Source: an uncultured Gemmatimonadales bacterium
GTDB lineage: Bacteria; Gemmatimonadota; Gemmatimonadetes; Longimicrobiales; RSA9
Direction: 5' to 3'
NCBI GenBank assembly: GCA_963741945.1
Contig: CAVUKA010000004.1
Span: 253,500 to 317,499 of the forward strand
Length of the DNA stretch: 64,000 bases
Part shown: in pieces, positions 1-64,000 of the stretch
Layout: each line of letters starts with the position of its first letter
How positions within the stretch are numbered: the stretch's first letter is position 1
Notes under the pieces: model-generated
What the model saw: the letters and a program-made list of their open reading frames with translations, nothing else
Database searches by the model: none
Told to the model about the DNA's origin: nothing
Program-made: the position numbers and the translations under genes

Positions 1-305
1 CGGAGCTCGAGGCCCGGCTGCCGCTCACCGGCGACATCTCCGTCACCACGCTCGCGGAACAGATGCGGCTCGCTCGGGCCCTGGACGTCGTGCAGGATCA
101 CCTGAAGCGACGGATGGACGCGCTCGTCATCGAGCAGTACGTGGGCTCGGACGACGCCGTGAACGCCTATTTCGACTATGCGTACGTGCTTTCGCTGCGC
201 GCGAAGCTCAGGGCGATCGGCCGCGAGATGGAGCTGATGATCGAGCTCATGACGGGCGACGCGCCGACACAGGACGAGGCGGAGGACCTCACGTTCGCCG
301 ATTGA
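1..305 (+). CDS. Hypothetical protein, 5'-truncated by the window edge
   Basis: Frame open from position 3 (ELEARLPLTGDISV...) to TGA at 303-305; host-like codon usage. Confidence 0.7.
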   Translation, partial: ELEARLPLTGDISVTTLAEQMRLARALDVVQDHLKRRMDALVIEQYVGSDDAVNAYFDYAYVLSLRAKLRAIGREMELMIELMTGDAPTQDEAEDLTFAD

Positions 306-380
306 CGCACGGCTCGGATGTGCGGAAAATGGGGCGGCCGGACCGAAGAGGCCCGGCCGCTCGTTCATCGAGGAGGATTT

Positions 381-1121
381 GTGGCCGACACTTCCTTTGA
401 TGGGCCCGATCTCTCCGGCGAGACGGTGTTCATCACGGGTGCATCCCGGGGGCTGGGTGCCGCGCTGACGCTCGCATTCGCCCGCGCCGGCGCCCGCCTC
501 GTCCTGTGCGCCCGTGGCGAGGAGGAGCTTGCTGCGGCCGCGAGTAACGCCCTGCGGATCGGTGCGGCGGTGGAGTGGCGGAGCGCGGACGTGACAGACG
601 AGAGAGCGATCGCCGCACTGGTCCGGGCCGCAGCGGACCGGTTCGGGCCGGTCTCGGTCCTGGTGAACAACGCCTCGCGACTCGGCTCGCGAACTCCCCT
701 GCGGGAGCAGGGGATCGACGAGTGGCGACGGACCGTTGATGTCAATCTCACCGGGGCCCTCATTCCGATCCAGGCGGTGCTGCCGGGCATGCGCGCCGCG
801 GGCGGTGGCTCCATCATCAATGTCTCCTCGGGCGTCGGCGACGTGCCGAGGAAACGGTGGGGTGCCTACGCGGTGAGCAAGTGGGCTGTCGAGGGGCTCA
901 GCCGCAATCTTGCGCTCGAAGAGGCGGACGCGGGCGTGCGCGTCAACATCGTGGACCCGGGCCGGCTTCGTACGCGGATGCGACGCGCCGCGTATCCGGC
1001 CGAGGACCCGCTCGACCCGGCGCCGCCGGAGTCCGCCACAGGCGTTTTCCTCTGGCTGGCGGCCCCGGCCTCGGCCGACACCTCCGGCCAGCGATTCCAG
1101 GCACTGGAGTGGCCCGGCTGA
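381..1121 (+). CDS. Short-chain dehydrogenase/reductase (SDR)
   Basis: TGASRGLG, LVNNA and YAVSK motifs; AGGAGG RBS before GTG at 381. Confidence 0.92.
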   Translation: MADTSFDGPDLSGETVFITGASRGLGAALTLAFARAGARLVLCARGEEELAAAASNALRIGAAVEWRSADVTDERAIAALVRAAADRFGPVSVLVNNASRLGSRTPLREQGIDEWRRTVDVNLTGALIPIQAVLPGMRAAGGGSIINVSSGVGDVPRKRWGAYAVSKWAVEGLSRNLALEEADAGVRVNIVDPGRLRTRMRRAAYPAEDPLDPAPPESATGVFLWLAAPASADTSGQRFQALEWPG

Positions 1122-1168
1122 GGCAGCGATCCGCCAACCGCACTCGAATCCCAACAGGAGACCGATCC

Positions 1169-1498
1169 ATGCGACGACTTCAGCTTCCGCTCCTCCTCGT
1201 CCTCGGCGTCGCGGTCAGCGCCTGCACGCGCGGTGTTACGCTCAATCCAGAGCCGGAGACGATTTACGCGGTCAACGTGACGAACGATCTTGCGGAGCCG
1301 ATGATCGTTTCCTTCGATGACGGCAGCGGCACGCGGCTGCTCGGGACGGTGGCCGCGGGCGGAACGGAGCGATTCGTGCTGGCGGGCGCAGCAAGCCAGA
1401 CCGTCTCGATCATTGCGAGAAACGAGGCCGACACGCGCACGGTCCGACGATCCGTGACCCTGGTACCCGGCGAAACCGTGGCAGTCCGGCTGAACTGA
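1169..1498 (+). CDS. Small lipoprotein of unknown function
   Basis: AGGAG RBS; MRR + hydrophobic stretch + lipobox VSAC; beta-rich mature part. Confidence 0.75.
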   Translation: MRRLQLPLLLVLGVAVSACTRGVTLNPEPETIYAVNVTNDLAEPMIVSFDDGSGTRLLGTVAAGGTERFVLAGAASQTVSIIARNEADTRTVRRSVTLVPGETVAVRLN

Positions 1499-1563
1499 AG
1501 CGGTGCTGGACCGGCCACGGCGGCGTGCCCCCAGGGTCCGGGGCTCCGCTCCGGTGGCCGGCG

Positions 1564-2652
1564 TCAGTCGCCGAAAGAAATGCCGAGGTCGCGGGCCGTC
1601 TGCACGATGTCGGAGTCGGGCGGCACGACCTTGATCCGGGCTATGGCTTCCTCGAGCGGCACGGCCCGCACGTCCGGCGGATCCAGGGCGATCATGGTGC
1701 CGTACTTCTTTTGCTCCACGGCCCGGATCGCGGCTGCGCCGAACCGAAGAGCGATCAGGCGGTCATAGGCAATGGGTGAGCCGCCACGCTGCAGGTGGCC
1801 GAGGACCAGCGAGCGCGTCTCCTTCCCTGTCTCGGCGGCCACTTCCGCCGCCACACGCTCCGCCATGCCGCCATAGCGGGCAGCGCGGCCCGGTCGCGCT
1901 TCCTCGAGCAGAGCGGGCTCCCCTTTCGCCGGTCTGGCGCCTTCCGCCACGACGATGATCGAGAAGCGGCGGCCGGTCCGATCCCGCTCCCGGATCTTCT
2001 CGTAGACCCGCTCCATGCGGAACGGGATCTCCGGGATCAGGATCACGTCCGCCGTGGCGCTGACCCCCGCGTAGAGGGCGATCCATCCCGTGTTCCGGCC
2101 CATGAGCTCGACCACCATGACGCGCTCGTGGCTCTCGGCCGTGGAATGGAGCTTGTCCAGTGCTTCCGATGCGGTCTGGACGGCGGTATGGAACCCGAAC
2201 GTGACCTGGGTGGCGGAAAGGTCGTTGTCGATGGTCTTCGGCACGCCCACCACGGGCATCCCCTTCTTCGCGAGCCGGTTCGCTATGTGGAGCGATCCGT
2301 CGCCACCGATGGCGATCAGCGAATCGAAGCCGCGACTGCGGAACGACTCGATGATCTCGTCCGAGCGGTCCACCGTGGTCACCGTTCCGTCCTCGTGCTG
2401 CACGGGCCATTCGAATGGATTGCCGCGGTTCGTCGTTCCCAGGATGGTCCCGCCCAGGTGAGTGATGCCCCGAACCGTCTCTGAATCCAGGCGGACGATC
2501 GCGTCCTCGCCCAGCAGACCCGCATACCCTTTCCGGATGCCGTGAATCTCCCAGCCGCGATTCAGCGCCGACAGCACCGTCGCCCGGATGACCGCGTTCA
2601 GCCCGGGCGCATCCCCGCCGCCCGTGCTGATCGCCACTCGCCGAAAGCTCAT
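1564..2652 (-). CDS. pfkA: 6-phosphofructokinase
   Basis: TGGGDAPGLN, GGTILGT, IGGDGS, PKTIDND, ELMGR and LGHLQRGG motifs. Confidence 0.95.
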   Translation of the reverse strand: MSFRRVAISTGGGDAPGLNAVIRATVLSALNRGWEIHGIRKGYAGLLGEDAIVRLDSETVRGITHLGGTILGTTNRGNPFEWPVQHEDGTVTTVDRSDEIIESFRSRGFDSLIAIGGDGSLHIANRLAKKGMPVVGVPKTIDNDLSATQVTFGFHTAVQTASEALDKLHSTAESHERVMVVELMGRNTGWIALYAGVSATADVILIPEIPFRMERVYEKIRERDRTGRRFSIIVVAEGARPAKGEPALLEEARPGRAARYGGMAERVAAEVAAETGKETRSLVLGHLQRGGSPIAYDRLIALRFGAAAIRAVEQKKYGTMIALDPPDVRAVPLEEAIARIKVVPPDSDIVQTARDLGISFGD

Positions 2653-2668
2653 GCCCCGCCCCTGTCGC

Positions 2669-2893
2669 TCACGTTTCTTCCAGACGCGCCCGCACTTCGT
2701 CCCACTCGGCGTGTCGTCCGGTATGCTTCTTCGAATAGATCAATTTCCCATCTCGACGGACTTCGAACACGCCGCCCCTCGACTCGATCAGCTCGACCGT
2801 GGCGCCGGGGAACGCCTCCGTGATTCGTGCCTCCATCCTGGAGGCTCTCGGGAGATAATTTCACATTCCACAATATTCGATGCTCACGTGCAT
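2669..2893 (-). CDS. Rdx (SelW/SelT/SelH) family selenoprotein, 74 aa, Sec encoded by TGA at 2861-2863
   Basis: Reading through TGA gives MHVSIEYCGM-U-NYLPRASRMEARITEAFPGATVELIESRGGVFEVRRDGKLIYSKKHTGRHAEWDEVRARLEET, with Rdx CxxU and GxFEV...LIYSK motifs; GAGGAG RBS. Confidence 0.9.
2829..2845 (-). promoter_or_regulatory. Putative bacterial SECIS hairpin
   Basis: GCCTCCA-GGA-TGGAGGC stem-loop starting 15 nt after the in-frame UGA, with G in the apical loop. Confidence 0.75.
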
Positions 2894-3256
2894 GGCCTCT
2901 GCTCCTCTCTCGTGTGGAGGATAGGTTGCCTGTATGGAGCCCGACGAGCAAGAACCGTTCGTCCGCACGCGCCTGACGCTGCGACGCCGCTCATCCACCC
3001 TCCACGGCCATGGTTTCACGTTCGGCGGCGGCGGCGACGACGAGAGTGGAGCCGCGCCGGCGAAGCTCGTCCGGCGTCGCCCGCAACGGGGCCAGAACAT
3101 TCGGCTCTCACATCTGCGGCCATCAGGCAGGTGGTCGGGGATGCCGGTGCGGACCCGGCCCGCGGGGGAAGGCTGAAGGCTCCGGCATCAGGGGCCGGGT
3201 CCGTTGGGAGAAGATGGACTGGCCTCGGGGCGGTGGGCAAGTGCTTCGCCGCCATG

Positions 3257-3284
3257 TTGCAGCCGCGGGACGGCGCGGTAGATT
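3257..3284 (+). promoter_or_regulatory. Putative sigma70 promoter for the DUF59 gene
   Basis: TTGCAG-16 nt-TAGATT. Confidence 0.45.
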
Positions 3285-3410
3285 TCACACGGGCGGCCCC
3301 CGCCGCGGGCGCTCGGAGGCCGCAGCGCGGGCGGCCGGTCGAACGGTGAGCGTCCTGCGGGGTACGCCACGATCAAGCATCTGACCATTCACCCGGAAGC
3401 CCTTGCCTGG

Positions 3411-3707
3411 ATGACTGACGAGAAGACGGTGATGAAGGCGCTCCGAAACGTGAAGGACCCGGAGCTCAACCTGGACCTCGTGGTCCTCGGCCTGATCTAC
3501 GGTGTGGACGTACACGGGGACCACGTGCACGTTCGCATGTCCCTCACGACTCCCATGTGTCCTGCTGCCGACCAGATCCTGATGGACGCGAAGCGCGAGG
3601 TGGAAGCGCTCGAGGGGGTCGACTACGCGGAAGTGGAGCTCACGTTCGACCCGCCGTGGAGCCCCGAGAAGATGGACCCGCTCATCCGCGCCTCCCTCGG
3701 TCTCTGA
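3411..3707 (+). CDS. DUF59/SufT/PaaD-like metal-sulfur cluster assembly factor
   Basis: VKDPELNLDLVVLGLIY, SLTTPMCP and FDPPWS motifs. Confidence 0.92.
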   Translation: MTDEKTVMKALRNVKDPELNLDLVVLGLIYGVDVHGDHVHVRMSLTTPMCPAADQILMDAKREVEALEGVDYAEVELTFDPPWSPEKMDPLIRASLGL

Positions 3708-3715
3708 CCAGCCCG

Positions 3716-4561
3716 ATGGTGCGGCTGCGGTTCTCGGATGCGGGGCCCCGGGAAGCCACGCGGGGGACCGTCGTGTTCATCCACGGCTTCCCCTTCGACG
3801 GAACGGTGTGGGAGCACCAGCTCGCCGCACCCCCCGAGGGCTGGCGCGCCCTGGCGCCGGACCTCCGCGGCTTCGGCGGCACCTCAATGGGCGATTTCCC
3901 GGACGAGGTGTCGTCCGGACGAAAGGCGGGCGGCGGTATTGCACGCTCGGAGGAGAGCGTGCTCACCATGGACCGCCTCGCCGACGACGTGGCCGCGCTG
4001 ATCGATGCTGAGGTGGGCGGCCCCGCAGTGATCTGCGGGCTATCCATGGGCGGGTACGTGGCCTTCTCCCTGTGGCGACGACGCCCCGATCTCGTCCGCG
4101 CCCTCGTCCTCGCCGACACCCGGCCGGAAGCCGATTCCGACGAGGGGCGGGAGAACCGCCGGCGGACCGCCCAGGTCGTGCGCGCCTCCGGCTCCCGACC
4201 GCTCGCCGCAGGGATGCTGGGCAGTCTCCTCGCCCCCGCAACGCTGAGCGGCGACCCCGAAACGACCGGGCACGTGGAGCGGATGATCGTGGGCACGGCG
4301 CCGGCCACGCTGATCGCAGCGCTGGCCGGGATGGCCGCCCGCCGCGACAGCACCGCCGAGCTCCCGGGCATCTCCGTGCCCACGCTCGTGATCGTGGGCG
4401 AACACGATGCCATCACGCCACCCGAAGTGGCACACGCCATGGCGGAGGCGATCCCCGGCGCGAAGCTCGAAACCATTCCCGGCGCGGCGCACCTGGCGTG
4501 CATGGAAGCGCCGGACGCCTTCAACCAGGCGCTCGCGGACTTTCTCGTCGATCTGCCCTGA
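3716..4561 (+). CDS. Alpha/beta-fold hydrolase (enol-lactonase-like)
   Basis: HGFP, PDLRGFG, nucleophile GLSMGG, GEHD and catalytic His in GAAH. Confidence 0.9.
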   Translation: MVRLRFSDAGPREATRGTVVFIHGFPFDGTVWEHQLAAPPEGWRALAPDLRGFGGTSMGDFPDEVSSGRKAGGGIARSEESVLTMDRLADDVAALIDAEVGGPAVICGLSMGGYVAFSLWRRRPDLVRALVLADTRPEADSDEGRENRRRTAQVVRASGSRPLAAGMLGSLLAPATLSGDPETTGHVERMIVGTAPATLIAALAGMAARRDSTAELPGISVPTLVIVGEHDAITPPEVAHAMAEAIPGAKLETIPGAAHLACMEAPDAFNQALADFLVDLP

Positions 4562-4572
4562 GCGGCTCGCCG

Positions 4573-7089
4573 CTACTCGTCGTCTTCCGCTGCCGCCACC
4601 AGCTCGAGCTGCTCGTCGGTGTCGCCGCGCTCCGCCCCTTCCTGCCTGCGCTCCGACTCCCGCTCTGAAGCCACCCGGCTGATTTCCACGATCCGATCCC
4701 CCGTCTTCACATTCACCAGGAGCTTGCCCTGCGTGGCCCGGCCCTGCACGGGGACCTGCGCGGCTGCGAGGCGCCCGGCCTGCCCGCCCGCGGTGATCAC
4801 CATCAGCTCGTCACCCTCGAGCATCTCCTTGGCGCCCACGAGCGGGCCCGTCCGGTCGCTCACGCTCAGCGCCGCCATCCCCTGACCACCGCGCCCCTGG
4901 ACGCGGAAATCCCCGATCGGGGTACGCTTCCCGAAGCCATTGGCGGTCACGCACGCCAGCGTGGCGTCGCGCCGGACCACCACCATGCCCACGACGACGT
5001 CGCCCTTCTTCATCCGGACGCCGATCACGCCCTGCGCGTTCCGCCCCACTTCCGGCACATCGGTCTCGGGGAATCGGATCGCGCGGCCGCCCGCCGTGAC
5101 CAGCACCACATCGTTGATGCCCTCGCTCACCCGCACGTCCAGCAGCTCGTCCCCGTCCTTCAGGTTGATGGCATTGATGCCGCCGGCCCGTACGTTGGCG
5201 AACTCGGCCAGCGGTGTTCGCTTCACGATGCCGCCCCGGGTCAGGAACACCAGGTCGATCTCGGCTTCGTACTCGTTCACGGGCAGGAGCGCGGCCACCC
5301 GCATGTCGGCCTGGAAGCCGAGGAGCTGGTTGAGCGCGCGGCCGCGCGATGCCCGGCCGCCTTCCGGGAGGTCCAGCACTGCGATCTCGTACGCCTGTCC
5401 GTCCGCCGTGACCACGAGCACGGCATCATGGGTGCTGGCGATGAAGACGTGCTCGAGGAAGTCGTCCTCGTACTTCTCCATCCCGGCCAGCGCCTTCCCG
5501 CTGGTGACCCGACGCCGGTAGAGCGAGACGGGCATCCGGTTGATGTAGCCCTCGTGCGACACGGTGATGACCACGTCCTCCTGCGCCACCATGTCCTCCA
5601 TCTTGAACTCCGCGTCGCCCTCCAGGATGGTGGTGCGGCGGCCATCCCCGTACTTCTCCACGACCTCCGCCGTCTCCGCCAGCAGCACCGCCGCCTGCTT
5701 CTCGTCGGAGTCCAGCAGATCGTACAGCTCCCGGATCTGCTTCTTCAGCTCCTTCAGCCGGGCCCGCAACTCCCGCGTCTCCAGCTCGGTGAGCCGATGG
5801 AGGCGCATGTTCAGAATGGCGTCCGCCTGGATGTGCGAGAGCTCGAATCGTGCCTGCAGCCGCTCGCTCGCCTGCTCCTTCCCCTTCGAGTCCCGGATGA
5901 TGCGGATCACCTCGTCGATATTGTCGAGCGCGGTGATCAGCCCCTCGGTGATGTGCGCTTCCGCCTTCGCCTGCTCCAGCTCGTACGCCGCCCGCCGCTG
6001 GATGACCTCGATGCGGTGCTCGCGAAACTTCTCGAGCAGCTCCTTGAGGTTCATCTCCCGCGGCACGCCGTGATCCAGCGCCAGCATGATGGCGCCGAAC
6101 GTGGCCTGCATGTACGTCTTCTTGTACAGCTTGTTGAGGACCGGCTTCACCTTCGCGCCGCGCTTCAGCTCGATCACGATGCGCATGCCGTCCCGGTCAC
6201 TCTCATCCCGCAGGTCGCTCACGTCATCCAGCTTCTTCTGCCGGACGAGGTCGGCCACCTGCTCGATCACTTTCGACTTGCTCACGCCGTACGGCAGCTC
6301 CGTGACCACCAGCTGCTCTTTTCCCCCGCGCTTCGCCTCGCGCACGACCCGGGCACGCATGGTCATCCGACCGCGCCCGGTGCGGTACGCTTCCAGGATC
6401 CCCTCCGTGCCGATGATGAAGCCGCCCGTGGGGAAGTCCGGCCCGGGGATGTGGGCGATGAGGTCGTCCACGGTGCAGTCGGGCTGCTCCACCAGGTGGC
6501 GGAGCGCGGCCGCCACTTCCCGCAGGCTGTGCGGCGGCACGTTGGTGGCCATGCCCACCGCGATGCCGGACGACCCGTTGATCAGCAGGTTCGGCAGCTT
6601 CGATGGCAGCACCACGGGCTCATCGCGCTGGTCGTCGAACGTGCGGGCGAAGTCGACGGTGTCCTTGTCGAGGTCGGTCAGGAGGTCCGTGGCCAGCGCC
6701 TGCAGGCGCGCTTCCGTGTAGCGGTAGGCCGCCGCGTTGTCGCCATCGATGGAGCCGAAGTTCCCCTGCCCGTCCACCAGCGGGTAGCGCAGCGAGAACT
6801 CCTGGACCATCCGGACCATGGCGTCGTACACCGCGCTGTCCCCGTGCGGGTGGTACTTCCCCAGGACCTCGCCCACCACGCTTGCGGACTTCTTGTACGG
6901 GCGTCCGGGGTTCAGTCCCAGGTCGCTCATGGCGTACAGGATGCGCCGGTGCACCGGCTTCAGCCCATCCCGCACATCCGGCAGCGCCCGCTGCACGATC
7001 ACGCTCATTGAATAGTCGAGGAAGGACTCCCGCATCTCCTCCTCGATGAGTCGCGGCACCACACGCTCACGCCGCTGCGGCATCACCAT
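4573..7089 (-). CDS. gyrA: Type IIA topoisomerase subunit A (GyrA/ParC family; GyrA-box degenerate)
   Basis: [22 protein letters not shown], catalytic AAYRYTE, beta-pinwheel CTD repeats. Confidence 0.9.
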
Positions 7090-7281
7090 CTAGGCTCTCC
7101 GTCCACTACAGGTTGGGGATCTCGCGCCCGGGTTCCCCAATCTGTGGGATGGCGATGCTTTCGTCGAGCCGCGGCCTTCCCGCTGATTTTCGGAGAATCG
7201 CCGCATGCCCGGCCATGGGAGGGGCGCGACCGGAGCGGCGAGGAGGAGCCGCCGCTCGTGAACGTGTGGCGGCAAATCGAG

Positions 7282-8208
7282 CTATCGCCGCACCACCTGC
7301 CTGGCCACGAACCAGAGGTTGGCCGGTCGCTCCGCCAGGCGCCGCACGTACCAGGGGTACCAGCGCTCGCCGTAGGAGATCAGCACGCGCACCACCTCGC
7401 CCTCCCCGGCCAGGCGCTGCTGGAGATCGGCCCGGATACCGTACAGCATGTGGAACTCGATCTGACCGGGACGCAGGCCGCGCGCCCGCGCGGACTGGCG
7501 GAGTCGTCCGATCAGCCCGGCATCGTGGGTGCCGAACACGGGAGCGGCAGCCTCGATGTAGTCCCGGTCCTCGATCATGCGCGCGGCCAGGTCGTGAAAG
7601 CGCCGGTCGACCTCCTTCTTCCGGGGGATGGCCACATCGGGCCGCTCCCGGTACGCGCCTTTCACGAGGCGCACGCGGATGGCGGCGCGGCGGAGCCGAT
7701 CCAGGTCGGCCGGGGTCCGGTGGAGGTAGGCCTGCAGGCAAACGCCCACGCCCGGCGACTCCTGCCCGACCGCAGTCACGAGATCGAGCGTGCGGTCCAC
7801 GTAGGAGCTGTCCTCCATGTCGACCCAGATCGTGCTGCCCATCTCCCCCGCCCTGCGCACCAGCCGCTCCAGGTTCCGGAGCGCAACGTCCTCCCCGAGG
7901 TCCAGCCCGAGGTGTGTCGGCTTCACCGAAACCTGCCCGGGGATGTCGAGCTCCGCGGCACGGGCCAGCACCTGCTCGTAATGCGACGCCGTGCCGGCCG
8001 CCTCCCCGGGCGTCCTCACGTTCTCCCCCAGCTGGGTGAAAACGGCCCCGATTCCGCTCCGCCCCAGCGTCGCCGCCGCCGCCACCGCGTCATCCAGCGC
8101 TTCACCGGGCATGAACCGGCGCACCGCCCGGCGGGCGAAAGCCCGCTGCGTGGCGAAGCGCTCCAGCGCCGCCGACCGGGACATGCTCAGCAGGACGGAT
8201 CGGATCAT
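7282..8208 (-). CDS. Monofunctional proline dehydrogenase
   Basis: SVKPTHLG, VDMED, LQAYL, RLVKGAY, GTHD and YVRRLAERPAN motifs. Confidence 0.93.
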   Translation of the reverse strand: MIRSVLLSMSRSAALERFATQRAFARRAVRRFMPGEALDDAVAAAATLGRSGIGAVFTQLGENVRTPGEAAGTASHYEQVLARAAELDIPGQVSVKPTHLGLDLGEDVALRNLERLVRRAGEMGSTIWVDMEDSSYVDRTLDLVTAVGQESPGVGVCLQAYLHRTPADLDRLRRAAIRVRLVKGAYRERPDVAIPRKKEVDRRFHDLAARMIEDRDYIEAAAPVFGTHDAGLIGRLRQSARARGLRPGQIEFHMLYGIRADLQQRLAGEGEVVRVLISYGERWYPWYVRRLAERPANLWFVARQVVRR

Positions 8209-8396
8209 GGGGGGCGTGCTCCTGCGTGGGTTCGGGTCTGAACCGGCGTGGCGGCGTGCGCCGGGCAAGGATCGTCGGCAGTCCGGCCGCCCATGGTTTT
8301 ACCGCCGGCGCGAACGGGGTGTCAAGCCGGCGACGGCCGCCGGGTCGTCCTGTTCCGCTATTCCGCTGCCCCGGTCTGCTGGCGGTATTCGGCCCC

Positions 8397-11300
8397 ATGG
8401 CGGACGCGACGAATCTGCGACGGCGGGCGGAGGCCTCGGCGACCTGGACCGGGCTGGTCGGCCTGCTCCGAGAGCTGGGCCTCGAGGGAGAAGCGGACGT
8501 GGTGCCGCACGGCGCCTGGCCCGCCTGGGGGCTTGCAGCACCGGGCGACGTCGAGTGCCTGGTCATCGCGGGTCATGCCGGCACGCTCACCGGCCTCGTG
8601 CTCCAGCTCGGGGCGAGTGCCACCGCGAACACGATCGTGCAGATCGCTCGTGGGATCCGGCGTCGCAATCCGGCGAAGCTCTACCTCTTCGCGTTCGCGG
8701 ACGCGGCAGCCGGGCAGGTCACGGTCGGTACGTTCGCCTCGGACGCCGAGTTCCGGTACCTCCGCTTCGAGCCCGCGCGGGTCCTGGCCTCCGATGTGGA
8801 CGCGCTCCAGGAGATGATGGCGGGGCAGGGCGAGACCGGTCTCGAGCTCGCGCTCCGCCACGCCAGGGCCCTCGATCGATCCCGTATCACCCGGCGGTTC
8901 TTCGACCAGTTCCGCGCGCGGCGGGATGCGCTATCGAGGGCGTGGACCGGAATCCCGGCCAGCGCCGGGCGCGAGCGGGCCGAGCTGTCGCTCCTGCTCC
9001 TGAGTCGCCTGACCTTCCTCTACTTCCTGCAGCGCAGGGGTGCGCTGGCCGGCGACGACCGTTACCTGCCCCACCTCTTCGGCGCGTGGTGCGATGGCCC
9101 GCCGGAGCCGGGCAGCTCGTTCTATCGGGCCAGGCTGCGGCCCCTCTTCTTCGGCGCGCTCAACCGCAGGCTGGAAGACAGGGAGCCGCAGGCGCTCGAC
9201 CTCGGCGCCCTGCCGTACCTGAACGGCGGCCTGTTCGAGCCGCACGCACACGAGCGAGCGTTCCCCGACCTCGACCTCCCGGACCGCGAAGTGCTCTCGG
9301 TCCTCGACGATCTCCTCGAGCGATACCGCTTCACGTCCCGCGAAGCGGGCACGAACGCCGGCTTCGGCGTGGACCCGGAAGTGCTCGGGCGCGTGTTCGA
9401 AGGCCTCATGGACCCGGATCGCCGCGACGAGACCGGCAGCTATTACACGCCCGCGCCCGTGGTGCACCGGATCGTGCGGGAAGCCTTGAAGGAGTACGTC
9501 GCCGCCCACGTGCCCGGTGTCCAGCCGGGGCCGCTGCTCGATGGTCGGGTCGGGCAGCTGGACCCGGCCACGCGCTACCGGACACGCGAGACGCTGCAGC
9601 GGGTGCGCATCCTGGACCCCGCGTGCGGCTCGGGCGCATTCCTGGTGGGCGCGCTCCACTCCCTCGCGAGCGCGCTGGGGGCCGTGACCGATGGCGAGAC
9701 CCACGCCCTGCGGCAGAAGATCGTCGCCCGCTCCCTCCACGGCGTCGACCTGCTGGATGACGCGGCGCTCCTCTGTTCGTTGCGGCTCTGGCTCGCCCTG
9801 GCCGAGGACGGGAACGAGATCCGGCCACTGCCGAACCTCGACCACCGGATCCGCCAGGGCGACGCCCTGCTCGACCCCCTGGACCTCGCCGCCACCCGGC
9901 TGCCACCGCACCAGCCGTGGCACCCCGCCGCCGATCCCGACCTGCGCCGCGCGCTCCGCGCCGTCCCCGCCGCCGCCGTCGGCTACACGAACTCGGAGCC
10001 AGCCGGGCGCGCCGCCGCCCGGCAGCAGCTGGCCAATGCCGAGTCCGTGCTGGCCCGACACTGGGTCCGCGCGCTCTCCACCCGACAGCGGGAGTGGATC
10101 CGCCACTTCCGGGCAGCCGCCGCCGACCGGGACCTGTTCGGCGAAAGGCCCCGCAGCGCCCGCACCGCGGAAGCGGCATGCAAACAGGCCCAGGCACGTC
10201 TCGGGGAGCTGGAAGCCGTCGCTCGACAGATCAAGGAGAGCGGCGCGCTGCCGTTCTTCAGCTTCGGCGTCCACTTCGCGGCCGCGGAGCGCGGGTTCGA
10301 CATCATCCTCTCCAATCCGCCATGGGTCCGGTCGCACCGCTGGCCCCAGCGGCTCAGGAGCATCGCCGCGGAACGCTTCGAGGTCTGCCGGCATTCCGGC
10401 TGGCCGGCCGCGGCTCGCCTCACCGGCGTGCCCGCCGGTACCGGCTCTCAGGTGGACCTTTCGCTCCTCTTCGTCGAACGCGCCATACGCCTCCTCGCGC
10501 CGGGCGGGGTCCTGGCGGTGCTCGTTCCCGCCAAGGCACTGCGCGCGCTCTACGGCGGCGGGCTTCGACGTATCATGTTGCGGGACCTGGAGTTCGCTCT
10601 CATCGAGGACCACTCGCTCGATCCACACGCCATGTTCCGGGCCGATACCTTCCCGGCCATTTTCGTGGCGCGTCGGCCAGGCGACCCCGGGAGTGACCCC
10701 GGGAGCGACGTCAAGGGAACAGCGGCATCGGCGGTGCAGAAGCGGCTGGTCCGGCCGTCCGCGTCCGCCTGGCGCGGCGGGGCTCCTCTCCGCTGGAGTT
10801 CACGGTCAGGGACGTGGATCTCCCGCTGTTTCCCGGTGATCCCGCATCTCCATGGCTGCTCGCCCCGCCGGATGTGGTGGCAACGATCCGGGGCATGCAG
10901 CGGGCGGGCGCGCCTCTGGGTGACAGCGCCCGTCCGCGGGTTCACCGCGGCATGATGACCGGTGCGAACGAGATCCTGCTGTTCTCCCGTGTCGAGCCGC
11001 TGCTGGGCGGGCTGTCTCGGGCGGAAGCGGAGGGCTTCCGCAGGGCGCGTCGCGATGGGTCCGGCGCGGGCGGCGCGAGCCCCTTCCGTGCGTACGTGGA
11101 GACGTCATCGCTGCGGCCGCTCATCCGGGGTTGCGACATCGATGCATTCCATTATCGGACCTCGAGTTACACGGCCTGGTGCCACGACAGCTCCGGTGCC
11201 CCCGTGGCGCCGCCGCCGCGCATGGCGCGCTATCTGGCGCGACACCGCGCGGCGCTGGAGGCGCGGCCCGGTTGGAACCCAGGGCTGCCGCTCGGCGCCG

Positions 11301-11782
11301 TGTTCCGGCTGTCGGCCGCCACACTCGGCCCGAAGGTGGCGTGGCACGACCTTTCGGACACGCTTCGCGCCGTGGCGCTGCCCGGGAGCACGGCGTTCGG
11401 CGGGCGCCCGCGGGAGCTGGTCCCGCTCAACACGGTCTACTTCCTCCCGGCGCCAGAGCGGGACGGAGGGATGGCGCTGGCGGGCCTTCTGAACTCACTG
11501 CCCGTGCGGACGTTTGCCCGGGCCATCGCGGAGCGTGCCAAGGATGCCCGCTTCCGCTTTTTCGCCTGGACGGTGGCGTCCGTTCCGCTGCCACACGCGT
11601 GGGAGCGCTCGCGCGCCGGCCGGGAGATTCGCCTTCTGTCGCGGGCCGCGCACGAGGGCGGCGGGTTGGACCCGGCCGGCCAGGCGTCGCTCGATCAGGC
11701 TGCCGCGGCGGTGTACGGTCTCGGGACTGCAGAGATGGAGGCGCTGGAGCGGTTCGATCGCTGGCTGCGAGGCAGGCCATGA
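8397..11782 (+). CDS. Eco57I/type IIG-like N6-adenine DNA methyltransferase with TaqI-like C-terminal specificity domain; frameshifted near 10700-10760
   Basis: PYLNGGLF, LGRVFE, GSYYTP, ILDPACGSGAF (motif I), NPPW (motif IV); continues in the -1 frame with RGMMTGANE, PKVAWHD, PLNTVY and LLNS. Confidence 0.85.
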
Positions 11783-12312
11783 CGCCGGTATTGATGGACG
11801 AGGAGGCGCGACCAACGGTCCGGGAGCGGTTCGGCGCGGCCATGGCCGGCGCGGTGTCCATGGATGTGGCCGTGGCGCGAATCCGTCTCGCCGCCCTCGA
11901 CCTGACGGAGCGGGAGCTCGGCGGCGTGCGGCGATGCCGTCTGCTTCTCGGCGAGCTGGACGCTTCGACCCTGCTGGATGCCGCGGAAAGTGAGACTGCG
12001 CGTGACCGCCTGCGCGCGTTCGCCGGGAGCGGCCGTCTCGAGGTCCGGTCTGCGGGACTCGGTGCCTGGTCTCCCGACTTCTGCGTGAGCCGGGGCACGG
12101 CCGGGGTGGTCTCGATGGTGGGTGCCATCTACTTCGGGAATCCGCGGCTCCTCACGGGTCCGGCTTTCACACTGGTCTCCGCGGAGGAGGACTGGGCCGC
12201 ACTCCTATCGGTGCGATTCGACGCGCTGTGGGAGCGTGGCCACGACGTCCTCCCCGCGATCCGGGATGTCCTGGATCGCGCCGACGGGCTGGAAGCACCG
12301 GCGCCTTCGTGA
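11779..12312 (+). CDS. Small phospholipase D-like fold protein lacking the HKD motif
   Basis: ATGA overlap with the methyltransferase stop; PLD-like pattern (DVAVARI...RLLLG...LEVRS...MVG...FDALW) with WSPDF where HxK is expected. Confidence 0.6.
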   Translation: MTPVLMDEEARPTVRERFGAAMAGAVSMDVAVARIRLAALDLTERELGGVRRCRLLLGELDASTLLDAAESETARDRLRAFAGSGRLEVRSAGLGAWSPDFCVSRGTAGVVSMVGAIYFGNPRLLTGPAFTLVSAEEDWAALLSVRFDALWERGHDVLPAIRDVLDRADGLEAPAPS

Positions 12313-15032
12313 GTGCCCGTGCCCTCGGAATGGCGGGAGGACAGCCCGCGCGCCGTCGCGTTCCGGATCCTGGCGGAGCTCTTCCAGGAAGAATCGGCGG
12401 ATGCCCGTCGCCTGGCGGAGAACGCCGCCGGGGCGGGCATCAGGCTGCTCCCTTTCCAGGAGGCCGCGGTGGCCCGCGCCCACGCCATCCTCCGGCGTCA
12501 CGGCGGCGTGGTGGTTGCCGACGGTGTGGGGATGGGGAAGACGTTCGTCGCGTCGGCACTCATTGCCGGCGCCCTCCGCGACGGCGTGCCAGCGGGAGTC
12601 ATCGTGCCGCCGGCGCTGCGACCCAAGTGGCGGTCAATGCTGCGGGACATCGGGGCGACGGCACCGACCGCGGCCGTGGAGCTCGTTTCGGACGCCTCGC
12701 TCAGCCGTGGCTCCTTCCCGGCAGCCCTGTTCCGCGCCCGGCTGCTGGTCATCGACGAGGCGCACCGGTTCCGGAACCCTGCCACGCGACGGTACGCCGC
12801 CCTCGCCCGTCTCCTCGAGCCACGCGAAAGTCCGGGGCCACCGCGCGTGGTGTTCCTCACGGCCACCCCGGTGAACAACGCACCGGCCGACCTGTACTCG
12901 CTGCTTCGCCTGTTCGCACCGGACGACGCGTTCCGGCACCTCGGCGTCCCCAGCCTCGCGGAGGCGTTCGGCGCGGGGTCCACGGGCCGGCGCCGCGGCA
13001 TGGCCGACCATGCGGCCGTGCGGCGCGTGGCAGCCGAAGTCGTGATCCGACGCACCCGCGACGCATGGACAGCGCGCGTCCGCACCGCCTGGGCGCCGAT
13101 CTCCATGCCGTTGCGGGCGAGAGGAGCGCTCACCCGCTGCGCTTCCCCCTGCGCCTCCCTCCGCAGCTCATTCACTACGACGGCACTGCGCTGGAGCTCG
13201 CTGCCGGCGAGCTGGCACAACTCGAGCTGCGCGCGCCCGAAGCGGCCGTGCGCCAGGCGGGCACCGGCGGCGCCCGCCGTCCCTCGGCCTCGGGGGCGGC
13301 GGAGCTCGTCCGGCTCGGCCTCCTCAAGCGGCTGGAATCCGGCCGTGCTCCCGCGCTCGCGAGCATCCGCCGCCACCTCTCCTTCCTGCGGGCGTTCATC
13401 GCCGCGGCGGAGAGGGGCCGCCTCCTGCGCGCCGGAGGGCACGGACCGGGGGCCCGGGCGGATGCGGATCCCGCGCAGCTGCTCATCCTGGACCTCGTGG
13501 CCGATCCGGTGCCCTCCGGCCTCGACCTGCGCGCGCTCGTTGCCTCGGCGGAGCGGGATCGTGCGCGGCTCACGGGCCTGCTCGCCACGCTGTCCGCGCC
13601 AGACCCGAAGGTGGCACGGTGCCGGCAGCTCGTCGCCGCCATCGCCCCGGAGCGCGTCGTGATCTTCACGGAGTATCGCGACACCGCGCAGGCCCTCTGG
13701 CGAGCCCTCGCCGACTTCAGGGTGGCGCGGGTGGACGGCGGAGGCGGTTGGCTGGGACTCCGACCCGCGAGTCGGCGCGCTGTCCTGGAACGCTTTGCCC
13801 CGGCGGCAATGGGCCAGCCGGAGCCCGTCGCGCGGGAGCGGGTCGACGTCCTGGTGGCCACCGACGTGTTCGGAGAGGGGGTGGACCTCCAGGACGCACG
13901 GCACGTCATCAGCTTCGACCTCCCATGGAATCCCGTCCGGCTCCTCCAGCGAACCGGCCGCGTGGATCGGCTCGGCTCCCCCCACCGTGAGGTCGTGCCC
14001 TACCTGTTCGTGCCGGACGGCGCACTCGATGCCCTCCTGGGCCTGACCCGCCGGATCCGGGGCAAGCTCATCGGGATCACGGGAACGGTGGGAGCGGAAG
14101 GCGCGCCGGACCTGCTGGAGTGCCTGGGGCGAGGGAGCGCCGCCGTGGCAGAGGCGCTCGACTGGATGGCCCTGTCCGGTGACCCGGTGATGATGGAGTC
14201 GCTGCGGCGACTCTGGGAAAGGACGCCGCGAGACGACGCTCTCGCCGCGGAGCGGAAACTGCCGCGGGGGAGCCGCACGGCCGCGCCCGTGGACGTGGGC
14301 TCGGACCCGGTCATCCTGGTCCGCGCCGCCGGGAAAGCGTGGCTGCTTCAGCCTTCGGCGGAGGACGGAGGCCCGGCTCTCAGGGAGGCGGACCACACGG
14401 CGGTGGTCACGATCCAGGCCGCGCTCCCGCTCCTCCATGCGGACCGCCCCGTACCCGCTGTCACCCTGGCCGCCGTGGACCGAATGGTGGAGCGGTTCCT
14501 GGCCGAGATCCGGTCCAGGCGGCGCGCTCCCGCGGCCGTGCCAGGGGGAGCGGCCGTCGCCCGGGTAGCCGCTGCGATCCGGACCTGGGCGGAAGTCGAC
14601 GGAACGGCCGCCGGCCCGACGACCCTCGCCCGCGCCGACCGCCTGCTCGCCCGACTCGCGAAGCCGCCAGGTCCCGCCGTGGAGCGCAGGCTGCGCACTC
14701 TCCTGCATCAGCAGCCGGTCAGGGATGGGATGCGCGCGTGGATCACCGCCATCGAAGAAGCGCTCGGAGTGGAGCCGCCCCTGACGCCGCCGGAAGACTC
14801 GGCCGCGGGCTGGAAGCAGCCAGGCACCGCGGCCCGGCCGGATCCCATCACCGGCTCCCGCGCGGACACCATCCTCGCGCTGATCCCCGGCTCCTCCAGA
14901 GGCTGGGAGGCATCGCGTCGACGCCCGCCAGGAATGGACCGGGCGCCGCAGAACCGGCGCGTCAGCGGGCGGGCACACGACGCGCCGGGCCGCCCGCACG
15001 AAGCGGTTGACGGAGCCGGTGGCCCTGATTAG
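12313..15032 (+). CDS. SNF2-family helicase/translocase; frameshifted near 13060-13135
   Basis: ADGVGMGKT, IDEAH, LTATPVNN and IRRTR in the first frame; VIFTEYRDT, ATDVFGEGVDLQ and WNPVRLLQRTGRVDR in the -1 frame. Confidence 0.85.
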
Positions 15033-15035
15033 CTT
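15007..15035 (+). promoter_or_regulatory. Sigma70 promoter of tRNA-Asn
   Basis: TTGACG-17 nt-TAGCTT, 11 nt before the tRNA. Confidence 0.7.
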
Positions 15036-15046
15036 CGGCCGTCTAT

Positions 15047-15119
15047 TCCCGCGTAGCTCAGCTGGTAGAGCAACCGGCTGTTAACCGGTTTGTCGCAGGT
15101 TCGAGTCCTGCCGCGGGAG
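15047..15119 (+). tRNA. tRNA-Asn(GTT); CCA not encoded
   Basis: Cloverleaf: TCCCGCG/CGCGGGA acceptor stem, GCTC/GAGC D arm, ACCGG-CTGTTAA-CCGGT anticodon arm, GCAGG-TTCGAGT-CCTGC T arm. Confidence 0.97.
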
Positions 15120-15123
15120 CTGA

Positions 15124-15178
15124 AACCGCCGCCGAGACCCCCTTGTGCCGCAAGGGATTCCGGCGGCGGTTGCGTTTT
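15124..15178. terminator. Terminator-like hairpin between the tRNA and the convergent phosphatase gene
   Basis: AACCGCCGCCG/CGGCGGCGGTT stem with inner CCCTTG/CAAGGG, followed by GCGTTTT. Confidence 0.65.
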
Positions 15179-15201
15179 GGGTGTTGTTTCCGGCGGCCGT
15201 T

Positions 15202-16410
15202 TTACCCGGAGCGTCGCAGTCCGAAGAGGGTCACGTCGTCGAAAGGATCGGCCTCACGGGTGTGGCTCCGCAGCGCTTCGATGACGGCGTCGAGCGTTTC
15301 TTCCACCGAGGCTCGCGGCTCGTCGAGGATGTGGATGAGCCGGTCCTGTGAGAAGGGGGCGCCATCGGGGGATCGAGCATCCACTACACCGTCCGTGAAA
15401 ACCACCAGGGTATCGCCGGGCTCGAGGCGTGTGTGGTCGCTATTGAACTCGAGGCCCGGGAGCATCCCCACCGCGGGCCCGGTGGGCGCGAGAACCGCCT
15501 TGATCCCGTTGCGCGCGGTGACCACCGGGGCGTCGTGTCCGCCATTTACGTACACGATCTCGCCGGTGGCCGGGTCCAGGATGGCCAGGAAGATGGTGGC
15601 GAACATGTGCGTGCTGCCGTGATTGATCGCGACGTAATCATTGACCGCTCCCATGAGGCGACGGGTCTGGGCGCGGGGATCGCCATCGGGGGTGAGGAAG
15701 CGGTCGCTCAGCGAGCGGAGAAGCGTGCGAACGAGGGCCATGAAGAGGGCGGCGCCGACTCCCTTCCCGCAGACATCGGCCACGACGATCCCGACGCGCG
15801 CGCCCTCGTCGAGGAGGAACGCGTCATAGAAGTCTCCAGCCACGGTGCGCGCCGGCTGGAACCGGGCGGCGAGCTCCCAGCCGGCGGGGGCGGGGAGTGT
15901 CTCGGGGAGGAAGCCGGCCTGGATGTCCCGGGCGATGTCGATCTCGCGCGCGAGGGCCCGGGCATAGAGCTTCTCGCGGTCCCGGAGCCGCTTCTTGGCC
16001 AGACAGGCCTCGACGCGCGCATGGAGGATCTGGGGGTTGAACGGCTTCGGCAGGTGATCGTCCGCGCCCATCTCGATGCCCCGGATCACGCTCTGGGTGT
16101 CGTCGAGGGCGGAGATGAGGATGACCGGCATGTGGCGGAGGGCTTCGTCGCCCCGGATGTGCTCGAGCACCTCGTAGCCGTTCATCTCGGGCATCATGAT
16201 GTCGAGCAGCACCACGTCGAACGGCTGGCTGGCCATGCGATCGAGGGCCTCGCGGCCGTTCCCGGCCTCTTCCACGGTGTGGCCCCGCCGCGTAAGGCGA
16301 CGGACGAGCATCTCCCTGTTCACGGTGGTATCGTCGACCACCAGGATGTGGCCAGGCTCGCCGAGGATCCTGTCGCCTCCACCGGCGTCGGTCGCCGGGC
16401 CGTCAGGCAC
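15202..16410 (-). CDS. Response regulator receiver + PP2C/SpoIIE phosphatase (RsbU/RsbP-like)
   Basis: ILVVDD, LLDIMMP and KP receiver motifs; VAGDFYD, ADVCGKG, FTDGV and DDVT phosphatase motifs. Confidence 0.93.
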   Translation of the reverse strand: MPDGPATDAGGGDRILGEPGHILVVDDTTVNREMLVRRLTRRGHTVEEAGNGREALDRMASQPFDVVLLDIMMPEMNGYEVLEHIRGDEALRHMPVILISALDDTQSVIRGIEMGADDHLPKPFNPQILHARVEACLAKKRLRDREKLYARALAREIDIARDIQAGFLPETLPAPAGWELAARFQPARTVAGDFYDAFLLDEGARVGIVVADVCGKGVGAALFMALVRTLLRSLSDRFLTPDGDPRAQTRRLMGAVNDYVAINHGSTHMFATIFLAILDPATGEIVYVNGGHDAPVVTARNGIKAVLAPTGPAVGMLPGLEFNSDHTRLEPGDTLVVFTDGVVDARSPDGAPFSQDRLIHILDEPRASVEETLDAVIEALRSHTREADPFDDVTLFGLRRSG

Positions 16411-17266
16411 TGGCCTTCTCGAGCGTGCGGTGCAGGTAGTCGAGATGGCTCTCGGTGGCGCGCTCCCCCTCTCGGATGACGTATGGGATCTGGTCGGTGT
16501 CGAAGAGGCCGATGCGGCGCTCGAACTCAGGCACGACCGTCACGATCTCCGCGTGGTGCGCGAGGCTGTGGAACGAGTAATTCGCCCGGAGCAGATTGTT
16601 GGTGTAGATGCTGTTGATCTGGAAGGCATAGCGGGTGGCGGACCGGACCCGTCGCGGGTAGGGGCTTTCGAAGCCCATGGCCAGGATGACGTCCGCGCCC
16701 TCCCGCATGGCGACGTCCACGGGAAGCGGATCGGAGAGGCAGCCGTCGAGGAGCCAGCGGTCGCCGATCTGCCACGGCTCCCAGATGTACGGGATGGCGA
16801 CGCTCGCGCGGATTGCATCCCTGACGCTCCCCTGGTCGAGGACGACCCGTTCCCCGTTCGCCACGTCCGTGGCGACGATGTAGAGCGGGATCGTGGCATC
16901 CTCGAAGGCGCGGCCGCCGAAGGGGCGGTCGAGGGCGGCGAGGAGCAGGTCGCCGTTGACCATCCCGAAGAAGCCGCGGAACCCGAAGAGGCGCGGCAAC
17001 GCGGCACTGAGCATGGAGCGGAGGTCCCTGCGCTTCGTCACCTCGCGCGTCCACAGCTCGCGGGTGAGCCGCTCGCACTCGTCCACGGAATAGCCGAGCG
17101 CCATCACGCCGGCGTACAGGCTGCCGCCGCTGCAGCCCACGACCATGTCGATCTCGATGCCCTCGCGGGCGAGCACTTTCCACATGCCGAGGGCCGCAGC
17201 GCACTTGACACTGCCGGCGCCGATGACCAGCGCGACCCTCTTCTTCCGCCCCGTCGTGGTCTGCAT
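16403..17266 (-). CDS. Patatin-like phospholipase
   Basis: Gly-rich loop variant GAGSVKC, nucleophile GCSGG, ATD, RASVAIP, catalytic DGC. Confidence 0.88.
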   Translation of the reverse strand: MQTTTGRKKRVALVIGAGSVKCAAALGMWKVLAREGIEIDMVVGCSGGSLYAGVMALGYSVDECERLTRELWTREVTKRRDLRSMLSAALPRLFGFRGFFGMVNGDLLLAALDRPFGGRAFEDATIPLYIVATDVANGERVVLDQGSVRDAIRASVAIPYIWEPWQIGDRWLLDGCLSDPLPVDVAMREGADVILAMGFESPYPRRVRSATRYAFQINSIYTNNLLRANYSFHSLAHHAEIVTVVPEFERRIGLFDTDQIPYVIREGERATESHLDYLHRTLEKASA

Positions 17267-17279
17267 GATCCGCCCCCGC

Positions 17280-17630
17280 TCAGGCCGGGGCCGCTTCGCC
17301 GAAGCTCTCGACGGCGGCGTCCACGGTGTCGTAGAGCTTGAGGATGGAGGTGAAGCCGCTCAGGTCGAGCACTTTCCGGACGTTGGGCTGGACAGCGGCC
17401 AGACGCAGATCGCCGCCGCCACTGCGGGCGCGCTTCACGGTGGCCAGGAGCGCGCGGAGTCCGGCGCTGCTGGTGTAGTCGACGCCGCTCAGGTCGGCCA
17501 CGAGGCGTGTGTGCCCATCGTCGACGTAGGCCTCGAGAGTCTCCATGAGCGTGTCCGCCGTGAGGCCGTCCACGCTGCCCTGGATGGCGACGATCAGGGC
17601 GGTGGCCCGCGGTTCGCTTTCAATCTGCAT
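17280..17630 (-). CDS. STAS-domain anti-sigma factor antagonist (RsbV/SpoIIAA-like)
   Basis: DLSGVDYTSSAGLRALL with phosphoacceptor Ser; VLDLSGF. Confidence 0.92.
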   Translation of the reverse strand: MQIESEPRATALIVAIQGSVDGLTADTLMETLEAYVDDGHTRLVADLSGVDYTSSAGLRALLATVKRARSGGGDLRLAAVQPNVRKVLDLSGFTSILKLYDTVDAAVESFGEAAPA

Positions 17631-18045
17631 CGGCTTCTCCCAGGTTCTTGACGAGCGTGAGGATGTTCCCCTGCTCCGTGGCCGCGCGGTAGTGGACCTC
17701 GTCCATGAGCTGGAGAACGAGGTGCCAGCCGAGGCCACCCTCCTTCCGGTCCTCCAGCGCGCTGTCCAGGTCCGGCTCGGGGGACTCGTGGGGGTCGAAG
17801 GGGGGTGAGCGGTCCGCGAGGGTGAGTGTGATGGCGTGCCCATCGTGGACGAGCGCGGAGCGGACCGGCCCGGGCTCGCCCTTGTAGCCGTGTCTGATGA
17901 TGTTGGTGAAAGCCTCCTCGGCGGCCAGGCGCACGGCGAATGCGGTAGCGTCCGGTGCGCCGATGCGGCGGCACTGTTCATCGACGAACGCGAGGAGCTC
18001 GGGCAGATCCTCGATGCGGGCGGAGTCGAAGGAGGGGCCGTTCAT
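17620..18045 (-). CDS. Anti-sigma factor Ser/Thr kinase (RsbW-like HATPase_c_2)
   Basis: EEAFTNIIRHGY, PFDP and GGLGWHLV...MDEV motifs; this is the real gene inside the 1190-aa shadow ORF. Confidence 0.9.
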   Translation of the reverse strand: MNGPSFDSARIEDLPELLAFVDEQCRRIGAPDATAFAVRLAAEEAFTNIIRHGYKGEPGPVRSALVHDGHAITLTLADRSPPFDPHESPEPDLDSALEDRKEGGLGWHLVLQLMDEVHYRAATEQGNILTLVKNLGEADAD

Positions 18046-18434
18046 CCGAGGGTCGGATCCGGCGCCGGGATCTCGCCGAGGAACGCCGACATCTTGTCGA
18101 GCAGCCGCTCCAGCTGGATCGGCTTGGTATCGAAGTCGTCGCACCCGGCGGCCATCGCCCTCTGCCGGTCGCCCTCCATGGCGTGAGCGGTGAGCGCGAT
18201 CACCGGGATCGACCGGGTCTTCGGGTCGGCCTTGAGCCGGCGGGTGGCCTCCCACCCATCCATGATGGGCATGCTGAGGTCCATGAGGATCAGCGCGGGA
18301 GGGTCGCTCGCGGCCAGTGCCAGCGCCGCTTCGCCGTGCTCCGCGAAGGACAGCTCGAAGCCGCGGCGCCGCAGCCTGCGAGCCAGGATCTCCCGGTTCA
18401 GCTCGTTCTCCTCGACGATCATCACTTTCATCAC
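18042..18434 (-). CDS. Single-domain response regulator (DivK/CheY-like)
   Basis: LILMDLSMP, ALTAHAM and DFDTKP motifs. Confidence 0.92.
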   Translation of the reverse strand: MMKVMIVEENELNREILARRLRRRGFELSFAEHGEAALALAASDPPALILMDLSMPIMDGWEATRRLKADPKTRSIPVIALTAHAMEGDRQRAMAAGCDDFDTKPIQLERLLDKMSAFLGEIPAPDPTLG

Positions 18435-18449
18435 GGTCCGCTCCCCCTG

Positions 18450-20240
18450 TCAGCGCGCCGCCACGGGGGACCCGATGGCGCCGAGAAGCGCCTCGAAGAG
18501 CTGTTCCTGACTGTAGCTCCCCTTCTCCAGGACGGCGTGGACGGTGCCGCCGAACCGAGCCTCCTCCTCCCGCGTCAGCTCCTTGGCGGTCAGCACCACC
18601 ACGGGGATCCGCGCGCCGGTCCCCCTGGCCCGGAGCGCCTCGAGGAAGTCGAAGCCGTCCATCCTCGGCATCATGATATCCAGCAGGACCAGAGCGGGTC
18701 TGGCGGATTCCAGCAGATCCAGCGCGTCCTCTCCGTTCTCCGCCTCGATGACGGCCCATTCCCGGCGCTCGAGGAGCTTTCGCAGCATCCCGCGCGTCGG
18801 CTCGTCGTTGTCCACGACCAGCACGGGACGGTCCGGCGCGGGTGTCGCCCCGGGAACGGAGCGTGCCGCCGGCGCGGCCGGCTCTGCTTCCGCCCGCTCC
18901 GCTCGCTCGCCGCTGGAGGCGGGCAGGCGGAGGGTCGCCGTGGTGCCGACTCCGGGCTCGCTCTCCATGGTGATGTCGCCACCGAGCATGGTGGCGTACC
19001 GGGCACTGATGGCAAGCCCCAGTCCCGTTCCGCCGTACTTGCGGGTGGTGGAGGCATCGGCCTGCGTGAACGGCTGAAAGATCCTGGCCCGCTGCTCCTC
19101 GTTCATCCCGATTCCCGTGTCGGCCACCCGGAAGACCACCTGGTCGCCGGAGGAGGTCGCCTCCCGCCGCACCGTGAGTCGGACCTCGCCGTTCTCGGTG
19201 AACTTGCACGCGTTGCTCAGCAAGTTGAGCAGCATCTGGCGGATCTTGACCATGTCCGACCGCATCATCCCCAGCCCCGCCGCTTCGATCTCGAGCCGGT
19301 TGCCGTTCTTCTCCGCAGCGCTGCCGAGCGTTCCGGCCACGCTCTCCACCATGGACGGCACGTCGAACTCCTCGATGTAGAGCTCGACCTTGCCCGCCTC
19401 GATCTTCGACAGGTCGAGCACCTCGTTGATCAGCACGAGCAGGTGCTCGCCCGCTCCCTTGATCTTGTCCAGGTCCGGGATGAGCTGCGGGTTGCCGCCG
19501 AACTGCGCGTCCTCGATCAGGATCTCGCTCATCCCGATGATGGCGTTCAGCGGTGTGCGCAGCTCGTGGCTCATGTTGGCCAGAAACACGCTCTTCGACC
19601 GGTTCGCCTCCTCCGCCGCTTCCTTCGCCCGGGCCAGCTCCGCCCGCTGCTTCTCGATCTCGCGTGCGTGCTGCTCCAGCTGCTTCCCTCCCTGCACCGC
19701 CCGCTTGCTCTGGATGTGCGAGTGGTAGCTGAACACCGACCCGTAGGCGAAAATGCCGAGGATGCTCGCCACCGTGGGCACCACACCGGCGACGAAGCTC
19801 GTCTGGAAGCCCGTGATCAGGCCGACGGACAGCGCGCCCAGCACGCTCGCCAGGAGCCCGCGCGCGGCGTGGCGGATGCCGCCCACGCTGAGATTCCCGA
19901 GCTGGATGGCGGACACGAGCATCACGCTCGGCCAGAGGCTGAAGTACATCCCCGCGGCCGCGGCGCCCATGAAGAAGGAGTCCACGGTCAGGTTGCGCAG
20001 CTCCGCCGCCTTGGAGTTGCGGCTGTTGCGCGCCACCGCGTAGTAGAGGTGGGGGAGGATCAGGCCACCGAACACGAGCAGCGCTGCGATCCCCGGCGTG
20101 CTCCTCCCCGCGCCGAGGAACACGGAATACATGACCGCGGCGCCGACGGGGAACGTGAAAAGCCGGACGACATAGTCCAGCCGGACGATGGGGTGGACCG
20201 CAGACGCGATGGCGTCTCGGTCGGCTCGGACGGTTTGCAT
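18450..20240 (-). CDS. Hybrid sensor histidine kinase: MASE2-like membrane domain + HisKA + HATPase + receiver
   Basis: PHL...ARNS...AELRNL.VDS (MASE2-like), [10 protein letters not shown]-box, [22 protein letters not shown]-terminal LLDIMMP. Confidence 0.92.
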
Positions 20241-20348
20241 TGGCTGCTTCGGGTAGGGGGGCCGAAGGGACTACAATGTGCAGCGCGCCCGTGGGGAAGT
20301 CCATAGTCCCGCCACCGCCTGGCCTCCGGCGGCGGCCAAAAGCACCGC

Positions 20349-21167
20349 CTAGAACCCGCCCACCGCGAAGTAGTAGGCCAGGATCGCCCCACCGAACAGG
20401 ATCCGGTACCAGGCGAAGCCACGGAAGTCGTGCTTCCCGACGTAGGCGAGAAGCCAGCGGACCACCAGCAGCCCCGAGATGAACGAGACGATGAAGCCGA
20501 CCGCGAAGATCCCCCCGTCTCCCGGCTGCAGACCGGCTCGTCCCTTGTAGAGGTCGTAGAGGGTCGCCGCGAACATGACGGGGATGGCGAGGAAGAAGGA
20601 GAACTCCGTCGCCGCCACGCGCGAGCAGCGCAGCGCCATCGCGCCCATGATGGTGGCGCCGGAGCGGGACACGCCGGGGAACAGCGCGAGCACCTGGGCG
20701 ACTCCGATCCCCAGCGCCGTCCACGGCCGGATCTCCGTAACGTCCTCCGTCACCGGCTCGGGTCGATACCGCTCCACCAGCAGGATCCCGATCCCCCCCA
20801 CGATCAGTGCACCGGCCACGGTCAGGGGGCTGAACAGGTATTCCAGGATGTAGTCGTGGATGGCGAGTCCCACGACCGCGGCCGGCAGAAAAGCGAGAAG
20901 GAGGTTCCAGAGGAAGACCCTGTCCTTCCGGTTCCGCACCCAGTGCAGCGCCACGTCCACCAGAGTGCGGCGGTAGAACCAGACCACCGCCAGGATCGCC
21001 CCGAGCTGGATGAAGATGGCGAACGTCTTGGCACGCTCGTCCTCCCACCGCAGCAGGTGCTCCGCCAGGATCAGGTGCCCCGTGGATGAGACCGGCACGA
21101 ACTCCGTGGCCCCTTCCACCAGCCCCAGTATCACAGACTTCACGTACAGAATCGGGTCCATGCTCAC
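20349..21167 (-). CDS. uppP: Undecaprenyl-diphosphate phosphatase
   Basis: EGATEFVPVSSTGH and PGVSRSGAT motifs. Confidence 0.95.
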   Translation of the reverse strand: MSMDPILYVKSVILGLVEGATEFVPVSSTGHLILAEHLLRWEDERAKTFAIFIQLGAILAVVWFYRRTLVDVALHWVRNRKDRVFLWNLLLAFLPAAVVGLAIHDYILEYLFSPLTVAGALIVGGIGILLVERYRPEPVTEDVTEIRPWTALGIGVAQVLALFPGVSRSGATIMGAMALRCSRVAATEFSFFLAIPVMFAATLYDLYKGRAGLQPGDGGIFAVGFIVSFISGLLVVRWLLAYVGKHDFRGFAWYRILFGGAILAYYFAVGGF

Positions 21168-21346
21168 TCCGGTTCAGCTCCGCGGCCGGCAATCTCGCCC
21201 GCCGCCGCCCCGTCCACCAGTCGAAGCTCGGCGCCCGGCCGAGCGCCCGTCCACGCGCAAGCCGGATGCCGCTGCGCGCGGCCGGAACCTTTCACCGGTA
21301 CATTGGTCCTATCCGGTAGAGAACAACTGCGGTTCAAACGGCGGCG

Positions 21347-21928
21347 ATGATGCACGAAGAAGGATACGAAGCGGGACGGTCGTTCGACGAGTTCCTGGAA
21401 GCGGTGAAGGTGAACCGGGGGCTGTGGGACGCGGTGGCGAAGCGAGCGAGGGTAGCCCCGGCGGAAGTGGAGCGGTGCTCGGCGATTCCCGGGACGTGGA
21501 AGCTGCTGGCACTGGCGGACGACTGGTGCGGGGATGCGGTGAACATCGTCCCTGTGGTGGCGCGCCTGGCGGAGGCGGCTCCGAACCTGGAGCTGCGGAT
21601 CGTGGGGCGGGAGGAGATACCGGGCCTGATGGACCGGCACCAGACGAACGGCAGTCGCTCGATCCCGGTGGTGGTGCTCCTGGACGAGGCCGGGCAGCCC
21701 CGGGGGTGGTGGGGTCCGCGGCCCAGCGCGCTGCAGGCGTGGTTCGAGGCGGAGGGGCGGCATCTCGCGAAGGAGGAGCGCTACCGTGAGCTGCGGCGCT
21801 GGTACGCGCGCGATCGCGGGGCTGCGATCGCGCGCGAGGTGGTGGACCTCGTCTGGTGCGGCGCGAAGGAGGGGCCGACCGGGTACGAGGGGACGCGTCC
21901 CTGCCCGGAGCTGGTGGCGGCGACCTGA
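21347..21928 (+). CDS. Thioredoxin-fold protein with single-Cys WCGD motif
   Basis: DWCGDA, NGSRSIP and WGPRP motifs. Confidence 0.85.
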   Translation: MMHEEGYEAGRSFDEFLEAVKVNRGLWDAVAKRARVAPAEVERCSAIPGTWKLLALADDWCGDAVNIVPVVARLAEAAPNLELRIVGREEIPGLMDRHQTNGSRSIPVVVLLDEAGQPRGWWGPRPSALQAWFEAEGRHLAKEERYRELRRWYARDRGAAIAREVVDLVWCGAKEGPTGYEGTRPCPELVAAT

Positions 21929-21970
21929 CCGCCCTACGCGCCGCGGGGCGACGCCCGGGCGGCAGCGCTC

Positions 21971-23725
21971 CTACGGTGTCGGCCGGCTGGCGGGCTCCGT
22001 GAGGACGTAGAAGTTCGGGTCCACGCGGAACGCTTCGGACGACGGCAGGCTGACCGTGGTCTCTCGCCACGCCCCGCTCGCCGGGACGATCCAGGCAAAG
22101 CGATCGGGTGTCACGGTCACGCGGATCGGCATTGCGAAGCCATCCACGTCCGCCTTCCACCGGTAGCGCAGGGTCTGGCCGTCGAGCACGTATTCGAGCG
22201 TGGGCGGTTGCGTGTGGCGCAGGTACTGGTCGAACACGGGCCCGAGGTCGATGCCGGAATGGGCCGTCATGTAGTGTTCGACCTGCTCCGAAGTGACGGT
22301 CTGGTGCCCGAGCTCGCGCTGCAGTCCGGTCAGGATCCGGCGCCAGAGGACGTCGTCGTCCACCAGCTGCCGGATGGTGTGCAGCATGTTGCCACCCTTG
22401 TAGTACATGTCACCGGATCCCTCGGCGTTGACGCCGTACGGCCCGATGATGGGTCGATCGTTGCGGATCCGGGCGCGCGTGCCGATGACGTACTGCGCGC
22501 CCGCCTGCTTCCCGTACAGGCACTCGGTGTAGAGGCTCTCGGCGTAGTTGGCGAAGGATTCGTGGATCCACATGTCCGCGATGTCCCTGCTGGTGATGCT
22601 GTTCCCCCACCACTCGTGGGCGCTCTCGTGGACGATGATGAAGTCCCAGAGGAGGCCCCACCCCGTGCCGGAGAGGTCGCGGCCCAGGTAGCCGTTCTGG
22701 AACTGGTTCCCGTACGCCACGGCGCTCTGGTGCTCCATCCCGAGGTGAGGCGCCTCCACGAGCTTGTAGCTGTCTTCGTAGAACGGGTATGGGCCGAACC
22801 AGTGCTCGAAGCAGCGGAGCATCGGCTTCACCTGCACGAACTGCATCCTGGCCTGCGGCAGGTGCGGCGCCAGCACCCAGTAATCCAGGTCCAGCGTCCC
22901 TTTCTCCCCCGCGAACGTGTCGCCGAAGTGGACATAGTCGCCGGCGTTCACCGCCACGTCGTAGTTGTTGATCGGGTTGTCCACGAACCAGGTGTACGAC
23001 GTGGTGCCGTCCGCGTGCTTCTCGGTCCCGCGCAGCCGGCCGTTCGAAACATCGACCATGCGGGACGGAACGGTGATCCGGATCCGCATGCTGTCCGGCT
23101 CGTCCGACTGATGGTCCTTGTTGGGCCACCAGATGCTCGCACCCACGCCCTGATTGGCCGTGGCCACCCACGGCTCCCCGTTCGGGTCCGTACGCCAGAT
23201 GAAGCCGCCATCCCAGGGCGGGTTTTCCGCAACGCGCGGGCGGCCGTGGTAATAGACCGCAACGCGCCCGGTGCTGCCCACGGCGGGGGTGCCGGGGATC
23301 GTCACGAAGAAGGCGTTCCCATCCCGCCGGTAGGTCAGGCGACGCCCCGCCTGCACCATGCTGTCGACCACCAGCGGCGTCATCAGGTCGATCTGCATCT
23401 CCCTGGGCGGTGCCGTGACCGTATACGTGATGGTGTTCGAGCCGGCAATGGTGGAGTCGGCCGGACTCACGCGCACATCGAGGTCGTAGAACCGAACGTC
23501 CCACCACCCCCGCTCGGGCGTGATGCTGCCCCGGAGCGTGTCGGCGTGGGTGGAGGATGGCCGTTGCGCCGCCAGCGGAGCCGCCACGGCCGCGGCGAGG
23601 AGGGCGAAGGCGAGGGCGGGGCGGACTGCGCGCCGCGCCGGGCGCCCGGTCGTAGTGGTGTCCGAAGTCGTCAGGTCCGCGCGTGCGGCGGCGGGAAAGG
23701 CTCGCATCGTGAAGCCGATCTCCAT
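21971..23725 (-). CDS. M1 family metalloaminopeptidase, secreted (start uncertain)
   Basis: GMEHQ, HESAHEWWGN...WIHE, YYKGG; signal peptide. Confidence 0.9.
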   Translation of the reverse strand: MEIGFTMRAFPAAARADLTTSDTTTTGRPARRAVRPALAFALLAAAVAAPLAAQRPSSTHADTLRGSITPERGWWDVRFYDLDVRVSPADSTIAGSNTITYTVTAPPREMQIDLMTPLVVDSMVQAGRRLTYRRDGNAFFVTIPGTPAVGSTGRVAVYYHGRPRVAENPPWDGGFIWRTDPNGEPWVATANQGVGASIWWPNKDHQSDEPDSMRIRITVPSRMVDVSNGRLRGTEKHADGTTSYTWFVDNPINNYDVAVNAGDYVHFGDTFAGEKGTLDLDYWVLAPHLPQARMQFVQVKPMLRCFEHWFGPYPFYEDSYKLVEAPHLGMEHQSAVAYGNQFQNGYLGRDLSGTGWGLLWDFIIVHESAHEWWGNSITSRDIADMWIHESFANYAESLYTECLYGKQAGAQYVIGTRARIRNDRPIIGPYGVNAEGSGDMYYKGGNMLHTIRQLVDDDVLWRRILTGLQRELGHQTVTSEQVEHYMTAHSGIDLGPVFDQYLRHTQPPTLEYVLDGQTLRYRWKADVDGFAMPIRVTVTPDRFAWIVPASGAWRETTVSLPSSEAFRVDPNFYVLTEPASRPTP

Positions 23726-23730
23726 CTCAG

Positions 23731-26082
23731 TCAGTTCATCGGCCGCCCGCCCGCGGGCAGCCGCTCGAGCAGGAAGCGGGTCAGCAGCGAGTACACGTGG
23801 AGGGTGGTTCCCGGTCCCTCACAGATGCAGTGGCTGCGGTTGGGATAGGACATGTACCGGAACGGTTTGCCGAGCTCGATGAGGCGATTGACCAGTCGCT
23901 CGCTGCCCTGGGCGTGGACGTTGTCGTCGCCGGTGCCGTGGACCAGCAGGAGATCGCCCCGAAGCCCTTCCGCGAAATTGATCGGTGAGCCCACGCGGTA
24001 GCCTTCCGCGTTGTCCTGCGGCAATCCCATGTAGCGCTCCTGGTAAACGGTATCGTAGAGCCGCTGGTCGGGCACGGGGGCCACGGCCATCCCGACACTG
24101 TACACTTCCGGGTAGCGGAACAGGGCGTTGAGGGTGGCCGACCCGCCGCCACTCCACCCCCACACGCCGACTCGCGTGGAATCCAGGTAGGGGCGACTCC
24201 GGGTCAGCGCGCGCACCGCCTCCGCCTGCTCACGGCTCGACAGCACGCCGATCCGTCCGTACACCACTTTGCGCCACGCACTCCCTTTCGGCGCCGGGGT
24301 TCCGCGGTTGTCGACGCTGGCCACGACATAGCCCTGGTCCGCCAGCAGGCGGTGCCACATTCCGCGCCCCCCCTGCCAGCCGTCGCGCACCGTCTGCGCC
24401 GCCGGCTCCGTGTAGACGTGCATCAGGAGTGGATACGTCCTGGACGGGTCGAAGTCTCCGGGGAAGATCATCCACCCGTCCAGCGCGACGCCGTCCCCTA
24501 TGTCGACCTGGAAGAACTCCTCCCGACGCTCCAGCGCCGGGGCCGCCGCGGCCCGCACCCGGTCGTTGCTCACCAGTGTCCGCACGAGGGAGTGGTCCGG
24601 GAGGCTCACGAGATCCGTGGTGGGAGGGGCGCCGAAGCTGGAGCGCGTGTGCAGCGCCCACCGCCCGCCGGGTGCTTCCTGGTAGCTGTGGGTTCCCGGC
24701 TGGTCGGCGGGCGTCAGCCGTCGCGCCGTGCCGCCGGACAGGGGAACGCGGAAGAGGTAGGCCCGGGTCGCGTCGGAGGGGGAGGCCATGACGTCGATCC
24801 ACCCGGCTTCGGGGTCCACGGCCACCACGGACATGACGTCCCACTCGCCCGGCGTCAGCAGCGTCTCTGTTCCGCGGCGGTCCACCACGTAGAGGTGGCG
24901 CCAGCCGTCCCGCTCGCTCACCCACAGCATTCGGCGGCCGTCCTCGAGCCAGCGCCAGTCGTCGACCACGTCCAGCCACGCGCTGTCCCGCTCGGTGAAC
25001 AGGTCGCGCACCGCGCCCGTGCCGGCGCTGGCGAGCAGGACGCGGTCGGTGTTCTGGAGCCGGTTCATTCGCTGCAGCACCAGCTCATCGGGCCCCACCC
25101 ACTCCATGCGCGGCAGGTAGTCATCGCGGGAGTCGCCGGGAAGGTCGAGCCAGACCGTCGCGCCGCCGCCCGCGGGGACGACACCTGCGCGCACGGCCGA
25201 GTTCGTGGTGCCGGCCTTGGGGTACTGGACCGGGATGGTGAACGAGTACAGGGAATCGGTGTCGTTGATGAGCAGGTAGCTGCGCACACCGCTCATGTCG
25301 AACTGCCAGTATGCGATGCGGCTCCCATCGGGCGACCAGCGGAAGGCGTCGCGCAGCCCGAACTCTTCCTCGTAGACCCAGTCGGTGGTGCCGTTCACCA
25401 GCGTGGACGAGCCGGTGCGGGTGAGACGAACCGGGGCGACGGGTGTCCCGTCGGCGCGCAGCGACTGCACGTAGAGATCCCCTTCCCGCACATAGCCGAC
25501 CCGGTCGCCGTCGGGCGAGAACTTGGCGAACATGAGCGTGGCTGGCGCGGCCTCCGTGCCGCCGAGCCTGGACAGGGTCCCGGCGTCGAGGTCCAGGACC
25601 CAGTAGTCGCCCCGCGTGTTGTCACGCCAGACGCGTCGGGAGTTGGTGAAGACGAGCAGGCGCCGACCATCGGTGGACCAGTGATAGTCCTCGATGGCCA
25701 GCGGGCGCGCGCCTGGGGCCGGCGTGAGCTGCGCGGCGCCGATGTAGACATCACGGGCGCCCGTGGCCGCGTCGTAGCGGACTATGTCGGATCCCGTGCC
25801 GTCGGCGGACGGCTCCACGGTGGTGTAGCTGCTCCCATTGAGCCAGCGGGCGGGGCCGAACCGATCCGGTACATAGGTTCGCGAGGCGAAGATCCGCTCG
25901 AGCTCCGCGGTGACGACGGGATCCAGGCCTGATGCGCGCGGCTCGTCCGCCGCCGCGACACCGGCCGGCTCCTTCGGCGCGGATCGACCGACCTGGGCCA
26001 TGAGCGGCGTGGCCGTCGCGGCCATGCAGACGGCGGCGGATGCGAATGCGGCGGCGAGCGCCGCCGTGTGGAAGCGTCGCAT
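23731..26082 (-). CDS. S9 family dipeptidyl peptidase IV
   Basis: DWVYEEEF, YPKAG, GWSGGG, HGTGDDNVH; signal peptide. Confidence 0.93.
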   Translation of the reverse strand: MRRFHTAALAAAFASAAVCMAATATPLMAQVGRSAPKEPAGVAAADEPRASGLDPVVTAELERIFASRTYVPDRFGPARWLNGSSYTTVEPSADGTGSDIVRYDAATGARDVYIGAAQLTPAPGARPLAIEDYHWSTDGRRLLVFTNSRRVWRDNTRGDYWVLDLDAGTLSRLGGTEAAPATLMFAKFSPDGDRVGYVREGDLYVQSLRADGTPVAPVRLTRTGSSTLVNGTTDWVYEEEFGLRDAFRWSPDGSRIAYWQFDMSGVRSYLLINDTDSLYSFTIPVQYPKAGTTNSAVRAGVVPAGGGATVWLDLPGDSRDDYLPRMEWVGPDELVLQRMNRLQNTDRVLLASAGTGAVRDLFTERDSAWLDVVDDWRWLEDGRRMLWVSERDGWRHLYVVDRRGTETLLTPGEWDVMSVVAVDPEAGWIDVMASPSDATRAYLFRVPLSGGTARRLTPADQPGTHSYQEAPGGRWALHTRSSFGAPPTTDLVSLPDHSLVRTLVSNDRVRAAAAPALERREEFFQVDIGDGVALDGWMIFPGDFDPSRTYPLLMHVYTEPAAQTVRDGWQGGRGMWHRLLADQGYVVASVDNRGTPAPKGSAWRKVVYGRIGVLSSREQAEAVRALTRSRPYLDSTRVGVWGWSGGGSATLNALFRYPEVYSVGMAVAPVPDQRLYDTVYQERYMGLPQDNAEGYRVGSPINFAEGLRGDLLLVHGTGDDNVHAQGSERLVNRLIELGKPFRYMSYPNRSHCICEGPGTTLHVYSLLTRFLLERLPAGGRPMN

Positions 26083-26214
26083 GGTTGTTCTCCGGCATCG
26101 GCTCGGGGCGGGGCTTCGGGGACACTCACAGGTATCACCCCCCGCCGCACATCGCCAGGCTCCGACGTTTGCCCGGGAGGCACCGGGCACCGCAAACGGC
26201 GTGGCCGTCGCGCC

Positions 26215-27090
26215 CTATGGATTCCAGAGGAGCGCGAGCCCGAGCTGGCGGGTGGTCCGGCCGTTGAACTGCCCCAGGGGCGACGGCCCGGCGATCAGCT
26301 CCAGGGCAACGCGCAGCGGCCTGCGGTTCACGGCGGGGAGCCACAGTCCCGCCTGGACGGCCACGCGGGGCTCCCAGTCGGCGCCCTCCTCCATCTGCAG
26401 ATCCGCGGCGGCGAACGGGCCCCAGATGCGGCGGTGGGAGGGATCGAGCTCCACGCCGCCGTGCGCTCCCCAGAGCCCGCGCTCCTCGGGGTGGGAGTTC
26501 ACGGAGCGGAAGGCGCCGGCGTACGCCGACAGCGCCGGCCAGAGCCGGGCCAGGGCGGTCAGGTCCAGCGCGTCGCGTGAGAAATTGACGCCGTCCTCGT
26601 CGTAGCGGCGGCCATACTCGTCGCCGAGATGGCTGCTGGTGTGGTAGTATCGGAGCCGCACCCAGCCAGGGCCGTGGTGCCACACCACGGGCACGGAGAA
26701 CACCCAGTCCGTGTTCACGAGCTCGCGCTCCACCACCTGAAAGGAGAACCGCGCGAACGCACCGGCTTCCATACCCATGACCAGGGCGTCCGCCTGGCTC
26801 GAGCCCGACAGAAGGAGCACGGGAAGCGTGGCTCCCACGGCCACCTCGCCCGCCATTCCAGGGCCATAGCGAGTCGGGTTCGGGTCGGCATGGACCAGGG
26901 CCCCCTTGGCGACGGGGTCCCGCGGCGCGGCGATGAGGAAGGGAAAGAGGCCCCGGTCGGGAAAGAGCCAGGCCGGCGCGCGCCAGCCTGCGGCCCCGGG
27001 TTCGCTGGCATCCGCGCGGCTGTCGGCCTGGGCCACCGCCGCGACGGGCGCGAGCATCGCGGCCACGAACAAGAGAATCCTCGACCCCAC
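26215..27090 (-). CDS. DUF1207-like outer-membrane protein
   Basis: Signal peptide; HTSSHLGDEY motif; alternating beta strands. Confidence 0.7.
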   Translation of the reverse strand: MGSRILLFVAAMLAPVAAVAQADSRADASEPGAAGWRAPAWLFPDRGLFPFLIAAPRDPVAKGALVHADPNPTRYGPGMAGEVAVGATLPVLLLSGSSQADALVMGMEAGAFARFSFQVVERELVNTDWVFSVPVVWHHGPGWVRLRYYHTSSHLGDEYGRRYDEDGVNFSRDALDLTALARLWPALSAYAGAFRSVNSHPEERGLWGAHGGVELDPSHRRIWGPFAAADLQMEEGADWEPRVAVQAGLWLPAVNRRPLRVALELIAGPSPLGQFNGRTTRQLGLALLWNP

Positions 27091-27113
27091 CGCCCCTCCT
27101 CCGGCTTTCCGTG

Positions 27114-28073
27114 CTACGGCTCGACGGCCTCGGCGGCCGAATCCTCGAGGGCCAGCAGACTGGTCGGATCGACCGTGATCCGACCGTAACGCACGATCCA
27201 GTGCAGGTGCGGCCCGGTGACCCGCCCGGTGACGCCGACGCGTCCGAGGACCTGGCCCGCGTCGACGGTGTCGCCCACGGCGGCGAGCTGCTCGCTCAGA
27301 TGCAGGTAGGCGGTGACGAGACCGTCACCGTGGTCGATGTAGATCACCTTCCCGCCGAGATGGAAGTGATCGACGAGCGCCACCACGCCACGGGCGGCGG
27401 CGCGCACGGGCGCCCCTACCGCCCCGGCGAAGTCAGTGCCCATGTGGCGGCTCGTGACCTGTCCGTTGAAGGTTCGCCCGTCACCGAAGCCGCTCGTGAC
27501 GCGTGAAGCGCGGGGAGGTGCCACGGGCGCGCGCCACAGGCGAGGCGTGTCGTGGGAGCGCTCGGACACGGCATGGGCGCGTGCCGCCTCGTTCCGCATG
27601 CGGGCCTGCAGCGCCGAATCGGGGGGCTGGCCGAAGCGCGGGGCGACGCTCAGCGCTTCCATCCGGTAGCGGCCGGCACGGACCGAAACGAGAAGCGGGA
27701 GAGAATCGACCGCGTCATCGTTCCACCGCGCGACGAGCGGCATCGGCATGAGCCCGGCGCTGTCGATGGGAGACGCCGCCAGGGCGACGAACTCGCCGGC
27801 CCCGACCGGGTGGAAGTGGAGCGGTTCGCCGGCGAACCAGCCGGAGAGCTCCACGAGCTGCTCCGCGCGCTCTGCGTTGACGATCACGCGGAAGAGCCGA
27901 CCCTGAACGGGAGCTTCCGGCTCGAAGCGAGCATCAATGCACGGCACCTGCGCGGCGGCCGGGAACGGCCCGGCGGCCAGTGCCACGGGGAGGAGCGCGA
28001 GAACTGCGAGCGGCAGGCCCCGCCAGGTGGCGGGGCGGGCTCCTTCCGGAGTCGATGGTCGACGGTGCGGCAC
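27114..28073 (-). CDS. M23 family metallopeptidase
   Basis: HMGTD, IDHG...YLHL and TGPHLH motifs. Confidence 0.92.
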   Translation of the reverse strand: MPHRRPSTPEGARPATWRGLPLAVLALLPVALAAGPFPAAAQVPCIDARFEPEAPVQGRLFRVIVNAERAEQLVELSGWFAGEPLHFHPVGAGEFVALAASPIDSAGLMPMPLVARWNDDAVDSLPLLVSVRAGRYRMEALSVAPRFGQPPDSALQARMRNEAARAHAVSERSHDTPRLWRAPVAPPRASRVTSGFGDGRTFNGQVTSRHMGTDFAGAVGAPVRAAARGVVALVDHFHLGGKVIYIDHGDGLVTAYLHLSEQLAAVGDTVDAGQVLGRVGVTGRVTGPHLHWIVRYGRITVDPTSLLALEDSAAEAVEP

Positions 28074-28086
28074 GGCTCCTCCGACG

Positions 28087-30432
28087 TCAGCGGTCGGTCA
28101 CACGGCCGAGCGCGTCGAGAACGATTCCGGGCGTCAGTAGCTGTGGCAGGACGATCGGCTCCGCGCTTCCGTCGGCCGGATACAACACGTAGAGCGGGAC
28201 CCCGACACGCCCGAACTCGGCCAGTGCCCGGGTGATCTCCGGGTCGCGCCGGGTCCAGTCGGCGCGGATCAGCGAGACGTTCGCTGCGGCGAAAGCGCGT
28301 CGCACGGGCTCGGTCCCCAGCGCCACGCGTTCGTTCACCTGGCAGCTGATGCACCATGCCGCCGTGAAGTCGACGAACACCGGGCGTCCCGCGGCTCGCC
28401 CGGCCGAGATCGCCTCCGGGGAGAAGGGCGCCCAGCTCGCCTCGGTGGCCCCGTCGGAGAGGACGGGCTCCACGTGACGAACGCCGCGCGCGGCGGCCAT
28501 CACGGCCGTCGCCAGCGCCAGGAGCGCCAGCCCCCGGGTCAGAATGCGGCTGCGACGGGGAATGGCGGTAGCGGGCCAGCGGCCGACCAGCCATGCGGCC
28601 ACGGCGAGGAGGAGAAGGCCGAACAGCAGCCTGGCCGCGCCACCGATCCCCACCTGGAGGCCGAAGACCCAGACCAGCCAGATGGCCACGGCGAACATGG
28701 GGAACGCGAGGAACTGCTTGAACGTCTCCATCCAGCGGCCCGGCCGTGGGAGTCGGGCGGCCAGCGCCGGCCAGAACGAGAGCGCCACGAACGGCGCGGC
28801 CATGCCAGCGCCGAGGGCGGCGAAGATGCCCAGCGCTTCGGGTGCCGGGCGGAGCAGTGCCGCCCCCACCGCTGCACCCATGAACGGCGCGGTACAGGGC
28901 GTGGCCACCAGGGTGGCCAGCACGCCCGTGAGGAAGGAGCCGCCCGGCCCCTCGTCGCCGCCGATCCCACCAAGGCGAGTGAGCGACGCCCCGAGCTCGA
29001 CCACTCCGGCGAGCCACAGCCCGATGCCGAACATGAGCGCGGCCAGAAGCGCCACCACCGTGGGGCTCTGAAGCTGGTAGCCCCAGCCCACCTGCGCGCC
29101 GCCGGCGCGCACGACCATGAGGACGCCCGCCACCAGCAGGAACATCACGATGACGCCGGCCCCGAACGCGAGGCCGTCCCGCCGCATCCCTTCGCGATCG
29201 CCGCCCCGGCTGGCGAACGCCAGCGCCTTCAGCGACAGGATCGGGAAGACGCAGGGCATCAGGTTGAGGATGATCCCGCCCAGGAATGCGAACACCAGGG
29301 CGACGAGGAGCGAGAGCGAGCCGGCTCCCGCAGTGTTCTCCGGGCCCACCGATCCAGTCGGTGCGGCCGCGCCGCTGACGGCATCACTTCCGGCCGGCCC
29401 CACCGACGCCGCTTCCAGCGGGGTCACGTCGTCCGCGGCCCAGGCCAGCTGCCCGTGCTCGACGGGAACGGCCACGGCGAGGCCATGGTGACCGGCGGAG
29501 TCCACGGCCGTGGATGCGGGGAACGCCAGCACCCCTTCCAGGACGTCCGGCTCACCGGCGAGGTATTCCGACTGTGTGAGCCGCAGCCGCAGCTCGCCAT
29601 CGGCCTGACCCAGTGGCTGCGGCGCCACGTGGCTGAGCGTGGTCGGGTCCGCCGGGAAGAAGTAGGCGCGCGCCAGGTCACCGGCCCAGCCCGCGGGCGG
29701 CCTCGCCGCCAGGACGAAGCCGCCATCGACGCGCGCAGCCCGCAGCGTCCAGCCGGCCTCTTCCGCCGGAAGACGCGAGCGGGACTCGGCAATCAGCGCG
29801 GCGTCCGAGGACGGCTCGGCGGGTCCACTGGCCACCGGCAGGTCGAGCGAAACCTCGGTACTGGCGGGAATGCACACGTCCGCGCAGACCAGGAAGTCCG
29901 CGGTCGCCGACAGGTGGACGGACCGGGCGCCCGGCTCCGCCGGCGGCGTGATGCGCGTCAGGAGCACCACCTGGTCCGCGTACCCGTAGTTCATGAGCGG
30001 CGGGTACGGGATCCGCTCGGGCACGGGGTAGCGCAGCGAGTCGGCGCTGAAGCCGGACGGCAGGTGCCAGGCCACGATCGCGCCGTTCCCAGCGTCGCCG
30101 GCGTTCTTCCAGTACGTGTGCCAGCCCGGTTCCAGCGTGATCTGCAGCCCGACGGTGAACGGCTGACCGGGGCGGACGGCAGCCACCTCGCTGACCAGGC
30201 GCGCCTCGCTGTGCGGCGTCGGGTCGTCCTGCTGCACGCCGGGCGAACCCGCCGCCGGTGTGGCCGCGGCCAGCCCGAGCCCCGCCGCGAGCAGCGCCGC
30301 CACCCATACTCCCGCCCGACCGCTCGCCGCGCCGGCCCTGCCGGGTCTGCGCCTCTCACTCACATTCATCTCGACCGCCTCGTCCCGCATTGCCAGCTCC
30401 ATCGCCCCGGCCGGAAGCACGCTCCGCTCCAA
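28087..30432 (-). CDS. dsbD: Protein-disulfide reductase DsbD family (start probably downstream, about 30369-30390)
   Basis: WHTYWKNAGDAG, C-x3-C, LNLMPCVFP, ATPCTAP, C-terminal WCISC thioredoxin domain. Confidence 0.9.
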   Translation of the reverse strand: MERSVLPAGAMELAMRDEAVEMNVSERRRPGRAGAASGRAGVWVAALLAAGLGLAAATPAAGSPGVQQDDPTPHSEARLVSEVAAVRPGQPFTVGLQITLEPGWHTYWKNAGDAGNGAIVAWHLPSGFSADSLRYPVPERIPYPPLMNYGYADQVVLLTRITPPAEPGARSVHLSATADFLVCADVCIPASTEVSLDLPVASGPAEPSSDAALIAESRSRLPAEEAGWTLRAARVDGGFVLAARPPAGWAGDLARAYFFPADPTTLSHVAPQPLGQADGELRLRLTQSEYLAGEPDVLEGVLAFPASTAVDSAGHHGLAVAVPVEHGQLAWAADDVTPLEAASVGPAGSDAVSGAAAPTGSVGPENTAGAGSLSLLVALVFAFLGGIILNLMPCVFPILSLKALAFASRGGDREGMRRDGLAFGAGVIVMFLLVAGVLMVVRAGGAQVGWGYQLQSPTVVALLAALMFGIGLWLAGVVELGASLTRLGGIGGDEGPGGSFLTGVLATLVATPCTAPFMGAAVGAALLRPAPEALGIFAALGAGMAAPFVALSFWPALAARLPRPGRWMETFKQFLAFPMFAVAIWLVWVFGLQVGIGGAARLLFGLLLLAVAAWLVGRWPATAIPRRSRILTRGLALLALATAVMAAARGVRHVEPVLSDGATEASWAPFSPEAISAGRAAGRPVFVDFTAAWCISCQVNERVALGTEPVRRAFAAANVSLIRADWTRRDPEITRALAEFGRVGVPLYVLYPADGSAEPIVLPQLLTPGIVLDALGRVTDR

Positions 30433-30666
30433 TGATCGTGCGTTCCGCCGGACCGTGCCACCCCGCGCGCTCCGAGAGGGTGTGCCGTTCTCTCGCGCTG
30501 GTCCATCCCGGATCGCCGGAGACCCGGACTGGAGGAGATGTACCCGTGTGCCCCATGAAGGGGTTCACCCTCGCTCCCTGGCCGGACGCCGGCCGTGGTG
30601 AGCTGCGGAGCGAACCGCGGGGCGGGAGCCAGCCGAGCGATGAGCCGCCGGGGCCGCCGTGCGCGC

Positions 30667-31863
30667 TCAGTCCTCCAGGAGCCGCCCCGGCCGGACGGCC
30701 CCGGGTCCGAACCGGTCGCGAAGGTGGTCGGTAGCGCGGGACAGGCGACGGTCGCGCTCGCTCTCGAGCGGCGAGTCGGCGGGATCGTCGAACAGGACCA
30801 GTTGCGTCGGCTCGTCCTGCTCGGAGAAGTGGGACACGCCCACGCCCAGGAGGCGAGCGCCGACCCTTCGGCGCCGGCGGAGTGTGACCAGCAGCTCACT
30901 GGCAATGGCGAGGATCGCGCGGTCGGACTCCAGCGGCTGGTCCACGGTGCGGCTGGCTGTGCGGCTGCGGAAATCGGCGTCCTTGATCTTCACGGTGACA
31001 GTGCGTGCCCGGAGCGCCTGTCGGCGGAGATCGGCGGCCACGCGCATGGCCAGCGCCATCAGCTCGCGCTCCAGCTCGTGGTCGTGCTGGAGGTCCTGTG
31101 GGAACGTCTCCTCCCGCGACATGGACTTGGCTGCGGCGTCGGGCTCCAGGACGTCACTGGCGCGGCCGCGGATCCGCTCGTAGAGCCACGCACCGCGCCC
31201 CGTCCCCACCATTCCCTCGAGCTCCGCCTCCGTGAGGGGGAGTGCGTCCGGCACGCGGACCAGTCCCATGGTGCGGAGCCGGTCGGCCAGGACCGGTCCC
31301 ACACCGGGGATCTCCGCCAGCGCGAACGCCTCGAGGAACGCGCTCTCCCCGCCCTGCTCGACAATGTGCACGCCCGCCGGTTTCGCGCGCTCCGCCGCGA
31401 GCTTCGCCACCATCCGGTTCGTGCCGCCGCCGATGGAGACCGTGATCGCTGTATCGGCTTTCACGGCCGCCTGGATCCGGAGCGCCGTCTCCCGCAGCGG
31501 CTCTCCGCGATAGAGCGCCTCCGTGCCCGCGAGGTCGAGAAAGGCCTCATCGACGGAAGCGGCCTCCATCACCGGCGCGAAGCGGGCGAGGACATCGCGC
31601 ACCTCGTGCGACTTGCGGCGGCACATCTCGCGTGGCACGGGCACGACCCTGGCCCGTGGGCAGAGCCGGAGCGCATGGGCGGTGGGCATGGCCGAGTGGC
31701 AGCCGAACGCGCGGGTCTCATACGACGCGGACGTCACCACGCCCCGCCCATCCGGCGCACCGCCCACCAGCAGCAGCGGCTCACGGCCGGCCCCCTCCGG
31801 GTCCGCCAGCCGCGCGCACTGGACGAAGAACTGGTCGCAGTCCACGAGAAGGAGGCGCTTCAT
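30667..31863 (-). CDS. dinB: DNA polymerase IV (Y family)
   Basis: VDCDQFF, SYETRAFG, SVDEAF, AKLA..AKP; C-terminal QLVLF clamp-binding-like motif. Confidence 0.93.
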   Translation of the reverse strand: MKRLLLVDCDQFFVQCARLADPEGAGREPLLLVGGAPDGRGVVTSASYETRAFGCHSAMPTAHALRLCPRARVVPVPREMCRRKSHEVRDVLARFAPVMEAASVDEAFLDLAGTEALYRGEPLRETALRIQAAVKADTAITVSIGGGTNRMVAKLAAERAKPAGVHIVEQGGESAFLEAFALAEIPGVGPVLADRLRTMGLVRVPDALPLTEAELEGMVGTGRGAWLYERIRGRASDVLEPDAAAKSMSREETFPQDLQHDHELERELMALAMRVAADLRRQALRARTVTVKIKDADFRSRTASRTVDQPLESDRAILAIASELLVTLRRRRRVGARLLGVGVSHFSEQDEPTQLVLFDDPADSPLESERDRRLSRATDHLRDRFGPGAVRPGRLLED

Positions 31864-32037
31864 GGCCGGAAAGCTACGCGGACCCGGCTCCGCCTGGTAG
31901 CCGTGGCCCCGGGCGGCCCGCACCGGCACCAGACGGAGAACGGCCGCGGACCAGCGCCAGGGCGCCGGCCGCGGCCGCAGGACCGGGCGGACGGGGAGCG
32001 CGTTGCGGGATCCAGCGCGCCCCCGTCCTCGCAGTGC

Positions 32038-33705
32038 TCAGAACAGCCCGACGATGGTCCCGTCCGGCTCGACCCGCATCCGTTCGGCGGCCGGTGTGGC
32101 CCCGAGCCCGGGCATGGTCATGATGTCCCCCGTCTTTGCCACCACGAACCCGGCGCCCGCGGACGGTGTGACCTCGCGAACCGTGACCCGGAAGCCTTTC
32201 GGGCGCCCGAGCTTGGACGGATCGTCCGAGAAGGAGTACTGGGTCTTTGCCATGCAGATGGGCACTTCGCGCAGCCCGATCGACTCCAGCTGCTCGATCT
32301 CCTTCTTCGCTGACGGCAGGAAGTCCACGCCATCCGCGCCGTAGATCTCCCTGGCGATGGTCTCCATCTTCTCCGCCAGCCCCATGTCGAGCGGGTAGAG
32401 CGGCTTGAAGTCCGCCTTGCCGGAGTCCGCCACTTCCACGACGGCGTCGGCGAGCTCCAGACAGCCCGCACCGCCCTGGCCCCAGGGATCCGCTTCCACT
32501 GCGCGAACACCCCACCCCTTCGCCGCCTCCAGGACCGCTGCCACCTCGGCGTCCGTGTCCGCCGAGAACCGGTTCAGCGCGACCACGGGCGGAACCCCGT
32601 GCTTCGCCACGTTCTTCACGTGCGCTTCCAGGTTCTCCAGCCCGCGCTTCAGCGCCTCGACATTCTCCTTCCCCAACTCGCTCTTCGGCACACCGCCGTG
32701 CATCTTCATCGCCCGCACCGTGGCGACCACAACGGCCACCGCCGGCTTCAGCCCGCCCACACGGCTCTTGATGTTGAAGAACTTCTCGGCGCCGAGGTCG
32801 GCCCCGAAGCCGGCCTCCGTGACCACGTAGTCGCCGAGCTGGAGGGCCGTGTTCGTGGCGACCAGCGAGTTGCAGCCGTGGGCGATGTTGCCGAAGGGAC
32901 CCGCGTGGATCAGCGTGGGCGTGCCGCCCAGGGTCTGAACGAGGTTCGGGGCCATGGCATCCTTCATCAGGAGCGTCATGGCGCCCGCCGCATTCAGGTC
33001 GCGGGCCCGAACGGGCTGCCTCTCGCGCGTGAAGCCCACGATGATGTCGCCGAAACGCTTCTCGAGATCCTCGAGCCCGGAGGCGAGGGCGAAGATGGCC
33101 ATGATCTCGGACGCGGCCGTGATGACGAAGTGGTCCTCGCGCGTGGTGCCGCCGTTGATGCCGCCCACGCCGATGACCACGTTGCGGAGCGCGCGGTCGT
33201 TCATGTCGACCGTCCGCGGCCACGTGATGCGACGGGAATCGATGCCCAGCGTGTTCGGCCGCCAGAGGTGGTTGTCCAGCATGGCCGAAAGCAGCGCGTG
33301 CGCCGACGTGACAGCGTGGAAATCACCCGTGAAGTGCAGGTTGATGTCGGCCATCGGTACGACCTGCGCGTAGCCGCCGCCGGCGGCGCCACCCTTGATC
33401 CCGAACACGGGTCCCAGGCTCGGCTCGCGGAGCGTGAGCATGGGGTTCTTCGACCGCAGGCTGAGCGCGTCGGCGAGCCCCACGGCCGTTGTCGACTTGC
33501 CCTCGCCCGCCGGCGTGGGATTGATCCCCGCCACCAGGATCAGCTTGCCACGCGGCGGCGTGTCGCGCTGAGAGATCTCGAGTGGGATCTTCGCCTTGTA
33601 GCGGCCGTACGGAATGATGTCGTCCGCCGACAGTCCGATCTTCCCCGCTATCTCCGTGATCGGCCGCAGCTCGGCTTCCTGGGCGATCTGGATATCCGTC
33701 TTCAT
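32038..33705 (-). CDS. fhs: Formate--tetrahydrofolate ligase
   Basis: TPAGEGKST, KGGAAGGGY, GPFGNIAHG, TEAGFGADLG and IMTMPGL motifs. Confidence 0.97.
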   Translation of the reverse strand: MKTDIQIAQEAELRPITEIAGKIGLSADDIIPYGRYKAKIPLEISQRDTPPRGKLILVAGINPTPAGEGKSTTAVGLADALSLRSKNPMLTLREPSLGPVFGIKGGAAGGGYAQVVPMADINLHFTGDFHAVTSAHALLSAMLDNHLWRPNTLGIDSRRITWPRTVDMNDRALRNVVIGVGGINGGTTREDHFVITAASEIMAIFALASGLEDLEKRFGDIIVGFTRERQPVRARDLNAAGAMTLLMKDAMAPNLVQTLGGTPTLIHAGPFGNIAHGCNSLVATNTALQLGDYVVTEAGFGADLGAEKFFNIKSRVGGLKPAVAVVVATVRAMKMHGGVPKSELGKENVEALKRGLENLEAHVKNVAKHGVPPVVALNRFSADTDAEVAAVLEAAKGWGVRAVEADPWGQGGAGCLELADAVVEVADSGKADFKPLYPLDMGLAEKMETIAREIYGADGVDFLPSAKKEIEQLESIGLREVPICMAKTQYSFSDDPSKLGRPKGFRVTVREVTPSAGAGFVVAKTGDIMTMPGLGATPAAERMRVEPDGTIVGLF

Positions 33706-33760
33706 GCGCACCTTCTCCGGTCTTGGTCCGTCCATCCACACTGGTCAATGTGGCGGGCAA

Positions 33761-33789
33761 AGCGTGGCTCGCGGGCACCCGGGTGTCAA
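33761..33789 (-). promoter_or_regulatory. Putative sigma70 promoter of fhs
   Basis: TTGACA-17 nt-CACGCT on the minus strand. Confidence 0.55.
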
Positions 33790-33847
33790 GTCGGGGAATG
33801 TCCCCAAAGAATGGCGGGGCGGAGCGGCGGAGGGGTGCGGAATCGTG

Positions 33848-33880
33848 CGACGCCCCGACACAGCGAGTGTCGGGGCGTCG
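33848..33880 (-). terminator. Hairpin immediately after the USP gene stop
   Basis: Perfect 14-bp stem CGACGCCCCGACAC/GTGTCGGGGCGTCG with 5-nt loop; no strong U tract. Confidence 0.6.
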
Positions 33881-33882
33881 GC

Positions 33883-34782
33883 TCAGGAGGAGCGGGTCAG
33901 CGTGACTGGCCGCCCGGGCGCCCCTCCCGGCAGCCGGGCATCAATGCCCGACGCCACGGGTGTGGCCAGGATCGCAGTCCTGGCTTCCGCGATCAGGCGG
34001 CGTGCCACGCGTCCGACCACGACCCGGCCGTTGCAGATGTAGCCGTCGCTGCCGAACGCCAGCAGGCCCACACCGAGCTCTTCCGAGAGCCGGAGCAGCT
34101 CGGCCACCGGATCCCCGGTGAGGGTGTGACAGGTCACCGACGTGGCCCCGGTCTCCTTGAGCTCGGCCACCAGTGCGTTGAACCCGTCCTCGACAGCGCA
34201 GCGGTAGCAGCCGCCCCAGTCCCACACGGAAGCGGCCGGGAAGTCCATGGACGGGCTGACGTGCGCCAGATGCAGCTCTCCCTTGAGTCCCACGATCTGC
34301 AGCGCCGCACGGGCGGCATCGGCGGCGGCCGTGCGGAAGTCGATGCCCACCAGCGCACTGGTGGGGAGGGCGCCGTCACGGGCGATGAACACCGGCGTCT
34401 CGGTGAGGTGCAGCAGCTCCATGGCCGTGGACGTGCCGTCCGGCTTGGACGCGTCGACGCCCAGGACCACCATGCGGGCGCCTCTCGCTTTCGCCGCGTC
34501 GCAGATGGCGGGGGCGGGACGACCGAGGCGGACGTGCACCGGCCAGTCCACCGGGCCCACAACGTCGCGCACGTGCTCCCGGACCCGATCGGCAACGCCG
34601 AGAGCATGGGCGTTCTCGAGCTCACTGCGATGGGGCAGCGGCATCGGAAGCTCGCTCAGCGGCTCCACGACAGAGACCACCTCGACGGGCACCCCTTCGA
34701 CTTCGGCGAAGGCGGCCGCGAAGCGCAGCGCGCTCGCGGCCGTACGTCCCCCATCCGTGGCGAGTAGCAGCGGTTCGGCCAA
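33883..34782 (-). CDS. Tandem-domain universal stress protein
   Basis: LLATDG, LVGIDF, GDPVAELL and GRVARRLI USP patterns; TTG start with GAGGGG RBS. Confidence 0.85.
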   Translation of the reverse strand: MAEPLLLATDGGRTAASALRFAAAFAEVEGVPVEVVSVVEPLSELPMPLPHRSELENAHALGVADRVREHVRDVVGPVDWPVHVRLGRPAPAICDAAKARGARMVVLGVDASKPDGTSTAMELLHLTETPVFIARDGALPTSALVGIDFRTAAADAARAALQIVGLKGELHLAHVSPSMDFPAASVWDWGGCYRCAVEDGFNALVAELKETGATSVTCHTLTGDPVAELLRLSEELGVGLLAFGSDGYICNGRVVVGRVARRLIAEARTAILATPVASGIDARLPGGAPGRPVTLTRSS

Positions 34783-35064
34783 CTTCCCCCCTCGAGTATC
34801 TCGGCCGGATCGCCCGGCTTGAGGTACACGATAATGCGCGCGCCCGCTGGGGACTGTCGGGATGCGTTCGCATCAAGGGTGGGGCGATGGAGGAAAGCGG
34901 TGTCGGGGAAAACGCCCCCGCCGCGTCATGCGCGCGCTCCTTGCCCCCCGTCGCGCCCGGTGCCACGTTCCACCGCCGTTCCATTCAGCAGGAGGGGCCC
35001 CTCGACCCGCGCTGGCGGCGGCCCCCGAGACCACGCTCACGACCCGGCCCGGATCCTCACCACC

Positions 35065-35619
35065 ATGACAGCTGTCGACCGCGACCGTCTCCGTTCCCTC
35101 CTCCGGGCCCGCTCCCTGAGGCGGGGCGACTTCGTGCTCTCCAGCGGTGCCCGCTCGAGCTACTACATCGATGCGAGGGTCACCACCATGTCCGGGGAAG
35201 GGCAGCTGCTGATCGGGCGCCTCGGCCTCGACACCCTGGACGCCGCCGGCTGGAGCCCGGAGATCATCGGTGGCCTCACGCTCGGCGCGGATCCCGTCGC
35301 CTATGCCATTGCTCACGCCGCTGCCCGTTCGGGCCGTGAGCTCGACGCGTTCACGGTCCGGAAGGAGGCGAAGAGCCACGGCACCGGGCGCCGGATCGAG
35401 GGCGGCTTCAGCGCTGGATCCGAATGTGTGATCGTGGAGGACGTGGTGACCACGGGGGACAGCGCTCTGCGGGCGATCCAGGCCGTGGAGCAGGCGGGCG
35501 GCCGCGTGACGGGCGTTTTCGCCATCGTCGACCGTGAAGAGAGCGGTCGCGACCGGCTCGAGCGGTCCGGATATCCGCTGCTCACGCTGTTCCGGGTCTC
35601 GGAGCTCCTCGGGGACTGA
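35065..35619 (+). CDS. pyrE: Orotate phosphoribosyltransferase
   Basis: FVLSSG..SSYYID, VRKEAKSHG and IVEDVVTTG motifs. Confidence 0.95.
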   Translation: MTAVDRDRLRSLLRARSLRRGDFVLSSGARSSYYIDARVTTMSGEGQLLIGRLGLDTLDAAGWSPEIIGGLTLGADPVAYAIAHAAARSGRELDAFTVRKEAKSHGTGRRIEGGFSAGSECVIVEDVVTTGDSALRAIQAVEQAGGRVTGVFAIVDREESGRDRLERSGYPLLTLFRVSELLGD

Positions 35620-35625
35620 CCTCCC

Positions 35626-36882
35626 CTACAGCTCCTCTCCCGCCCGCTGGACCGGGTACATCCCGCCGACCGCCCCGGCGATCACCGGGATCTCGGAGCG
35701 GACGATCATGACCGACTGCTGCCCGGAGCCGAGCGCAGCCAGCGCCGCTTCCTTCACCTGCCGCGGGCTCATGGCGGCGTGGAAACCGAGGGTCTCGGCC
35801 CAGCCGCTCAGACGATCCTGCCAGCGCTTCTCGATCGCAGCTTGCTGAGCCGCGGATGGCACCAGCCCGAGTGAGGTGCCCCGGTCCACGAGTAGGTGGT
35901 TTCGCGCCCCCGCCTTCGCCAGGGCCAGCGCCGCATCCTCGTCGCCGGCGCTGCTGGCCGCCGTAGCGTCGGGCGGAAGCATCCGGACGTAGCGATCCAG
36001 GTCACCCGCGGTGTAGCGGCGCTCGCGTCCTTCCGCGGACCAGACGGCCAGGGGCCTCGCGGGAGGCTCGCCCCGGGCCCAGGCGAGAACGGCCGAGGTG
36101 TCCAGCCGGATACGGGAGGCCTGTTCGCGCGCCCAGTCGGTGGCCTTCCCCAGAGCCTCCGGCAGATCCACGTAGCGAGCGAGGACCTGATCGCGGACCG
36201 CGTCCAGCGGCAGCTCGCGCTTCTCAACGAGACGGATGACGTGGAAGCCGTACTCGGTCTCCACCACATCACTGATCTCGCCTTCCTTCAGCGCCGAGGC
36301 GGCACTCCAGAACTCCGGGGCCCAGCTCCCCCGGCGGCCGGGCTCCAGCCGGCCCCCACGGGCCGCCGCGCCGGGCTCGTCCGAGTACTCCGCTGCCAGA
36401 CTGTCGAAGCTCTCGCCTGACCGGGCACGGGCCAGCGCCTCCTCGGCCCTGGTGCGAGCGGAATCCCTCTGGGCTTCGGGGCGCCAGCGCTCGGCCAGGA
36501 CCACCAGGTGCTGGACGACGAGCTCGTACTCGGGGCTCCGGTCATACGCTTCCTGAAGCGCGGCCTCGTCCACACCCCTCGCCTCCACGGCCACTTCCAT
36601 GGCGAGCCGCTGCACCAGGAGGGAGCGGAGGTCCCGCTCGACGAAGGGCTCTCCCAGCTCCCGCAGCCGGCCTTCAGCCGCGGCGAGTCCGAACCCGGTG
36701 AGTGTGCCGAGAAGGTCCCGCTGACCGGGGCCCAGCGCGCCGAGATCCTCCCGGCTGAAGCCGACGCTGCCAACCCGCAGGGCGGCCGGGGCCTCACAGC
36801 CGGCAAGGAAGAGCATGAGCGTGGCGACACCCATGACGCCGCGCAGTGCCCGGAACCGCTGGAGCGTGTGCCGCGGCGTCAC
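35626..36882 (-). CDS. Parvulin-type peptidyl-prolyl isomerase lipoprotein (PrsA/SurA-like)
   Basis: Lipobox [18 protein letters not shown] and ETEYGFHVI motifs. Confidence 0.85.
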
Positions 36883-36895
36883 GTCACCGCCTCCG

Positions 36896-38002
36896 CTACT
36901 CGAGGAGGCGGAGCGGCATTACGAGACAGAGGTAGTCTCCGTCCGCCTCGTCGACGGGCTCGACCGTGGCCGCCCGCTCGGGAGCCTTGAAGGACAGCTT
37001 CACTTCCTCGGTCGGCATGAAGCGGAGCACTTCGAGCAGGTAGTTCGCGTTGAAGCCGATGTCGACCGGCTCGCCGGTGTACTGGACCTCCATCTCCTCG
37101 TGGGCATCCCCGAGATCGGGCGTCTCCACCGAAAGTCGGAGCGCCGCGCCGGTGAACGAGAGGCGGACCCGGTGCGTCTGGTCGCTGGCCACCACCGCCA
37201 TCCGCCGGAGCGAACGGGTCAGCGTCTCTCTGTCGGCGAGAGCGATCCGATCGTTGTCCTTCGGGATCACCTGCTCGTAGTTCGGATACGGCCCCTCGAT
37301 GAGGCGGGTGTAGACCCGGGTGCCATCCTTGCGGAAGCCGAGGTGGTTCTCGCTCCGTGCCACGTCGATTTCATCGCCAGGCTCGAACAGCCGCTGGACC
37401 TGCGCCAGCGCCTTCGGCGGCACGATCAGGTCGGCGTGGGGCGCGTCCGTCGGCTGGGTGGGGACGGAGAGCTTCGCAAGGCGGTGGCCATTCGTCGCCA
37501 CCATCCGCATCTCGCCCTCGGCAAGCTGCCAGAGCACGCCGTTCAGGATCGGGCGGCTCTCCTCCGTCGACACGGCGAAGGCGGTGCGCTCGATCATCAT
37601 CGACATGAGCTCGGCGGAGATCCGCCAGCTGGCGTCGAAATCGACCTGCGGGAAGGTGGGGAACTCGTCCCGGGCCATACCGTTGAGCCGGAACGTGGCA
37701 CGGCCGCACGAGATCTCGAACCGCTCACCTGTGGTGCTGACGTTCACCGGCGCCTCGGGCAGCTCCCGAGCCAGCTCCTGGAGCTTCTTGGCCGGCACCG
37801 TGATCGCGCCCGGGTCCTGTACTTCCGCAGGCACTCGGAGCGTGACCGCGATATCGAGGTCCGTCCCGCTCATCTGGACACCGCCATCCGCCGCTTCGAT
37901 CAGGATGTTCGAAAGGACGGGAAGCGTCGTCCGGGTCGGGATGCTCGCCCCCACCGCGGCCAGGCCCTGCTGCAGGTTATCCCGCGTGATCGTGAATTTC
38001 AT
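36896..38002 (-). CDS. dnaN: DNA polymerase III beta sliding clamp
   Basis: [28 protein letters not shown] and VMPLRL motifs; downstream of dnaA. Confidence 0.97.
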
Positions 38003-38294
38003 TCGCCCCTCAGGTTGGATCCTGGTCCGGGTTCGTCCGGTTTCCACACCCTATCCCTACTACCACTCTCTCAAGAGATCTAACTCGTAGTAGTAACAGG
38101 GGGTGTGGAGCCGTGGAGAACCTCACCGCGCCGGTGCCCCTGTCCTTGAGCCACAAGCCCATTTGCCGTGTGCCGATGGTGTGGAGGAAACGTTGATTCG
38201 ATTGCCGGGGACTCCACACCGTCCACAACGCGAGGGCCAATGTGGAAAACTTCGGCAGTTCCCACAATGCTTGAACGGGTCGTTTCCACGAAAC
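38003..38294. other. Replication origin (oriC) between dnaA and dnaN
   Basis: About nine DnaA-box-like nonamers (38040, 38104, 38112, 38180, 38210, 38219, 38241 TTTTCCACA, 38258, 38282) plus TAG trio repeats at 38087-38096; gene strand bias flips near here. Confidence 0.85.
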
Positions 38295-39656
38295 TCACCC
38301 ACCGAACTCCGCGCGGAGCGCTTCCACGCGCTGGCGCATGCTTTCGTTCTCCTCGATCTCGCGCTCCACCTTGTTGATCGAGTGGATCACCGTGGAGTGG
38401 TCTCGCCCGCCGAAATGATCGCCGATCCGGGCGAGCGGCAGGTCGAGCAGCTCACGCATGAGGAACATGGCCACCTGCCTCGGCACCGTGACTTCCTTGG
38501 TGCGACGGCGGGACGTCAGCGCTTCGACCGGGATGTTGAATGCCTCCGCGACGCGCTTGCGGATGGATTCAGGCGTGCGCTCCGTATCCGGGGCGAGCAC
38601 GCCGCCCAGCGCTTCGCGCGCGAGCTCGATGGTGATGTCGCGCTGCGTCAGAGACGAGTAGGCCAGCAGCTTGATGACGGCTCCCTCGAGCTCGCGGACG
38701 TTGGACCGGCAGTGATGGGCGATGTACTCCAGCACCTCGTCGGAGATGACGATCTCGCCCTCGTCCGCCTTCTTGCGGAGGATCGCAACCCGCGTCTCGA
38801 GGTCGGGGCTGCGGATGTCGGTGACGAGCCCCCATTCGAACCGCGAAACCAGACGCTCCTCCAGACCCGGGATCTCCTTGGGAGGGCGGTCGCTGGTGAG
38901 CACGATCTGACGCTGCGCTTCGTACAACGCGTTGAACGTGTGGAAGAACTCCTCCTGCGTGCGCTCCTTCTCCCCCAGGAAATGGACGTCGTCGATGAGC
39001 AGCAGGTCGATCTCCCGGTAGCGCCGCCGGAATTCCGACATCCGGCCTTCCTGGATCGACGCGATCAGATCGTTCGTGAACCATTCGCTGGAGACGTATG
39101 CCACTCTCCGCGCCGGCTCACGTGCGAGCAGCACATGACCTATCGCGTGCATGAGATGCGTCTTGCCCAGCCCAACACCACCGTAGATGAACAGAGGGTT
39201 GTACATGCGGGCCGGAGACTCCGCCACCGCCCGCGCCGCCGCGGCGGCGAGCTGGTTGTTGCTCCCGACCACGAACCGCTCGAACGTGTAGCGCTCGTTC
39301 AGCGGGGCCCCCACGGGCTCCGGCGGAGCGGACACCGCGGGGATGCGCGCTGGCGCGGACTGCGCAGGGGCCGTGATGGTGGGGCCGGACGGCCGCTCTC
39401 GCCCTTCGGCGTGGTGCTGGAACGAGATGGTCAGCCTTCGCCCCAGCACCTCTTCGGCCAGGTCGGCGAGCATGCGACCATACTTGTCCTCGATCCACTC
39501 CGCGGCGAACTCGCTGCCTGCCCCGATGGCGAGCAGATCCTGCGACAGGGCAAGCGGCTCTGTTTCCGCGAGCCAGATCCGGAAGGTTGGCTCGGGGAGC
39601 GCTGTCCGGGCTCGTTCGAGGATCCGGGACCATGCCTCGAGGGCGGTTAGCTCCAT
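38295..39656 (-). CDS. dnaA: Chromosomal replication initiator DnaA
   Basis: [34 protein letters not shown] and GGRDHSTV motifs. Confidence 0.98.
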
Positions 39657-39700
39657 CGCATCGTGTGAAAATCCAGGCAGGATTTCGGTGCCGCCCGGGC

Positions 39701-39730
39701 AAGCTAACGGGCGGGCTGCGGATGCGTCAA
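39701..39730 (-). promoter_or_regulatory. Putative dnaA promoter
   Basis: TTGACG-18 nt-TAGCTT, the same hexamers as the tRNA promoter. Confidence 0.55.
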
Positions 39731-39777
39731 CGGGCGGTCTATTGCCCGTAACCACGCGAAAAAACCCACAACCGGGC

Positions 39778-39806
39778 TTGACCACCACGGAGGCCGTCCA
39801 TATACT
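39778..39806 (+). promoter_or_regulatory. rpmH operon promoter
   Basis: TTGACC-17 nt-TATACT. Confidence 0.75.
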
Positions 39807-39846
39807 TCCGATCTTTGCAATTCACGACGAAGACTGGGGACGACCG

Positions 39847-39999
39847 ATGGGCAAGCCCACGTACAACCCGCGCAATCGGAAGCGCAAGAACAAGCACGGG
39901 TTTCTCAAGCGCATGAGCACCAGGGGTGGGCGCAAGACGCTCAACCGGCGCCGCAGCCGGGGGCGGAAGCGTCTCACCGTCCGAATCGGCAGCAAGTAG
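39847..39999 (+). CDS. rpmH: 50S ribosomal protein L34
   Basis: KPTYNP...[11 protein letters not shown]...RR.RGRKRL; divergent from dnaA. Confidence 0.97.
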
Positions 40000-40009
40000 G
40001 CGGGAGCGG

Positions 40010-40399
40010 ATGGCGGACCCGCGCAGCGGGCGCGGCCGTCGTCTGCCGCGGGCGCGACGGATCACGCAAGGGTCGGAGATCCGTGCGCTGTTCAAGCGGG
40101 GGAAGCGGAGCCGGACGCCACACCTGGACGTTCTGGTTGCCGATTCCCCCCTTTCGTTTTCCCGTGTGGGAACGGTGGTGCCGAAGCACGGGAACACGGC
40201 GGTGGACCGGAACCGGCTGAAGCGCCGGCTGCGTGAGGTCCTCCGGACGGAGCTGGTGCCGTTCCTGGACGAGGCCTCGCTGGAAGTCGATGTCCTGGTG
40301 CGGGCGCGAAGGGAAGCCTACCAGGCCGGATTTCGCGAGATCTCCGATGAACTGAGAGCGTGGAGGGAGGGGAGATGGCGCGGGTCTTCCTCGCCCTGA
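40010..40399 (+). CDS. rnpA: Ribonuclease P protein component
   Basis: [13 protein letters not shown] (RNR motif); synteny. Confidence 0.93.
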
Positions 40400-40632
40400 T
40401 CCGGTTCTACCGGCGAGCGATCTCGCCGATGACGCCGCCCGCGTGCCGGTTCACGCCGACGTGCTCCGCGTACGCGGAAGAGGCGGTCCGGCGCCACGGC
40501 GCGGCGCGGGGTGGCTGGCTGGCGCTGCGCCGCCTGTTGAAGTGCCACCCGCTCGGACCGAGCGGGTTCGACCCGGTGCCGCCGGCAAGGCGGAGCCGAA
40601 ACGACCATAACGAGTCATCGATGAACGATTGA
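40375..40632 (+). CDS. yidD: Membrane protein insertion efficiency factor
   Basis: [10 protein letters not shown] and CHP...G.DPVP motifs. Confidence 0.95.
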
Positions 40633-42350
40633 TGGAAGGCCCAAGATTCCTGCTGGCGATCGTTCTTTCGATCGCAGTGGTCCTGCTCGTCAACGTCCTG
40701 TTTCCGCCAACGCGGCCGGAACAGGGAATGCGGCCGGACAGCGCACTGGTGGATACACTCGCCGGCACAGGCCGCGCTGTCCCGGACACGCTCGCGCCAT
40801 CCGGCCCCGGCGCCCAGCGGGCGCCCGGCCCCGCCCCCGGCCAGCCGCTCCTGCCGCCGTCCGCAGCGGAGGCCGAGGGGGTGGCGAATGCCGAACAGGC
40901 GGGACCGGCCGCGGACACGGTGTGGGTCCAGAGCGATGTGGCGCGGTACGGGATTTCGACGCGCGGGGGAGCCCTCGTTTCCGTGGAGCTGCTGAATTTC
41001 GGTTCGGGGGTCGGCCCCGGGCCGGTGCAGCTCGTCGAGCCGACCGAGCCGGATCTCCTGGATCTTTCGCTTCGCGTGGACGACCAGGTGTTCCCGCTCG
41101 ATCGCGTCATCTTCCAGTCCTCCGTTCCCGCCGGCGACACACTGCACGCTGATTCGGCGTCGCCCATCCGGCTCACGGCCGATGTCAACGGCGCCACCAT
41201 CGAGCTGGAGTACAGCTTCACGGATGAGCGCTACCTCGTCGAGCTGAACGGTCAGGTGCAGGGTGCCGGGGGGAACACCACGCTGCTCGTGGGGCTCGGT
41301 CCGCGAATCGCCATCACCGAATCCGATTCGGCCCAGGACCTTCGCAACATGTCCTACGTGGTCAACTCGACGGAGCGGGGGATCGAGAGCGTCCGCCTCG
41401 CCAAGGTCGAGGGCAACCGCGTCGAGGAAGGGCCGCTGACCTGGGTGGCGTTGCGCAACAAGTACTTCCTCGCCGCGGTGATGCACCCGAAGGAGAGTGA
41501 AGCAGCGTTCGGTGGCGTTCTCGCGGAAGGCGGTCCGCAGGGTCTGCAGAAGCTGCAGGCGACGCTTCCCCTGGATCGGAGCGGGGGCTTCGACATACGG
41601 CTTTTCTTCGGGCCGCAGGACTACGGCCGCCTGTCCGCTCTGGGCGAGGGGCTGGAGGACGTGAACCCGTACGGCTGGCGCGTCTTCCGGCCGATCATCC
41701 GGCCGGTGGCGCACATCGTCATCTGGCTGCTGACGTCGCTCCACAACGTCCTGGGGATCGGCTACGGGTGGGTCCTGATCCTCTTCGGGATCGCCATCAG
41801 GGTCCTGCTGTGGCCCCTGAACGCGCGGGCGATGCGGTCGCAGCTGAAGACCATGGAGCTGCAGCCCCGGATCAAGGAGATCCAGAGCAAGTACAAGGAC
41901 AAGCCGGAGCTGCTTCAGAAGGAGATGACGCGGCTGTATCGTGAGGAAGGATTCAACCCGCTGGGCGGCTGCCTCCCCATGCTGCTGCCATGGCCGATCC
42001 TGATCACGCTCTTCTTCGTGTTCCAGAACACCATCGAGTTCCGGGGCGTGGGCTTCCTGTGGCTCCCGGACCTCTCGCAGGCGGATCCGCTCTACATCCT
42101 GCCGATCCTCATGGGCGTGTCGCTGTTCGCACTGCAGTACATGAACATGCGCGCGGCACCGCAGGACAATCCGCAGCAGAAGATGATGATGTACTTCATG
42201 CCCGTGATGATGACGGTGCTCTTCCTGCGCTTCGCCTCGGGGCTGAACCTGTACTATGCGGCGTCGAACGTGGCGTCGCTGCCCCAGCAGATCCAGATCA
42301 TCAGTGAGCGGAAGAGGGCGCGGGCGCGGATGGTGGCGAAGAAGGAGTAG
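40632..42350 (+). CDS. yidC: Membrane protein insertase YidC
   Basis: N-terminal TM, periplasmic domain, GGCLPML, FLWLPDLSQADP, GLNLYY. Confidence 0.95.
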   Translation: MEGPRFLLAIVLSIAVVLLVNVLFPPTRPEQGMRPDSALVDTLAGTGRAVPDTLAPSGPGAQRAPGPAPGQPLLPPSAAEAEGVANAEQAGPAADTVWVQSDVARYGISTRGGALVSVELLNFGSGVGPGPVQLVEPTEPDLLDLSLRVDDQVFPLDRVIFQSSVPAGDTLHADSASPIRLTADVNGATIELEYSFTDERYLVELNGQVQGAGGNTTLLVGLGPRIAITESDSAQDLRNMSYVVNSTERGIESVRLAKVEGNRVEEGPLTWVALRNKYFLAAVMHPKESEAAFGGVLAEGGPQGLQKLQATLPLDRSGGFDIRLFFGPQDYGRLSALGEGLEDVNPYGWRVFRPIIRPVAHIVIWLLTSLHNVLGIGYGWVLILFGIAIRVLLWPLNARAMRSQLKTMELQPRIKEIQSKYKDKPELLQKEMTRLYREEGFNPLGGCLPMLLPWPILITLFFVFQNTIEFRGVGFLWLPDLSQADPLYILPILMGVSLFALQYMNMRAAPQDNPQQKMMMYFMPVMMTVLFLRFASGLNLYYAASNVASLPQQIQIISERKRARARMVAKKE

Positions 42351-42365
42351 CGGTCGGGCGCCCCG

Positions 42366-42660
42366 CTACCGCAGGATCTCGAACCGGGCCGGGAGATCGT
42401 CGCGGCCCGGTTCCGTTTCGTCCACCGCCTGGACGTGAGCGCCGGGTGGCCCCTCGAGGAGCGCCTTCCGGAGCTCCGCCAGGGAAGACGCCGGGCCGAC
42501 GGCCTCCACTTCCACAGTGCCGTCGCGAGCGTTGCGCACGGTTCCGCCCAGACCGAGCTCGCCGGCGGTGTGTCTCGTCCACCAGCGGAACCCCACGCCC
42601 TGCACCCGGCCGCGCACGACCCAGGCCCTGCGGGTCTGTTCTTCAAGGCGCGGCCGTCAT
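42366..42660 (-). CDS. acyP: Acylphosphatase; 5' end frameshifted near 42645
   Basis: GRVQGVGFR, G.VRN..DGTVE and GPPGA motifs; no in-frame start upstream of the first beta strand, and the RBS-preceded ATG at 42660 is one base out of frame. Confidence 0.85.
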
Positions 42661-44377
42661 TGGGCTCCCTTCGGCCACGGTTTCGAGGCTCCGGAGGCGG
42701 TTCAACACCGCGCCCAGCTCGAAGATACGGAATTCCGCCAGCTCCCCGATCTCGTGGGGGTGCACCGCCACGATGCCCCGGGCGGCAAGGCTGTCCAGCA
42801 CAGCGCGCAGTGCGCCTTCCATCGAGCGCGCTCCGTCGATCGCTTCGCTCCGGGCCAGGACCAGAGCATGGGCGATGGCCCGCGTCTGCGCCACTTCCAC
42901 GATCTGCTCCACCGCGGCGAGATCGAGGTGCTGCCGCCCGAAATCCACCCGGTCCACCGAGCGCACGCGGATCGAGACCGGCCGGCGTCCGCGCGAAGGG
43001 TCCACGGAACCGGGCAGGGGCGCGCGCGGGCGAATGCTCGTCCAGCCCTCCGCCTCCTGCCGCCGGTCCGTGGGGAGCGCTTCCGCGACCTCCCACGCTT
43101 CCGATGTGACGTTTTCCGGGCGGTATTGCTTCATTGCAACCACGGTGTCGGCCACGTCGAAATAGTCGCCGGAGCCCCCCACCACCACGATCGTCGAGAC
43201 GCCCCGCTCCCGGTACAGGGGGGCCACGCGATCGATGAACGGCGTGATGGGCTCGTGCTCCGGCGCGATCAGCCGCTGCATCCGCGCGTCGCGGATCATG
43301 AAATTGGTGGCAGAAGTGTCCTCGTCCAGCAGGAGCGTGCGCGCGCCGAGCTCCAGCGCCTCCACGATCGCGGCCGCCTGCGACGTGGAGCCGCTGGCAT
43401 TGAGCGTCTCGAAGCGCGTGGTGTCCTCGCCGCCCGGGAGGCGCCCGATGAAGTTGGAGATGTCCGTTCCGGCGACGTGGCGGCCATCCTCGGCGCGCAC
43501 TTTCACGGCGGTCGGGTCCGTCACCACGCGCTCCCTGCCATCTCCCGGCACGTGATCGTAGACCCCGCGCTCGATGGCCCGGAGCAGCGTGGACTTGCCG
43601 TGGTAGCCGCCCCCCACGATGAGGGTGACGCCGCGGGGAACCCCCATCCCGGTCGATGGGCCCGGCGTTGGGAGTGCTCAGCTGGACGCGAAGGGAGTGG
43701 GGACTATGGAACGGGATGGCCGCCGGTCCCGGAAGCGGTCGGTCGTCGACGCCGGTGCGCCGCGCGAGAGACGCACCGTCCGCAACGAAAGCGATGAGGC
43801 CGGCACTGTCCAGCGCCTCACGCAGCGCGCAGGCATCCTCGACCACGTGGAGATGCGTGCGCAGCGCGTGGGCATCCAGGGCCGCGAAGAACAGTGAGCC
43901 GTCGAGCGCGTCCAGTGCGCGACCGACCAGTGCCGCCGCGGCATGCCCGAGGATGCGGCGGCCGCGCGCGGGGAGCCCTACGCGGAAGCGCGCCACCAGG
44001 CTGCCGGCTTCATCGAACTCCACGCTGGAGCGGGCCAGGACCTCCTGTCCCGGCTGCAGGATCGAAAGCTGACCCGACCTGCCCGAGCCCTCGCCGCCGG
44101 CGCCCTCCTGGAGCGCTTCGGCCAGGTGGCGATTGATGAAATCGGCGGCAGCGCGGCGGCGTGGCGGGGACGAGCGCGTCCATTCGGGGTAGCCGCCCGC
44201 GTCCGGGGGGAGGGAAGCGCGGAACCGGCTCGGCTCGGCGAAGGGATCCCCCTGGACGTGATCGATGTGGAGCGTGAAGCGCCCGGCGTCGTAGGCGCCC
44301 TGGACGTCCTTGTACGCCTTGTAGCCTCGGCCGTCGAGGCGCTGGAGGTGGTGCTTGAGGTGGGAGACGTCCGGCAT
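42643..44377 (-). CDS. Predicted ABC-class ATPase (PF09818/MRB1590-like); frameshifted near 43654
   Basis: DHVQGDPFA, GGGYHGKSTLL, RAEDGR, ASGSTSQAA and DEDTSATNFMIRD motifs; removing one base restores GPITGMGVPRG. Confidence 0.85.
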
Positions 44378-44394
44378 CGGCGGTTTCGGTGGCA

Positions 44395-44410
44395 TGTTTC
44401 ACGTGAAACG
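44395..44410. promoter_or_regulatory. parS site 1
   Basis: TGTTTCACGTGAAACG vs consensus TGTTTCACGTGAAACA. Confidence 0.92.
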
Positions 44411-44454
44411 CGGGCGTCCGGGCGGAGGATGCAGGTTTCGGTCCCGGCCCCCGA

Positions 44455-44470
44455 TGTTTCACGTGGAACG
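44455..44470. promoter_or_regulatory. parS site 2
   Basis: TGTTTCACGTGGAACG, 60 bp from site 1 and upstream of parA. Confidence 0.9.
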
Positions 44471-44596
44471 TGGCCCCGGTCCCGGAGCCGGCCGCCCGCG
44501 CTCCCCGCCATCGGAAGAATGCCGGCCGCTGTCGCGTTCCGGCGCGGATGCCTATATTCACGGCGTCCGAACCAACCCCCAACAACCCCGGGCTGC

Positions 44597-45409
44597 ATGT
44601 CACGCGTCATCGCCATTGCGAACCAGAAGGGCGGGGTAGGAAAGACCACGACCGCGATCAATCTCGGCGCGTGTCTCGCCGTTGCCGAGAAGAAGACCCT
44701 GATCGTGGACATCGATCCGCAGGGAAATGCCACCAGCGGGCTCGGCATCCAGCGAGGCGAGGTGGAGCACTCGGTCTACGACGTGCTGGTGGAAGGGACC
44801 GCAGTGGGGCAGGCGGCGCAGCGGGAGGTTCATTTCCCGTACCTGGACGTGGTCTCATCGACGCGGGACCTGGTGGGTGCGGAAGTGGAGCTGGTGAGCC
44901 GGACCGACCGGGAGCTGGTGCTGCGCCGGGCGCTGGAGCCGGTGCGGTCGGAGTACGACTACGTGCTGGTGGACTGTCCGCCGTCGCTGGGGCTTCTGAC
45001 CCTGAACACGATGGCGGCGGCGGACTCCGTGCTGATCCCGATCCAGTGCGAGTTTTACGCGCTGGAGGGACTGTCGCAGCTTCTCAACACGGTGCGGCTG
45101 GTGCAGCGTAATCTCAATACAGGCCTACAGATAGACGGTGTGCTGCTGACGATGTTCGATCAGCGGCTGAACCTGTCGAAGCAGGTGGCGGAGGAAGCGA
45201 AGGAGTATTTCGGCGACCGGGTGTACGAGACGGTCATTCCCCGCAACGTGCGGCTGGCGGAGGCCCCCAGCTTCGGCAAGCCGATCATCCTGTACGACAT
45301 CCTTTCCGCGGGGGCGCAGGCGTATCTGGCGCTCGCGCGGGAGATCATGAATCGCGACCAGCGACGTTCCCGTCCGAAGTCGGCGGGGACCGCTGCGGCG
45401 GAGTCCTGA
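44597..45409 (+). CDS. parA: Chromosome partitioning ATPase ParA/Soj
   Basis: NQKGGVGKTTT, DPQGNAT, DCPPSLG and RNVRLAEAPS motifs. Confidence 0.97.
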   Translation: MSRVIAIANQKGGVGKTTTAINLGACLAVAEKKTLIVDIDPQGNATSGLGIQRGEVEHSVYDVLVEGTAVGQAAQREVHFPYLDVVSSTRDLVGAEVELVSRTDRELVLRRALEPVRSEYDYVLVDCPPSLGLLTLNTMAAADSVLIPIQCEFYALEGLSQLLNTVRLVQRNLNTGLQIDGVLLTMFDQRLNLSKQVAEEAKEYFGDRVYETVIPRNVRLAEAPSFGKPIILYDILSAGAQAYLALAREIMNRDQRRSRPKSAGTAAAES

Positions 45410-45426
45410 GCACCACGGAGCGCCCG

Positions 45427-46320
45427 ATGGCCAAGAAGGACCGGCTCGGCAAGGGCCTCGGCGCCCTCCTCGGCGAGTACCTGGGGGAGAGCATGGAGAC
45501 GGCGGAGGCCCGAACCGTTCCCGTGAGCGCTGTCCATCCGAACCCCTTCCAGCCGCGGCGGGAGTTCAAGGAGGAGGAGCTGGCGGAGCTGGCCACCTCG
45601 ATCCGGGAGAACGGGCTGCTCCAACCGATCGTGGTTCGCCCGGCCGGGAACCGGCACGGGACGGACCGGTGGGAACTGGTGGCGGGGGAGCGGCGCTGGC
45701 GCGCCGTGACCCGGCTCGGGTGGAAGGACGTCCCCGCGCTGGTGCGGGAGGTGGACGACCGCACGCTCCTGGTACTGGCGCTGGTAGAGAACCTGCAGCG
45801 CTCGGGGCTGAGCGCGCTGGAGGAGGCGGAGGGCTACCATCAGCTCCAGGAGGAGTTCGGGCTGACGCAGCAGGAGGTGGCATCGGCGGTCGGACGGGAC
45901 AGGTCGACCGTCGCTAACATGTTGCGGCTCTTGCAGTTACCGGCATCCGTCCGGCGCATGGTGGAGGTCGGCGAGTTGAGCGCGGGACACGCCCGTGCCC
46001 TCCTCGGCCTCCCGGACGGCCGGCGGATGGCGGAGCTGGCGCGGCAGGCGGTGGAGCAGGACTGGTCGGTGCGCGAGATGGAGAGCCGGATCCAGAAGGA
46101 CCGGCCGAAGGGGCGACAGCGGAAGCGGCGCGCGGCGGCGCCGCCGGCGCACCGGGCGTTGGAGACGGCGCTGGAGCGGGTGCTGGGCACGCAGGTCCGG
46201 ATCCGACAGACGCGTGGCGGCAGCAAGGGCAGGATCGAAGTGTCGTACTATGACGCGGAGGATTTCGAACGGGTGTTCGAGCTCCTGGCGGGCCAGGCCG
46301 CGGTGGACGTGGTGTCCTGA
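45427..46320 (+). CDS. parB: Chromosome partitioning protein ParB/Spo0J
   Basis: LGKGLGALL, NPFQPR, AGERRWRA (GxxR), ENLQR, HTH RSTVAN. Confidence 0.97.
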   Translation: MAKKDRLGKGLGALLGEYLGESMETAEARTVPVSAVHPNPFQPRREFKEEELAELATSIRENGLLQPIVVRPAGNRHGTDRWELVAGERRWRAVTRLGWKDVPALVREVDDRTLLVLALVENLQRSGLSALEEAEGYHQLQEEFGLTQQEVASAVGRDRSTVANMLRLLQLPASVRRMVEVGELSAGHARALLGLPDGRRMAELARQAVEQDWSVREMESRIQKDRPKGRQRKRRAAAPPAHRALETALERVLGTQVRIRQTRGGSKGRIEVSYYDAEDFERVFELLAGQAAVDVVS

Positions 46321-46323
46321 GCA

Positions 46324-47097
46324 ATGGCGGACGATCGCCGGCTGTCGTTCATCGTGGTGCCGCACGGGGATCTCGAGACCCGCACGTACGAGATCTCCTA
46401 CAGGGCGGTGAAGGCGCTCCTGGTGGTGGGCGCGTTGCTTCTGGTGATTTTCGTGGTGATGGTGTCATCGTGGTGGTTCGTGGCGGCGCAGGCGGCGCGT
46501 GTGCGTGGGCTCGAGCAGCAGGTGACACGCCTGGAGGCGGAGCGGACGAAGGTCGCGGACCTGGCGCGGAGCCTGGCGCAGGCGGAAGAACAGTACGAAC
46601 GGGTCCGTCAGCTGCTGGGGGTGGAGGGTGCGGACGGCAGGCAGGAAATGGCGCTGCCCCCGCTGCGCCCGACGGAAGGCGGGGCGGGCATGGGCCGGAC
46701 CGAGGCCATGCGTCCGACGGCCTGGCCCCTGGCGCAGGCCGGGTTCATCACCCAGCGTCGGCTGGTGGCGGGCGAAGGCCGCGACACCCATCCGGGGCTC
46801 GACATCGCGGTGCCCGCCGACAGCTACATCCGCGCTGCCGGCGCGGGCACGGTCGAGGACGCGGGGGTGGACGACGTCTACGGTCGCTATATTCTCATCG
46901 ACCACGGGGATGGCCTGGAAACGATGTATGGCCATGCCTCACGGATTTTCGTGGCGAAGGGAGACACGGTGGAGCGGAACCAGGTGATCGCGCTGAGCGG
47001 GTCCACGGGGCGCTCCACCGCGCCGCACCTTCATTTCGAGATCAGAAAGAACGGCGAGCCGGTGGACCCGCTGGAGTACGTCCGGCAGCCGTCCTGA
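46324..47097 (+). CDS. Membrane-anchored coiled-coil M23 peptidase
   Basis: TM segment + coiled coil; HPGLD, YGH and STAPHLH motifs. Confidence 0.92.
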   Translation: MADDRRLSFIVVPHGDLETRTYEISYRAVKALLVVGALLLVIFVVMVSSWWFVAAQAARVRGLEQQVTRLEAERTKVADLARSLAQAEEQYERVRQLLGVEGADGRQEMALPPLRPTEGGAGMGRTEAMRPTAWPLAQAGFITQRRLVAGEGRDTHPGLDIAVPADSYIRAAGAGTVEDAGVDDVYGRYILIDHGDGLETMYGHASRIFVAKGDTVERNQVIALSGSTGRSTAPHLHFEIRKNGEPVDPLEYVRQPS

Positions 47098-47119
47098 TGC
47101 TTCCCAAACCAGACTGGCG

Positions 47120-47566
47120 GTGATGCTGATGGCAAAGAGCGATTACGACAACGCCACGCAACCAGGACGCGAAGGCGTCATCTCCATCATCGGGCCCGGC
47201 ATGCGCGTGGTGGGCGACTGCGACACCCAGGGAACCCTCCGCATCGAAGGCTCCGTCGAAGGGAGCGTTCGCGCCGCGAAAGCCGTGGTGCTCGGAAAGG
47301 ACGGCGTGGTCGATGGCGACATCGCCACCCAGGATGCCGTGATCGGCGGCCGCGTGACCGGCACCATCACTGCCGAGAGTCGGCTCGAGCTCCAGGCCAC
47401 CTGCGTCATCGAAGGCGAGATCCGGGCGCGCCGCATCAAGCTCGAGGAGGGCGGCACGGTGAACGGCACGGTACATATCGGAGACATCTCCGGTGCGGCG
47501 GCGAAGAGCTCCGGCGCCCGGACGGGAACGCCGGAGTCGAGCGGCCGCGCCGCGTCTCCCGGCTGA
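47120..47566 (+). CDS. Bactofilin (polymer-forming cytoskeletal protein)
   Basis: SIIG.G..V.G, LRIEG.VEG and I.G.V.G beta-helix repeats. Confidence 0.92.
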   Translation: MMLMAKSDYDNATQPGREGVISIIGPGMRVVGDCDTQGTLRIEGSVEGSVRAAKAVVLGKDGVVDGDIATQDAVIGGRVTGTITAESRLELQATCVIEGEIRARRIKLEEGGTVNGTVHIGDISGAAAKSSGARTGTPESSGRAASPG

Positions 47567-47573
47567 GTCCACC

Positions 47574-47620
47574 CGGGCTGCCGCGGCGCGGGCTGCCGCG
47601 GCGCCAGCCGCCGCGGCAGC
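47574..47620 (+). repeat. 15-bp tandem repeat forming a GC-rich hairpin after bactofilin
   Basis: CGGGCTGCCGCGGCG twice, followed by the complementary CGCCGCGGCAGC. Confidence 0.55.
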
Positions 47621-47667
47621 GGCCCGCGCCCACTCCCGCATGCATCTCCGCGCCCGAAGCGCCCGAG

Positions 47668-47791
47668 TTGTCCACATTTTGCCCCGGGCGCGCAACTCCT
47701 TATATGACAACCCGTTAGGGGCTTTGTTCTCCCACGCGACATCGGTGTGTGGAGAACCCGGGGCGTTTATCCACAGGAATAGCGTGGAGAG
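47668..47791. promoter_or_regulatory. Second DnaA-box cluster
   Basis: TTGTCCACA 47668, TGTGGAGAA 47748, perfect TTATCCACA 47767, weaker box at 47783; AT-rich core. Confidence 0.7.
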
Positions 47792-47800
47792 AGGACTGTC

Positions 47801-48559
47801 ATGAGCGAAGCTCTGAGGGCCGTTGTGAGCTACCTGGATCGATACCTGGCGGTGAGCGAGATCCCGGACCATCCGAACGCCCTGAACGGGCTGCAGGTGG
47901 AGGCGCCGGGGCCGGTGACGCGCGTGGCGGCGGCGGTGGACGCATCGGCGGCATCGATCGAAGCGGCGATCGGTGCGGGATGCGAGCTGCTCCTGGTGCA
48001 CCATGGCCTGTTCTGGGATGGGAACCTGCCGGTGACCGGGCGCCGCTACCGGCGCTTGAAGGCGGCACTGCACGGCCGTCTGGGTGTGTACAGCGCGCAT
48101 CTGCCGCTGGACCTGCATCCGGAGGTGGGCAACAACGCGCTGCTGGCGAAGGCGCTCGGGATCGCGGTGGGCGGCCGCTTCGGGGCCCACGAGGGCATGA
48201 CGCTGGGCGTGTGGGGCGAATGGGAGGGGACGCGGGACGAGCTGCGGGAAGCGCTCTCGGCTGTTCTCGGGGGACCGGTTCGCCTGATTGCCGGAGGTGC
48301 CGAGCGGATCCGGCGGGTGGGCGTGCTGACGGGCGGGGGCGGCGGTTACGCCAGAGAGGCGGTCGAGGGGGGACTGGACGCCCTGGTGACGGGGGAAGGG
48401 TCGCACCACACGTACTTCGATGCGGTGGAGGGCGGACTGAACCTGTATTACGGTGGCCATTATGCCACCGAGACGCTGGGCGTCCGCGCACTGGCGGCGC
48501 ACGTGGCCGACCGTTTCGGGCTCGACTGGGAGTTCCTGGATCAGCCCACCGGCCTGTGA
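47801..48559 (+). CDS. Nif3-like dinuclear metal centre protein (YbgI family)
   Basis: NGLQV, VHHGLFW, HLPLD.H...GNN and GHYATE motifs. Confidence 0.93.
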   Translation: MSEALRAVVSYLDRYLAVSEIPDHPNALNGLQVEAPGPVTRVAAAVDASAASIEAAIGAGCELLLVHHGLFWDGNLPVTGRRYRRLKAALHGRLGVYSAHLPLDLHPEVGNNALLAKALGIAVGGRFGAHEGMTLGVWGEWEGTRDELREALSAVLGGPVRLIAGGAERIRRVGVLTGGGGGYAREAVEGGLDALVTGEGSHHTYFDAVEGGLNLYYGGHYATETLGVRALAAHVADRFGLDWEFLDQPTGL

Positions 48560-48573
48560 GCTGATCCGGGGGT

Positions 48574-50205
48574 TCAGGGACTGCGGGTGCGGGGCGCGCC
48601 GCGGGCACCGGGGTTCCAGGAAGGGCGCCCGGGTGCGGTGGCCACGTCGTAGCCGATTCCGAAGATCAGCCGGGCCTGCTGGGCCGCACCCTCCAGGTCG
48701 AAGGCGGGGTCGTACTGGTCGGACGGCTTGTGATAGCGCCGGGCCAGGTACTCGTTCAGGACGTTCTCGCCCCAGGAAGGCGGCCGTCCGCGGAAGCGGA
48801 GCCCGTGCTGCACGAAGATCGCGGGCACGCCGGCGCGGGCGAACGGGAACTGGTCCGAGCGGAAGAACGCGCCGTTCTCGGGCGCCGGATCCGATCTCAC
48901 TTCCATGCCGGCTTCGGCCGCGCGTCGCTCGACCACCTCACCCAGGGTGGAGCTGCCGGCCCCGAGGGCGACGACGTCCCCGGTTTCGCCCCAGACGCTC
49001 GCGCCATCGATATTGATGGCGGCCACGGTGCGGGCGAGGGGGATGAGGGGGTGGCGGGTGTAGTACGTGCTTCCCAGGAGCCCGGGCTCTTCCGCGCCGG
49101 TGGCCATGAAGAGCAGCCCGCGCGCGGGCCCGGGCTCGAGCCGTGAGAACGCCCGCGCGATCTCCAGCAGGACGCCCACGCCGCTGGCGTTGTCGTACGC
49201 CCCGTTGTAGATGGAGTCCCCCGTGGCGTCCGGTGCGCCGACGCCCAGGTGGTCGTAATGGGCGGTGAAGAGCACGACTTCGTCGCTTAGCGCTCCGTCG
49301 CTCCCCGGCAGCCGGCCCACCACGTTCCTCGTCCGGAGCCTGCGAACCCGGCTGTGGAGCGTTGAGTGAACGGTGATGCCGGTGGGGAGCGGCCGGAAAT
49401 CTCGCCGTGCCGCGCGGACGTAGAGCTCATCCAGGCTCAGCCGGGCCGCCGCGAACGCGCGCGCAGCGAGATCGGCGGAGAGCCAGCCCTGGAGCGGGGC
49501 GGCCGCTCCCGTGGACCCATCATCGAGCATGAACTGCTCGCCCGTCCAGGAGGTCTGGACGACATCCCAGCCGTAGCCGGCAGCTTGCGGGGCATGGATG
49601 ATCAGCGCTCCCACGGCGCCGTGCCGCCGGGCCTGCTCGAGCTTGTACGTGTAGCGCCCGTAGTACGTGAGCGCCCGGCCGTCGAAGAGCTGCGGCTCAT
49701 CGGGAGGAGCTGGCGGGTCGCCGGCGAGGAAGACCAGCACCTTGCCGCGGACATCGCGCCCCTCGAAATCGTCCCAGCGCCATTCCGGCGCCTCGATCCC
49801 GTAGCCGACGAAGACCAGCTCCGCGCTCACGTCGATGGAGCGGGTGGGCGTGCCCGCCCACAGCACGGCCTCATCCGGGATGTCCGCCACCACGCGCTCG
49901 CCGCTCGTCTCGAAGTCGAGGGAGAGATCCGGGGGATCGCTCGTGATGCCGATCAGCGGGACGTCCTGGAAGTAGCTGCCGTCGACCGGCTGCAGCCCCA
50001 TCCCCATGAAACCGGCAGCGATGTAGTCGGCGGCCAGCCTGCCGCCCCGCGTGCCCGGGGCTCGGCCGCGGAGGGCGTCCAGGGAGAGGAAGTACAGGTG
50101 CGAGCGGATGCGCTCGGCGCTGATCCCGTCGCGGGCTTCCTGGAAGCCCACTGCGGCGACCGTCGTCGTCAGCAGCGTGACTGCGATTCGTGCTAACCGG
50201 TGCAT
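48574..50205 (-). CDS. M28 family peptidase with PA domain
   Basis: AHYDH, NGAYDNASG, AEE.GLLGS, RSD and YHKPSD motifs. Confidence 0.92.
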   Translation of the reverse strand: MHRLARIAVTLLTTTVAAVGFQEARDGISAERIRSHLYFLSLDALRGRAPGTRGGRLAADYIAAGFMGMGLQPVDGSYFQDVPLIGITSDPPDLSLDFETSGERVVADIPDEAVLWAGTPTRSIDVSAELVFVGYGIEAPEWRWDDFEGRDVRGKVLVFLAGDPPAPPDEPQLFDGRALTYYGRYTYKLEQARRHGAVGALIIHAPQAAGYGWDVVQTSWTGEQFMLDDGSTGAAAPLQGWLSADLAARAFAAARLSLDELYVRAARRDFRPLPTGITVHSTLHSRVRRLRTRNVVGRLPGSDGALSDEVVLFTAHYDHLGVGAPDATGDSIYNGAYDNASGVGVLLEIARAFSRLEPGPARGLLFMATGAEEPGLLGSTYYTRHPLIPLARTVAAINIDGASVWGETGDVVALGAGSSTLGEVVERRAAEAGMEVRSDPAPENGAFFRSDQFPFARAGVPAIFVQHGLRFRGRPPSWGENVLNEYLARRYHKPSDQYDPAFDLEGAAQQARLIFGIGYDVATAPGRPSWNPGARGAPRTRSP

Positions 50206-50390
50206 GTGCGCTCCGGCGCCGTCCCCCTCCGGGAGGAGCGGACCGCGAGTACAGTGAAGTGGGTGCGAGGGGATCGAACGCCGTACGTAAACGGCCCGCG
50301 CCAGAAATCGCAAGCGTATGCCGGCCGGGGGTGGCGCCATGACGGCGAGCCGCCGTATTCTTCCTCCCCCATTTCCCATCCGACCGAGCC

Positions 50391-53054
50391 ATGACGCACA
50401 TCACGATTCGCGGTCACGCTGGCCGCCTGCTGGCATTCGCGGCCATTTTCGCCCTGTCCGGCCTCCCGGCCCGGGTCGCGGCGCAGCGCCCATCCAGTCC
50501 CACGCCACCCGCCCCCTCTCTCCCCGCGTGGGAGACGGACGGGACGTTCGCGGACATCCCGCACCCTCGCGACACGTTCGGGTTCGAGCCCGGCTCCGAC
50601 TACAAGCTGGCCACGAACGACCAGATCGTGGACTACTTCCACCGCCTGGACGCCGCCAGTGACCGGGTCAAGGTCGTGGAGATCGGACGGTCCGTCCTCG
50701 GCCGGCCCCTTCTCGTGGCCTTCATCTCCAGCGCGGAGAACATCGCGCGCCTGGACGACCTCCGGACCACCGCGGAGGCACTGGCGCGGGGCCAGGTCGA
50801 CGAGGCCCGGGCCCGGACCCTCGCCGCCACCGGAAAGGCCGTGGTCTGGATCGATGGCGGCCTTCACGCCACCGAAGTGGCCGGCGCGCAGCACACCCCC
50901 CTGATCGCCTACCGCGTGGCGGGAGAGGAGTCGGAGGAGATGCGCCGGATCCGCGACTCCGTGGTGCTCCTCCTCATGCCGGTCATGAACCCGGATGGGC
51001 TCGACATCGTGGCCGACTGGACCGCCCGCAGCAACGGCACCGCCTGGGAAGGAAGCAGCCCGCCCGTCCTCTATCACGTCTATGCCGGCCACGACAACAA
51101 CCGCGACTGGTACATGATGACGCAGCCGGAGACGCGGGCCGTGGCCGACGTGCTGTACAACCAGTGGTACCCGGAGATCGTCTACAACCAGCACCAGACG
51201 GCCCCCTGGCCCGCCCGCATCTTCATCCCGCCGTTCGCCAACCCGGTGAACCCGCGCATACCGGCGCTCGTGGTCCGCGGTGTCAACCTGGTCGGCGCGG
51301 CCATGGGCGAGCGGTTCAGCAGCGAAGGGAAGCCGGGCGCGCTATCGCATGACCGTTTCGACATGTGGTGGAACGGTGGAATGCGGACCGCGCCCTACTT
51401 CCACAACATGATCGGGATCCTGACCGAGACGGCGCACAACTCCGTGGTGCCGCGCTACACGGCACCGGAGAGTCTGCCCGGCTACATCGGGACGATTCCC
51501 GCGCGGGCGCCGAGCGTGTTCTATCCGGATCCGTGGCTGGGCGGCTGGTTCCGGCTGCGGGATGCGATGGAGTACATGATCACCGGGGACATGGGCGTGC
51601 TGGGACTGGCGGCGGACCGGCGGGCGGAGCTGCTGCTGAACAGCTGGCGTCTGGCGCGGCAGTCCATTGCGGCGGGGGCATCGGGGGATCCGTTCGCGTA
51701 CGTGATCCCCCCGGATCAGCGGAACCCGCGGGAGGCGGCGGCGCTGGCGGAGCTGCTGCGGGTGGGCGGAGTGGAGGTCGGTCGGACCGCGCGCGCGGTG
51801 CGGGTGGGCGGGCAGCGGTACGCGGCCGGGAGCTTCGTGATCCCGGCGTCGCAAGCGTTCCGGCCGGACCTGGTGGACCTGATGGAGGAGCAGGTCTACC
51901 CGGACATGCGGCAGTATCCCGGCGGCCCGCCGGATGTCCCGTACGACGTTTCGGGGTGGACGCTCCCGCTCCAGATGGATGTGCGGGTGGACCGGGTGGA
52001 CGGTGCGTTCGACCTTTCCGGGCTCGAGCCAGTGACGGGGGTGAGCGTTGCGGTGTGGCCGGGAACGGTGCGAGGAGAGGGGCGGTGGGGGTGGGCGCTG
52101 TCGCCGCAGGCCAACGCCGCGACGATCGCGGTGAACCGGCTTCTGGCGCTGGGCGCGCGGGTGGACGTGGCGACGAAGGGCGTGCAGTCGGGCGGGACAC
52201 GGCTGGGCCCCGGGGCGTTCGTGATCCGGGGCGTCGAGAAGCCGCGCCTGGAATCGCTGGCCGGGGAGCTCGGCGTGGACTTCACGGGACTGGAGCGAGC
52301 CCCGGAAGGCCAGCTGGGGGCGCTGCGCGCGCCGCGGGTCGGGATCTACAAATCGTGGCGGGCAAACGCGGACGAGGGCTGGACGCGCTGGACGCTGGAG
52401 CAGTACGGCTTCGCGCCGGACACGCTGCACGATGCGGACATCCGGACGGGGGAGCTGGGGCGGTACGACGCCATCATCCTGCCGAGCCAGCGCCCTTCGG
52501 ACATCACGCACGGCTATGCCCCCGGGACCCGTCCGCCCGAGATGACGGGCGGGCTCGGACTGGAAGGGCTGGCGCGGCTGCAGGCGTACGTGCAGGGCGG
52601 CGGGCGCCTGATCGCGTTCGACGAGGCCGCGTCGCTGGCCATCGATCAGTTCGGGCTGCCGGTGCGGAACACGCTGGAGGGGTTGTCCTCGCAGCAGTTC
52701 TTCGTGCCCGGAGCGCTGGTGCGGATCGAGATGGCGGAGGATCCGCTTTCGTACGGCATGCCGGAAGAGACGGCCGCGTTCTTCGACCGGAGCTCGGCGT
52801 TCGAGGTGACGCGCTCGGACGCGAACGTGGTGATGGCCGCGAAGTACGGGAAGGGCGATCCGCTGATGAGCGGGTGGGCGCTGGGCGCGGACCGCTACCT
52901 GGCGGGCGGTGGCGCGCTGGCCCGGGTACCGATGGGGGCGGGAGACGTGGTCCTGTTCGGCTTCAGGCCGCAGTTCCGGGGGCAGCCGCGGGGCACGTTC
53001 AAGCTGATCTTCAACGCGCTCTTCGGCGCGGCGACCGAGGCCGCGTCGAACTGA
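50391..53054 (+). CDS. M14 zinc carboxypeptidase family protein, secreted
   Basis: HATE zinc motif, NPDG, DNNRD, NQHQ; signal peptide. Confidence 0.9.
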   Translation: MTHITIRGHAGRLLAFAAIFALSGLPARVAAQRPSSPTPPAPSLPAWETDGTFADIPHPRDTFGFEPGSDYKLATNDQIVDYFHRLDAASDRVKVVEIGRSVLGRPLLVAFISSAENIARLDDLRTTAEALARGQVDEARARTLAATGKAVVWIDGGLHATEVAGAQHTPLIAYRVAGEESEEMRRIRDSVVLLLMPVMNPDGLDIVADWTARSNGTAWEGSSPPVLYHVYAGHDNNRDWYMMTQPETRAVADVLYNQWYPEIVYNQHQTAPWPARIFIPPFANPVNPRIPALVVRGVNLVGAAMGERFSSEGKPGALSHDRFDMWWNGGMRTAPYFHNMIGILTETAHNSVVPRYTAPESLPGYIGTIPARAPSVFYPDPWLGGWFRLRDAMEYMITGDMGVLGLAADRRAELLLNSWRLARQSIAAGASGDPFAYVIPPDQRNPREAAALAELLRVGGVEVGRTARAVRVGGQRYAAGSFVIPASQAFRPDLVDLMEEQVYPDMRQYPGGPPDVPYDVSGWTLPLQMDVRVDRVDGAFDLSGLEPVTGVSVAVWPGTVRGEGRWGWALSPQANAATIAVNRLLALGARVDVATKGVQSGGTRLGPGAFVIRGVEKPRLESLAGELGVDFTGLERAPEGQLGALRAPRVGIYKSWRANADEGWTRWTLEQYGFAPDTLHDADIRTGELGRYDAIILPSQRPSDITHGYAPGTRPPEMTGGLGLEGLARLQAYVQGGGRLIAFDEAASLAIDQFGLPVRNTLEGLSSQQFFVPGALVRIEMAEDPLSYGMPEETAAFFDRSSAFEVTRSDANVVMAAKYGKGDPLMSGWALGADRYLAGGGALARVPMGAGDVVLFGFRPQFRGQPRGTFKLIFNALFGAATEAASN

Positions 53055-53059
53055 GAAAC

Positions 53060-53096
53060 GGAACGGCGGCCGGGTCCAGTGCCCGGCCGCCGTTCC
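53060..53096. terminator. Hairpin between convergent genes
   Basis: 15-bp stem GGAACGGCGGCCGGG/CCCGGCCGCCGTTCC. Confidence 0.65.
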
Positions 53097-53130
53097 CGGC
53101 CGCCCCGTGCAGCCCGATTGCCGCGCCCGG

Positions 53131-53889
53131 TCAGCTCTCGCCGACGAAAGCCCGGGCGTCCTTGCGATAGAGCTCCAGCATCGGCTGGTGCTCCACGTAC
53201 TCCTGCCGCGGCTTGGCCGACTCCTGGGGATAGGCCTCGAGCAGGCGGCGGTAGAGCTCGCGGGCCCGGGCCGAGTCTCCCTCCGCAGTGGCGGCTTCGG
53301 CTTTCACGCCGAGCCCCAGGATGTTGTTCGGGTCCTCGCCCAGCAGGCGATCAGCCGCGGTGCTGGCCCGAGGATAGTCGCCCGCGGTCAGGTGAAGAAG
53401 GGCCAGGTGGTAGATGCCGTCGGCGTCCAGGTCCTCCACCATCCCGTACGCCTGGATCGCCATGGGCATGAACTGCTCCACCTCCGCCTGGTTCCCGGAC
53501 TCCGCGGCGGACATGATGCGGTTGAACAGCCGGTCGGCGTTCACGCGCATGTCGTTGCTCAGGCCGCCCATGCCGGGCGCCCCGTCCTGCTCGCCCGGCG
53601 CGAACGGCGCGGCCGCGGCGCCCGAGCCGGTCATGGACGCGGGACCCGCCCGCTCCGTGCGCCTCGGGACGAGGAAGACGAGCACGATGACGAAGATCGC
53701 CGCGGCGGCGATCACCCACCCCGCCTTCGAGCGTCGTCTGCTGCCCAGTCGCGTGCCGCACTGCGTGCAGAAATCCGCGCCCGCCCGGACGGGCGCGCCA
53801 CACGACGGACAGGTTGCATTCAGGGCCGCGCCGCACTCGGCGCAGTAGCTGCCGGTCTGGTCCGGGGCGTTGCAGTTGGGGCAGTTCAT
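53131..53889 (-). CDS. Double zinc ribbon + TM + TPR-like protein
   Basis: Four CxxC pairs, a hydrophobic helix and TPR-like C-terminal helices. Confidence 0.82.
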   Translation of the reverse strand: MNCPNCNAPDQTGSYCAECGAALNATCPSCGAPVRAGADFCTQCGTRLGSRRRSKAGWVIAAAAIFVIVLVFLVPRRTERAGPASMTGSGAAAAPFAPGEQDGAPGMGGLSNDMRVNADRLFNRIMSAAESGNQAEVEQFMPMAIQAYGMVEDLDADGIYHLALLHLTAGDYPRASTAADRLLGEDPNNILGLGVKAEAATAEGDSARARELYRRLLEAYPQESAKPRQEYVEHQPMLELYRKDARAFVGES

Positions 53890-54013
53890 GCGGCAAAGAT
53901 AATGACAAGTCCAAGACCGCGCCGTGGCGGAGCGCGGGTGGCGGCCGGCGGGGTGGGTCGGGTAGCTTCCGGGCGGACCATGGGAAGCGATTCGGAGGGA
54001 GGGGAGGCGGCAA

Positions 54014-55012
54014 GTGAAGGTCTTCCTCACGGGCGGGACGGGACTGATCGGCTCGCACGTGGCCGAGCGCCTGCGCGGGCGCGGCGGCGAGGTGGTTGCG
54101 CTGGTGCGGGAAACGAGCGACACCCGGCACCTCGCGGCGCTCGGCTGCACGCTGGTGGCGGGCGACGTCATGGACCCTGCGCGGGGGACGGCGGAGCGGA
54201 TGGCGGGGTGCGACGCGGTGGTCCACGCGGCGGCCAAGGTATTCCAGAAGGGGACCAGGGCCGAGTACGTGCGTCTGAACGTGGAGGGAACGGAGCGCGT
54301 GCTGGCGGCCGCGGCCCTGGCGGTGCCGAGAGTGGTGCACCTTTCCAGCGTGGCCGTATACGCAGGGGTTCCCATGGACCGTCCGCTCACCGAGGACCGG
54401 TGGGCAATGGCGGACCCGGAGCGGCAGGGCGCCTACGCCGCGTCCAAGCACCTGTCGGAGCAGGCGGCGTGGCGACGTCATGACGCGGGCGACATCCGGC
54501 TCACCACCGTCCGGCCGAGCGTGGTCTACGGCGAGCGGGACCGCTCGGCCACGCCGGTGCTCATGCGCTGGATCCGGCTTCCCGTGGTCCCGCTGCCGGG
54601 GGGCGGACGGACCACGCTCCCGCTGGTCTACGCGGGCAATGTGGCGGCGGGCGTGCTGGCCGCGCTCGACCGCGAAGAATCCGTGGGCCGGTCGTACAAC
54701 CTGGCCATGGATGAGCCGATCACCGCGGCGCGGCTGGCCGAGCGGCTGTCGGCGGAGCTCGGTCTCGAGCTCCACACGGTCCGGATCCCCGCCGCCGCGA
54801 CGCGGGCGCTGGCCGCCGCACTGGCCGCCGCGGCCCCGCTCCTGCCGCGGCGCAAGCTGACGGACCTGATCCGCGGTGCCCGGTCGCTGTCGCAGGACAA
54901 CCCGTACCCGGCCGGGCGGGCACGGTTGGAGCTGGACTGGACCACGATGATCCCCCACGAGGAGGGGATCCACAGAACCATTGCCTGGTGGCGCAGCAAG
55001 GAGAGGGCATGA
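54014..55012 (+). CDS. NAD-dependent epimerase/dehydratase
   Basis: TGGTGLIG, HAAA, SSVAVY, YAASK and RPSVVYG motifs. Confidence 0.9.
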   Translation: MKVFLTGGTGLIGSHVAERLRGRGGEVVALVRETSDTRHLAALGCTLVAGDVMDPARGTAERMAGCDAVVHAAAKVFQKGTRAEYVRLNVEGTERVLAAAALAVPRVVHLSSVAVYAGVPMDRPLTEDRWAMADPERQGAYAASKHLSEQAAWRRHDAGDIRLTTVRPSVVYGERDRSATPVLMRWIRLPVVPLPGGGRTTLPLVYAGNVAAGVLAALDREESVGRSYNLAMDEPITAARLAERLSAELGLELHTVRIPAAATRALAAALAAAAPLLPRRKLTDLIRGARSLSQDNPYPAGRARLELDWTTMIPHEEGIHRTIAWWRSKERA

Positions 55013-55866
55013 CGGAACGCGAAGTGGACCCGACGCAGGGCGGAGGCCCGGTGGACGACCCGGGGCAGCAGGAGGTCCCGGGTCTCAACCGCCCGGAATC
55101 GGACAACGGCATGGACCGGGAGACCGAGGACGAGCGGCTTCTGCAGCGTCGGATGGCGGAGGAAGCCGAGTTCATCCACACGGATCCGTGGCGCGTGTTC
55201 CGGATCATGGGCGAGTTCGTCGAAGGCTTCGACACCCTCGCCGACCTCGGCCCCGCGGTGTCCATCTTCGGGAGCGCCCGGGTCTCCAGCGACGACCCCT
55301 GGTACGCGGCCGCCGAGCGCACGGCCGCGCTTTTCGCCGCCAGCGGCTTCGGCGTGATCACGGGCGGCGGCCCCGGGATCATGGAGGCTGCGAACAAGGG
55401 GGCCGCCGAGGCGGGCGGCCGCTCCATCGGGTGCAACATCGAGCTGCCGTTCGAGCAGGGGATGAACCGGTACGTGCGGACCGCCATCAACTTCCGCTAC
55501 TTCTTCGTGCGCAAGACCATGTTCGTGAAGTACGCCGAGGGGTTCATCATCTTTCCCGGCGGCTTCGGGACCATGGACGAGCTGTTCGAGTCGCTCACCC
55601 TGATCCAGACGCGGAAGGTGCGCCACTTCCCCGTGGTGCTCATGGGTGCCGACTACTGGGGCGGTCTGCTCGAGTGGATGCGGAGTGTCATGGCGGCGGG
55701 GGGCAAGATCGGCGACCAGGACCTCTCGCTCGTCACGGTCACCGACTCGCCGGAGGAAGCGGTCCGCCACGTCCTCGAGGCGCAGGAGAAGCAGCGGGCG
55801 GCGGCGGTGCAGCGCGCGCACCGCCGGAGCAAGCGGGCGAACGTGGGACGGGCGAACGGGGGGTGA
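55009..55866 (+). CDS. LOG family nucleotide phosphoribohydrolase (TIGR00730-like)
   Basis: FGSAR, TGGGPGIMEA and PGGFGTMDE motifs. Confidence 0.93.
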   Translation: MTEREVDPTQGGGPVDDPGQQEVPGLNRPESDNGMDRETEDERLLQRRMAEEAEFIHTDPWRVFRIMGEFVEGFDTLADLGPAVSIFGSARVSSDDPWYAAAERTAALFAASGFGVITGGGPGIMEAANKGAAEAGGRSIGCNIELPFEQGMNRYVRTAINFRYFFVRKTMFVKYAEGFIIFPGGFGTMDELFESLTLIQTRKVRHFPVVLMGADYWGGLLEWMRSVMAAGGKIGDQDLSLVTVTDSPEEAVRHVLEAQEKQRAAAVQRAHRRSKRANVGRANGG

Positions 55867-55888
55867 CGGCGGTCGATCGCCCGCTCGG

Positions 55889-57724
55889 TCACCGGGTCGG
55901 GGGGGCGCCCCCCTCTCCCGCCGGCTCCAGCCGGCCCAGGCGGGCGATGCTGTCGCCGCCCAGGACCTGCAGGTGCCACTCGCGCTCTTCCACCGCGCCC
56001 GGCGGGACCGGGAGGATCAGGTAGCGGGTGTCCAGGTTCTCCACGCCCAGGTGGGGCGGGTAGTAGGCGGAGAGGACAATCACGCGGGCGCCCGCGGCGC
56101 CGGCATAGCGGATGATCCGGGGCAGCGAAGCGTAGGGGAGCACGCGCCAGTCCCGGTTCGCGAACACGGCCAGGGCCGGGTGCCAGCTCATGACCGGGCC
56201 CGGCGTGCGGGCGGTGAGAGAGTCCACCTCAGCGGCCACCTGGCGGTTCTGGGCACCCACCACGTGGTGCGGCGAGCCGACGCTGAGGCTCATGTAGAGG
56301 CGCCAGCCGTTGATGGAGAGCAGCCACGCGATGGCCACCGACGCCAGCACCAGCTCCACGAACCCGGGCCGAAGCACGTTCCCGTGCGTCCGCTGCCGGA
56401 CTTCCCGTTCGATGAGCGAGAATCCACGCGCGGCATAGAAGGCGAGCAGCGGCACCAGGAAGAGCTGCGTGCGCGGGTCGACCGCCACCAGCGCGGCTAT
56501 GGCGACGCTGGTGCCCGCCAGCGACAGCGTGACCGGCAGCTCCTTCCGCAGCACGCTCCACGGCCGGGGCGCGGCCACGCCCAGGATGACGAACGGCCAC
56601 AGGAGCAGGGGGAGGATGATCCCGAGGGCGCGGAAGTAGAGGGCGAGGGCGGAGGGAGGGCCGGAGCGCGGCTGTGGCGCGGGGCTGGTCGACGCGGCGG
56701 GCTCCACCACGGTGTCGGCTGCGCCGCCCGGGGCCGAGTCCGCGGGCTCGAAGGGCGGCGCGGGCTGCGCCTCCGCCGTCGCCTGATCGGGCTCCGTACG
56801 GCCACTGTCCGCGTAGATCCCCCAGTACGTGCTCCTGAGCCGTAGCCCGCTGGCGTCCAGGGCGTACAGGCGCCGCTGGTAGGTGGGGTCGTCGGACCAG
56901 AGCATGCGCTCGATCGTGGATGCGGCGCCGCTCCGTTCACCCCTGCTGACCACGCGGGCGGCGGCCGTTGTAGGCGCGATGCCGCGGCCGGTGAGCATCC
57001 ACTCTCCCGTGACGCCGTGCAGGTACGCCCAGTACGGCGACCCGATGGCGAGGAACGCCAGGCCCATCACGGTAGCCCCGATGAACCGGTGGAGCGACCG
57101 CCTTCGTGCGGCGAGAGCGAGGGCGGCGAGGCCGAGGAGGCCCCAGGTGAGGATGGCCTCCGGCCGGGCCAGGAAGGCGAGGGCGAAAAGGCCGCCGGAA
57201 AGCGCCCAGCGCCCGGCACCTCCGCGCTCGTCGGCGTCGAGCCAGACGGCGATCGCCGTGAACAGGAGGAGGTAATGGAGGGGCCCGGCGCCCACCCAGA
57301 GGTCGGCGCCGACCCAGTACGCGGCGACGAACGGGGCGAGGGACGGCATGACCGCCACCAGGGCAACAGCGATGAAGGCGGTGCGCCGGGGGGCGAGCCG
57401 GCGGAACACGGCCCAGGCCGGGAGCACGAGGAGGCCGGACGCGACGGCAGCGACGATGCGCCCGCCCCAGAGCCAGCTGTGGATCAGCGCGCCCACGCCG
57501 CCCGCGACCAGGGGGAAGAGCGGCGAAAGCGCGATATGCGGGATCCCCACGAGCGAGAACCCCTGCCCGGTCCAGAGCGAGCGGCCAAGGAGGAGATAGA
57601 AGCCCTCGTCGAAGGCCACGTAGCCGCCGCGTCCGAGGAAGAGGAGGAGGCGGAGGAGGGTGGCGGCGAGGGCGAGGGCGAGGACGCCATGCGGGATGGC
57701 GCGGGTGTCAGTGCTTTCGCTCAC
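55889..57724 (-). CDS. GT-C fold membrane glycosyltransferase (family 39/83-like)
   Basis: DE motif after TM1 (FDEGFY), multiple TM helices, LARPE. Confidence 0.75.
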   Translation of the reverse strand: MSESTDTRAIPHGVLALALAATLLRLLLFLGRGGYVAFDEGFYLLLGRSLWTGQGFSLVGIPHIALSPLFPLVAGGVGALIHSWLWGGRIVAAVASGLLVLPAWAVFRRLAPRRTAFIAVALVAVMPSLAPFVAAYWVGADLWVGAGPLHYLLLFTAIAVWLDADERGGAGRWALSGGLFALAFLARPEAILTWGLLGLAALALAARRRSLHRFIGATVMGLAFLAIGSPYWAYLHGVTGEWMLTGRGIAPTTAAARVVSRGERSGAASTIERMLWSDDPTYQRRLYALDASGLRLRSTYWGIYADSGRTEPDQATAEAQPAPPFEPADSAPGGAADTVVEPAASTSPAPQPRSGPPSALALYFRALGIILPLLLWPFVILGVAAPRPWSVLRKELPVTLSLAGTSVAIAALVAVDPRTQLFLVPLLAFYAARGFSLIEREVRQRTHGNVLRPGFVELVLASVAIAWLLSINGWRLYMSLSVGSPHHVVGAQNRQVAAEVDSLTARTPGPVMSWHPALAVFANRDWRVLPYASLPRIIRYAGAAGARVIVLSAYYPPHLGVENLDTRYLILPVPPGAVEEREWHLQVLGGDSIARLGRLEPAGEGGAPPTR

Positions 57725-57725
57725 C

Positions 57726-58907
57726 TCAGTCCCTCAACGCCAAAGGCTGCATTATCTCCAGCAGGCGGTCCACGGTCCGAAACCAGGTCCAATGCCGGAG
57801 CACTGCCGCCCGCCCGGCGGCTCCCATGGCGTCGGCCTCGCCCGGGTGCTCAAGGAACCATTGTATGCGTTCCCCCATGCAGTGCGCATCCCGTGCGACC
57901 AACCAGCCCGTGCGGCCCTCGCTGACGGTCTCCCGGAGTCCCCCTTCTCTCACGGCCACAACCGGTGTGCCGCAACTCATCGCCTCAATGGGAACGAGGC
58001 CGAACGGCTCGCGGCGCGCTGCGCAGACGACTGCTGCCGCGCGGCCATACAGAACCCGGATCTCGGACTCCGAAACTCCCTCGCGCAGGTCGAGCTCCAC
58101 TCCCCTACGCTCCGCCCGCTCGCGGATCGCGGCGCGATCCGCGAGACGAGCCCGATCGGCAACGATGATGAGGTGCGGGCGCGCGTCCCGGGGGATCGCA
58201 GCCACTGCGTCTACGATCAGGTCCATCCCCTTGAGGGGGTGGAGCGCTCCGACGCTCAGGACGTAACGGCCCCTTTCGCCGGGGACAGGGGCGAAAGCGG
58301 ACGAGTCGACGCCAGGGTATACCACGACAGCATCTCGTCCGTATACCTGGCGCACCCGCCCTGCGGTGTACGCCGAGTTGGCAACCAGGACGTCGGCAGC
58401 CCGGGCATTCCGCCGATCTACGCGCCCAAGGGTCGCCCGGATCGCGAGCCGCACCGGCAGGACTGCGATGTTCGGCTCGTACGCTGCCCGGAGGACTTCC
58501 TGACAGTAGTAGACCGTGGGCGTCTTCGCGCATCGCAGTAGGTGCGACGCTTGCGTGAATTGGCTCGGATGCACAAGGAGGACGTCGTAGCCCCCAGCGT
58601 CGACGGCGCGAGAGATCTCTTTCGCAGCTCTGATGAGGCCACGGTATACTCGGGTCCATATCAAAATGTCTTCGAGGGTGGGCCGCCCCGCCAGGATCCG
58701 CTCGCGGTCAGGCGGCTCGGGCATGGGGAAGCGAGTGATACTGGATACAACGGCGGCGATCGGGAGAAAGCGCTCATCAGAAGTGGCCGGAAGAAAAGCG
58801 TCCACAATGTGGCCGCGGGCGGTCAGCTCACGGGCTTGTGCGTACACCGTTCGCTTGGCGCCGCCCGAAGGGAGGTCATGGAACAGGGCAATGCGGAGTG
58901 CGCTCAT
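57726..58907 (-). CDS. Glycosyltransferase family 4
   Basis: GGAKR, KG and EPFGLVPIEAMSCGTPVV motifs. Confidence 0.92.
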   Translation of the reverse strand: MSALRIALFHDLPSGGAKRTVYAQARELTARGHIVDAFLPATSDERFLPIAAVVSSITRFPMPEPPDRERILAGRPTLEDILIWTRVYRGLIRAAKEISRAVDAGGYDVLLVHPSQFTQASHLLRCAKTPTVYYCQEVLRAAYEPNIAVLPVRLAIRATLGRVDRRNARAADVLVANSAYTAGRVRQVYGRDAVVVYPGVDSSAFAPVPGERGRYVLSVGALHPLKGMDLIVDAVAAIPRDARPHLIIVADRARLADRAAIRERAERRGVELDLREGVSESEIRVLYGRAAAVVCAARREPFGLVPIEAMSCGTPVVAVREGGLRETVSEGRTGWLVARDAHCMGERIQWFLEHPGEADAMGAAGRAAVLRHWTWFRTVDRLLEIMQPLALRD

Positions 58908-58949
58908 ATGTTGTCGCTTCTTGCACGCGGCCGGCGTTGGAGGTACTTG

Positions 58950-59843
58950 TTGGGCAATGTGACAGTTTCAACCACCTGTGTCGTTCTTCTCAACCACAAC
59001 GGCTGGCGAGACACGCTGCCGTGTCTGTTCGCGCTGCGCGAGTTGGAGGGGCAGCATCCACAGGTAATCGTGGTGGATAATGGTTCCGAAGACGGCTCTG
59101 TCGATCGTATCCGGGAAGCGGAGCCCGGGTGTACGCTGCTGATAGCTGGCCAAAACCTTGGCTTTGCGGCGGGCGCGAACCTTGGAATCGAGCGTGCTCT
59201 CGCCGCGGGCGCCGATTTCGTGTGGCTGCTCAACAACGACACGGTGCCCGGGCCGAACTCGCTGAGCGCGCTCCTGCAGGCGATGGCTAGCGATCCGAGC
59301 CTTGGGATGGTCGGCTCGAATCTCCGCTATGCCCATGACCCCGCCATGCCGCAGGCCCTGGGTGGTGGCTACATTCGCTGGTGGCTCGGGGTGCCGCAGG
59401 CCGTCCGCCGCCAGCGCCAACTCTCCAAGCTCGAATACGTCAACGGAGCGAGCATGCTCGTTCGGGCCGCCGTGTTCGAAGAGGTCGGCTTGTTCGACGA
59501 ATGCTTCTTTCTGTATTGGGAAGATGTCGACCTTTGTCGACGCGCCCAACACGCAGGCTGGCGGCTGGGGGCTGCGCTCGACAGCGTGGTCCTCCATAAG
59601 GAGGGCGGTACTGCCCGGAGAGGGGCGTTGCGTAACAGCCTCTTCATGGACGTCCACCACCTCCGTTCCCTCTCCTGCTTCATGCGGAAGCATTACCGCG
59701 CCTGGCCGTTTCCACTTCTGGTCCGCGGCCTCCTTGAGGTTCCGAATCAGATCCGGTATGGCACCCCGGGTCGGCTGCCGGCCATGTGGCGGGCCATGTT
59801 GGAGGGGGCGACGCGGCGTTCCTGGAGAACGGGCGTCCAGTGA
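58950..59843 (+). CDS. Glycosyltransferase family 2 (WbbL-like; start 58947-58959)
   Basis: VVDNGS, NLGFA, LLNND and FFLYWEDVDL motifs; GGAGG RBS. Confidence 0.9.
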   Translation: MGNVTVSTTCVVLLNHNGWRDTLPCLFALRELEGQHPQVIVVDNGSEDGSVDRIREAEPGCTLLIAGQNLGFAAGANLGIERALAAGADFVWLLNNDTVPGPNSLSALLQAMASDPSLGMVGSNLRYAHDPAMPQALGGGYIRWWLGVPQAVRRQRQLSKLEYVNGASMLVRAAVFEEVGLFDECFFLYWEDVDLCRRAQHAGWRLGAALDSVVLHKEGGTARRGALRNSLFMDVHHLRSLSCFMRKHYRAWPFPLLVRGLLEVPNQIRYGTPGRLPAMWRAMLEGATRRSWRTGVQ

Positions 59844-59887
59844 GGCCGCCCAGACCGACCGAGGCGCTGTGCCTAGACGAAGGTCCC

Positions 59888-61813
59888 TCACCTGCTTCGC
59901 CACCAGAAAGGCAATAGCACCGCCCGCAGGCCGCGCCGGGGAATTCCGGCAGGATCCGTCCCCAATGCCCGGACCAGATCGACGAGGGCGGCGCTCACAC
60001 GAAACCGGGCAGCCTTACGAACCGCTCGCCGGATGAGACAGAACACGAGATAATCGGTGAGGCGGCGTCGGTGAGTGCGTAACGCTTGCAATGCTGCGCG
60101 GCGGTGTGCCGGAATGATTGCATAGGCCCGATCCAGCACGCGGATGGTCCAGCGAATCTGACGTACCTCGTCACTAGCCAGGCTCCCCGGGCGGGCGCCA
60201 TAGAGGACGTGGCTCCCGGGTGTATGAAGAAACCGATGTCCCCGCGCAGCCATGCGTAGCCAGAGATCGTAGTCTTCGGCTCCTCCAAGTTCTCGGGCAA
60301 AGCCACCAGCCTCGAGAGCCGCTCTCTTGCTCATCAGGGCGGCGTGAACCGCGATGAAGTTACCACGGCATAAGGCGTCCAGAAGGTCGCCCGATCGTTT
60401 CGCCGGGCCCGTGGGCACTCCCCACCGGGCGCGTGCGGGCGGCGCGGGCGTGAACGAGTATTCGCAATAGGCAATGTCGAATTGCGGGTGCTCCGCCAGC
60501 GCAGCCATCTGCGCCGCGACCTTGTTCGGATCGAGGCGATCGTCGGCGTCCAAGAACTGTATCCACTCGCCGCGAGCCGCCCGCAGCCCGGCATTCCTTG
60601 CGGCCGCGAGCCCCCCGTTGTTCTGCCTGATAAGACGAATGTCCCCGCCAAAGCGCTCCTGTAGGAGTCCGGCTGTCCCGTCTGTCGAGCCGTCGTCTAC
60701 TACGATGACTTCAATGTGGGGGTAGGTCTGAGAAAGCGCGCTCGACACTGCCTCCACAATCCATTCGCGGTCCTGATATGTTGGAATGACCACGCTGACC
60801 AGATGATCAATCAACGTAGATGATGCGAGGTCACGCCAGTCGCATTGCCCTGCCTCTGTATCGATGCGGGCCGCCCTCTGAGCGCGGCGGGTCAGGTGCT
60901 GGCTCAGGAGCGTGTAGTTGCTGGGGAATGCGGCCATAGCGCTCGCGGCGAGAAGGTGGCGCGGACGGCGCGTGGGGGCGCGCAGGGCCCGGGTCGCGAG
61001 CTGTCTACCGTTCGCAGTTTCTCCCGCGCGGAGGAGCAGTCGCGCCAGCGAGAGAAGCATGTCGCCGAACTCCGCACTCGTGAGCTGATCGCCGGGGCTT
61101 GCGCCGCGCACGCCCCGCAGGGGCGGGGCGTACTTCTCCGACAGGGTCAAAGCGGCCCGGCGGAGCGCCGCTGCGTCCCTGGAGATGCTGTTGGGAGACA
61201 GGTGGACCCGCGCCAAAACGTGCGGAAGGTGGACGAAAGACGTGCGTTTGGAGAGGCGAATCCAGAGGTCCCAATCCTGAAGTCGGGGGAGCCACTCATC
61301 AAAACCACCGACAGCCTGAAAAATGGTCCGCCGAACCACAGTGGCCGAGAGCCCGAGGACGTTGCCGCGCAACAGGGTGCGGGTAGGGAGCTCCTGTCCC
61401 AGGTCGACCGTTCCAGCCACGTAAGCGGTGCCATCCGCGGCCACTTCAGCGAAGGCGCAAGTCCCGACGCCAGCTCCCGTTTCCCGCACCGCGATAACCT
61501 GCTGGAACAGCTTTCCCGGCAGCCATTCGTCGTCGTCGTCAAGGAAAGCCAGGAAGTCGCCCTTCGCCTCTGCAGCGGCATGGTTGCGGGCGACCGCCGC
61601 TCCAGCAGCCGAGCCATGTCGCAGGATGCGGATCCTGGCGTCGGCGGCAGCAGCGGTATCCAAGTATTCGCGGGTGCCGTCCCCAGATGCGTCGTCGACA
61701 ACGAGTACCTCCATGGGAACGCCGCGCTGCGCGAGTGCGCTGGCCAGAGCCCGCTCCAGCAATTTTACCCGGTTTCGAGTGGGGATGATGACCGACACGG
61801 CGGGGCCGCTCAT
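59888..61813 (-). CDS. Tandem two-domain glycosyltransferase family 2
   Basis: Two copies of VSV.IPT...VVDD.S.D...ARN...FLD.DD...D.DLW. Confidence 0.9.
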   Translation of the reverse strand: MSGPAVSVIIPTRNRVKLLERALASALAQRGVPMEVLVVDDASGDGTREYLDTAAAADARIRILRHGSAAGAAVARNHAAAEAKGDFLAFLDDDDEWLPGKLFQQVIAVRETGAGVGTCAFAEVAADGTAYVAGTVDLGQELPTRTLLRGNVLGLSATVVRRTIFQAVGGFDEWLPRLQDWDLWIRLSKRTSFVHLPHVLARVHLSPNSISRDAAALRRAALTLSEKYAPPLRGVRGASPGDQLTSAEFGDMLLSLARLLLRAGETANGRQLATRALRAPTRRPRHLLAASAMAAFPSNYTLLSQHLTRRAQRAARIDTEAGQCDWRDLASSTLIDHLVSVVIPTYQDREWIVEAVSSALSQTYPHIEVIVVDDGSTDGTAGLLQERFGGDIRLIRQNNGGLAAARNAGLRAARGEWIQFLDADDRLDPNKVAAQMAALAEHPQFDIAYCEYSFTPAPPARARWGVPTGPAKRSGDLLDALCRGNFIAVHAALMSKRAALEAGGFARELGGAEDYDLWLRMAARGHRFLHTPGSHVLYGARPGSLASDEVRQIRWTIRVLDRAYAIIPAHRRAALQALRTHRRRLTDYLVFCLIRRAVRKAARFRVSAALVDLVRALGTDPAGIPRRGLRAVLLPFWWRSR

Positions 61814-61868
61814 TCCCCCGAGATCCCGGCTAGCGGGTCAACGGCGGACCTGAAGCTCGACTCCCTTT

Positions 61869-63323
61869 TCACCCCTCGACCACTCCACGGGCGGCATCAA
61901 TGAACCGCGGCTCGAAACGCGCCAAGAGGGCGAGGTAGGCGGCAATGAAGACGAAGGCGGCGACGCTGTCCGTGTGCCAACCGTCGTTTCCCACTGCGAG
62001 CGCGACTCCGCCCGCTATTCCCGCCGCGGCGCCCAGAAGCAGCGGGCGCACAGCTGTCCTGAGAAATCTGAGGTCTCCCAAAACGTCACGGATCAGGGGA
62101 AATCGAACCATCGGTCCCATGACGGCAAGCTGGAGAATCGAGAACAATGCCCCCCCATAAAGTCCAAAATGCCAGATCAACGCAGGAGCGGTCAGGGCAA
62201 GGAACAACACGCTGAGCAGCGACGTGCCGAGGATGTAGCGGGTGCGGCCGTTCAGGATCGCAAGCGCCTGCCAGTGAAAGCCACTGACGCCTCGGATTAT
62301 GAAAGCTGCAGCGAAGATCCGGACGAGTGGCACCACGGGGACCCATTCTGGGCCATAAAGGAGAAGCACCAGCGGCCTGGCAAGCAATATGATCCCGCCC
62401 CCCAGGCCGACGACGAGGATGGCCACGTAGGCCGAAAACTCCGCAAAGACTTCTTTCACTGCACCAGGTGTGTCGCGGAGGTCGGCCATCACGGAAATGG
62501 CCAAGCGGCCAATCACGTCGACAAGGGCGAGCAGTTGGGCCGGTACATAGAACGCGATCGTATAGAGACCGAGCCGGCGATCGTCCGTGAAGTAGCGAAC
62601 GAGGAGGTCGTCTCCCTGGGCTACCAAGAAGCCGAGGAACCCGGCGGCGAGCAGAGGAAGGGCAAAGATCGAGGCGCTGCGCAGTTCCGGAGGTTCGAGT
62701 GACAATCGCGGCCGGTATGGCGCCGTGACCCAGGCTACGATGCTCGCAGCCGCGGTCGCTCCGACTTGCGCCGCCACCAAAGTGGAGAGGTGCGCTCGTC
62801 CGGCCAGTGCTCCGGCAACCGCCAGGACACTGAAGAGAAGGGGCGTTAGCATGGCCGGGATGTTGGCACGGCCGAGCCGGAGCTGGCGTTCCCAGAGGAC
62901 CGCAGGCAGCAAGGTGGCGGGGGCGACGAGCGTCAGCGCGAGTATGCGCAGCGGCGCCACACGCGCTTCGACGCGGAAGGTCGTCAGCACCCACGGGGCG
63001 ATGGCCCAAAGCAAGCCCACCGCGACCAGCGCGGTCGCGAGAGACAGCGTGAACGCCGTGTCGGTTCGTCGCTGCACCTGCCGCAAGTCCGACTGCAGCA
63101 GATAGCGATCAAGGCCAGGCGAGAACGCAGTCCCGACGCCGTTCACGATCAGCAGCAGTAACGCCAGGCCTCCCAATGCCTCAGGCCCATACAGCCGCGC
63201 CACGACAACCGTCTGAATAAGCAACAGAAGCTTGGTCGCGACTTGAATGACCAGGCGTTGTGCCACGAGCCGAGGCCGTCTGGTAGATTTCGCCTCCATC
63301 GAGGGAGCCACGCCCACTCCCAT
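61869..63323 (-). CDS. Polysaccharide flippase (Wzx/PST family)
   Basis: Many TM helices; VARLYGPEALG and LGLYTIA motifs; TGATG coupling to the upstream gene. Confidence 0.85.
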   Translation of the reverse strand: MGVGVAPSMEAKSTRRPRLVAQRLVIQVATKLLLLIQTVVVARLYGPEALGGLALLLLIVNGVGTAFSPGLDRYLLQSDLRQVQRRTDTAFTLSLATALVAVGLLWAIAPWVLTTFRVEARVAPLRILALTLVAPATLLPAVLWERQLRLGRANIPAMLTPLLFSVLAVAGALAGRAHLSTLVAAQVGATAAASIVAWVTAPYRPRLSLEPPELRSASIFALPLLAAGFLGFLVAQGDDLLVRYFTDDRRLGLYTIAFYVPAQLLALVDVIGRLAISVMADLRDTPGAVKEVFAEFSAYVAILVVGLGGGIILLARPLVLLLYGPEWVPVVPLVRIFAAAFIIRGVSGFHWQALAILNGRTRYILGTSLLSVLFLALTAPALIWHFGLYGGALFSILQLAVMGPMVRFPLIRDVLGDLRFLRTAVRPLLLGAAAGIAGGVALAVGNDGWHTDSVAAFVFIAAYLALLARFEPRFIDAARGVVEG

Positions 63324-63991
63324 CACCGGCGGCGATCTCGCAACTCGAAGAAGTGATGGTACGGGTTGTCGAACATTCGAAAATCGCGGGTGACGACGAG
63401 ATCCGCTTCCTGTATTGCGTGCAGTAGGCGAGAGACCGGGTATTCCGCGAGCCCCAGCTCCCAGTAATGCTGACCAGGCTCGGTCAGCCGGGACGCCCTG
63501 CGCCACGGATGCGGGACCAGGAACCGACGCTCCCCCAACAGGGGAATCGGAACGAGTGCCCGCAAATATGGCCTCACGTCTGGAACGCTGATCACCGCAC
63601 CACGGCGAGTAATGCGGGCGATCTCCTTCAGGCCCTCCGCAGCCACAGAGAAAGGCACGTGCTCCAAGACCTCGGCACAAAGGACGACATCCACCGCTTT
63701 GTCCGCAATCGGTAGCTGACTGAGGCCCCCGACCACATTTGGGCTGAGAGCAAGATCGCGGTCCACGTTGAAGACCTTTCGGACCCTGCGAGCCAAATAG
63801 TCGGAGACGAAGCGATTGCCGATACCAATTTCGAATACTGAATCAGGGCGGAGATCGAGGACCGATTCGATCTGTTGCCAGTAGCTCGCGAACCGCTCGC
63901 GCGAATCGTACTGTGGCATCCAATAATGCTTGGCGTCGACCTGGATCTCCCCCGCCCCATAGGCGGGTTCCGCCGGGGTCGCATGGCTCAT
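63323..63991 (-). CDS. Class I SAM-dependent methyltransferase
   Basis: FEIGIG motif I; LP...DVVLCAEVLEHVP. Confidence 0.85.
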   Translation of the reverse strand: MSHATPAEPAYGAGEIQVDAKHYWMPQYDSRERFASYWQQIESVLDLRPDSVFEIGIGNRFVSDYLARRVRKVFNVDRDLALSPNVVGGLSQLPIADKAVDVVLCAEVLEHVPFSVAAEGLKEIARITRRGAVISVPDVRPYLRALVPIPLLGERRFLVPHPWRRASRLTEPGQHYWELGLAEYPVSRLLHAIQEADLVVTRDFRMFDNPYHHFFELRDRRR

Positions 63992-64000
63992 TCCCCGAAA

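Follow-up and report, generated by a model that had tools for sequence, protein, structure and literature searches.

A methylase-SNF2 pair of Gemmatimonadota and its PLD-containing version beside tRNA-Asn: a putative domesticated module derived from a restriction system

Three genes encoding an N6-adenine DNA methylase, a PLD-fold protein, and an SNF2-family ATPase, located in the 64,000-nt stretch of DNA analysed here (the window), are the Longimicrobiales-type version of a methylase-then-SNF2 pair of the phylum Gemmatimonadota. The pair, not the trio, is the conserved unit, and it is near-core across most families of the phylum. Judged from sequence, it is somewhat probable that the module is a domesticated, restriction-derived methylation/translocase module; the two would-be DNA-cutting domains, i.e., the methylase N-domain and the PLD domain, lack catalytic residues, and the methylase motifs, the recognition domain, and the ATPase motifs are conserved. 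The pair looks like a restriction system that has lost its cutting parts and has been retained for another job.

The genes were encoded on the + strand in the order methylase, PLD-fold protein, SNF2 ATPase, and tRNA-Asn, forming an operon-like unit (Table 1). The trio was flanked by gyrA and proline dehydrogenase on one side and by the tRNA-Asn gene on the other, with no further gene in between. The tight coupling of the three genes noted in the first-pass annotation was confirmed by an ATGA overlap at 11779-11782 and a zero gap between the end of the PLD-like ORF (12312) and the start of the SNF2 ORF (12313). Within the methylase gene, a frame-0 ORF extended from ATG 8397 to 10955 and a frame-2 ORF from 10814 to 11782. 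The locus was also origin-proximal, as had been stated, with dnaA lying ~24 kb from the trio (window ~38.3-39.7 kb).

Table 1. Coordinates of the features of the locus (nt positions in the window).
Feature	Position	Strand	Description
N6-adenine DNA methylase, pre-break part	8397..10714	+	Frame 0, from ATG 8397; gamma-class methylase carrying motif I and NPPW, preceded by nuclease-like N-domain (aa 1-150) and MmeI-like helical spacer (aa ~160-300)
17-nt frame-breaking stretch in methylase	10715..10731	+	A near-identical contig in public run X1 lacks it
Methylase, post-break part	10732..11782	+	Frame 2; target-recognition domain at the C-terminus, with good conservation between genera
HKD-less PLD-fold protein	11779..12312	+	177 aa; ATG 11779 overlaps methylase TGA 11780-11782 (ATGA)
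SNF2-family ATPase	12313..15032	+	GTG start at 12313; frame 1 to frame 0 within 13081-13136
tRNA-Asn(GTT)	15047..15120	+	14 nt past the SNF2 stop; sole tRNA-Asn gene found in the genome

Pieces of the methylase matched the Pfam families Eco57I, N6_Mtase, and MmeI_Mtase. Motif I (DPACGSG) followed by NPPW, both earlier described as intact, were invariant in nine relatives. The best PADLOC models were type IIG enzymes (1.8e-32); only one PADLOC type IIG model spanned the C-terminal domain (E 1.8e-8). The first-pass annotation had called this domain TaqI-like, but the Pfam family TaqI_C returned no match for it. Comparison of the spacer with MmeI gave a Z of 9.2 and an rmsd of 3.5 over 116 aligned positions, and sequence similarity to solved family members was weak (MmeI, E 3e-6). 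The architecture is of the MmeI type (type IIL/IIG), consisting of a nuclease-like N-domain, a helical spacer, a gamma N6-adenine methylase, and a recognition domain. The last three parts were present in a single chain, as in type IIG/IIL enzymes, but an active N-terminal PD-(D/E)XK nuclease (D...E-x-K) was missing. Among 21 sequences of the N-domain, the E of the E-x-K columns was found in 14 (the window has Q), the K in 2, and the catalytic D in 4. The fold gave only weak rows against nuclease domains (Z 3.6-4.8), and Foldseek with the N-domain returned no match at E <= 0.001. These data weakly suggest a PD-(D/E)XK-like domain whose catalytic residues were lost, the E still being present in 14/21. 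Across 10 sequences, the recognition domain had a column identity of 0.45-0.78; the catalytic part had 0.58-0.76 and the N-domain 0.34-0.41.

MmeI, DrdV, and BpuSI (type IIL/IIG) likewise combine an N-terminal alpha/beta domain, spacer, gamma methylase, and recognition domain in a single chain, but the window methylase differs from the MmeI family in having no conserved D...E-x-K, in being always paired with SNF2, and in being inherited vertically across the phylum. Dam and CcrM are lineage-wide orphan methylases kept vertically across a large clade. The window methylase can be likened to them as an adenine methylase kept vertically in a housekeeping context, but Dam and CcrM are small and possess neither a motor partner nor a restriction-enzyme architecture.

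The 177-aa PLD-like protein had no match in Pfam (including PLDc_2), PADLOC, or NCBIfam. Its AlphaFold model (pLDDT 85.2) matched PLD nucleases, with the NgoAVII R-protein (E 4.9e-7) and SauUSI (E 1.1e-6) as the top structural matches, and further matches to Zucchini, Nuc, FAM83, and TrmBL2. W-x-P-D-F stands where PLD nucleases have the HKD motif, in agreement with the earlier description of an HKD-less PLD fold. Among 120 homologues, W97, P99, D100, and F101 were conserved at 0.99-1.00, no column had K at >= 0.3, and H, K, and GSxN were replaced in all 120. By contrast, a canonical HKD-SNF2 protein of the same order (P0123; G219, L039) keeps HxK...GSxN and matches PLDc_2 at 1.4e-12. In SauUSI and the NgoAVII/CglI R-proteins, a PLD domain is also coupled to an ATP-driven motor (SF2), but DNA is cut by an HKD site and a methylase partner of the window's kind is absent. 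FAM83 DUF1669 and the TrmBL2 C-domain are pseudo-PLD domains, with the fold used for binding and the catalytic residues missing; they are unrelated to the PLD-like protein in sequence and context and resemble it only in principle.

A homodimer of the PLD-like protein was predicted with a score of 0.70, compared with 0.00 for the best of three controls. Among proteins of solved structure, 20 of 30 pairs of one chain attained this mark, against 1 of 23 single chains. Agreement between runs was at least 96% of contacts, with a partner pLDDT of at least 79, and the predicted interface comprised residues 95-101, 112-116, 124-130, 146, and 149-150. The protein is thus predicted to dimerise via invariant residues, with the residues replacing HKD placed at a Nuc-like interface. 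The dimer score may mirror likeness to solved PLD dimers.

Pieces of the SNF2 gene matched Pfam SNF2-rel_dom and Helicase_C. The SNF2 motifs had been reported as intact, and motifs I, II, III, V, and VI were indeed retained by at least 90% of the 30 sequences compared. No conservation was observed in the C-terminal ~300 aa, a variable region that could hide an effector. DrmD was the best-scoring named SNF2 family (NCBIfam, 6e-46; PADLOC, 2.8e-24), and PADLOC HKD+Snf2 was matched at 5.4e-19. Against the canonical HKD-SNF2 protein of this order, the SNF2 cores showed 31-34% identity. In several relatives, the PLD-like protein was fused to the SNF2 N-terminus, and in families f4 and f5 the SNF2 protein was entirely without a PLD domain. 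HKD nuclease-SNF2 fusions, namely PADLOC HKD+Snf2, NF042964, and the Type-2 BR helicase of PMC12839542, resemble the trio in domain order, with a PLD fold ahead of an SNF2 ATPase whose motifs are intact, and in pairing with an N6-adenine methylase. They differ in that the HxK(x)4D...GSxN catalytic motif and a PLDc_2 match are missing from the window's PLD domain, and in that a search of the window's genome for the DUF499 ATPase found none. The genes next to the trio are gyrA and proline dehydrogenase, together with a tRNA gene.

With the methylase profile (A2), matches at E <= 1e-40 were obtained in 255 of 401 Gemmatimonadota genomes, these being species representatives, many of them MAGs, with kin not independent. 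By family, matches were found in f1 (6/7), f4 (151/166), f5 (90/93), f6 (2/2), f8 (4/5), and f2 (1/70), and in 0/57 genomes of f3, f7, and f9-f12 together. An internal stop was present in only one of the 150 methylase matches listed. In the window's own family, f1, the methylase was identified in 20/24 genomes and the PLD-like gene in 19/24. SNF2 lay directly downstream of the methylase in every public locus that offered 1500 nt of room or more (63/63, out of 76 examined), and in 19/19 further loci with room from f4, f5, and f6. The first-pass annotation had named a lack of co-occurrence in other genomes as refuting its reading; the genes do co-occur in many genomes, but the conserved unit is the pair, the PLD-like part being lineage-specific.

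The pair is long-resident and vertically inherited, with stable housekeeping neighbourhoods and a divergence pattern of vertical descent. Methylase identity followed GyrA identity with a Spearman coefficient of 0.70 (n=17, kin not independent). The neighbours in f5 were housekeeping genes (glycosyltransferase, HAD hydrolase, and ECF sigma factor), and a search of 72,556 plasmid records returned no full-length relative, only 17 partial matches covering ~25% of the query. No tyrosine integrase was found on contig C4, which carries the trio. A mobile genomic island at the tRNA gene was contradicted by the lack of a tyrosine integrase match on C4, by a trio GC of 0.71-0.75 close to that of the genome (0.70), by the presence of the methylase in 20/24 family genomes, and by gene position, the trio lying 5' of tRNA-Asn on the same strand where a mobile tRNA-gene island would be expected 3' of it. 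The view of the locus as long-resident rather than a recent island was accordingly sustained.

In the sister family f2, a stand-alone PLD-like gene was located directly upstream of tRNA-Asn in 15/15 loci examined, among otherwise unrelated genes. A methylase orthologue was not found in 5/5 f2 genomes (query from G001), nor an SNF2 orthologue in 4/5 (SNF2 query). The f2 gene was sister to the trio-bearing lineages on the tree (support 100/99). The PLD-like part is lineage-specific, often fused to SNF2 and persisting without either partner in f2. The predicted dimer may have gained a role of its own, since the gene was kept alone by tRNA-Asn where both partners are gone.

Class 1 DISARM consists of the DrmD SNF2, the DrmMI methylase, the DrmC PLD protein, DrmA, and DrmB. 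The trio contains the same three kinds of protein, but DrmA/DrmB were not found here, scores were far below cut-offs, and the trio's PLD has no HKD. That the locus is a member or remnant of class 1 DISARM, BREX, BR/Hma, or Dpd is very unlikely indeed, given sub-cut-off scores and missing partner genes. Profile similarity was present but weak, the SNF2 protein resembling DrmD, DpdE, HmaA, and BrxH, and the methylase resembling DrmMI and PglX: DrmD models gave 122-157 bits against cut-offs of 610 (NCBIfam) and 950, DpdE 94-115 against 500 (NCBIfam), PglX models 25-39 against 400-900 (NCBIfam, 39 against 400), and NF042964 (HKD-SNF2, NCBIfam) 87-97 against 1100. The PADLOC DrmMI profile was matched only in part (E 1.1e-21). 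BREX systems link PglZ and BrxC/PglY to a PglX methylase, and PMC12839542 describes BR/Hma systems as a DUF499 AAA+ ATPase with a methylase and an SNF2 helicase. Type-2 BR loci also include a DUF3780 gene; the window's locus has no additional gene from gyrA/proline dehydrogenase to tRNA-Asn. In the window's own genome (96.7% complete), neither DUF499 (PF04465; control positive in 2/14 genomes) nor the DrmA/DrmB marker DUF1998/MZB (PF09369; control positive in 8/14 genomes) was found, and the single PglZ match was on another contig (C5, not C4). The reported absence of DrmA/DrmB, BREX genes, and an integrase was in line with these searches. Loci of 95 further genomes held the pair or trio only. 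The description of a minimal, distinct system stood in part: PADLOC, NCBIfam, and partner-gene searches matched the trio to no described model, but the unit that is conserved is the pair.

As a domesticated module, the locus would have originated from an ATP-dependent restriction-modification system. The methylase would place its mark at a fixed chromosomal sequence motif, and the SNF2 motor, joined in pairs via the dead PLD domain in this taxonomic order, would translocate on DNA and either open access for the methylase or act on unmarked DNA without cutting. A bolder version, which we regard as tentative and rather unlikely, is a phylum-wide, vertically inherited epigenetic machine derived from a disarmed restriction system, in which a sequence-specific m6A methylase would work with a dedicated SNF2 remodeller and the dead PLD domain would be a dimeric adaptor with a separate role at the single tRNA-Asn locus. 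In eukaryotes, SNF2-assisted DNA methylation is carried out by DDM1/LSH with DNMTs; if real, the bacterial machine would be a counterpart by analogy.

The first-pass annotation proposed a candidate DNA modification/defence system, the defence part of which was not supported; both nuclease-like domains are without catalytic residues. An active anti-phage/anti-plasmid system fixed in the phylum is unlikely; here, the methylase would mark self, and the PLD-dimerised SNF2 would block or remove unmethylated foreign DNA, either as in BREX, with no classical nuclease, or by means of a nuclease that is non-canonical or recruited. The nearest profiles are all defence parts (type IIG 1.8e-32, DrmMI 1.1e-21, DrmD 2.8e-24, HKD+Snf2 5.4e-19), and the variable SNF2 C-terminus and poorly conserved methylase N-domain could be arms-race surfaces. 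Further, SNF2 with a PglX-like methylase forms the core of several defence systems, namely type 3 BREX and BR/Hma (PMC12839542) and ARMADA II (10.1101/2025.09.15.676423). The lack of a recognisable nuclease is compatible with defence; BREX reportedly has none either (PMC9122589). Against defence, prevalence is ~90% in two large families, neighbourhoods are housekeeping, no full-length plasmid relative was found, partner genes of the named systems are all missing, the recognition domain has stayed conserved between genera instead of diversifying, and the PLD-like part persists in f2 without methylase and SNF2.

Both large genes are frameshifted in this assembly (methylase, about 10695-10730; SNF2, 13081-13136); their counterparts in relatives read through in one frame. 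A reading of the module in this genome as a decaying relic, with both frameshifts real and fixed and neither full protein made, is rather improbable. It draws on the two breaks within 6.6 kb, which is above the background rate, on the near-constant intactness in relatives (methylase split in 1/76 loci, SNF2 in 1/67), and on the 17-nt indel, atypical for homopolymer error. It also draws on a survey outside the trio, in which only two frameshift-like splits were found among 82 orthologue-like queries, many matching the same genes. Frameshift-like breaks in ordinary genes of the genome, namely an ABC-class ATPase (window ~43655-43728) and a small gene (C4 ~249 kb), speak against a relic and fit assembly-level indels. 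In addition, both trio breaks fall in poorly conserved linkers, with no additional stops in either frame. The earlier note held that raw reads confirming both frameshifts would mark a relic; the SNF2 break lay in a bin (13059-13280) with depth 0 in run X1, and the methylase break was contradicted by a near-identical 1029-nt contig of that run (depth 6.2, two other differences), in which 17 nt at 10715 are missing and the methylase allele is intact. Strain-level or assembly-level changes are more likely for both frameshifts than fixed decay. With the 17 nt removed, the methylase formed one open frame of 1122 aa that aligned end to end with a same-genus orthologue.

Three plus-strand genes, encoding an N6-adenine methylase, a PLD-like protein of 177 aa and an SNF2 ATPase (hereafter the trio), were located directly before tRNA-Asn(GTT) in the studied genome G000 (4.09 Mb in 8 contigs, 70% G+C; window G000:C4:253500-317499), whose closest database homologues were named Longimicrobiales or Gemmatimonadetes/Gemmatimonadota bacterium. 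The gene order and other features of the window are listed in the table. The ORF listing contained both the ATGA overlap between the methylase and PLD-like genes and the zero gap between the PLD-like and SNF2 genes that the first-pass annotation had described. Of 57 tRNA genes identified across the genome, this was the sole tRNA-Asn. A promoter and terminator scan of 8100-15400 returned 0 promoter-like and 2 terminator-like sites, not above shuffled sequences.

Features at and around the trio in the window, with positions, strands and remarks
Feature	Position	Strand	Remark
gyrA	4573-7089	-	
Proline dehydrogenase	7282-8268	-	between gyrA and the trio
Methylase ORF, frame 0	8397-10955	+	starts with ATG
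Methylase ORF, frame 2	10814-11782	+	
PLD-like ORF	11779-12312	+	starts with ATG
SNF2 ORF, frame 1	12313-13662	+	starts with GTG
SNF2 ORF, frame 0	to 15032	+	continues from frame 1
tRNA-Asn(GTT)	15047-15120		after the three trio genes
Response regulator-PP2C gene	15202-16410	-	beyond tRNA-Asn
S9 and M1 peptidase genes	21971-26214		two ORFs in different frames
dnaA	38298-39713	-	
ABC-class ATPase gene	42643-44443	-	split at ~43655-43728

The origin-proximal position proposed for the locus agreed with the presence of dnaA at about 38.3-39.7 kb, which places the locus about 24 kb from dnaA. The cumulative GC skew across the window went upward past about 39-40 kb, and the replication origin probably lies within or near the window. 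The spacing between gyrA and proline dehydrogenase was about 190 nt in the window versus about 3.3 kb in the same-genus genome G001 (L011:2450-5780). A second GyrA-like gene (G000:C3:848361-850487; 59% identical), found in most relatives too, probably encodes a topoisomerase IV (ParC-type) paralogue.

When 41 relatives were searched, the PLD-like gene was found in 19 and the methylase in 20 of the 24 other genomes of the same family (f1), and the order methylase, PLD-like, SNF2 was constant in f1 loci. Unpublished genomes were included in these two tallies and in the family tally for GyrA, and as row L017 among the relatives' loci. The PLD part was a separate gene in G000, G001, G005, G019, G015 and G024, and formed the SNF2 N-terminus in G006, G013, G007, G405 and the unpublished G020. 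A methylase profile scan of 185,579 species genomes gave 230 relatives, from which 76 loci were kept. Co-occurrence in other genomes was borne out: SNF2 was found downstream of the methylase in 67 of the 76 loci (63/63 where at least 1500 nt of room was available), and a PLD-like domain in 42 of the 76 (40/44 at a methylase identity of at least 41% with enough room). The tRNA-Asn was downstream in 20 of the 76 loci; where room was at least 4500 nt, it was present in 14 of 22 loci of the closer group versus 0 of 26 of the distant group.

The methylase profile matched 255 of 401 genomes of the phylum (E <= 1e-40), a sample of species representatives that includes MAGs of varied completeness and three unpublished genomes. 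The matches covered 6/7 genomes of f1, 151/166 of f4, 90/93 of f5, 2/2 of f6 and 4/5 of f8, 1/70 of the sister family f2, and 0/57 of f3, f7 and f9-f12. SNF2 was encoded 45-270 nt after the methylase in every one of 19 loci from f4, f5 and f6. No PLD domain was found in the f4 or f5 loci, and the f6 loci contained a divergent HKD-less PLD domain. Genes flanking the pair in f5 encoded a glycosyltransferase, a HAD hydrolase and an ECF sigma factor. Across 17 published genomes, which as kin are not independent, methylase identity to the window tracked that of GyrA (Spearman 0.70). Plasmid records contained no full-length relative; in 17 of them partial matches spanned roughly a quarter of the query. 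The methylase-SNF2 pair is vertically inherited and near-core. The titles of the methylase relatives were almost all Gemmatimonadota. Pairs with a bare SNF2 and 33-38% methylase identity were also present in four contigs from MAGs labelled Proteobacteria, Myxococcota and Acidobacteria (L102, L107, L109, L113), which may reflect gene transfer or mis-binning.

The methylase catalytic motifs and the SNF2 motifs annotated as intact at first pass held up across relatives. Motif I and NPPW of the methylase were invariant in nine orthologues from different genera, and SNF2 motifs I, II (DEAH), III, V and VI were retained by 90% or more of 30 phylum-wide sequences, in which the final ~300 residues contained no conserved column. 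By Pfam, the methylase gene carried Eco57I, N6_Mtase and MmeI_Mtase, with no match in its C-terminal piece, and the SNF2 gene carried SNF2-rel_dom and Helicase_C. The closest NCBIfam families to the SNF2 protein all scored far under their cut-offs, namely DrmD (122-157 bits, cut-off 610), DpdE (94-115, cut-off 500), the PLD anti-phage protein NF042964 (87-97, cut-off 1100) and RapA (50-80, cut-off 576). The methylase C-terminal domain held many invariant residues across the nine orthologues. Among 10 methylase sequences, column identity was 0.34-0.41 in the first 150 residues, 0.58-0.76 in the catalytic part and 0.45-0.78 in the recognition domain; the specificity domain is therefore not the fast-evolving part. 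Recognition domains differ between some families; matches to the methylase profile in f4 were confined to positions 10-857.

A model of methylase residues 1-300 (21 sequences, pLDDT 91.9) returned nothing at E <= 0.001 in Foldseek, and a search of solved structures by sequence with the methylase profile gave weak matches. With an exhaustive aligner, residues 163-300 aligned to the helical spacer of MmeI (Z 9.2, rmsd 3.5, 116 aligned), and residues 4-153 weakly matched nuclease-fold domains, including DrdV residues 2-143 (Z 4.8), BspD6I subunits (Z 4.3-4.4), a putative restriction endonuclease domain (Z 4.3) and BpuSI residues 6-174 (Z 3.6). The D...E-x-K columns were not kept (E in 14/21 sequences, with Q in the window; K in 2/21; D in 4/21). 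The methylase has an MmeI-type architecture with a degenerate, putatively nuclease-like domain, whose fold match is weak.

The 177-aa protein had no match in Pfam, PADLOC or NCBIfam. Among 5.8 billion proteins, 125 homologues were recovered, each either unnamed or annotated 'hypothetical'; those few carrying names came from Gemmatimonadota, and two fused homologues of 1131 aa contained SNF2 domains. Its AlphaFold model (pLDDT 85.2), built on 12 sequences of which one was from the unpublished G020, matched PLD-fold proteins (83 at E <= 0.001), including the NgoAVII R-protein (E 4.9e-7), SauUSI (E 1.1e-6), Zucchini and Nuc, as well as FAM83 and TrmBL2 domains, which are non-catalytic; the ESM Atlas leads were all PLD-like. 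The earlier description of an HKD-less PLD fold was confirmed by these matches and by W-x-P-D-F standing where HKD would be. Among 120 homologues, W97, P99, D100 and F101 were conserved at 0.99-1.00, R36, R54, R90, G115, G127-P128, T131, R146, W151 and H155-D156 were also (near-)invariant, and no column reached 30% lysine. In contrast, a canonical HKD-SNF2 protein of the same order (G219, L039) kept HxK and GSxN and matched Pfam PLDc_2 at 1.4e-12. This 1100-aa nuclease-SNF2 fusion (L039:8370-11672; Pfam PLDc_2 and RE_NgoFVII) was encoded away from tRNA-Asn and without a related methylase alongside.

A two-copy complex prediction for the PLD-like protein passed with a score of 0.70 (best of 3 controls, 0.00). 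Of proteins solved as same-chain pairs, 20 of 30 reached that mark, against 1 of 23 solved as single chains. Runs agreed in at least 96% of contacts, with a partner pLDDT of at least 79. The protein is thus predicted to dimerise through the invariant residues (95-101, 112-116, 124-130, 146 and 149-150). In dimers of PLD nucleases, the HKD motifs of both chains come together at this position, so that likeness to solved dimers may account for the pass. The prediction fits a domain whose pairing surface was retained and whose chemistry was lost.

Restriction-like methylase-SNF2 pairs are known elsewhere as components of patchy, mobile defence systems, whereas here the pair is near-core for a whole phylum. 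Islands borne on tRNA genes lie 3' of the tRNA; such an origin was rejected for the trio, which lies 5' of tRNA-Asn on a contig with no tyrosine integrase. The absence of DISARM and BREX genes and of an integrase, recorded for the window alone, extended further, as DUF1998/MZB was not found in the genome and its one PglZ domain sits on a contig other than C4. DUF499, given in PMC12839542 as the hallmark of BR/Hma systems, was also not found in the genome. The same source describes SNF2 and PglX-like methylase pairs as a recurrent core of type 3 BREX and BR/Hma, and 10.1101/2025.09.15.676423 does so for ARMADA II. The Gemmatimonadota pair looks like a BREX/BR/ARMADA II-type core without its partners. 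Full-text literature searches turned up no paper on a Gemmatimonadota methylase-SNF2 module, although supplementary taxa and locus lists of PMC12839542, outside that search, may include some of the loci.

Methylase and ATPase motifs and the recognition domain are conserved, and catalytic residues are missing from both nuclease-like domains (the methylase N-domain and PLD). Together with the near-core spread, these features make the pair, as judged from sequence, a clear candidate for a defence system that was domesticated to serve the chromosome. The ancestor may have been a restriction-modification system. The methylase would mark a fixed motif on the chromosome, and the SNF2 motor, translocating on DNA, would give the methylase access or act on unmarked DNA without cutting. 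Within this order, the dead PLD domain may hold two motors together as a working pair; the PLD-like dimer may also have a second, independent role. A defence role that involves no cutting is a live rival to domestication. The pair was present in contigs labelled Gemmatimonas, a genus with cultured strains, which makes the domestication idea directly testable.

The sister family f2 provides a natural experiment, in which the dead PLD protein alone is retained, always beside tRNA-Asn. A PLD-like profile search, based on alignment A1 with one unpublished row, matched 28/70 f2 genomes and 0/323 genomes outside f1 and f2. In 15 of 15 f2 loci (L018, L021, L026-L036, L040, L041), the gene stood alone on the same strand as tRNA-Asn(GTT), with the match ending 55-225 nt before it. 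Other neighbours differed and were unrelated; one locus had an AAA_16-TPR protein and another thymidine kinase. With the G001 methylase as query, none of five f2 genomes searched whole gave an orthologue, and an SNF2 query gave no orthologue-grade match in four of them; in the fifth, an SNF2 gene of 36% identity lay at another chromosomal site. In a PLD-like domain tree (midpoint root; N-domains of distant SNF2 proteins as outgroup; unpublished rows left out), the stand-alone f2 sequences grouped together (support 90/58), sister to two trio-bearing lineages (100/99) and nested among other trio lineages. Read most simply, the trio would be ancestral in the order, with the methylase and SNF2 lost and the dead PLD protein retained in f2.

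In relatives, both methylase pieces fell in a single frame (1080-1130 aa), as did both SNF2 pieces; the window therefore carries two frameshifts, positioned by alignment to the same-genus orthologue at 10695-10730 and 13081-13136. Contigs of the freshwater sediment metagenome X1 shared 49% of the stretch's words, and runs X2 and X3 next to none. A 1029-nt X1 contig spanning 10078-11123 (depth 6.2) lacked 17 nt at 10715, with 2 other differences. Removal of these 17 nt gave one open frame of 1122 aa that aligned end to end with the G001 methylase (73% identity), so that an intact methylase allele occurs in a near-identical population. Phase variation at this site was considered, but no repeat tract is present there. 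X1 depth was 0 over 13059-13280, which spans the SNF2 break, and over 14613-14834. Wherever in 12900-13399 one unknown base was inserted, SNF2 still read as an open frame; with both frames free of stops across this range, such an insertion does not localise the break.

When 249 coding-like ORFs taken from loci of relatives were compared with the entire genome (82 with orthologue-like matches, many to the same genes), two frameshift-like splits were seen outside the trio, and some indel-type breaks therefore occur elsewhere in the assembly. One was in the ABC-class ATPase gene, a single frame in G001 and the window's third frameshift-like break; the other was in a small gene outside the window (G000:C4 ~248700-249260; 189 aa in G001), whose alignment falls in two frames. 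Two breaks within the 6.6 kb of the trio are above this background, and in other genomes the methylase was split in 1/76 loci and SNF2 in 1/67. Rows L026-L029, paralogue matches 3 kb apart, and L024, two adjacent genes (S9 and M1 peptidases), were dropped from the count. The peptidase ORFs corresponded to one 1513-aa frame in G001 (L024:9202-13743), which reflects a frameshift in G001 or else a junction that lacks a stop.
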